From: a virus
Direction: 5' to 3' (one strand)
Length of the DNA: 25,732 nt
IMG/VR virus record: IMGVR_UViG_2791355071_000005
Location: 1 to 25,732 of that record
This document shows positions 1-25,732 of this stretch, one piece after another (within the stretch, counting starts at the first letter, position 1; the number at the start of each line of letters is the position of its first letter). Both the position numbers and the translations under genes were made by a program. Below the pieces are notes generated by a model. That model had not been told where the DNA came from. It did no database searches and was given only the letters and a program-made list of their open reading frames with translations.

Positions 1-747
1 ATGGCCTCAAAGGAAGTAACTGGTAAGACAGAACAAGAACTGCGGGAACTGCGCCGAGAGTTTGAGCAGTCTACCCGAGGCCAGCTTTACGACTTCGAGG
101 AGAGCTTCTGTCTTTCCAAGATTCCTCGCCAGCCGAAGGAGTACGATGGACCGACTCGATACTGCTATTCACGAAATTTAGTACACGGTAAGAATCGCTG
201 TAAGTTCCACGGTGGCATGGCTACCGGGAACACCGACAATCTGGACCCTTTAGCAAATATGAAGCACGGAATGAACGCAAAGCGTGAGAATCTGGTCAAG
301 GATTTCTCGGACGCCGATCGACAACTCTACGAGTGGATCGTGGAGGAGTGGCCGGTGGCTTACGACGTGAATCTTGACGACGACCCGCTTGCGGCTTACG
401 AGTTTCACGCGCTCGCTGTCGAGATCGTCCGTGCGGAGCGGGCAGAGGGCTTCCTGATTCGGGAGGGCGAAGACAATCAGAAGAAGGTCTTTGGCCCGGA
501 TGGGTCTGTCCACTTCGAAGACGTTCCGCACTATCTCGCGGATATGCTTCAGAGACAGCGGAAGCTGATCATGCGGATGGAGGATAATCTGGGGATTTCC
601 CGGAAGAAGCGGCTCAAGAACGAGCAGGCACAGGACGCGACGGACGTGATGAAGTCGTTTGCCGAGGTCGGGGCTTCTCTCATTGCCGACGCCGACACGG
701 AATACGATCCCGGCGCGTGGGATCCGGACGATCTGGATGCGGCTTGA
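1..747 (+). CDS. Putative terminase small subunit
   Basis: 248 aa with C...CKFHGGMATG (HGGxxTG-type motif) and a helical acidic C-terminal half, located upstream of the large terminase. Confidence 0.65.
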   Translation: MASKEVTGKTEQELRELRREFEQSTRGQLYDFEESFCLSKIPRQPKEYDGPTRYCYSRNLVHGKNRCKFHGGMATGNTDNLDPLANMKHGMNAKRENLVKDFSDADRQLYEWIVEEWPVAYDVNLDDDPLAAYEFHALAVEIVRAERAEGFLIREGEDNQKKVFGPDGSVHFEDVPHYLADMLQRQRKLIMRMEDNLGISRKKRLKNEQAQDATDVMKSFAEVGASLIADADTEYDPGAWDPDDLDAA

Positions 748-781
748 GTCGTTCTCGGCAGGATATTGGTTGGCTCCAGAG

Positions 782-1024
782 ATGGAGGTTACCACATACG
801 GCGGGAAGCGTGCTATCATTCAGGATGACGTGTACGACGAACTGGTGGGGGAGACCGGCAACGCGAGTCCGGTCGCTTTCGTCGGCGGTCGTCGCTACCC
901 GCTGTACCCGGATGGGTGGATTACGCACAACGTAGTCGCCCTTCCGGAAGACCGATCTTCTGCTCACGGACAGGACGCGTTACTCATTTCGAAAGGGAAC
1001 GGCCGAGAGGTGTTTTCCCTGTGA
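782..1024 (+). CDS. Hypothetical protein (80 aa)
   Basis: ATG at 782 within track ORF 659..1024. The stop overlaps the next GTG (GTGA). Confidence 0.6.
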   Translation: MEVTTYGGKRAIIQDDVYDELVGETGNASPVAFVGGRRYPLYPDGWITHNVVALPEDRSSAHGQDALLISKGNGREVFSL

Positions 1025-1128
1025 GTAGCGCGGCTATTTTTCTCGTCGACGCGTTCCCGCAGGCTTCGTTCTGCCGAGGCAGAGCCGAGGCCCCAGCCGG
1101 GGACTCGGGAGAGTGCGGGGACCGCTGA
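1021..1128 (+). CDS. Possible 35-aa micro-ORF
   Basis: GTG overlaps the upstream stop and its TGA overlaps the downstream ATG at 1128. This fills the gap exactly, but the peptide has no recognisable motif. Confidence 0.3.
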   Translation: MSSAAIFLVDAFPQASFCRGRAEAPAGDSGECGDR

Positions 1129-1340
1129 TGGCGACGACTTCCTCAGCGGGTCCACGGGACGGCCTGAAGAAACCGGCCGACATTGAGGTATTCCGGGTCA
1201 CTCCGGAAGATGAGAGCTATATGGCCGATCACGAGCGTCCTGTGGTGGTCGTGATGTGGCACGGAAACGGCTACGAGCGCGACGACTGCTGGATTCAGAT
1301 TGACCAGGAAGCCGCGTGCGATCTCGATTCTTGGCAGTAA
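1128..1340 (+). CDS. Hypothetical protein (70 aa)
   Basis: ATG at 1128, acidic composition typical of haloarchaeal proteins, immediately upstream of terL. Confidence 0.6.
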   Translation: MATTSSAGPRDGLKKPADIEVFRVTPEDESYMADHERPVVVVMWHGNGYERDDCWIQIDQEAACDLDSWQ

Positions 1341-1363
1341 TAGAGAAAATCCGAGACTAATAC

Positions 1364-3064
1364 ATGAATCAGGACGTTCTTAGAGACTTTGCCGACCAAC
1401 TCGGCGTCGAGGAAGACGTTATCGAGGATCGTTGGCAGGGGCGTCCTGATCGGCTGGCGGAGGACATTTTCCAGATTCAGGACATGGATTCCGGCCTGAT
1501 CCGAGATTTGGAGCTGTTCGACACCCAGAGGAAGGCCATTCACGCCTATTTCTACGGGGACGCCGACACGATTAACAACTACAAGGGCCGGCGTATCGGC
1601 TATTCGTTCGTTTACGTGGTCGCCTTCCTGCTGGAAGGGATGTTGGTGCCGAACTCGGTCTATCCTATCGTTTCTCGGAAGTTCGAGCAGGCCACCAACC
1701 GAATCAACGACATTCAGAAGCTGATCGACAACGCGAAAGTCGAGATTCCGACCGATAAGGACAATCGGGACGAAATTATCCTCTGGAACGGCTCCAAGTA
1801 CAAGGCGTATTCCGGCGATCCCGACGCCTCTCGGGGAGACGACTCCGCAAGAGCCGTTCTCCTTGATGAAATGGCCTTCATTGAGAACCAAGAGAAAGTC
1901 TCGCGGGCGTTTGGTGCGTTCCTCGCGCTCGGGAAGGGCCGTAAGATGGTCCAAGTTTCGACGCCGAACGTCGAGAACGACCTATTCATGTCTACCCACA
2001 GACGCGGGTCGCCGAATGGGTACGACGAAGACGGCAATCGGATTGGCGTTATCTCGATCGAACAGCCGTCGTTCTGGAACGCCGAGGAGATCGACGTTCA
2101 CACCCCGCTGACGCAACAGGAGACGCGGCCGGTGCGGCCGGACATGAACATCGAGCGGATCGAGGAGGAGAGAGCGGCCGATCCCGAGGGTTTCGGACAA
2201 GAGTATCTCTGTCGTCCGATTGTGGACGAGTATCGGTTCTTTTCGGTCGAATCTATTGAGGGGGCGATGGAGCGCGGCGAGAAGGCGTCGTTCCTCACCG
2301 GCCTCAACGTCCCGAATAGGGCGGATCTTCGTGTTCTCGGGGTGGACATTGGCATCAGCCACGACGACACGGTGATTCAGGTGTTCGATCACATTGACGA
2401 TCGACGTCTTCACCGCTACTCGGAGGTAGTGACCGACGATCTGCTTGGAGACCACGGCTTCCAGAATCCGGATCGGGCGAACGCGGAGCAGGTGGTGGCT
2501 CGGATAGCCTACGTGTTCCGGCAGATGGACGCGGATCTGGTCGTTCTAGACCGGACGGGTCCGGGGGAGACGTTCGATCGACAGTTGACGGCCAAGCTCG
2601 GCCGGGCGGTGGTCGGCTTCAACTTCTCTGACAAGCGGAAGGTCGAGGAGATGATGGGGGACATGAACAGCGCCCTGCGGAACGGGCGTGTCTCTCTGAT
2701 TCCGGATGACCGCTTGAAAGACGAATTATCGTCTATCATCAAGGAGAAGAAGGAGGATTGGTCCGTTCCCAAGTTTTCTGGGAAGGACAACTCCGAGACG
2801 GGGAAGGACGACACGGCTATGGCGGCTGTGTTAGGGGCCTTCCCGCCTGGTTATGCGGTCGCGCCGGGACGGAACGCTGATCAGCGTTCGACAGCGGCTC
2901 CAGAACCCGCTGAAAGCGGTGGAGGGTCGGAGCCACCGCGACCGGACCCAAAACAGGCCGCCGCGAAGCCGGCGTCCGGGGCGTGCGGTGCGGCTCGGGT
3001 ACGACAACGAGGCGGTGGGTACAGACGCGGTTCTAACTACAGCTCGCGCCACTCTCGGCGCTAA
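1364..3064 (+). CDS. terL: Terminase large subunit
   Basis: Walker A-like YKGRRIGYS, Walker B VLLDEMAF, motif QVSTP, and RNase H-like nuclease acidic motifs LGVDIG, LDRTG and KDDTAMA. Confidence 0.93.
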   Translation: MNQDVLRDFADQLGVEEDVIEDRWQGRPDRLAEDIFQIQDMDSGLIRDLELFDTQRKAIHAYFYGDADTINNYKGRRIGYSFVYVVAFLLEGMLVPNSVYPIVSRKFEQATNRINDIQKLIDNAKVEIPTDKDNRDEIILWNGSKYKAYSGDPDASRGDDSARAVLLDEMAFIENQEKVSRAFGAFLALGKGRKMVQVSTPNVENDLFMSTHRRGSPNGYDEDGNRIGVISIEQPSFWNAEEIDVHTPLTQQETRPVRPDMNIERIEEERAADPEGFGQEYLCRPIVDEYRFFSVESIEGAMERGEKASFLTGLNVPNRADLRVLGVDIGISHDDTVIQVFDHIDDRRLHRYSEVVTDDLLGDHGFQNPDRANAEQVVARIAYVFRQMDADLVVLDRTGPGETFDRQLTAKLGRAVVGFNFSDKRKVEEMMGDMNSALRNGRVSLIPDDRLKDELSSIIKEKKEDWSVPKFSGKDNSETGKDDTAMAAVLGAFPPGYAVAPGRNADQRSTAAPEPAESGGGSEPPRPDPKQAAAKPASGACGAARVRQRGGGYRRGSNYSSRHSRR

Positions 3065-3075
3065 ATCTATTCTAC

Positions 3076-4515
3076 ATGGGCGACATTCAGGACGAAATAC
3101 TACAAAAGGCCAGTAATGGCACTCTGCCGGGACAAGAGTATCCTGGACAGTTCGCGCTCGATTCGCCCAAAGCGGTTGTCAGGCGGGCTTCGGGGCAGGG
3201 AGGGAAGCCCCGTGAATCCGAGGCCCCGGAAGCGAAGATAGCGGAGTACCGCCTTATCGCCGATACCGATCCCCACGTTGGGGAGGCCATTGATACGCTG
3301 GTCGATTACCTCGTTGGTTCGGGCTACAACATAGCACCCGCGAACATCGTGGGGACCGACGAGGAACAGACACCGGAAGACGTTGCTCCGATGAAGCAGT
3401 TGGTGGAGTCGTCGGACTTTGAAGAGGTCTTGTTTCAATGGGTATGGCACGCTCTGGTTGACGGAACGGGGTTCTTGGAGATTGTCGTCGAGGACGACGT
3501 GTTCAAGCCAAAGGTTCTGCCGACCGAGCTGATGGAGATTCAGGCCGACAAGTTCGGGAACCCGGTTGAGTATATCCTTGAACCTCCGACCGGCAACGAG
3601 ATCAAGTTCAAGCCATACGATCTCGCGGTACTCTCGTTCCACAAGCACCCTGGCGAGGACTTCGGAAGGAGTCTGATCGAGCGGTGTGAGGAGCAGGCGG
3701 ATATGCTCCGGGACATGGAAATCGACATGGCCCGGTTTATTGCGACCAAGGCCTATCCGCCCGTGATTTGGAAGCTCGGGTCGGACGAACGCCCGTGGAC
3801 GCAGGATCAGATTGACGGCTGGCTCGATACGGTTTCGGAGATCGAGCCGGAGTCCATGCTGGCGGTCGGCCACGACGTTGACCACGATATTGTGGGCGTT
3901 ACCAGCACGTCGTCTACCAGCGGCGCTATGCGGCTGGAACCTGTCTTCCACCACCTACTTCGTCGTATCTTCACGGCTCTCGGCCTTCCTGCCTTCCTGG
4001 GCAACATTACCGGAGACGAGACGAAGAACGAGGCCGTCGCGGTCATGCCGAAGTTCGATCGGCGGATTCAGCGATACCGGCGTATCATCAAGTCAGCCAT
4101 TCGCCACCAGATCTTCGTTAGTATCCTTGCGGGAGATTCGGACCCTGCGGAGGCTAACGTTTTACCGCCCGACTTTGAGTTCGGCCAGCACTCCAGCGAG
4201 GAGGAGCGGCTGGACACAGACATGGCGATCAAACTGGTGAACAATGGTCTACTCACTTTCGAGGCCGCCGCCGAGCGAATAGGAATTGACCCAGAAACGG
4301 AGCTTCCCCAGGAGGGGGATTTGGACGAGCATATCATCAAGATCCAGCAACTCGCCGGGAAGGGGGATAACATTCAGAACCCCGATGGTGGCTACCCGAC
4401 CGATACCGGCGGTGGAGCCGAGTCGGCAGGTGGTGAGGTGAAGACCCGACAGAATCCGGAGCGAGATACTTCTGGAGGCAACAGCCGCAATCAGCAAGCC
4501 CAGACGGAAGCATAA
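3076..4515 (+). CDS. Portal protein
   Basis: 479 aa directly after terL. It has portal-like segments (HALVDGTGFLE, HPGEDFGRSLIE, ALGLPAFLG) and a low-complexity C-terminus. Confidence 0.85.
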   Translation: MGDIQDEILQKASNGTLPGQEYPGQFALDSPKAVVRRASGQGGKPRESEAPEAKIAEYRLIADTDPHVGEAIDTLVDYLVGSGYNIAPANIVGTDEEQTPEDVAPMKQLVESSDFEEVLFQWVWHALVDGTGFLEIVVEDDVFKPKVLPTELMEIQADKFGNPVEYILEPPTGNEIKFKPYDLAVLSFHKHPGEDFGRSLIERCEEQADMLRDMEIDMARFIATKAYPPVIWKLGSDERPWTQDQIDGWLDTVSEIEPESMLAVGHDVDHDIVGVTSTSSTSGAMRLEPVFHHLLRRIFTALGLPAFLGNITGDETKNEAVAVMPKFDRRIQRYRRIIKSAIRHQIFVSILAGDSDPAEANVLPPDFEFGQHSSEEERLDTDMAIKLVNNGLLTFEAAAERIGIDPETELPQEGDLDEHIIKIQQLAGKGDNIQNPDGGYPTDTGGGAESAGGEVKTRQNPERDTSGGNSRNQQAQTEA

Positions 4516-4518
4516 GAG

Positions 4519-4791
4519 ATGTCAAACGACAAGAGAGATCCGTTTGACTTCAAGGCATTACAGCGGGAGGAAGAATCGGCTATCCTTCACCGGCTGGATG
4601 AGCGAACCGAGCGTATAGACAGTCGAATCGAACGAATGGACGGGCGGGTTCAAGAGCAGGACGTTCGGCTCTCTGAACACGACGACAGGATACAACGAAA
4701 TACGACTATCATCAATGCGATCACTTTCGGCTTTGGTTCGTTTGTCGCCGCTGTCATGGCGAAGTTAGGCGGGTTTATACGGATATTCTAA
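4519..4791 (+). CDS. Small coiled-coil protein with C-terminal hydrophobic anchor (XhlA/holin-like architecture)
   Basis: Heptad-like RLDERTERIDSRIERMDGRV...LSEHDDRI followed by the hydrophobic segment IINAITFGFGSFVAAVMAKLGGFI. Confidence 0.6.
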   Translation: MSNDKRDPFDFKALQREEESAILHRLDERTERIDSRIERMDGRVQEQDVRLSEHDDRIQRNTTIINAITFGFGSFVAAVMAKLGGFIRIF

Positions 4792-4792
4792 C

Positions 4793-5434
4793 ATGGATAG
4801 CGACGTTAAACAGCAAGAAGGCGACGAGGCGAGCGTGGGGTGGAACATTACGTTCTCGCTCCCGGAGACGGTCGTTGATTCGCTTGACGAGGGATTCAAC
4901 AAGCACGGGGTTCGGGAACACGACGACGGTTCTATTGATGTTATTTTTGCGGCGATGGAGCCGGGCGTCCGACGCGGCGTGGAAGTGACCGATTCGTTCC
5001 TCCAGAACGTTTCTCGTCACAACTACGGAAGACGTCTTCCGCTTCAGTTCGACCATTCGCGCTCCCAGAGAGCGAACGTCGGCTGGATTGACCCGGAGAA
5101 CGTCAGGTTCTCAGACGGGTTCTTGCGGGTGATGGCTCACATTCCGAATACTGGTTCTCAGATTCGGACGGACACGATTAACGACTTTACCCACGACCCG
5201 CCCGCGATCAGCGACGGATCGGTTGGGTTCGACCCCCGGACGATCGAGGTCGAGCGACCTAGCGAGCGCGGGGAAGACCCGGTGTTCGTTGACGCCCGGC
5301 TTCAGGAGTTTAGTTTGACTCCGTTCCCGGCCGGGTACGACAACGGTGGGCTGACGCCTGCCTTTTCCGAGGTAGTCGGCCAATCTATGACCCCCGTTTG
5401 GGGCGAGAGTCGACTGTTGGCCCGGAAAATCTGA
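4793..5434 (+). CDS. Prohead (capsid maturation) protease
   Basis: Candidate catalytic motifs LQFDHS (His), DGSVGF (Ser) and LQEFSLTPFPA. It lies between portal and scaffold. Confidence 0.8.
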   Translation: MDSDVKQQEGDEASVGWNITFSLPETVVDSLDEGFNKHGVREHDDGSIDVIFAAMEPGVRRGVEVTDSFLQNVSRHNYGRRLPLQFDHSRSQRANVGWIDPENVRFSDGFLRVMAHIPNTGSQIRTDTINDFTHDPPAISDGSVGFDPRTIEVERPSERGEDPVFVDARLQEFSLTPFPAGYDNGGLTPAFSEVVGQSMTPVWGESRLLARKI

Positions 5435-5457
5435 CAATTATCTACTACTGATTTACT

Positions 5458-5940
5458 ATGTACGAGTTCAGTCTTGACACGCCCGTTGAGGATCTGGACG
5501 AAGCGGATCTTCGTTCGACCCTCGACGAGTTCATGGAGAAGCACGAGGAGAACGTTGAGGAGTTTTCGGCCGTGGAGGCCGACCGAGACGAGTTCAGCGA
5601 GAAGGTGGAAAGCCTTGAGGCGGAGGTTTCGGAGTACGCCGAGACTGCCGGGGCGCTCCAGGAGAAGTTCGCGGAGGTCGTCGCCGAGGAGAGTCCCCTG
5701 TTCGACGCCGATGAAGTGGCCGAGCGGTTCTCCCTTGAGGAACTGATTTCGAAGGCCGACGCCCTCGGGGCCTTCTCGCTGGCTACGGAAGTCGGCGAGG
5801 CCGCTGACGACGATGCCGAGGAGAGCGAGGGTTCGACCTTCGCCGACAAGCCGGAGCGCGCTACTGTCCCCGAGGACACCAAGACGAAGTTCCGCGAGCA
5901 GGCCGAGAGCGACCTTCGGGCCGTTCTGGGCGATTACTAA
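5458..5940 (+). CDS. Probable scaffolding protein
   Basis: 160 aa, extremely acidic and helical/coiled-coil, between the protease and the capsid genes. Confidence 0.6.
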   Translation: MYEFSLDTPVEDLDEADLRSTLDEFMEKHEENVEEFSAVEADRDEFSEKVESLEAEVSEYAETAGALQEKFAEVVAEESPLFDADEVAERFSLEELISKADALGAFSLATEVGEAADDDAEESEGSTFADKPERATVPEDTKTKFREQAESDLRAVLGDY

Positions 5941-5959
5941 ATTTTCTATCTGATTTTCA

Positions 5960-6430
5960 ATGGCCCACATTCGCATTGCGACTGGTGCTGAACAGCCTAT
6001 CAACCGTGACGCCGCCGTGTCCCAGCTTGCCGGCGAGGAAGGCGATCTCGTTGGCATGAATCCAGACGGGGATTGGGTGGCCGCCGACGCCGACTCTGGG
6101 GTTGCCCAGAAGGCGTCTGGTGTCCTTGCGGCTCCCGTCACCGACCCCGCCGACTTCCCGAACGAGGAACTTCGTATTATCGTTGAGAGCGAGCGCGAGC
6201 TTGTCGGCGATACGCGTATTGCCGTCGTGAAGTACGGTGTCATTCTGGAGAACGCCGACGAGGATTGGGGCTTCACTCCCGGCGAGCCTGTCTATCTCGG
6301 CCCCGGTGGTGGCTTCACCCAGACCAAGCCCTCGGCGGTTGGCGATCTCGTTCAGGTCGTCGGCGAGGCGACGGATGACGGCGAGGCGGTGTTCCTCGAC
6401 GTTGAGACCGGCTACGACGTTGTGGCCTGA
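5960..6430 (+). CDS. Probable capsid decoration/minor capsid protein
   Basis: 156 aa, Gly/Val-rich beta-type sequence (GDLVGM...AADAD; PGEPVYLGPGGGFT...GDLVQVVGEA), immediately upstream of the MCP. Confidence 0.7.
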   Translation: MAHIRIATGAEQPINRDAAVSQLAGEEGDLVGMNPDGDWVAADADSGVAQKASGVLAAPVTDPADFPNEELRIIVESERELVGDTRIAVVKYGVILENADEDWGFTPGEPVYLGPGGGFTQTKPSAVGDLVQVVGEATDDGEAVFLDVETGYDVVA

Positions 6431-6467
6431 ACGACTGCTAACAGTTTCTATTTGAGGTTTTTCTAAA

Positions 6468-7448
6468 ATGGCTAACCCTTCGCGGAAGCGCGAACTGACG
6501 ACGAAAGACGACGTGCCGCTGTCCGACCTGCTCGGCTACGGTATGGAATTGATTGAGACTTACCGGGAGGCACCCCGGACCTTCCTTTCTACCTTCACTC
6601 AGGAGGTCTCCAGCCGCGTCTTCATGGCCCGCACGGGCGACATGACGTGGAACGAACTGGCGGAGATGGAACACGCCCGCACGGGTACTCTGGACCGGAG
6701 CCAAATGGCGTTCTCGGTCAAGTCCTACGGACGTTCGCTTGGCTACTCGCGTGAGTTTATCGAGGACAACCCCTCGGAAATGCTCCGCGAGGAGATGGCC
6801 GCGATGATTCGCGGTGCCGACGACAAGGAGTTCGAGGTTCTGTTCGACGTTCTCAAGAACGGTGTCGCTGACGGCACCGAACTCTGGTACATTCCACAGG
6901 ACTACGCGGGACAGTCGTTCTCGAACACCCATAACCACACCTACGCCGACACCGAGGCGCTGTTCGGTGACGCGAACGGCCACGCGGTCTCGGATCACAT
7001 CCGCGCGGCGAACAAGGATCTTCGGGAACACGGCTACCGCCCGGTGGTCGCGCTCGTTTCCCATGACGTTGCGGCCGAGGCGGTCGCGGCCCGAACCGAT
7101 GGGCAGAACTACCACATCCCCGAGGCCGAGGGGCTTCGTGAGGGCGCTCTGCCGGAGCAGACGCTTATCGAGGACGGCGTTCGACTCGTTCAGACGGCGT
7201 GGCTCAACGGTGACGAAGCACAGGACGTGTACGTTATCTCCCAGAACGGCATGAACGGCGCTCCGATTAAGACGAACTACCCGCGCCCCGTCGAGCTTAC
7301 CGACAACACGGGCGCTCCGATCGGGGGCGCTGGTGGCTCCTACGGCGACCCGGCGGCCCTTCTCGGTGCCTACGGCTCCATGCGGATGGGCGCGAAAATG
7401 GCTGACCCGCTCGCGGCCGTCAAGTTCACCGCTGACAACATCGCGTAA
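6468..7448 (+). CDS. Major capsid protein (HK97-fold expected)
   Basis: 326 aa with strongly biased codon usage, in the canonical position. It contains YGRSLGYSREFIEDN, typical of this capsid class. Confidence 0.85.
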   Translation: MANPSRKRELTTKDDVPLSDLLGYGMELIETYREAPRTFLSTFTQEVSSRVFMARTGDMTWNELAEMEHARTGTLDRSQMAFSVKSYGRSLGYSREFIEDNPSEMLREEMAAMIRGADDKEFEVLFDVLKNGVADGTELWYIPQDYAGQSFSNTHNHTYADTEALFGDANGHAVSDHIRAANKDLREHGYRPVVALVSHDVAAEAVAARTDGQNYHIPEAEGLREGALPEQTLIEDGVRLVQTAWLNGDEAQDVYVISQNGMNGAPIKTNYPRPVELTDNTGAPIGGAGGSYGDPAALLGAYGSMRMGAKMADPLAAVKFTADNIA

Positions 7449-7470
7449 GCGGTGTTGCTGAAACCGTCCC

Positions 7471-7818
7471 ATGACACACGAATATTCTAAGGAAGACCTG
7501 ATTCGGATGGGGCGGTCAGAACTTCGGGCCGCTCACGGTCTTAACAACGACTCTGAGATTTCTGACGAGTTTCTGGTCGAGCAGATCGAGGCGTTCGCTG
7601 ATGAAGTGTACGCCGAAGTGGGCTACGAACCGGATCTTGGACCGGGAACCCCCGGCTATGACGCGGTTCGGTTCTATGGCCTCATTCGGGCGGCGTACTT
7701 TTTGAGTCCCGAGACCGGACCTACGTCGATCAGCCACGCTCGGCGGTTCGACTACGAAGACGATCAAACACTCATTCATTGGCGTAACCGCTTGGTGCGG
7801 GCGCTTTCTACCCTCTAA
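7471..7818 (+). CDS. Head-tail adaptor-like protein (paralog of the next gene)
   Basis: Follows the MCP and shares an E-x-RA...ISD-x-x-L-x-E...E-x-x-A-x-x-G pattern with 7818..8237. Confidence 0.5.
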   Translation: MTHEYSKEDLIRMGRSELRAAHGLNNDSEISDEFLVEQIEAFADEVYAEVGYEPDLGPGTPGYDAVRFYGLIRAAYFLSPETGPTSISHARRFDYEDDQTLIHWRNRLVRALSTL

Positions 7819-8237
7819 TGGCAGTTGACGATAATACCCTGAAAGCAGAGGTCCGGGCCTTGACCGATTACGGAGTGACGATTATCTCGGACGATGACCT
7901 CCAGGAAGTCGTTGACCTATCGAAGCGCGAACTTCTCGCCGACATAGGAACCCAGGAAGTGGACTTGTACGACGACCTGAACGCGGAACGGGCATTGTTC
8001 TGGTTGTCGTGTATCTTTCTCAAGGTCAAGTCCGGCGAGATCTACGCCCCTTCGTTCTCGATCTCCGAGTTGAGCGTTCGGCAGTCGAACTTCACGGAGC
8101 GGCACGGTATCTGGATGGACAACTTCCGGAAGCACTACCGAGCTATGGACGGCGGCGCTCCGGTCGGTCACACGAAGTCGAACCGGCCCGATCGAGCCTA
8201 CGGATTCGACAACTCCGCTACGTCTAACGGTCTATGA
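7818..8237 (+). CDS. Head-tail adaptor (SPP1 gp15-like)
   Basis: 139 aa, helical N-terminus followed by SFSISELSV, in the canonical position after the MCP. Confidence 0.65.
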   Translation: MAVDDNTLKAEVRALTDYGVTIISDDDLQEVVDLSKRELLADIGTQEVDLYDDLNAERALFWLSCIFLKVKSGEIYAPSFSISELSVRQSNFTERHGIWMDNFRKHYRAMDGGAPVGHTKSNRPDRAYGFDNSATSNGL

Positions 8238-8596
8238 TTCTCCCGGCCCAGAAGACTGCGGCTTCGGTCGCTATCAGCCGATACGGGGAAGACGCGCTCA
8301 TTCTACGCCCAGTTGACGACGACAGCGCGGTGGATGGATACGGCAAGACGGCGGAAGATTCGTGGGAAGAGGAAGCCGTGGAGCCGGTCGTTCGGGTCTA
8401 CCAGCGGGGAGCGGCCCCAAGCCAAGGTCGGGTTACCGGGGGACGGTATTTGACTGAAAGTCCGGTTCTGATCTTTATCGCGGATTCGCTGGTTTCGGAG
8501 GGTTTCCGGGTCTCTTACGGAACTTCTGTTTACGAGATAGATTCGCTGACTCGGTATCCGACCCACATCGAGGCAGAGACAACTTCTGTTGGATAA
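8234..8596 (+). CDS. Head closure/stopper protein (SPP1 gp16-like)
   Basis: 120 aa, beta-rich (EGFRVSYGTSVYEIDS), ATGA-coupled to the adaptor gene. Confidence 0.6.
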   Translation: MILPAQKTAASVAISRYGEDALILRPVDDDSAVDGYGKTAEDSWEEEAVEPVVRVYQRGAAPSQGRVTGGRYLTESPVLIFIADSLVSEGFRVSYGTSVYEIDSLTRYPTHIEAETTSVG

Positions 8597-8602
8597 TCTC
8601 AC

Positions 8603-10360
8603 ATGGTTACATTTCGCGTTGACGTAGACGGCAAGAAGGTCGGCCGTCAAATCAAGCGTCGTATTGAGGACGGCGTTGACTCGGCGGCTGACGACATCAA
8701 CGACGAAATGCGGCAGGTGGCGAAAGGGAAGATTCGTTCAGAGAACGCGATATTTACTCGGGAGCTGATCTCTGAGTTCACCGACGCCAAGGTGACGTTC
8801 GGAGACAGCACCGTTGCGTCTCTCCGAAACTTGGCTCAACACGCTCCGTATCAGGAGGAAGGGGTAAGCGGAACCCAAGTTCAGCGAGATACCCCCTACA
8901 AGTACAAAGACAAGAAGCCGCCGCTGGATTCGCTGATTCCGTGGGTGATCGAGAACCTACAAGGGTCGTACTGGCCCGACGATCTCGGTGACCCTCCGGC
9001 TGGATTCTTCGATCCTGATGGCCCAGCACCTTCCGGCAGTTCTCGTTCTTCCGGGTCTGGTGGCGTTAACACGTCTTCAGATAGCAACTCCGGCGTTCCG
9101 ATAGACGAAGACCGGCTGTACGTTGAAGAAGACGGCTTCCGGTCTCATGGTCGGAACGAGGAGTTCTACGGGGACGAACTGTACCCGAATCAGCGAATTG
9201 TCGTCTTCAACGAGAACGAGAAGGAGTACCTTCGGGCGACTATCAAGACGTTCGGTAGTTCGGACCAGTCGTTCAAATTTGAATTAGACGACGTTGACGG
9301 CTCCTTATTCAAACTCTCTAATAACGGGGCTGGACCGTGGCGACTCATAGCGACGGAGGTGTGGGAGGAACTTGACGAAGAAACCCAGCGGGAACGGCTG
9401 GCTGGGTACTTTGACGACTTCATTTCCACCAGCTATCAGTCGTGGCTCCAGCCGAGCTACAAACAGAACTACGGCATGACGGAGCCGGATCCGTCTGCTA
9501 TTGAAAGTGCCCGAGACCTGTGGACTGGTCCGATTTTCGATCGGTACAAGGACAAGTCCGTTGTACGAGAGCAGGTGCGGAACTTTGAGGCGATCGTCTC
9601 GCCGTCGAATCAGAGTCTACAGAGCAACCCTACTCGGGGTGGTGCGATTCTCGATCTCGACGGAACGACTCGCTTTGTCGGTCTCTTTCTGTCCGACGAC
9701 CAGTTTGCGAACCTCTCTCATTGGAGCTTAAGCGACCGGCGAATGGTGTTGGGACATGAAGCCAAACACAGTCTTAGTTCGGTTCTGGGATACGCAAGAA
9801 CCGGAGATTCGACGTACAAGGCGCTGTTAACGAGTTCCGAGTGGAACCCGTCTGGTCTTCAAACGAACGCCGATCCAGAGCTTCCGTCCCACGCCGAGGA
9901 ACTGCTGTTCAGAGATAACGATAACAGCGGGAAGGTGCTGGGCGGATTGGGGTGGCTGAAAGACGCATACTCCGCCGCGGAGGGTGGCGAAGACGGAATT
10001 GCGTCCTACCAGCCAGATATCGAAACAGGACGGGACCAGCCGTATAGACGGCTTCACGAAGCGGCGAATCGCGTCTGGTGGCTTCAAGCAGTTGCTGGGC
10101 GCGATCTCTATCGAGAGAAAGGCGACCTCACGGAGATAAACGACGCCAGCATATTCGTTCGGAGTACGTATAGTGCCCAAAATGCCGCTGAAACTCTCGC
10201 TACGCTTGAGGAAGTCATGTGGGGAGAGTGGGACGAATGGGAAGACCGACTAGAGTATCTGGTTGCGTTGTACCCGTGGTTCGTTGAGACGTGGCTGGAC
10301 GGCCATACCCCCCCAGAAAAGGTCAAAGACTTCTTGATAGAACTCGGAGTTGAGGTATAA
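8603..10360 (+). CDS. HK97-gp10-like neck protein N-terminal part fused to a zinc-metallopeptidase-like region
   Basis: aa about 1-125 carry neck motifs HAPYQEEG and KKPPLDSLIPWV. A Gly/Ser linker follows, then HEAKH (aa 385-389, nt 9755-9769) and STYSAQNAAETLA (aa 521-533). Confidence 0.75.
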   Translation: MVTFRVDVDGKKVGRQIKRRIEDGVDSAADDINDEMRQVAKGKIRSENAIFTRELISEFTDAKVTFGDSTVASLRNLAQHAPYQEEGVSGTQVQRDTPYKYKDKKPPLDSLIPWVIENLQGSYWPDDLGDPPAGFFDPDGPAPSGSSRSSGSGGVNTSSDSNSGVPIDEDRLYVEEDGFRSHGRNEEFYGDELYPNQRIVVFNENEKEYLRATIKTFGSSDQSFKFELDDVDGSLFKLSNNGAGPWRLIATEVWEELDEETQRERLAGYFDDFISTSYQSWLQPSYKQNYGMTEPDPSAIESARDLWTGPIFDRYKDKSVVREQVRNFEAIVSPSNQSLQSNPTRGGAILDLDGTTRFVGLFLSDDQFANLSHWSLSDRRMVLGHEAKHSLSSVLGYARTGDSTYKALLTSSEWNPSGLQTNADPELPSHAEELLFRDNDNSGKVLGGLGWLKDAYSAAEGGEDGIASYQPDIETGRDQPYRRLHEAANRVWWLQAVAGRDLYREKGDLTEINDASIFVRSTYSAQNAAETLATLEEVMWGEWDEWEDRLEYLVALYPWFVETWLDGHTPPEKVKDFLIELGVEV

Positions 10361-10662
10361 TGGTGTGGACTCTCCGGCTCTATGACGAGAACGGGGTTGA
10401 GATTGGGTACGTGGAAAAACCCGATCGAGAGACGTACAACTACGCGATTACCCACCCCGAACCGGACTGGGAGAACCTGGAGAGGCGGCTGAAAAACTAT
10501 TGGACGCTCCAAGTCGAGGAAGACTACGGAATGGATAGTCCAGAGTGGACGGCCGATCACGGCCCCATGACGTTACCGAGGCCGCCCGAAGAACATCTCC
10601 GACTGATACAGGAGCGCCTGTCTCACCCGGCGGTTGCGGATACTGAATTGACGGACGAGTAG
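10360..10662 (+). CDS. Hypothetical 100-aa acidic protein (candidate inhibitor/immunity protein)
   Basis: ATG overlaps the TAA of the peptidase fusion gene (TAATG). No recognised family. Confidence 0.65.
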   Translation: MVWTLRLYDENGVEIGYVEKPDRETYNYAITHPEPDWENLERRLKNYWTLQVEEDYGMDSPEWTADHGPMTLPRPPEEHLRLIQERLSHPAVADTELTDE

Positions 10663-10676
10663 CCCCCTTCTTGCCG

Positions 10677-10859
10677 ATGACGGTTGATTTAGACAGCCTT
10701 GACCCAGCGGTGCGTGAGCTTGCCTTCTGGTTACAGGACAAAATCTACAGAGAGGGTATTGAGGGGATCCACTTCATGCGGGACGCCCGGCTGTGGGCGG
10801 AGGACAACGCCGCCGACGTAACGGCTCGGGAAATTACGAAGGAGGTTAACAAGCTGTGA
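10677..10859 (+). CDS. Separate C-terminal part of the gp10-like neck protein (60 aa)
   Basis: LAFWLQDKIYREGIEGIHFMRDA matches the A-F-x-I-x-x-x-I-x-x-x-G...F-x-x-x-A ending typical of gp10-like neck proteins. Its stop overlaps the next GTG. Confidence 0.6.
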   Translation: MTVDLDSLDPAVRELAFWLQDKIYREGIEGIHFMRDARLWAEDNAADVTAREITKEVNKL

Positions 10860-11368
10860 AAGAACAGGAAATCATTTTTAAAGCTGTTTCTGACCTACAG
10901 GCGGCACTCCCTTCTGCGTATCCGGTTCGGACTCGTGGTGGAGACGCTGGGGCCGGCCCTCCGTTGTGTCTTCTTGGCTGGGATTCGACCCGACTCGGCG
11001 AGAATGGCGCGAACCCACTCGCCGGAATTGTCCGGGATGAGGGTGGAACTGCGACCGGACGCGAGCTTCATCGGTATCATCTGATGGAACTGGATGTGAC
11101 GATCCGCACGTATGATGAGAGTGACCGCGACGTGTTGCTTTCTGACGTAGCTGACGCCTTCCTGCCGTATGAGTACGACGCGTCTGTTTTCCACGACGAC
11201 ACAACTGAGTGGGAGATCGGTGACCCCTCGCCGCGATCGAATCCCGTGGTTGAACCCGACTGGTACGAAGGAGGGCTGACGATTCGGTTCAGATACGTAA
11301 GCCGGGTCGAGCAGGACGCCAGCGCCCTCACGTCTACGGAATACACCGTGGACGGAAGCGGAGTATAG
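10856..11368 (+). CDS. Tail terminator/tail completion protein
   Basis: 170 aa with an alpha/beta pattern (MELDVTIRTYDESDRDVLLSDVADAF), directly upstream of the sheath gene. Confidence 0.65.
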   Translation: MKEQEIIFKAVSDLQAALPSAYPVRTRGGDAGAGPPLCLLGWDSTRLGENGANPLAGIVRDEGGTATGRELHRYHLMELDVTIRTYDESDRDVLLSDVADAFLPYEYDASVFHDDTTEWEIGDPSPRSNPVVEPDWYEGGLTIRFRYVSRVEQDASALTSTEYTVDGSGV

Positions 11369-11402
11369 CGAACAACTCTACTAACAACTTTTAGAATTTT
11401 TT

Positions 11403-12698
11403 ATGGTTACTATTGGAAGCACTACCCTTCCGGGAGTCCAGAGCAACGTTGAATCTGCGTCCAGCGCGGGCGTTAACGTCAATGCGGCGGCTCAGGTCGG
11501 ACTCGTCGGACAGGCAGACTTAGCGAACGGAACGGCGGAAGCAAACACGGTCTATTCGGTCACGACTCCGGTGAAGGCCCGAACGTGGTTCGGTGAGGGA
11601 TCGCCACTTGCGGAGAACTGTGTTGACGCTCTCACCGAAGGCGCATACCCGGTCTACGCGGTCGCACCGGAGCGGGTTTCGGTGGACGGAGAGGATCTAT
11701 CCGGCCTTGGTTCCACAAGCGGTGTTCTGGAGAACACCCCCGGCCCGGAAGAAGCGTCGGCGTACTCGTTCTCGGTTGATTCGACCGAGAAGACTGCGGT
11801 TGTCACGATGGACGACCCCAGCACGAAGTCTCCAGGAACGGACGAGGTGTACGTTAACCCCGTGACTGGAGAGTTTGAGCTTGACGCCGCTCCCAGCACG
11901 TCGGGGTCGGCTGATTACGCGTACTTCGATTACCCGAGCGCGACCGAGACCCTGTACTCGGAGGAGGCTGACCGGCTCGATCTCGTTGGTGTCCTGAACG
12001 AGAACGGCGATGTTGTTTCGGACGCCCACGACGAGGCCAAGGAACACGAAAGCCGGTATGAGTTTACGGTCGTGGTTGCTGGGGCGGCTCCCCGGCTCAC
12101 GACGACCGGGTACACCAACCCGTTCGACTCGTCCCGCGTCCAGTTGCTCTACCCGAGCCGGAACGCCGACGACGAGAGCATCATTGGGTCGTACATCGGC
12201 CTTCGGGCGGTTCTGGGCATCAACAACAGCCCGATGTGGAAGCGGCTTCAGACCCAGCGCGACCTTTCGGAGACCCTTTCGAAGTCTGAACAGCTTGAGC
12301 TGATCGGCGAGAAGGTCGTCCCCGTTGCTGATGAGAGTCGTGGGGCGCGTATCGTGGAAGACCTGACCTGTGTTAGCGACGAGAACTCCGAGGAAGACGC
12401 CATGCGACAGGTGCTTCACCGGCTTATCGTTGACTACGTTACCGAGGTAGTCTACCGCACTTCGGAGCGGTTCATCGGCGAACTTCACACGCAGGCGGCC
12501 CGCAACGCCCTGTCGACGATTATCGGTGGGGAGATGGACCGGCTTCTGACTCAGAACTCGATTCTGGACTACAGCGTGACCGTCGAGAAGGTTGACGCCA
12601 TGACCGCTTCGGTGGACGTGGGGATTGACACGGTGGACCCGCTCCGTAACATTCTCGCCACGATTGCGGCCGGAGAAGTTCAGCGAACGTTGGCCTAA
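11403..12698 (+). CDS. Tail sheath protein
   Basis: 431 aa. N-terminal LPGVQS...VGLVG...FGEGSPL and C-terminal RLIVDYV...RFIGELH...VDVGIDTVDPLRNI are typical sheath motifs. Confidence 0.9.
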   Translation: MVTIGSTTLPGVQSNVESASSAGVNVNAAAQVGLVGQADLANGTAEANTVYSVTTPVKARTWFGEGSPLAENCVDALTEGAYPVYAVAPERVSVDGEDLSGLGSTSGVLENTPGPEEASAYSFSVDSTEKTAVVTMDDPSTKSPGTDEVYVNPVTGEFELDAAPSTSGSADYAYFDYPSATETLYSEEADRLDLVGVLNENGDVVSDAHDEAKEHESRYEFTVVVAGAAPRLTTTGYTNPFDSSRVQLLYPSRNADDESIIGSYIGLRAVLGINNSPMWKRLQTQRDLSETLSKSEQLELIGEKVVPVADESRGARIVEDLTCVSDENSEEDAMRQVLHRLIVDYVTEVVYRTSERFIGELHTQAARNALSTIIGGEMDRLLTQNSILDYSVTVEKVDAMTASVDVGIDTVDPLRNILATIAAGEVQRTLA

Positions 12699-12756
12699 GA
12701 GCCGCCTTCCTGCTGTTATCGGACGATTGCGAGACTAATCTTTATCATTTCCATCT

Positions 12757-13173
12757 ATGGCTAACCGAAAAGAAAGCGCGGCTGATATTACTGTTACTGT
12801 TGGAGAGGAGGAGGTCGTTGTCGAGAGCCTGTCCGTCACGAAGAACGTCGACGTGGACACGATCTACGGTTCGGGACAGACTCTCCCTGATGGGTACGCG
12901 ATCAACCAGGTCTCCTATGAGGGGGACATGACCTGTATGGGTCAGAAACTGGACCTTGAGGACAAGTTCTTTGACGAGAACGGTATCCCGAGGGTTCTGG
13001 ACGCGATCACGATCACCCACCACGACGGCAGTTCGTCTTCGCTTCTGGAGATTATCCTGATCAGCGAGGGCTACGAAATGTCTGCCGGCGAGACTGTCGA
13101 GACTTCATTCGAATTTATCGCGATGAAGAAGGCCCGTAACGGGACCGCCGATACGGACCCGACCGACGCCTGA
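12757..13173 (+). CDS. Tail tube protein
   Basis: 138 aa, beta-rich, follows the sheath gene. Confidence 0.8.
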   Translation: MANRKESAADITVTVGEEEVVVESLSVTKNVDVDTIYGSGQTLPDGYAINQVSYEGDMTCMGQKLDLEDKFFDENGIPRVLDAITITHHDGSSSSLLEIILISEGYEMSAGETVETSFEFIAMKKARNGTADTDPTDA

Positions 13174-13215
13174 AGCATAGGCTACTGAATACGAATTTCT
13201 ACACTTTTTGAGACT

Positions 13216-13692
13216 ATGAGCGCATCCAAAGGCAAACTGTACGACATGTGTGTTCGCGGCCGTGACTACCGCGAAGACTACGATCTCGAAATGATGGGCG
13301 AGGAAGTGATTGCTTCGCTGGCCCCGCTGGCAGACGAACACTTCCTGCCGATCTCGGCGTTCCTTAAGGAACACATCGGCATTGACGAGGAGGAGGCCGT
13401 CGAGGCTGTTGAGGAGGCAAAGGAGCAAGCCGAGGAAGATGGCGAAGACTCGATCGACATTTCGAAGATGGACGAGGAGTTCGTTATTACACTCCAGAGA
13501 GCGGCAATTCTGGGTATCAAGGGGTCTTACGATGAAGACGGAGATCTTGTTGAGTACGACGAAGACGACGCCCGGAAGATGGTCAAGATGATGGTCGGCG
13601 GCTACTCCGTCGAGCTTGGCGGAAAGGTTCTCGAAATCTCGGGTGATGTTCGGGACGCCACGAAATTTCGTGGAAGCCGGGGAAGCGTCTAA
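13216..13692 (+). CDS. Tail assembly chaperone (short form)
   Basis: 158 aa, acidic, between the tube and tape measure genes. Confidence 0.75.
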   Translation: MSASKGKLYDMCVRGRDYREDYDLEMMGEEVIASLAPLADEHFLPISAFLKEHIGIDEEEAVEAVEEAKEQAEEDGEDSIDISKMDEEFVITLQRAAILGIKGSYDEDGDLVEYDEDDARKMVKMMVGGYSVELGGKVLEISGDVRDATKFRGSRGSV

Positions 13693-13906
13693 GGTAGTCG
13701 CTCTACTTGACGCTGGGGTTCCGTTGGTGGAATCCCAGAAGGACTTGACGCCGTTTCAGCGAATGGTTCTGTTGAAGGAACTTGAGCGGCAGGAACAGGC
13801 GAGCCAATCCGGTCAAACCCAGCGGCCCGGACAAGTGAACCAGTTACGTCAGCCCCGTGGCGGGGGCGGCGAGACGGTGACTTACGTTAACGACGGCGGC
13901 TCGTAA
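13216..13906 (+). CDS. Tail assembly chaperone, +1 frameshift-extended form (predicted 229 aa)
   Basis: In-frame AAA-TTT-CGT at 13663-13671. The +1 frame is open from 13670 to the stop at 13906, and its first ATG (13763) is well downstream of the overlap. Confidence 0.6.
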
Positions 13907-13925
13907 CGCCGCACTTTTCGCAGAT

Positions 13926-16223
13926 ATGGCAAATTCAGAACCAGTTAGAGTCGCCGTTGAGATTATCGACAAGTTCTCGGATGATCTGAAAGAACTGGAG
14001 GCCTGGTTAGAGAAGATCGACGGGAAGACCCTGAACGTTGACCTCGACATTGATGACGGGCGACTGGAGGAAATAGAAGCCCGCTTGGAGAAGTTAGAGG
14101 AAGACATCAACGCGACCCTGAAATTCAAAACTCGGGGTTATGGGAAGGCGAAGGCCCAGAAAGAGGACTTGGAGGGGGACATGTTTTCAACCCTCCACCT
14201 CGGGGTAGACAAGGATCAACTCCGTGGACTCGGGAATCTGAACGGTGGAGAGGGATTCAATCCGCCCGGAAAGGGGAGCGGCTTGGCCGGCCTTACCGGA
14301 TTGGAAGGTCTTGATCTTGCGGATGATGTTTTCGACCACACCCTTGAGAACCTACGTGGATTTGAGGGGTCGTCTGGAGACTACGCGGATTCAGTTCGTC
14401 GCTTTTCGCCGGAAGAGCAAGAAGCCGTCAATGACTGGTTGATTAATCCGGCCGTTGCGAAAGCCCACAACCGAGGTATCCCGGCGAAAGACCGCGACGG
14501 ATGGATTGGACCGTCGAATTGGGATTTCGGTATTGGGGAAAAGTGGGGGCCGGAACCCCGCTACCTTGGTGACAAGAAGCGGCTCGACCCAGCGACAGAC
14601 TTCCTTCGTGGCGTGAAGGAGATGACTGATTCGCTGGACGAGCTTGAGGGCGTCGGGCCGAATATCGATCCCGACGATTACTCCTTCCCGTTGAAAACGG
14701 GCCTCGGTGACCCGGACAGCAATCGGAACGCCGCCGAGATAGACTTCCTTCGCTCGATCAATCGGGCGACGGGGAACATTGACGTGGGAGAGGCGATCTT
14801 CAACGGGGGCCGCTTTGGCGATCTCGACTTCCAGGCGAGCGGCTTTGATCCGGGCCTGTTCTTCCCGGACGGGTCCCGCGGAAACTACTCGTGGTCAATT
14901 CCTCAGCGGGTCGGCCGACGAACCGGGCGGGCGTATGGTCGCGCTCGGGCCGGTGTTAATGGGTTGTTCACGCGGGCGCGGGGAGCCATGCCTTCCGGAG
15001 CGGAGTTGGACACGTCCAATTTCTTCGCAAATCGCCAGTTCAAGGGGATTGGTGACACGCTGAAGAAGATTCTCCCGACCAACATGGCGAAGTGGTACAA
15101 GCTGGTCGCGCTGATGCTACCGCTTCTCATTGCCCTCGCTGGAGCCGCTATGGGCGTGGTTGCGGCCTTCGGGGCACTCGCTGTGGCGGGAGTCGCAATG
15201 GGCGGAATAGGTCTTCTGGGCTGGGGAGACAGCCTTGAAGAGTCTCTCCGGAACGTCCAGAGAGAGATTGGAAATCTAAAGAAGGAGCTGTTCAGCGTTC
15301 TCCGACCAGCGGCGAACGCCTTCCAGCCGTTCACGGCACAACTATTCGACGGTCTGCCGAGGATGGTGGACCGGCTGGTTGAGCCGCTACAAGGACTCAC
15401 CGACACCGGCTACGATATTTGGTGGCTGGAATCCCTTGAGGGAACGTCTCAATGGCTCTCGGACCTGTTGTGGGCCGCAAGCGACTTGGCCCCGCAGATT
15501 CAGGCGATCGGCACGGCGTTCGGGGCGGCGTTCGGTGATTGGTTGATCGGGTTCCTGATTCGCATGACCAACGAGGTCTACGAGAATTGGGAGATGTGGA
15601 CGAAGCTTACCCGCTCGTTCCTTTCGATCATCAATCTGATCTACGAACTGGCTAAGGTGGTCGCGTTCGTCGTGGCTCTGCTTGAGCCGTTCCTTACGTT
15701 CATCGGACGGTTAGCAGAATACCTCGGGAACGACCTGCTGGTTGCCCTTCTCGCCGCTATCGCCGCGATGTGGGCGCTCGACTTCGCCTTGGCCGCCGTG
15801 GCCGCGAAAGCCGGGTTTGCGACCTTTGCGGCAATGGCATCCAGTCTATACGCGGCGGCGACGGCTGGTGGTGTCCTGAACGGGGTGCTGGCTTGGACGG
15901 CCGGGATCCTGGACACGATCATTGCGAAGGCGACATTAGCGAACATCCTCACGGGAGGTGTTCTGCTGGCGGCCGGAGCCGTGGTTGGATACGGAGCGTA
16001 TAGGTCACTCAAATCTGACTCGACCGCCTCGGACGCCCTTGGCGGCAGGAACGTGCCTGCCTCTCGGGGGAGTGGCATGGGGCCGGCTCCGGCTGGGGCT
16101 GGTGGCGGCACCCAGATCAATATCTACGGAAATGTTGGGCACAGCGAGTACCAGCGGCTCAAGGACGAGTTCCCGACGCTGTACGGAGAACAGGCCGAAA
16201 TTGACGAGAAAACCACGAAATGA
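13926..16223 (+). CDS. Tape measure protein
   Basis: Longest tail gene (765 aa), follows the chaperone, with Ala/Leu-rich helical and hydrophobic segments in the C-terminal half. Confidence 0.85.
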   Translation: MANSEPVRVAVEIIDKFSDDLKELEAWLEKIDGKTLNVDLDIDDGRLEEIEARLEKLEEDINATLKFKTRGYGKAKAQKEDLEGDMFSTLHLGVDKDQLRGLGNLNGGEGFNPPGKGSGLAGLTGLEGLDLADDVFDHTLENLRGFEGSSGDYADSVRRFSPEEQEAVNDWLINPAVAKAHNRGIPAKDRDGWIGPSNWDFGIGEKWGPEPRYLGDKKRLDPATDFLRGVKEMTDSLDELEGVGPNIDPDDYSFPLKTGLGDPDSNRNAAEIDFLRSINRATGNIDVGEAIFNGGRFGDLDFQASGFDPGLFFPDGSRGNYSWSIPQRVGRRTGRAYGRARAGVNGLFTRARGAMPSGAELDTSNFFANRQFKGIGDTLKKILPTNMAKWYKLVALMLPLLIALAGAAMGVVAAFGALAVAGVAMGGIGLLGWGDSLEESLRNVQREIGNLKKELFSVLRPAANAFQPFTAQLFDGLPRMVDRLVEPLQGLTDTGYDIWWLESLEGTSQWLSDLLWAASDLAPQIQAIGTAFGAAFGDWLIGFLIRMTNEVYENWEMWTKLTRSFLSIINLIYELAKVVAFVVALLEPFLTFIGRLAEYLGNDLLVALLAAIAAMWALDFALAAVAAKAGFATFAAMASSLYAAATAGGVLNGVLAWTAGILDTIIAKATLANILTGGVLLAAGAVVGYGAYRSLKSDSTASDALGGRNVPASRGSGMGPAPAGAGGGTQINIYGNVGHSEYQRLKDEFPTLYGEQAEIDEKTTK

Positions 16224-16660
16224 CACAGGATTCATTTGAACTATCTGGACCCGTTGATTTTGCTCCGTTCTACGTTCCGCGCCGGTTTTCGTGGGGGAAG
16301 GAACGAAACCTCGATCGAGAAGATAACTTCTGTGGAAACGAAGACATTACCGACCTCGGAAGCAAGAATCGGGAAATTCACGTCTCGGGGCTGGTTCGTG
16401 ATCCCGAGCTTCCTGCCTTTAACGGCCTACTGGACACCGACGAGCCGATGGATTTGGTTTCCCCTGGCTGGTCCGGTGAGGTTCGCGTCATGGACGGAGA
16501 GTTTGAGGGACCAAATGGGATCGACCCGGTTTCCCGACAGAATCTCTTTCAGTTTACGCTGAATCTTGTTTCGACCGGCCGCGACGAAGGACCGCTCCGT
16601 ACCGACGAGACCGACGACGTTCCCGGTTCGGTCAACGTCGGGCTGGGATTCGTGCGATGA
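16220..16660 (+). CDS. Baseplate/tail tube initiator protein
   Basis: 146 aa, tube-like beta pattern, ATGA-coupled to the TMP in the canonical myovirus order. Confidence 0.55.
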   Translation: MTQDSFELSGPVDFAPFYVPRRFSWGKERNLDREDNFCGNEDITDLGSKNREIHVSGLVRDPELPAFNGLLDTDEPMDLVSPGWSGEVRVMDGEFEGPNGIDPVSRQNLFQFTLNLVSTGRDEGPLRTDETDDVPGSVNVGLGFVR

Positions 16661-17949
16661 CGTGTTCGCTTGCCAGTCAAGCCCGGCTTTACTTTCCCTA
16701 TTCAGACCTTGCTATTGGACTCTATGAGGTGTCCACACGGTCTCAGCGAGGGAAGTATTCTCACGCGAAGATCCGCATTAAGCGGGAAGATGGAGACACC
16801 ATCGAGAACGAGGTGGCAGTCGAGGAGCCGGTCTTGCTCAAGTTCGGCGACGTTGTTCAGAATCGCTACATCTACGAATCAGATAGTCTCCGGCTCGCTA
16901 ACGACAAGGCGTGGCTGACTCTGTACGACGCCCGGAGAATCCTCAACAGCGGAGTTATCTCTAACAAGTTCGATGAAGTCTCATTAGAAGACGTTGTATC
17001 GTTTATCGTCGAGGAGAGGGAAGACCCGTTCAACGCGATCACGGGATATGCGTTCCCAGATGAATCGGCGAACGCCGAAACACAAAGTTGGAAAGAGCAG
17101 TACGTTGAGGCGGTGGCCGGAGAAGACGTCGACGCAAACGATGGCGGGCTTCTCGGATTCGTTGAAACAGCCGGAGCATTTCTGACTGGCCTGATAGCCG
17201 ACGCGACGTTCATTCGTCGTGACAAAGGCGGATTTGACTTTGAGGACATATCGCCGAATGACGCTCTCAAACAAGTCGAGGCCGAGTACGGCGTTGAGGC
17301 GTGGGTTAACGAGGAAGGCGTCTTGTACGTCGGCCGTCCCGAAAGCTCACCCAACAACAGACACGTTGTTCCCCCAAACATTCGGGAGTCTCCCTACGTC
17401 ATTTCCGATTACAATATCACGAAGGGCGTGACGCCGATTACGAACGTCCACCTCACGGGAACGCAGACGTGGCAGAAAACTGGTGACGGGATGTTTGACG
17501 GCAATAAGGCGCTCTACCCCATCGGTCGGGCGACGATCGAGGGCCAAGACGGGGGGACATACGCCCCGGACGAACCGTTACGACTCCGTTCTCCTGAAGC
17601 CCTTGAGAGAGCGGCCCGAAACAGGCTGATCGACTTGGCTATGTCCGAACGGAACGGGAATTTCGTTCTCAACGGATTCGCGTCTACGGAGCCGGAGAAG
17701 CTGGTCACCATGTCTGTTGGCGACACTCTCGTTGTAGCACCCAATATCGGTGAATACTGTACAAAGGACGTGGACGGCGGCGTGTTCGTCGTTGAGGAAG
17801 TCCAGCACCGGATAGATACCCGGAACGGCTGGAAGGTGACCGCCGAGGTCGGCGCGGTTCCAGACAATATCACCACCTCGTCGGTGTGGTATCTACCCGA
17901 AAAGGACGAAGAATACGCTGACCTACCCGCTTACCAAAATGACAACTAA
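16657..17949 (+). CDS. Baseplate hub protein (Mu gpP / P2 gpD-like)
   Basis: 430 aa with hub-type segments (EAWVNEEGVLYVG; GVFVVEEVQHRIDTRNGWKVTAEV). Confidence 0.75.
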   Translation: MTCSLASQARLYFPYSDLAIGLYEVSTRSQRGKYSHAKIRIKREDGDTIENEVAVEEPVLLKFGDVVQNRYIYESDSLRLANDKAWLTLYDARRILNSGVISNKFDEVSLEDVVSFIVEEREDPFNAITGYAFPDESANAETQSWKEQYVEAVAGEDVDANDGGLLGFVETAGAFLTGLIADATFIRRDKGGFDFEDISPNDALKQVEAEYGVEAWVNEEGVLYVGRPESSPNNRHVVPPNIRESPYVISDYNITKGVTPITNVHLTGTQTWQKTGDGMFDGNKALYPIGRATIEGQDGGTYAPDEPLRLRSPEALERAARNRLIDLAMSERNGNFVLNGFASTEPEKLVTMSVGDTLVVAPNIGEYCTKDVDGGVFVVEEVQHRIDTRNGWKVTAEVGAVPDNITTSSVWYLPEKDEEYADLPAYQNDN

Positions 17950-18436
17950 ATTAGGACGAGTTACATCGGTGTTCATTGACCCCGACGACAACGAGGTGAA
18001 GGTAAGCGTTCTTACTGGACCGAGACAAGAGGCGCGGGTCATTCCGTTCAAGACCCCAGCGAAGGGGCTGTGGGCGGTTCCAAACGAGGGGGACGTGGTT
18101 GAGGTGTACCACGTCAATCGAGAGCCGAACGCCCGGTATCCTCACAACAGCCCGGAGTTCTCTATTCCCGCAGACTTGGGAGAAGGGGACTTCTGTATCA
18201 AGCTGAATGAGGGAACCGAGCTACGCTTCTCGACTCAAGAAGACGGTACGGTGGATCTATCGGTAACTGCTGACGGAGACGTCTCAGTCACCGCACCGAG
18301 TGTTAAGATCGGAGACAGCAATGGGGACTTCAAGCCAGTTGCCCGACTGGGAGACTCCATTAGCGGCACCGGCTACGATGGGGCCTCTGTCTCCGGACAG
18401 ATTGAGACAGGATCTTCATCCGTTAAATCGTCCTAA
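17939..18436 (+). CDS. Baseplate central spike (P2 gpV-like)
   Basis: OB-fold-like N-terminus with WAVPNEGDVVEV, a beta-helix-like middle, and C-terminal VARLGD...GQIETGSSSV. Confidence 0.8.
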   Translation: MTTKLGRVTSVFIDPDDNEVKVSVLTGPRQEARVIPFKTPAKGLWAVPNEGDVVEVYHVNREPNARYPHNSPEFSIPADLGEGDFCIKLNEGTELRFSTQEDGTVDLSVTADGDVSVTAPSVKIGDSNGDFKPVARLGDSISGTGYDGASVSGQIETGSSSVKSS

Positions 18437-18539
18437 GAAGGAACGCGGTTCACATTGGAACGACGCCCTTCTCGCAGAACTCGTTAAAATCCGTTTACAG
18501 TCTTCCCTTTAGTTGATCCTGTAGTTCAAAACGCCACAC

Positions 18540-18600
18540 CACACTATTAGTGTGATTCATATTAAGCGCACTGTATTAACAATATAATGTACTCATATTA
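18540..18600. promoter_or_regulatory. AT-rich intergenic element with a 15-bp palindrome and TATA-like boxes
   Basis: CACACTA-T-TAGTGTG at 18540-18554 and AATATAA at 18581-18587, in a spacer of about 165 bp between the spike and gp25-like genes. Confidence 0.45.
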
Positions 18601-18603
18601 TTC

Positions 18604-18924
18604 ATGGATTTAGGGCTAAACGAAAATTTTGATCTCTCATTAGACGACAGAAATGACCTTCCGCTCGTCCGGGGCCGAGAGGGGTTTGAACAGCGGCTTC
18701 GGCTTTCCGTCACATCATTTTTCAAGAACGTCGTTGGGGACACGAGCCGGGGAACCGCACGGAAACTGATCGAGCTACAGGCACAGCGTATTGCCCAGCA
18801 GTATACCGAGATAGATCGAGTCGTTCAGATTCAGACCGAATACGACGGGATGCGGGCGAACACGATTAACTTGACAATTATCTACGACACGGGAGACGAC
18901 TTCACGTTCCCCATTTCTGACTAA
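18604..18924 (+). CDS. Baseplate wedge protein (T4 gp25 / P2 gpW-like)
   Basis: 106 aa. MDLGLNENFDLSLD...LVRGREGFEQRLRL is typical of this family, and it lies upstream of the J-like gene. Confidence 0.75.
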   Translation: MDLGLNENFDLSLDDRNDLPLVRGREGFEQRLRLSVTSFFKNVVGDTSRGTARKLIELQAQRIAQQYTEIDRVVQIQTEYDGMRANTINLTIIYDTGDDFTFPISD

Positions 18925-18925
18925 A

Positions 18926-20149
18926 ATGACGATGGAAGACGGGCGCTTCGTCCCGGACGCGGAAGACGAAGTGCTGGAAGTTCTGATGAACAACGCCCGC
19001 GACGTGTTCGGGCCAGATCTGAACGACGACGAGGAAGCGGTCATACGACTTATCTACATTCCGGTGTCTCGTCTGTTGGCGGAGAGCCAAAGCGAACTAC
19101 GGACGGTTCTCGACTCGGCCCAACTGGAGTTTGCCCAGGGGAAGGCTCTCGAACTACTAACCGCCCTTATTGGCGTTCGTCGCCGGCCAGCGACACGGGC
19201 GATCGGGGAAGTGACGTTCAGTCGGGAGACCGCCGCGACGGTTAGCTATACGATCCCGAGAGGGACGCGGGTACAAACCGACGCTGTTGATCCGGTTCGG
19301 TTTGAGACTACCGAGGCAGTCACACTTCCTGCCGATCAGACGAGCGTTTCAGGTGTCCCTGTAAGGGCGTCCGAGCCTGGAGTCTCTGCGAACGTTGGGT
19401 CGAACACGCTGACTGTAATGACCAATCCGCCTACGGGGGTGGAGGCGGTCACGAATCCAGACCAGACCGATGGGGGAACAGACGCCGAGGAGGACGACGA
19501 TCTTCGCGCTCGGGCCAAGGACGAGCTTTCTGACGGCATGAGGGGAACGGCTCGTGGGATTCGGAACCAGTTGGTCAAAATGCCGACTGTCAAATCGGTC
19601 TCGCTGTTCATTAACGACGGTGAACAGACCGACGCGGCAGGAATCCCGTCCCAGCACACGGAGTGCGTCGTGGAGGGCGGCGACGACCAAGACGTGGGCC
19701 AGACCATTTTCGACTCAAAAGGGGCCGGTGACGGGACACACGGCGGCGCTCACGGGACCAGCGTAACCGTCGAAGTCGACATAGGTAATGGTCAGACGCA
19801 CCCGGTTTCGTTCTCTCGTCCGAACGTCGTCCAGATTTTCGTCGACATGGAGCTGTCCACGAACGACGAATACGGAGGCGACGACAGCGTTCGGGACGCG
19901 ATCGTACAGTACATTGGCGGGACGATTACCTCCGGAGCAGACGATGACGGCGAGCTTCGGGTGGGTGACGACGTGATCTACACGAAAATCTTGTCGGCTG
20001 TTCTTTCGGTTAACGGGATAGACGACGTTCCTGCTCTTAGGGTCGGGAAGGCGGCTTCTCCGGATGGGGTCTCGAACGTCGCTGTTGCGGATACCGAGGT
20101 TGCGACTTCGGACGCGACGGACGGCTCGATTACGATTACTGCGGTGTGA
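18926..20149 (+). CDS. Baseplate J-like protein
   Basis: 407 aa with AQGKALELL...GVRRRPAT, IPRGTRV, PGVSANVG and GGTDAEEDDDLRAR, which are hallmark gpJ motifs. Confidence 0.92.
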   Translation: MTMEDGRFVPDAEDEVLEVLMNNARDVFGPDLNDDEEAVIRLIYIPVSRLLAESQSELRTVLDSAQLEFAQGKALELLTALIGVRRRPATRAIGEVTFSRETAATVSYTIPRGTRVQTDAVDPVRFETTEAVTLPADQTSVSGVPVRASEPGVSANVGSNTLTVMTNPPTGVEAVTNPDQTDGGTDAEEDDDLRARAKDELSDGMRGTARGIRNQLVKMPTVKSVSLFINDGEQTDAAGIPSQHTECVVEGGDDQDVGQTIFDSKGAGDGTHGGAHGTSVTVEVDIGNGQTHPVSFSRPNVVQIFVDMELSTNDEYGGDDSVRDAIVQYIGGTITSGADDDGELRVGDDVIYTKILSAVLSVNGIDDVPALRVGKAASPDGVSNVAVADTEVATSDATDGSITITAV

Positions 20150-20152
20150 CCG

Positions 20153-20803
20153 ATGAGTGTTTATTTAGACCACGAAACCACCGAGGAGTCGCTGGCGGCC
20201 CAACTCCCCGACTTCATGCCGAAAGACCCGGAGAGCGGGAATTACAAGTTTCTCTCAACGATCGCGGAACGGCTGGACGCGACCGACGCCGACATAGCCT
20301 CGGTCGATCGGGCCACGACCGTCCAGTATGCCGACACCGTTGATCAACTGGAGCGATTGGCCCGGCTGGTGGACTTGCGGCCGTATCGAGACGAGACGCG
20401 TGAGCATTACCGGGCGCGGGTTCTCGCGGAGTTTCAGTTAGTTACCTCACAGGGAACGGTCAAAGACCTCCTGAACGCAACGGCAACGATTCTGGACATT
20501 GAGATTGAAGACATTGGCTACACCGAGGAGTACACCGCTGGTGGGGGGAGCGCCCGGATCAATGTCCCGCTATCGAAACTCGATCAGATCGCGCTTTCAG
20601 ATACCGAGTTCGGGCGAATTGTTTCCGGGCTAATTCCCGCAAGCTACCGGCTGGACGTACTGAAAGAGGGAACGTTCACGTACATCAGCCCGGAGACGTA
20701 CAACGACGAAACGTTCGCACACGACCCCGAGAGGGGGTATGACGGGCTTGATGGAAGCGGCGATCCAAAAGACAACGGCGGCACTTACGCGGGAGTTCTA
20801 TAA
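20153..20803 (+). CDS. Baseplate wedge/tail-fibre attachment protein (P2 gpI-like)
   Basis: 216 aa after gpJ, containing QLERLARLVDL...ETREHYRARV...GTVKDL. Confidence 0.75.
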   Translation: MSVYLDHETTEESLAAQLPDFMPKDPESGNYKFLSTIAERLDATDADIASVDRATTVQYADTVDQLERLARLVDLRPYRDETREHYRARVLAEFQLVTSQGTVKDLLNATATILDIEIEDIGYTEEYTAGGGSARINVPLSKLDQIALSDTEFGRIVSGLIPASYRLDVLKEGTFTYISPETYNDETFAHDPERGYDGLDGSGDPKDNGGTYAGVL

Positions 20804-20806
20804 CAC

Positions 20807-22234
20807 ATGGCAGATTATTCTACACTATTACAGACGTGGGGCGACACCGGAGAAGCATACCCCACCGGCTACTCTGTTCTTGAAGGCGAACAGCCAGTAG
20901 ACGCGTGGGAGAACTTTGCGAAGTACAATATTATTGAAGACCTGAAGCACCTGATCTCGCTTACGAACGAGCGGATAGAGACGGACAAGGGGACCGCTGG
21001 GAGCGAGCCGTCGACACCGGATCCTTCTCACCTGTTTCACGACACGGACAGCGAGGCGCTGAAACTGTGGGATGGAACGGCTGGTTCGTGGCACCGCCTT
21101 CTCGCCGCTGACGGCGACACCCTTGAGGGGGCGCTGAACTTTGACGGAAAGGCCGCCCAGAACGTCGGGCCGCTCAACATGGCCGCGACCGCCGACCTCG
21201 ACGGCAACGACCTCGTTGACGGAGCGGCAACGGTTTGGGACGCGACTGCTGGAGAGGTTCCGCTATCGGCTCTTGCGAACGACTCGGTGACTGTTGCGGC
21301 GGGAAGTGGGCTGTCTGGTGGAGGCTCTGTCTCTCTCGGCGGCTTGGTTACCCTTGATGTGTCCGATGGGTCTGGAAGCGGTCTGGACGCCGACACGGTA
21401 GACGGCTTCCACGCAGAAGACCTCGGTATGAATATCGAGGAAGATGGTTCGCTGGCTGTATCCAGTTCGACCGGGATTGACTTCACCGGACACCTGAACG
21501 TGATTGACGACGGTGACGGGACGGTAACGATTGACCCGACACACAATCACGACGGGAGATACTACACCCAAAGCGAGGTTCGAAATTGGGTCAATGGTAA
21601 CGCCGACGTTCCGAACGCCGACTACGCCGACTCGGCCGGAAACGCGGACACCCTCGACGGAAACCACGCGAGTTCGTTTGCGTCGTCCGGGCACACCCAC
21701 GACGGGAGGTACTACACCAAGTCTCAGACCCGTAGTTGGGTCAATAACAGCGCAGATGTTCCTAATGCTGATTACGCCGATAATGCGGGAAACGCTGATA
21801 CGGTAGATGGGTTTGATGCTTCCCAACTAACGGGACCAGATGTGTCCTACATCAACGATCCAGACCTTTTCGGTTCCTACGTTACTAATGACCCTAATGG
21901 AAAGTTCCCAATCAAAACGGGATTCGACCCCATTTCTTCAGTCAGAAATATATCGGGTACCGTGAGGCTTGAAGCAGGTGGTAATAATGATAGATTACAA
22001 GCAGACCTCCAAGAAGTCCAGATACGTAATGCGGAGACGGGAAATTGGGAGACGATAGACACGATAAACGATACTGTGTTTTGCTATGATGATGAAATAA
22101 AAACGCGGTCGTTCTCTGGTCTTAGTGGGGGGGCGATTACGAACGAAATACGAGTCAAAGGAGGCATTGTGAACAACGATTACGAAGGAGAGGTAACACT
22201 ATCCGCAGGTGGAGAAATAAAGGTGGTTCTCTGA
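20807..22234 (+). CDS. Tail fibre protein
   Basis: 475 aa, Gly/Asp/Ser-rich, with DADTVDG and HxHDGRYYT repeats. It follows the baseplate genes. Confidence 0.85.
   Translation: MADYSTLLQTWGDTGEAYPTGYSVLEGEQPVDAWENFAKYNIIEDLKHLISLTNERIETDKGTAGSEPSTPDPSHLFHDTDSEALKLWDGTAGSWHRLLAADGDTLEGALNFDGKAAQNVGPLNMAATADLDGNDLVDGAATVWDATAGEVPLSALANDSVTVAAGSGLSGGGSVSLGGLVTLDVSDGSGSGLDADTVDGFHAEDLGMNIEEDGSLAVSSSTGIDFTGHLNVIDDGDGTVTIDPTHNHDGRYYTQSEVRNWVNGNADVPNADYADSAGNADTLDGNHASSFASSGHTHDGRYYTKSQTRSWVNNSADVPNADYADNAGNADTVDGFDASQLTGPDVSYINDPDLFGSYVTNDPNGKFPIKTGFDPISSVRNISGTVRLEAGGNNDRLQADLQEVQIRNAETGNWETIDTINDTVFCYDDEIKTRSFSGLSGGAITNEIRVKGGIVNNDYEGEVTLSAGGEIKVVL
21542..21830 (+). repeat. Tandem 150-nt (50-aa) repeat in the tail fibre
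   Basis: HNHDGRYYTQSEVRNWVNGNADVPNADYADSAGNADTLDG starts at 21542 and HTHDGRYYTKSQTRSWVNNSADVPNADYADNAGNADTVDG starts at 21692. Confidence 0.9.
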
Positions 22235-22315
22235 CCGCCCACTCCTTGCCGAGTTTTGCCAATGTCGATAGTGTAGACTTTGGCACAATTGACTTCGCTT
22301 GGAGCGCGAAATTTG

Positions 22316-22330
22316 AAATGTTATATTATG
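22316..22330 (+). promoter_or_regulatory. Candidate archaeal promoter (BRE/TATA-like) for the 22345 cassette
   Basis: GAAATG-TTATATTA in an AT-rich spacer. TTATATT starts 24 nt before the ATG at 22345, which is compatible with a leaderless transcript although slightly short. Confidence 0.4.
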
Positions 22331-22344
22331 AGACATAAACCCAT

Positions 22345-22458
22345 ATGATTTCTACAATACCTCTTGGTGCGGTAGTCGCACCTATCATCTCGGCGATTGG
22401 CGTAACGCTTCTGTATCACAATTACCCCCCACGCTCCGCGGTACCGGGGGTTCGGTGA
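22345..22458 (+). CDS. Predicted 37-aa single-pass membrane peptide (not in the ORF track)
   Basis: MISTIPLGAVVAPIISAIGVTLLYHNYPPRSAVPGVR. Its TGA overlaps the GTG of the next gene (GTGA). Confidence 0.45.
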   Translation: MISTIPLGAVVAPIISAIGVTLLYHNYPPRSAVPGVR

Positions 22459-22775
22459 ACATGAGTATTCTAAAATGGCTCGGAGCGGGTAGTGAAGACG
22501 AGACGCCCCGATATGGGATTCTATCATCGCGGGCTGAATGGCACGCTTTTGCTATCGGTCTCTCTGTCGGATTCACAACGGCCCTAACCGGCGGGAAGGA
22601 CGCCGCGTGGCTGTTCATTATCCTTGCGGGGATTGCGTTTGGAACGGCCGAGGTGGAAGTCGGCCACCTCAAGCACGTTCAGAAGGAGCCGTACTACGCG
22701 CTGGTGGCGTCGATGGTCGGGTTCCTTCTGACGGCGTTCGTGATCATCCCTCGGCTTCCGGCGGGGGTGCTGTGA
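22455..22775 (+). CDS. Small multi-pass membrane protein (holin-like candidate)
   Basis: 104-106 aa with three hydrophobic segments and two possible starts (GTG 22455, ATG 22461). It lies after the tail fibre gene. Confidence 0.6.
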   Translation: MNMSILKWLGAGSEDETPRYGILSSRAEWHAFAIGLSVGFTTALTGGKDAAWLFIILAGIAFGTAEVEVGHLKHVQKEPYYALVASMVGFLLTAFVIIPRLPAGVL

Positions 22776-22879
22776 TGGGTGGCTTTGCTTCTCGCTGTAG
22801 AGAGTGTGGTTCTGAAAATGTCCAGCCTATCGGCGGGTGTCCGACGTGCTGGGATTGCGGCTGGTCGGCTTGCGGGTAG
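22775..22879 (+). CDS. 34-aa Cys-rich zinc-ribbon micro-protein
   Basis: MGGFASRCRECGSENVQPIGGCPTCWDCGWSACG. The ATG overlaps the upstream TGA. Confidence 0.65.
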   Translation: MGGFASRCRECGSENVQPIGGCPTCWDCGWSACG

Positions 22880-22953
22880 CCCCGTAGCTCCACCGGGCGC
22901 GCTGTAAGGGGGCGGGCTGTCGATTTTCCGACCCCCCCGGTGCGCTTCCATTT

Positions 22954-22996
22954 CCGTCCGGGACTGTGTGTAGACAGTCTCGGGCGGCTCTTTTTT
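22954..22996 (+). terminator. Hairpin plus T-tract between convergent genes
   Basis: 14-bp stem CCGTCCGGGACTGT / ACAGTCTCGGGCGG (two G-U pairs) with a 6-nt loop, followed by CTC-TTTTTT. Confidence 0.6.
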
Positions 22997-23009
22997 AGAC
23001 TCTAACTTA

Positions 23010-24017
23010 TCATATATCCTTCAGATATTCTCGACGACGTTCGGCTTTCTCGTCGTGCGAACCTTTGTCATAGTGTTTGTCGAGGATCTTCCCGCTCATG
23101 TTGACTCGTTCGCTGGTCACGTCTTTCGGCTGGCCGGCGTTTTGGGCGGCGGTCACGTAGCCCCGGCGGATGGCGTGGGGGCTGACCGAGCCGGGACACT
23201 TGTTCGCTTGATCGAACGGGATCGCTTCACAGGTGTCGGGGTCTCTGTTGTATGGGCACTTCCCGCCGTTGTGGTGACATGGCCGGGTTGACGTGTAGAC
23301 GTACTTTTGGATCGTAGTCCGTGCGGCCCGCCCTTCGCGGGTGCTGATTAGGGGCCTTCGTCCGAATTTGTCGGTCGTTTCGTCTCTCCGGTCGTTAATG
23401 TAGTCGGAGATTATCTCGGCGGAGTCGGGTGAGAGGATCACGTCCCGTTCGCTCTTCTCTTTCCGCTTGAGGGGGGTCTTGGTTTCGGGCCGGTGTCGGA
23501 TTTCCAGAGCCGGGCGAGCTTGGTCGAAGTCTCGCACGTCTAAGGCCCGAAGGCCACTTAGCCGCATCCCGCCTTTCCAGAGGATCAGCATGACGGCGTG
23601 ACGCGTGCTGGCGTATTCGTATTTTGAGAGGTACTGGAGTATGGACTTCGCTTCTTGCCGCGTGAGGTATTCGTCGCAGATTTCGTCGTCTTCGGAGACT
23701 TTGGGGATTCGGATGAGGTCGCTGAGTCCGGTGGGAACGGCTTGGATTGTCGCGGCGTATTCGATGAAGTTCCGGACGGTGTTCATGTCGTTCTTCGCCG
23801 TGATGGGCTTCACGTCTTCCAGTCTCCACTCTTTGAAGCGGTCGATTAGCTCGGAGTCGAGGTCGTTCATGTCCTCGATTCCGCGCTCGTCGCACCATTC
23901 GAGGAAGCGGCGGAGGGTGGTGCTGTAGTTGTAGTGGGTCTTGTCTGTGATGTGGCCTTCTACGTCTCGGAGGTAGCGGTTCACGGCGTCTTTCGGCGGC
24001 GTGGGTTTGAGTTTCAT
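23010..24017 (-). CDS. int: Tyrosine integrase (335 aa; haloarchaeal SNJ2-like size and N-terminus)
   Basis: Catalytic set GMRLSGL (R), TPLK (K), HAIRR (HxxR) and KHYD (Y). The start MKLKPTPPKDAVNRYL is preceded by AGGAG 8 nt upstream. Confidence 0.92.
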   Translation of the reverse strand: MKLKPTPPKDAVNRYLRDVEGHITDKTHYNYSTTLRRFLEWCDERGIEDMNDLDSELIDRFKEWRLEDVKPITAKNDMNTVRNFIEYAATIQAVPTGLSDLIRIPKVSEDDEICDEYLTRQEAKSILQYLSKYEYASTRHAVMLILWKGGMRLSGLRALDVRDFDQARPALEIRHRPETKTPLKRKEKSERDVILSPDSAEIISDYINDRRDETTDKFGRRPLISTREGRAARTTIQKYVYTSTRPCHHNGGKCPYNRDPDTCEAIPFDQANKCPGSVSPHAIRRGYVTAAQNAGQPKDVTSERVNMSGKILDKHYDKGSHDEKAERRREYLKDI

Positions 24018-24100
24018 CGGTGGGTCTCCTGCCGGGGTCTGCTGGAGGCACGCCCGTCGATGGATCGGCGGTAGCGGGGCGGCCTGGAGGGCCGCTCCGC

Positions 24101-24128
24101 GTCGAGGGTTCAAATCCCTCCTCCGGCT
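24101..24128 (+). other. att core: 3' fragment of a tRNA gene, probably tRNA-Thr
   Basis: GTC + T-arm GAGGG-TTCAAAT-CCCTC + acceptor strand CTCCGGC + discriminator T. It resembles the 3' end of haloarchaeal tRNA-Thr(CGU) as recalled, and lies between the integrase and GC-richer host DNA. Confidence 0.8.
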
Positions 24129-24314
24129 CTCCTGCCGAGTGTGGCGAGACTGAAAGTTGAGAGAGGGATCTGAATCGGGGAACGGGCGTAGCGGACTGAC
24201 CGTGGCTCGCGACGTGCCCCTCCGGGCTTCCCCGACCGGATCACGCGCGCCGGCCGCCCTCGTCACCGGTTCCGCCGCCAACGCTTAACGGCGCAGACGG
24301 CGTCGATCGGGACG

Positions 24315-24809
24315 ATGGCGACGCACGTCTGCCCCACCTGTGGCCGGGACGACTTCGCACGCGAGCGGGACATGAAGGCACACCACACGATCGCTCACGA
24401 GGAGAAGCTCGTGGAGTATCGGAACCTGCGGGAGTGTCCGACCTGTGGCGAGGTCTTCGCGAACGAGGGGGGCATGAGAGCGCATCACAAGATCCGCCAC
24501 GCGGAGAGCATCGCCGAATCGCGAAGTCTCGCGCGGTCGGTTCGGGAGCAAGTGATAGAGCGCGACGCGTCCGTCTGCCAACGCTGTGGCGCGGACGTCA
24601 CGCCGACGGACGAGGACGGGCCGGACTTCCAGCTCCACCACATCGTTCCGTTCTCCGCCGGCGGTCCCGACCATCCGGACAATCTGATCACCCTGTGTAG
24701 CGACTGCCACGGCGAGGCCCACCAGCGGATGAGGCGCATCGTCGAGGAACGGCCCGACCTCCTCGAGGAGCTGAAAGCGTTCGCGTGCGGCCCCCACGAG
24801 CGCGGCTGA
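24315..24809 (+). CDS. HNH endonuclease with two N-terminal C2H2 zinc fingers (host flank)
   Basis: CPTCG...HHTIAH and CPTCG...HHKIRH, then CQRCG...LHHIVP...[11 protein letters not shown]. Confidence 0.85.
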
Positions 24810-24943
24810 CCGGACGGACCCCCCGACCGAGACGGGGAGGCGGCCGGTCGCGTGCCCCGCCCGTGACGAGCGTCCCGGCCCCTCGGCGGGCCGTCGCGCT
24901 CGCCGACCAAACGACTCTTGTGGACGAGATCGTTTCGTCCGGT

Positions 24944-25732
24944 ATGAACCTCCGCGGGCGGCGCGCCACGCTCGCCGTCCTCCTGCTCGTCGCGCTCGCG
25001 GGGTGTGCCGGTGGCGTCGTCGACGACGCTCCCTCGTCACCCGCCGACTCGACGGAGGGGGCCGAGCCCCGTGTCCCGGAGACCGGGACCGAGTGGACGG
25101 TGACCGTCACCCGAGTGATCGACGGGGACACGATCGAGGTCGCGTTCCCGAACGGCGAGACCGACACGGTTCGACTGTTGGGCGTCGACACCCCGGAGAC
25201 CTCGCTGGACGCGGTGACGCCGGCCGAGTTCGAGGGGATCCCGGAGACCGCCGCCGGCCGATATCACCTCTACGCGTGGGGTGAGAAGGCGACGCGCCAC
25301 GTGAGGGACGAACTGGCCGGCGAGGAGGTACGGATCGCGGTCGACGAGGCGACGGACCGCCGCGGGGGGTTCGGCCGGCTCCTCGCGTACGTGTACCTCG
25401 ACGGGACGAACGTCAACGAACGGCTCCTCGCCGACGGATACGCGCGGGTGTACGACTCCTCGTTCACGATGCGCGCGGAGTTCGACGCGGCGGAACGGGC
25501 CGCCCGCGGGGCGTCGCTCGGCCTGTGGGGGTTCGAGGCGTCACGCGCGACCGAGCTCGTGCCGACCGACGCCGGCGACGTGACCGTTCCGCCCCCGCCG
25601 CCCGACGGCGACTACGACTGCTCGCACTTCGACACGCGGGCGCAGGCGCAGGCCGTGTTGGACGGGGTCTCGGGGGATCCTCACGGGCTCGACGGCGACG
25701 GCGACGGGATCGCCTGCGAGTCGCTCCCCTGA
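24944..25732 (+). CDS. Thermonuclease (SNase)-family lipoprotein with C-terminal Excalibur-like Ca-binding domain (host flank)
   Basis: Tat-like RGRR and lipobox LAGC; [23 protein letters not shown] and [13 protein letters not shown]; C-terminal DCSHF...[11 protein letters not shown]. Confidence 0.9.

Follow-up and report, generated by a model that had tools for sequence, protein, structure and literature searches.

What is a protein of 585 residues, ending in what looks like a zinc metallopeptidase, doing among the neck genes of an archaeal tailed virus? The gene lies in a stretch of 25,732 nucleotides (the window; positions 1 to 25,732 of IMG/VR virus record IMGVR_UViG_2791355071_000005), which is an integrated tailed virus (provirus) of a salt-loving archaeon. 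A sequence-only reading of the window had proposed a gp10-like neck domain fused to a zinc metallopeptidase, and had suggested an ejected toxin, a protease against host defence proteins or an S-layer-cleaving enzyme as possible functions. How archaeal tailed viruses breach cells and counter host defence is very little known.

A tail-completion protein with a long extension

The open reading frame was found exactly as the sequence-only reading had given it. Its parts and neighbours are collected in Table 1. Searches of Pfam and NCBIfam and direct searches of PDB sequences with the 585-aa protein gave no match, and a PHROGs search returned families of "unknown function" only.

Table 1. Features in and around the gene for the tail-completion protein (TCP). 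Positions are nucleotides of the window.
Feature	Position	Strand	Basis or remark
Whole ORF, 585 aa, ATG start	8603..10360	+	TCP N-part, linker, beta-barrel, predicted gluzincin
TCP N-part	8603..9007	+	End-to-end alignment with standalone 130-139-aa forms
Pro/Ser/Gly-rich linker, aa 136-164	9008..9094	+	S152 and G154 invariant in 9 homologues
Tudor/SH3-like small five-stranded beta-barrel, aa 165-256	9095..9370	+	AF2 model and fold matches
Predicted gluzincin metallopeptidase domain (lethal-factor/MtfA/PPEP type), aa 257-585	9371..10357	+	Fold matches, profile, ESM Atlas
HEAKH (H385, E386, H389)	9755..9769	+	Predicted zinc ligands H385 and H389; E386 predicted general base
N489, invariant Asn	10067..10069	+	On long helix preceding the Glu helix
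Y523-x6-E530 (YSAQNAAE)	10169..10192	+	Predicted catalytic Tyr and third zinc ligand
100-aa gene, translationally coupled (TAATG overlap)	10360..10662	+	Co-inherited with the zincin extension
62-aa ORF	10671..10859	+	Detached C-part of the same TCP, by homology
Head completion protein, SPP1 gp16-like	8234..8596	+	phrog_17802; syntenic with annotated HRTV-25 gp18
Tail completion/terminator gene, SPP1 gp17-like	10856..11368	+	phrog_12281; sheath and tube genes next

The gene order in the window is SPP1 gp16-like gene, TCP gene, two small ORFs and SPP1 gp17-like gene, and the TCP slot lies between the gp16-like and gp17-like genes in the same order in nine related loci. The earlier placement of the gene in the gp10-like slot, after the stopper and before the terminator, holds with the amendment that the two small ORFs intervene before the gp17-like gene. 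We assigned the window gene to this slot because of its synteny with annotated HRTV-25 and HRTV-27. Full-length homologues are found at this position in HRTV-25 (gp19, 47% identical) as well as in eight metagenomic or genomic loci. The sheath gene further downstream matches phrog_10244 (3e-143), and HRTV-25 gp22-24 are annotated as the gp17-like, sheath and tube genes. As had been claimed, no MuF gene is visible in the head module of the window.

The N-terminal domain has annotated relatives. HRTV-27 gp16, described as "HK97 gp10-like protein", aligns with it over the whole length (36% identity, E 9e-7). Nep1 of HF2 matches profile A9 at E 1e-34, and aa 1-129 of HF2 Nep1 were assigned to HK97 gp10 (Ne1) by VIRFAM (PMC7230728). 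The sequence KKPPLDSLIPWV, given earlier for the neck motifs, was located at aa 104-115; conservation of the domain extends to about aa 135. The window N-domain itself did not match PF04883 in Pfam. Four of nine standalone relatives matched this family only, all below threshold (E 0.0011-0.067), with a best score of 20.3 bits against a gathering cut-off of 21.4 and coverage of profile positions 9-78 of 78. In a fold search of 48,161 chains, the N-domain model, with a pLDDT of only 63, had the 80alpha/SaPI1 TCP gp51 as its top match (9mu2_P; Z 5.5, rmsd 3.4, 72 aa, 21% identity), followed by rows scoring at most 4.8. Foldseek against the PDB gave no significant match for this domain. Based on the slot and the homology to HRTV-27 gp16, the N-terminus is indeed a gp10-like domain, and the "neck" protein of the window is a tail-completion protein.

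Homology further indicates that the TCP gene of the window is split into an N-part and a detached 62-aa C-part. Standalone TCP forms stop where the window linker begins. The 62-aa ORF is homologous to HRTV-27 gp17 (E 2e-9) and also to the C-terminal segment of bacterial-virus homologues of about 172 aa (E 7e-7, alignment A11), and a 190-aa protein (P0148) represents an unsplit archaeal form. Pfam found nothing in either the approximately 172-aa homologues or the unsplit form. Insertion of the extension as the cause of the split was considered and rejected, since relatives without the extension are split as well.

A predicted gluzincin at the C-terminus

The Pro/Gly/Ser linker was found where it had been placed, its Ser/Gly stretch PSGSSRSSGSGGVNTSSDSNSG covering aa 143-164 (nt 9029-9094). 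The AF2 model of the region that follows, comprising barrel and zincin, has a pLDDT of 88 and a pTM of 0.89. The barrel matches Tudor domains (Z 5.0-5.6, rmsd 2.3-2.7, 58-66 aa), and two relatives (P0002 and P0006) have additional inserted segments in the barrel region.

For the zincin, all ten highest-ranking chains in the structure search were of lethal-factor, MtfA-like or zincin type. Matches included the MtfA-like 3khi (Z 7.8, rmsd 4.9, 177 of 223 aa), 4l7a (Z 6.9, rmsd 4.8, 202 aa), anthrax lethal factor 1yqy (Z 6.9, rmsd 4.9, 167 aa) and PPEP-2 (Z 5.9, rmsd 5.0, 158 aa), with all Z scores below 8, values that allow for no more than a common arrangement. Foldseek against the PDB found no significant match for the C-region, and an ESM Atlas shape search with its model returned a weak M48 peptidase row alone (TM 0.27/0.37). 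The nearest named ESM Atlas clusters of the zincin were zincin-like, ATLF and M90, at 0.92-0.93. Against PDB sequences, the zincin family profile matched zinc proteases only. At the HExxH it aligned with thermolysin (E 0.0015) and with lethal factor (E 0.004). A profile of the last 117 residues gave only chance matches to PDB sequences (CLASP, O-GlcNAcase), and the lethal-factor-like Y-x6-E helix is therefore undetectable by sequence alone.

The family comprises at least 138 sequence clusters, and no Pfam or NCBIfam model covers the zincin domain. At gathering score, the window protein did not match Pfam ATLF (PF07737) or Peptidase_M90 (PF06167); among 60 relatives there were two M90 matches, both below threshold (best E 0.0032). 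PF18818, the Pfam model for the MPTase of polyvalent proteins, matched neither the window protein nor, at E <= 0.001, any of the 60 members of alignment A4, and was absent from the best 25 of the 59 families found for 60 relatives at E <= 1.

The HExxH reported at nt 9755-9769 is HEAKH, and the reported distal motif STYSAQNAAETLA at nt 10163-10201 holds Y523 and E530. In the model, strands 164-170, 183-187 and 194-198 are followed by a helix (212-230) with H221, E222 and H225, which correspond to H385, E386 and H389. E530 is on a helix (model residues 364-376) downstream of the HExxH helix. The combination of HExxH with Y-x3-N-x2-E, taken earlier as the mark of lethal-factor-like gluzincins, turned out to be a family-wide signature. 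Of 130 full-length relatives, 129 retain the HExxH, which is invariant in alignments A2, A4 and A5, while Y523 and E530 are each kept in 146 of the 147 family members; N489 is an asparagine in 144. Conservation of the motifs persists in relatives down to about 20% identity. As only 0.009 HExxH motifs are expected by chance per protein of this composition, and as conservation is near-universal, the HExxH of the window is not a chance occurrence. The spacing of Y523 and E530 is that of Tyr728 and Glu735 in lethal factor (PMC3496994). E486 was tried as third zinc ligand and rejected, with a glutamate in only 89 of 147 members.

By its model and conserved residues, the C-terminal domain is a predicted gluzincin, as the sequence-only reading had it, and is probably distantly like lethal factor, MtfA and PPEP, its nearest structural neighbours. 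The predicted catalytic set of H385, E386, H389, Y523 and E530 is intact.

An optional cassette with a coupled gene

Extensions of the N-domain had been expected to vary between homologues, and they do. On N-domains that are 52-84% identical, we found three states: no extension, the zincin, or the HF2-type extension. Even N-domains sharing 52-80% identity can differ in having or lacking the extension. The HF2-type extension is unrelated to the zincin and occurs in viruses of the same genus; HF2-type Nep1 (1037 aa) lacks an HExxH and does not match the window zincin. Pairwise identity averages 67% in the TCP domain and 40% in the zincin. TCP and zincin identities are uncorrelated (rho 0.17), and those of barrel and zincin co-vary (rho 0.86).

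A homologue of the 100-aa gene is found directly downstream in eight of the nine loci with a zincin-bearing TCP, and the ninth (HJTV-3) has a 99-aa gene at the same position. In HRTV-25 the homologue is gp20. The gene is present in none of the seven loci whose TCP is without zincin. At the level of gene content, this shows co-variation of the small downstream gene with the zincin. The 100-aa protein matches no known family, and ESM Atlas was uninformative for it. Judging from the loci compared, the extension and the coupled 100-aa gene form an optional cassette, located precisely where the TCP gene is split.

The sequence-only reading had also described an AT-richer insert. The two 60-nt samples behind this claim are numerically right (GC 0.45 and 0.65), but GC content across the regions shows no difference: it is 0.558 in the N-domain, 0.531 in the barrel, 0.554 in the zincin and 0.56-0.58 in neighbouring neck genes, the provirus mean being 0.573 with an SD of 0.072 for 60-nt windows. 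The regional values do not differ from those of the neighbouring genes, there is no compositional sign of recent import, and we rejected the idea of a compositionally foreign insert.

The zincin is not confined to TCPs. It terminates large proteins that adjoin MuF-like head genes, and one protein after a terminase (L028, L029). One family member is fused with a portal domain and one with a GNAT domain, and standalone copies are found outside virion modules. Five members of 1385-1767 aa were examined as candidate portal fusions, and none of them matched the Pfam portal family, although one (P0082) comes after a terminase gene. The large proteins next to MuF-like genes and the portal fusion suggest a place in the head interior for these other carriers.

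Possible site and time of action

The cassette probably places the enzyme inside the virus particle. We infer that the protein is present in the virion, lies in its interior, is ejected and is catalytically active on some substrate, and that the 100-aa protein has a role alongside it. The full reading, in which the TCP-borne peptidase is interior cargo ejected ahead of the DNA with the 100-aa protein as its partner, has in our estimate an even chance of being correct. Gp51 of 80alpha, the sole solved TCP, is a monomer within the neck channel, where it closes off the end of the DNA and is bound to the tape measure (PMC11661146). Packaging and injection have already been proposed for lethal-factor-like peptidase domains that are carried by MuF or portal proteins (PMC5512222). 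In our reading, the TCP domain would bring the peptidase, in a single copy or a few, to the place within the neck where DNA end and tape measure meet, when the tail is completed. On infection, tape measure and TCP would exit via the tail tube before the DNA, so that the peptidase would be the first to reach the host envelope or cytoplasm. It might then cleave a host or viral protein, or release itself from the TCP. In the producing cell, the 100-aa protein could act as inhibitor, chaperone or assembly factor of the peptidase.

[quoted passage not shown] A folded domain of about 330 residues is wider, so an interior position needs an unfolded or extended state or a wider cavity. The location of TCPs is moreover not universal, because in T5 the TCP is a monomer at the tail tip, external to the tube, and a TCP is missing from most reconstructions of necks. 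In HF2, four major virion bands have been identified, and Nep1 was not among them (PMC7230728).

The peptidase could instead serve assembly: while the tail is completed, in the producing cell or within the nascent particle, it would cut the tape measure, a neck protein or the linker by which it is attached. Afterwards it would be discarded or inert, and it would not be directed against the host. We give this roughly one chance in four. TCP binds the N-termini of the tape measure directly, and the tape measure is often fragmented (PMC11661146); autoproteolytic processing has also been proposed as the chief role of packaged lethal-factor-like peptidases such as P1 DdrB (Iyer et al., PMC5512222). 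A cut at the conserved Ser/Gly linker (S152, G154) is attractive because the folded zincin is too big for the tube lumen. However, close relatives assemble with a bare TCP of 130-139 aa and no zincin in the module, and the zincin is therefore dispensable for tail completion. Its occurrence on unrelated carriers adjoining MuF-like genes also speaks against a processing role, and its fast divergence, independent of the TCP, together with a co-inherited partner gene fits conflict better than housekeeping.

A further possibility, and an improbable one, is that the TCP, or its split version, sits at the outside of the neck or tail and that barrel and zincin project on the linker like a collar or whisker, which would cleave S-layer or surface proteins at adsorption or release. 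The external TCP monomer at the T5 tail tip provides a precedent; a long flexible linker, a folded binding-type barrel and an enzyme together resemble an exposed appendage, and external display would accommodate a folded domain that exceeds the lumen. Cleavage of the S-layer from outside, one of the functions suggested earlier, is nevertheless unlikely because the one TCP that has been solved occupies the interior of the neck channel as a single copy. This luminal 80alpha TCP is also the top fold match of the N-domain. The neck of a long-tailed myovirus is also distant from the cell surface, the MuF-adjacent carriers and the portal fusion point to the head interior, and there is no sign of surface-binding repeats.

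Least probable, and in our view very unlikely, is an inactive relic or a non-peptidase HExxH domain (structural, spacer, binding module or oxygenase-like in its reaction): the failure of curated peptidase models to match, the HExxH oxygenase domain 8s5f among the weak fold matches (Z 4.4-5.1) and the unusually long and variable insert between HExxH and Glu helix (100-858 aa) would fit, but a relic should not keep all five catalytic-type residues invariant across a very divergent family, Tyr-x6-Glu is a signature found specifically in peptidases of the lethal-factor type, and the top matches are peptidases and span most of their catalytic domains.

The reading of an ejected peptidase cargo can be taken further. 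The TCP may be a cargo carrier of tailed viruses that has gone unrecognised, its single-copy zincin disabling a protein of the host envelope or defence at DNA entry, and the 100-aa protein may be the matching inhibitor that restrains the zincin in producing or lysogenic cells. We put this forward tentatively and regard it as rather doubtful. Because the TCP lies between DNA end and tape measure, cargo fused to it would be the last protein out before the genome. If this were true, archaeal viruses would have in this cassette their own equivalent of toxin-immunity cassettes, exchanged between viruses at the TCP split point.

Novelty and significance

Earlier work has described "Nep1" genes of great length as well as lethal-factor-like peptidases that ride on MuF or portal proteins; the TCP as carrier, the present zincin family and its partner gene are not in prior work. 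The TCP thereby joins MuF and portal proteins as a structural carrier of enzymatic cargo, and a new zincin family is added that lies outside curated domain libraries. A testable biochemical function is gained for the "Nep1" genes of haloarchaeal myoviruses, which are long, hypervariable and have been annotated as "hypothetical" since HF1/HF2. As it took until 2025 for the TCP to be located in a virion, an enzyme tethered to it is a natural tag for its position in myoviruses and its ejection. HRTV-25, a cultured virus with the 47%-identical orthologue, is available for this purpose, as are zincin-free relatives for comparison.

Comparison with known systems

The "Nep1" genes of the HF1 group share both slot and carrier with the window gene. 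Their first ~129 aa match HK97 gp10 (VIRFAM Ne1), and the long divergent remainder, to which no function was given, varies among viruses and proviruses (Dyall-Smith et al., 2020, PMC7230728). Compared with HF2-type Nep1, the window protein belongs to a second extension class, which is shared with HRTV-25 and the HJTV-3 group, ends in the predicted gluzincin and comes with the extra 100-aa gene.

The MPTase domain of phage and plasmid polyvalent proteins is likewise a lethal-factor-like peptidase with HExxH and Glu, fused to a virion protein in a late-gene context (Iyer et al., 2017, PMC5512222). Packaging is predicted for such domains, as is a role in autoprocessing or as effectors once injected, and archaea were found to have few polyvalent proteins (PMC5512222). 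In contrast to these, the carrier in the window is a TCP (gp10, HK97 and "tail completion" have 0 occurrences in Iyer et al., 2017, PMC5512222), and the protein has one enzymatic domain only, with no second effector domain.

Lethal factor, MtfA (MEROPS M90) and PPEP (M34) are fold matches of the window domain, whose model has the HExxH on a helix and, as in lethal factor, Tyr and Glu seven apart on a later helix. The window domain, however, is only 10-14% identical to them, matches neither ATLF nor M90 in Pfam at threshold, and has 141 residues between HExxH and Glu (100-858 in the family), compared with about 45 in lethal factor. Its family also has the extra invariant Asn (N489). Unlike lethal factor, the window zincin is not a secreted toxin and sits in a virion gene module of an archaeal virus.

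Among TCPs, gp51 of 80alpha/SaPI1, lambda gpZ, SPP1 gp16.1 and HK97 gp10 have a gene position like that of the window TCP. Gp51 also has the same order of secondary structures as the window N-domain, with a long N-terminal helix, then a beta-hairpin, then a short helix. Known TCPs have about 110-190 aa and no enzyme, whereas the window TCP gene is in two pieces, with 450 additional residues on the N-part.

Polymorphic toxins fused to MuF in temperate phages likewise combine the conserved N-terminus of a virion protein with alternative C-terminal modules and a small coupled downstream gene. In the window system the carrier is a TCP instead, and the extensions come in the three states seen here and not as a large toxin repertoire.

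Provirus setting and the reading frame

The window covers a Hafunaviridae-like myovirus integrated in a haloarchaeal genome (assembly of 3.3 Mb). The gene order (terminase, Mu-type portal, prohead protease, decoration protein, major capsid protein, neck genes, sheath, tube, chaperone and tape measure) matches the annotation of Halorubrum tailed virus 25 (HRTV-25). The GC content of the flank past the integrase and tRNA genes is 71%, versus 57% for the provirus. A secreted-type SNase/Excalibur nuclease is encoded in this host flank (24785-25732).

Features of the neck region and of the provirus end
Feature	Position	Strand	Remark
TCP-zincin ORF	8603-10360	+	585 aa
100-aa gene	10360-10662	+	overlaps peptidase stop codon as TAATG
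62-aa ORF	10671-10859	+	detached C-terminal part of TCP; homology to HRTV-27 gp17 and ~172-aa homologues
Integrase	23010-24281	minus	right provirus end; 5' end overlaps tRNA-Ser(GGA)
tRNA-Ser(GGA)	24056-24129		right provirus end

The 585-aa frame is real, and the positions assigned in a sequence-only reading to its linker, HEAKH motif and distal motif were all exact. The same reading had described the C-terminal insert as AT-richer from two 60-nt samples, which were numerically correct. Over whole regions this description fails, as the GC content of the N-terminal domain (0.558), barrel (0.531) and zincin (0.554) shows no departure from the neighbours (0.56-0.58 in the adjacent neck genes; provirus mean 0.573, SD 0.072 over 60-nt windows).

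The C-terminal region contains a zincin

The AF2 model of aa 165-585, made from six homologues, was confident (pLDDT 88, pTM 0.89) and consisted of two parts. The first (aa 165-256) is a five-stranded barrel with matches to Tudor domains (Z 5.0-5.6, rmsd 2.3-2.7, 58-66 aa). The second (aa 257-585) is an alpha/beta domain, and its best structure matches, at modest Z values, were all zincins: MtfA-like 3khi (Z 7.8, rmsd 4.9, 177/223 aa), 4l7a (Z 6.9, rmsd 4.8, 202 aa), the anthrax lethal factor catalytic domain (Z 6.9, rmsd 4.9, 167 aa, residues 568-771) and Pro-Pro endopeptidase 2 (Z 5.9). Foldseek alone gave no significant match for the C-terminal region.

The assignment is supported by independent lines of evidence that agree. 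A search of the family profile against PDB sequences returned zinc proteases only, with thermolysin (E 0.0015) and lethal factor (E 0.004) both matched at the HExxH helix. When language-model features were compared, the closest named clusters in the ESM Atlas were zincin-like, ATLF (PF07737) and M90 (0.92-0.93). A BFVD search gave gp19 of HRTV-25 (TM 0.92); weaker matches were to large halovirus proteins, from HHTV-1 (E 8e-4) and HVTV-1 (E 0.012), and to an "endopeptidase M34" of an Erwinia phage (E 0.012). No Pfam or NCBIfam model, PF18818 included, matches the zincin.

When 1.84 billion representatives were searched with the family profile, 138 clusters were recovered at E <= 1e-3. HExxH was kept in 129/130 full-length family members, and its expected chance occurrence in the window protein is 0.009. 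Y523 and E530 were each present in 146/147 members and N489 in 144/147, E486 in only 89/147. In lethal factor, zinc is held by His686, His690 and Glu735, with Tyr728 participating in catalysis (PMC3496994). The Tyr-x6-Glu spacing of the zincin is identical to that of Tyr728/Glu735. An unusual feature is the length of the stretch that separates HExxH from the Glu helix: about 45 aa in lethal factor, 141 aa in the window protein and 100-858 aa across the family. We are highly confident of the domain identity of the TCP-zincin protein, and the zincin is probably an active enzyme.

The N-terminal domain is part of a split tail-completion protein

Residues 1-135 can be aligned over their full length with standalone 130-139-aa proteins that occupy the same slot in related viruses, among them HRTV-27 gp16, annotated as "HK97 gp10-like". 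Sub-threshold matches to PF04883, and no other relevant match, were found in 4/9 standalone relatives. The equivalent part of HF2 "Nep1" has been assigned by VIRFAM to HK97 gp10, i.e. Ne1 (PMC7230728). The AF2 model of aa 1-135 reached a pLDDT of only 63; of 48,161 chains compared with it, the best-scoring was the tail-completion protein (TCP) gp51 of 80alpha/SaPI1 (9mu2_P; Z 5.5, rmsd 3.4, 72 aa, 21% identity). The TCP class comprises HK97 gp10, lambda gpZ, SPP1 gp16.1 and 80alpha gp51, and in 80alpha one copy lies within the neck channel, capping the DNA end and bound to the tape-measure N-termini (PMC11661146).

The 62-aa ORF is homologous to a gene of 53-59 aa behind the short TCP of HRTV-27 and of two further loci (L031, L033), and to the C-terminal segment of ~172-aa proteins of bacterial viruses. 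Both parts form a single polypeptide in one archaeal relative (P0148, 190 aa). Since the 62-aa ORF is the C-terminal part of the TCP, the zincin extension and the 100-aa gene sit exactly between the two TCP halves. The split is also found in cassette-free relatives.

Extensions vary and the zincin travels with a putative partner gene

As the sequence-only reading had anticipated, C-terminal extensions vary among N-domain homologues, which fall into three states. A bare TCP is present in HRTV-27, L031/L032 and L033, and the L031 protein (P0150) is 65% identical to the window N-domain. TCP and zincin are joined in the window, HRTV-25, L022-L026, L036, L037 and the HJTV-3 group. In HF2, HRTV-8, HCTV-8 and HSTV-4 (L040-L043; locus 4501-7617), the TCP is the N-terminal part of Nep1 proteins (1037-1038 aa) whose extension, of about 900 aa, is unrelated. 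This HF2-type extension has no HExxH, zincin-profile match or Pfam match and therefore represents a second, separate module. Its four carriers share a genus with HJTV-3, with N-domains 75-84% identical. In the zincin-free close relative L031 (3375-5245), the genes that separate the major capsid gene from the head-completion gene include two insertions, one an extra gene of 78 aa and the other encoding a GLUG-motif protein of 544 aa.

Pairs of the nine full-length homologues were on average 67% identical in the TCP, 35% in the barrel and 40% in the zincin. Zincin identity was not predicted by TCP identity (rho 0.17) and barrel and zincin co-varied (rho 0.86), values that are descriptive only, being computed over non-independent pairs. 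A homologue of the 100-aa gene lies immediately downstream in 8 zincin loci, with a 99-aa positional counterpart in HJTV-3, and a counterpart was found in 0/7 non-zincin loci. The 100-aa gene matched no known family and no informative fold. In host genomes the zincin is sporadic (6/401 genomes of the class), with an open frame every time.

Other carriers of the zincin

In L028, a haloviral contig, the gene immediately before a MuF-like gene encodes a 745-aa protein with the same zincin at its C-terminal end. Here, a row of large proteins (583-11443; 671, 498, 945 and 745 aa) shares a ~45-aa motif (phrog_24083 positions 17-61); one contains a tRNA nucleotidyltransferase, and two, including the 745-aa protein, end in this zincin. 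The row resembles an array of cargo proteins for packaging. In L029, this zincin ends a 1767-aa protein whose gene follows a terminase gene after three small ORFs and precedes a MuF-like gene. Single family members carry a portal domain (Pfam, 1.5e-29), a portal PHROG match (2e-47) or a GNAT domain. Standalone zincin copies also exist outside virion modules. In L044 (7001-8337), a standalone 355-aa zincin of this family is followed by an overlapping 90-aa ORF, without detectable relation to the window 100-aa gene, and adjoins DEAD-box helicase and Rad51-like genes and no virion module.

Proposed role and comparison with known systems

We infer packaging and ejection, as well as a substrate and a role for the 100-aa partner. 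In our best reading, to which we give about an even chance, the TCP would tether the peptidase inside the virion, the peptidase would exit ahead of the DNA, and the 100-aa protein would act as its partner. Size is the main physical objection, because a folded 330-aa domain is larger than the tube lumen. The chief rival, in which the zincin serves tail completion as a processing protease, is weakened by close relatives that lack a zincin altogether. The peptidase might instead be displayed externally, as the TCP of T5 is external, but the zincin's other carriers make this less likely.

The mix of carriers fits the theme of "polyvalent proteins", in which lethal-factor-like peptidases on MuF or portal proteins are proposed to autoprocess or to be injected after packaging, and in which archaea were reported to be poor (PMC5512222). 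TCP carriers and the present zincin family do not figure in that study. Long Nep1 genes, lethal-factor-like packaged peptidases and a luminal TCP were each already known separately. What is new is their combination, with the TCP as carrier, together with an uncatalogued zincin family and a co-inherited putative partner gene that lies where the TCP gene is split.

Follow-up and report, generated by a model that had tools for sequence, protein, structure and literature searches.

Two modules of a neck protein are encoded apart, around a peptidase-like segment, in a haloarchaeal provirus

Results

In a haloarchaeal provirus, represented by the 25,732-nt stretch of DNA analysed here (the window), a virus neck protein that is a single chain in some relatives has its two modules encoded separately, and a peptidase-like segment lies between the two. 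Positions 8603-10859 hold three ORFs on the plus strand, of 585, 100 and 60 aa, whose coordinates and sequences were as given in the preliminary description of the window. The 585-aa ORF (8603-10360) opens with an HK97 gp10-like neck protein module (module N; aa 1-134, 8603..9004) and continues in frame through a Gly/Ser/Pro-rich low-complexity linker (aa 135-~174, 9005..9124), a predicted small beta-barrel of the Tudor/SH3-like kind (aa ~175-257, 9125..9373) and a zincin-like domain (aa ~258-585, stop codon included, 9374..10360). A 100-aa partner gene (10360..10662) overlaps the end of this ORF in the motif TAATG, and the second neck module (module C) follows in a separate gene of 60 aa that has an ATG of its own (10677..10859) and a product starting MTVDLDSLDPAV. 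At 10856-10859 the TGA of the 60-aa gene overlaps, as GTGA, the GTG start of an SPP1 gp17-like tail-completion gene of 170 aa (10856..11368, plus strand), identified by its match to phrog_12281 (E 1e-24) and by the HRTV-25 annotation. Module N is positioned between that gene and an SPP1 gp16-like one for head completion.

The single-ORF relative P0001 (190 aa) aligned across both pieces, which bears out the earlier proposal that the 60-aa ORF reads as the continuation of the N-terminal part. Its aa 4-136 correspond to residues 2-134 of the long ORF (65% over 133 aa, E 3e-61, BLASTP), and its aa 138-190 to residues 8-60 of the small one (75%, E 3e-29). As the homology stops at residue 134, the segment missing from the fused relative begins at 9005, and the two alignment ends place the intervening segment at 9005-10676; these 1,672 nt agree with the inserted stretch of about 1.7 kb described before.

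A search for single-ORF homologues of about 190 aa, suggested earlier as a check, returned proteins of 163-204 aa in 7 clusters. P0001 was present on 8 metagenome contigs from at least 4 samples, and its neighbours are those of the window (genes of 115, 139 and 120 aa upstream, tail-completion and sheath genes downstream). The six other fused clusters (P0006, P0007, P0008, P0010, P0011 and P0013) share 33-39% identity with P0001; two of them were checked in their genomic context, and no loci related to that of P0010 were found in viral_contigs. Among the fused clusters, which are below 50% identity, the linkers vary from 11 to 46 aa and the modules are conserved on both sides. In a second arrangement, that of HRTV-27 (139+53 aa), L022 (126+59), L023 (~130+59), L029 (140+58) and L033 (131+60), the two modules are encoded by abutting genes without the intervening segment, or cassette; stop and start overlap, and a 1-nt change could fuse the two genes. 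The proposal of a split gene had been said to be incompatible with relatives that encode the small protein independently next to a short, complete upstream gene, and these five lineages have precisely that arrangement, a complete 126-140-aa gp10-like gene adjoining an independent 53-60-aa gene. The third arrangement is that of the window, and was found in the cultured viruses HRTV-25 (581/105/60 aa for the long, partner and small proteins) and HJTV-3 (821/99/73) and in many proviruses; it was also seen at the loci L020 (586/105/60), L021 (716/103/60), L024 (718/103/59), L025 (814/99/73) and L027 (644/96/68); L026 (445/-/68) and L035 (706/-/59) carry the cassette without the partner gene. Module order was constant at all loci examined, whether cassette-bearing, abutting or fused; only the cassette ever lies between the modules, always exactly at their boundary. 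The two-piece neck protein family is real and comes in three forms: fused, abutting and separated by the cassette.

Module N of the window had no match in Pfam even at E<=10. Its aligned homologue in L029 matched PF04883 (HK97-gp10_like) with 25.9 bits (E 2e-5; cut-off 21.4 bits), and P0006, P0011 and P0010 scored 20.4, 18.2 and 15.7 bits, all below the cut-off; the HRTV-27 homologue is annotated as 'HK97 gp10-like protein'. Module N of the window would thus belong to PF04883 by transitive homology only. Positions 11-78 of the 78 in the profile correspond to residues ~13-95 of module N in the homologues, and the cassette begins after residue 134. The gp10-like core consequently lies wholly within the N piece, implying that the known core domain is not interrupted by the cassette. 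AF2 modelled module N poorly as a monomer, and the comparison of the fused P0001 model with known folds (VIA-align) yielded generic helical hairpins alone (Z <=5.3), so that the gp10-like fold is without structural confirmation. Foldseek returned nothing below E 1e-3 for this model or for that of the long protein, the E-values for the latter being 0.1 or higher.

In the fused P0001 model (pTM 0.41, with uncertain relative placement of the domains) module C contains helices at 140-156 and 163-189, and is predicted to be a two-helix hairpin. The 60-aa protein also matches a standalone family, phrog_31935 (68-position profile, E 9e-14), and of the 11 further provirus matches, about 10 are standalone genes of 59-73 aa. 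It is 88% identical to HRTV-25 gp21, as against 47% for the long proteins of the same pair, and its start Met does not shift in position from one split form to another; by these comparisons the small gene behaves as an independent, constrained gene. The ATG and the GTGA coupling attributed to the downstream piece were both confirmed: the ATG is conserved, and the overlap with the tail-completion gene recurs, in the same GTGA-type form, in L005, L020, L021 and L022.

Within the intervening segment, the linker had an AF2 pLDDT below 50 up to aa 161, and it differs in length and sequence among homologues. The beta-barrel was modelled with pLDDT of ~85-93 and aligned with Tudor and chromo barrels over 55-85 residues (Z 5-6.2, VIA-align), a likeness that the predicted model suggests at the level of the fold only. 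An HExxH motif lies at aa 385-389 (nt 9755-9769) of the 585-aa ORF. In an alignment of 11 long homologues H385 and E386 were invariant and H389 and E486 nearly so; H389 is kept in 10 of the 11 sequences, the degenerate one being L026, and Glu486 is a candidate third metal ligand by conservation only. The zincin-like domain, modelled with pLDDT of mostly 85-97, had as its best fold match the putative metal-dependent hydrolase 3dl1 (Z 7.5, 172 aa, rmsd 4.2), followed by the lethal-factor catalytic domain 1yqy (Z 7.3), 4l7a (Z 6.9) and PPEP-2 (6fpc, Z 6.7), all in a range that VIA-align calls middling. Searches of Pfam, NCBIfam and PDB sequences brought no sequence-profile match to this domain; against PDB sequences, a profile built from the long proteins gave only a low-complexity match (E 1.4). 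One HExxH domain is common to all 12 long homologues, and only inserts vary. The top scores in an ESM Atlas search with aa 140-585 were 0.84, within the chance range; the rows Peptidase_M90 and Phage_min_cap2 of that search are leads only.

Homologues of the 100-aa partner occupy the same place in HRTV-25, L020, L021, L024 and L028, and the gene is absent from L035/L036 and L026. The partner had no Pfam or PHROG match, and kinship between its two subfamilies, that of the window and that of HJTV-3, was rejected (hhalign probability 2.6%, BLASTP E 0.43).

The preliminary description had also noted a duplicated motif at the two junctions. The 11-mers at 8989..8999 and 10700-10710 (plus strand) are present and match at 9 of 11 positions; such a match is at chance level, 9/11 or better being found in 151 of 500 shuffles and in 192 of 493 pairs of 71-nt windows drawn at random (30-39%). 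In relatives the best junction match falls on other motifs. This chance match is not a functional part, and we rejected it as a recombination or target-site signal, which leaves the suggested exchange or deletion of the cassette through the repeat unsupported. Nor do DLGDPPA and DSLDPA represent a duplication, as both stretches are native and separate in single-chain relatives: P0008 carries both ...EFTDPGPDG... and ...LQQYDPAVV.... As for mobility genes, the segment had no nuclease match in Pfam or PHROG, its predicted folds being the beta-barrel and the zincin-like domain.

The cassette tree broadly follows that of module N, with a mild conflict for P0024. The fused form L005 nests together with the window, HRTV-25 and L020 both in the module N tree (100/99) and in a tree of the tail-completion and sheath proteins (100/99). 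The abutting form L022 is sister to the cassette-bearing L035 (100/97), and the cassette-bearing L026 and L027 nest among fused forms in the module N tree (94/86). At least 5-6 state changes are needed, as read from unrooted trees in which several deep nodes are poorly resolved and recombination could mimic vertical descent. The GC content of the cassette (0.535-0.57) is that of the immediately adjacent neck genes (0.54-0.57), and a recent foreign origin was discarded for want of any GC anomaly.

Discussion

Our data lead us to propose, as the probable explanation, that this locus of a Hafunaviridae-like haloarchaeal myovirus encodes a two-module neck protein in its three-gene form, in which an accessory segment that is old, mostly vertically inherited and dispensable has been lost several times. 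Modules N (gp10-like) and C (the 60-aa hairpin) would make up one neck unit, separated by the segment here and in most of the clade of this provirus. The segment extends module N in frame with the flexible linker, the beta-barrel and the zincin-like HExxH domain, and adds the coupled 100-aa gene. The 60-aa protein would be made by independent translation, its production coupled to that of the tail-completion protein by the GTGA overlap, and would associate non-covalently with module N in the neck, to which the peptidase-like extension would then be tethered as an accessory decoration. Loss of the segment would leave abutting genes or, as in the 190-aa relative, an in-frame fusion.

As judged from the sequences, the layout is old, inherited and repeatedly lost, and not a fresh insertion. 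A recent insertion is rejected by the sharing of the cassette among HRTV-25, HJTV-3 and many proviruses, by the broad congruence of the trees and by a GC content like that of the flanks. The earlier claim that the cassette had been inserted into the middle of an essential structural gene was not supported, as the gp10 core is intact and cassette carriers surround the nearest fused relative in the trees; the position of this 190-aa form within a well-supported clade of such carriers is most simply explained by a secondary deletion. The deep and diverse fused forms (6 clusters, <50% identity) seem equally compatible with an ancestral single chain. With regard to the primordial state, our slight preference is for two separate abutting genes, the upstream of which grew by C-terminal accretion.

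Insertional fission, the earlier reading, we hold to be rather unlikely. The inter-module linker of an ancestral chain of ~190-200 aa would have taken up the peptidase and partner segment, this segment becoming an in-frame continuation of the upstream half, and the downstream half would have acquired a new start; the abutting and 190-aa forms would then be later losses. The six diverse, deep-branching single-chain clusters fit such a history, as does the nesting of L026 and L027 among fused forms. The unvarying location of the cassette at the module boundary and the constant start of the small gene in split lineages are likewise what a single splitting event would produce, and there is a precedent in the nrdA gene of phage Aeh1, split by mobE (PMC3045599). 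However, the searches for a mobility gene, for repeats and for a compositional mark of insertion were negative, the Pfam gp10 core is uninterrupted, five lineages have a short, complete upstream gene abutting the small one, and the sole fused form close to the window lies among cassette carriers. Moreover, an in-frame fusion on one side and a new start on the other require more coincidences than accretion at an intergenic stop codon.

A related and somewhat more doubtful idea is that the inter-module linker is an ancient accessory slot, where a non-mobile peptidase and partner cargo split a single chain whose halves still reassemble in the virion, the cargo being repeatedly shed or swapped by recombination in the conserved flanks. 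If this were true, such recombination would regenerate abutting genes or a rejoined single chain, and a 'gene in pieces' would have been made and maintained without a homing endonuclease.

We consider it improbable that the 60-aa gene is just one more independent gene of the neck module, with no special relation to the protein encoded upstream. The match to a standalone PHROG family and the predominance of standalone 59-73-aa genes among the proviruses would agree with it, and fusions could be incidental read-through of abutting genes whose overlapping stop and start are one nucleotide from fusion. Yet fusion is kept in at least 7 clusters below 50% identity, with conserved modules despite variable linkers, which argues for a functional pairing of the modules, and their order is constant at all loci examined, with only the cassette between them. 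Removal of the 1.7 kb from RNA, protein or DNA (as intron, intein or excised segment) to give a contiguous ~190-aa chain has nothing in its favour other than the existence of a contiguous 190-aa relative and is very improbable. All long homologues conserve the extension as well-folding coding sequence that continues the frame of module N, every split form retains a start Met for the small gene, and the junction repeat is at chance level; an intein is precluded by the stop codon at 10358-10360, the second ORF, the 14-nt untranslated spacer and the new ATG between the pieces.

In Aeromonas phage Aeh1 the arrangement nrdA-a / mobE / nrdA-b is a gene in pieces that arose through insertion of a mobile gene (PMC3045599; reviewed in PMC2988022). 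The present locus resembles it in that two ORFs around extra coding DNA correspond to one chain in relatives, and reassembly would be expected without splicing. In contrast to Aeh1, the segment here holds no homing endonuclease or other mobility gene, and its main ORF continues the reading frame of the upstream piece. Some relatives have the split with no insert at all, and the trees do not show an ancestral contiguous form, the closest one looking derived. The gene order (adaptor-like, SPP1 gp16-like head completion, gp10-like, SPP1 gp17-like tail completion, sheath) is like that of the Type 1 neck module Ad1-Hc1-Ne1-Tc1, where proteins at the Ne1 position are reported to range from 56 to 231 residues (Virfam, PMC4362835); the gp10-like module would be Ne1 by position only. 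The literature searched contained no description of a gp10-like module with a 450-aa enzyme-like extension and a detachable ~55-aa C-module, and 'gp10', 'neck' and 'metallopeptidase' are absent from the main text of Liu et al. 2021 (PMC8651126).

The zincin-like domain resembles the MtfA, lethal-factor and Pro-Pro endopeptidase zincins in its HExxH motif, its downstream conserved Glu on a helix and its best fold matches; unlike them, it lacks a sequence-profile match, its fold matches have middling scores and its peptidase activity is putative. MuF-type polymorphic toxins are structural phage proteins with a C-terminal enzyme or toxin domain followed by a small coupled gene. The locus shares with these a conserved N-terminal module anchored in the virion, an enzyme-like C-terminal part and a small coupled gene; unlike in MuF-type toxins, the same HExxH domain occurs in all long homologues with no swapping, the partner may be missing, and the neck protein is not obviously injected. 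We rejected a polymorphic toxin/immunity module, in view of the one shared HExxH domain, the loci without a partner (L035/L036, L026) and partner subfamilies that are not detectably homologous.

The value of these observations lies in annotation and in an evolutionary point rather than in a new mechanism. They flag a neck-tethered, zincin-like putative peptidase domain in the context of haloarchaeal infection, and identify small 'hypothetical proteins' of 53-73 aa in Hafunaviridae as the detachable C-module of a gp10-like neck protein. An essential component of the neck of archaeal tailed viruses thereby comes in a natural series of a single chain, two abutting genes and two genes set apart by an enzyme-bearing segment of 1.3-2.7 kb, and as the series includes the cultured HRTV-25, HRTV-27 and HJTV-3, these forms are directly comparable.

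Results

The window (G000:C44:867-26598, within a 3.3-Mb haloarchaeal genome) carries a structural module of the Hafunaviridae-like myovirus type, in which the major capsid gene (6468-7448) is followed by genes of 115, 139 and 120 aa, the 585-aa ORF (8603-10360), a 100-aa partner ORF (10360-10662), the 60-aa ORF (10677-10859), an SPP1 gp17-like tail-completion gene of 170 aa (10856-11368) and the sheath gene (11403-12698). This gene order is that of the Type 1 neck module (Ad1-Hc1-Ne1-Tc1), in which Ne1 proteins are 56 to 231 residues long (PMC4362835). The closest cultured virus, Halorubrum tailed virus 25 (HRTV-25; Laminvirus), shares this layout (gp19, 581 aa; gp20, 105 aa; gp21, 60 aa), all three products being annotated as hypothetical; "gp10", "neck" and "metallopeptidase" are absent from the main text of the paper describing the cultured relatives (PMC8651126).

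The preliminary description, whose ORFs, coordinates and sequence features are all present in the window, had read the 60-aa ORF as the continuation of the N-terminal third of the 585-aa ORF. This was borne out by a search limited to longer proteins, which retrieved a 190-aa single ORF (cluster P0001) covering both: its residues 4-136 match residues 2-134 of the 585-aa ORF (65%, E 3e-61), and residues 138-190 match residues 8-60 of the 60-aa ORF (75%, E 3e-29). Eight metagenome contigs, drawn from at least 4 samples, carry P0001; it is preceded by genes of 115, 139 and 120 aa, and the tail-completion, sheath and tube genes follow it. As P0001 aligns to both ORFs, the intervening segment corresponds to 9005-10676 (1,672 nt). 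With the 60-aa protein as query, an exhaustive HMMER search yielded six more fused clusters (163-204 aa, module at the C-terminus), so that contiguous homologues, as expected of a split gene, do exist, together with nine standalone C-module clusters (60-73 aa).

From 400 Halobacteria genomes we collected 11 more proviruses, to which cultured viruses and contigs from metagenomes and IMG/VR were added, and scored the loci with HMMs of the N-module (aa 1-134 of the 585-aa ORF) and of the C-module (the 60-aa ORF). Three forms were found. Where a cassette separates the modules, the long, partner and small proteins measure 585/100/60 aa in the window, 581/105/60 in HRTV-25, 586/105/60 in L020, 716/103/60 in L021, 718/103/59 in L024, 821/99/73 in HJTV-3, 814/99/73 in L025 and 644/96/68 in L027; lacking the partner, the long and small proteins measure 706/59 in L035/L036 and 445/68 in L026. 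In the abutting form, a short gp10-like gene adjoins the small gene through a stop/start overlap (139/53 aa in HRTV-27, 126/59 in L022, about 130/59 in L023, 140/58 in L029 and 131/60 in L033). Fused proteins comprise P0001 (190 aa), P0006 (204), P0007 (195), P0008 (193), P0010 (204), P0011 (203) and P0013 (163). In the abutting viruses the upstream gene is short yet complete and the small gene is independent, the very arrangement that the preliminary description had set against its own reading. At their junctions (HRTV-27 at 3854 of L002; L022, L029 and L033), the two genes share 1-8 nt and are read in different frames, and a single-base change or a ribosomal frameshift would produce a fused chain. 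A decayed remnant lies at about 5665-6399 of L028 (G271:C1:333594-341246), where a 103-aa partner homologue precedes a 132-aa ORF that begins as C-module and continues into unrelated sequence (P0005, 132 aa, is the identical product); the N-module and tail genes are absent nearby.

The window's own N-module had no Pfam match, and the aligned N-module of L029 matches PF04883 (HK97-gp10_like; 25.9 bits, cut-off 21.4), with three other aligned homologues scoring just under that cut-off. Since the 78-position profile ends near residue 95, the known core lies wholly, and uninterrupted, in the N piece. The AF2 model of fused P0001 (mean pLDDT 70.9, pTM 0.41; domain packing uncertain) predicts an N-module of long helix, beta-hairpin and helix, a linker (122-139) and a C-module of two helices (140-156 and 163-189); fold searches with it were uninformative. 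A potential clade marker is an 11-residue N-module insertion (SGTQVQRDTPY, aa about 88-100; window 8603-9004), which occurs in the window clade, HRTV-27 and L029 and is missing from HJTV-3, L021/L024, L026/L027 and the deep fused forms.

The extension (aa 162-585) was modeled with a confident fold (pLDDT mostly 85-97), comprising a predicted Tudor/SH3-like barrel (aa 175-257) and a predicted zincin-like part (aa 258-580). The best fold matches of the latter, all with middling Z, were a putative metal-dependent hydrolase (3dl1, 7.5) and the lethal-factor catalytic domain (7.3), followed by 4l7a (6.9) and PPEP-2 (6.7). HExxH (385-389) and Glu486 are conserved in 11 long homologues, and together with the fold matches this makes a putative "peptidase-like" label reasonable. 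In L026 (G173, oriented 4506-5843), the shortened 445-aa protein lacks most of the C-terminal helices and reads HEFEV at the HExxH site, without the second His; it looks like a decaying peptidase-like domain on an intact N-module. The 100-aa partner had no family match, its two subfamilies have no detectable homology to each other, and the gene is missing in some relatives. In L035 and L036 (IMG/VR UViG_3300000386_000006 and 3300000427_000006; 2375-4674), the 706-aa protein keeps the usual C-terminal end and abuts the 59-aa gene by stop/start overlap without a partner, which implies that the partner is not obligatory for the extension.

Discussion

Our results indicate a real family of two-piece neck proteins, in which the boundary between the modules has long served as an accessory slot. 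The initial observation was correct and informative, and its interpretation half right. The processes involved, gene fission/fusion and accretion at the C-terminus of phage structural proteins, are of known kinds.

Cassettes are highly diverged among lineages (23-55% identity), their GC content is that of the flanks, and their tree, with groups ((window, P0021), P0022), (HRTV-25, L020, P0024), P0023, (L021, L024), (HJTV-3, L025) and L027, broadly tracks the N-module tree. Together, these data imply that the cassette is old and was mostly inherited with the neck gene. In the N-module tree, fused L005/P0001 falls inside a well-supported clade (100/99) in which the window, HRTV-25, L020, P0021 and P0022 all carry the cassette; an independent tail-completion plus sheath tree again places L005 inside a well-supported clade (100/99), here alongside the window, HRTV-25, L020 and L032 (upstream state unknown). 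Because it is nested in both trees, the 190-aa chain is most simply explained as a secondary in-frame deletion rather than a surviving ancestor. Abutting L022 is sister to cassette-bearing L035 (100/97), and the overall history requires no fewer than five or six changes of state, which argues that the segment is dispensable and often lost.

As to origin, we lean slightly towards an extension accreting at the stop codon that separates two abutting genes, since insertion needs more coincidences (in-frame fusion upstream plus a new start downstream). The trees are unrooted and deep, diverse fused forms also exist, so that either one chain or two genes may have been the primordial state. A recent insertion of the cassette is not supported, the segment being old, broadly tree-congruent and unremarkable in GC. 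Nor is repeat-mediated excision: the 9-of-11-nt match between 8989 and 10700 is real, but it is at chance level and unconserved in relatives. The DLGDPPA/DSLDPA likeness reflects two native segments that both occur in single-chain relatives.

In Aeh1, the nearest precedent for insertion, the mobE endonuclease gene splits nrdA into halves that reassemble (PMC3045599; PMC2988022). In contrast to that system, the window segment has no mobility gene, the split is also known without an insert, and the contiguous form is not shown by phylogeny to be the ancestral one.

In all split forms the small gene retains its Met at one and the same position, and in the window it overlaps the tail-completion start (GTGA). 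Its product is far better conserved than the long protein (88% versus 47% identity to HRTV-25) and would be a separate polypeptide, co-produced with the tail-completion protein. Recurrent natural fusions suggest that it pairs with the gp10-like module, on which it may dock in the neck. The extension, tethered by a flexible Gly/Ser linker, might serve as an accessory, enzyme-like decoration of the neck.

Among neighboring genes, the 115-aa gene (7471-7818), between the capsid and 139-aa genes, had no Pfam or PHROG match and no annotation at that place in HRTV-25, and is present in L005. The tail assembly chaperones of HRTV-25 (L001 8613-9300), HRTV-27 and HJTV-3 are annotated in GenBank with a programmed -2 frameshift, and the window counterpart of the HRTV-25 region is at about 13216-13906.
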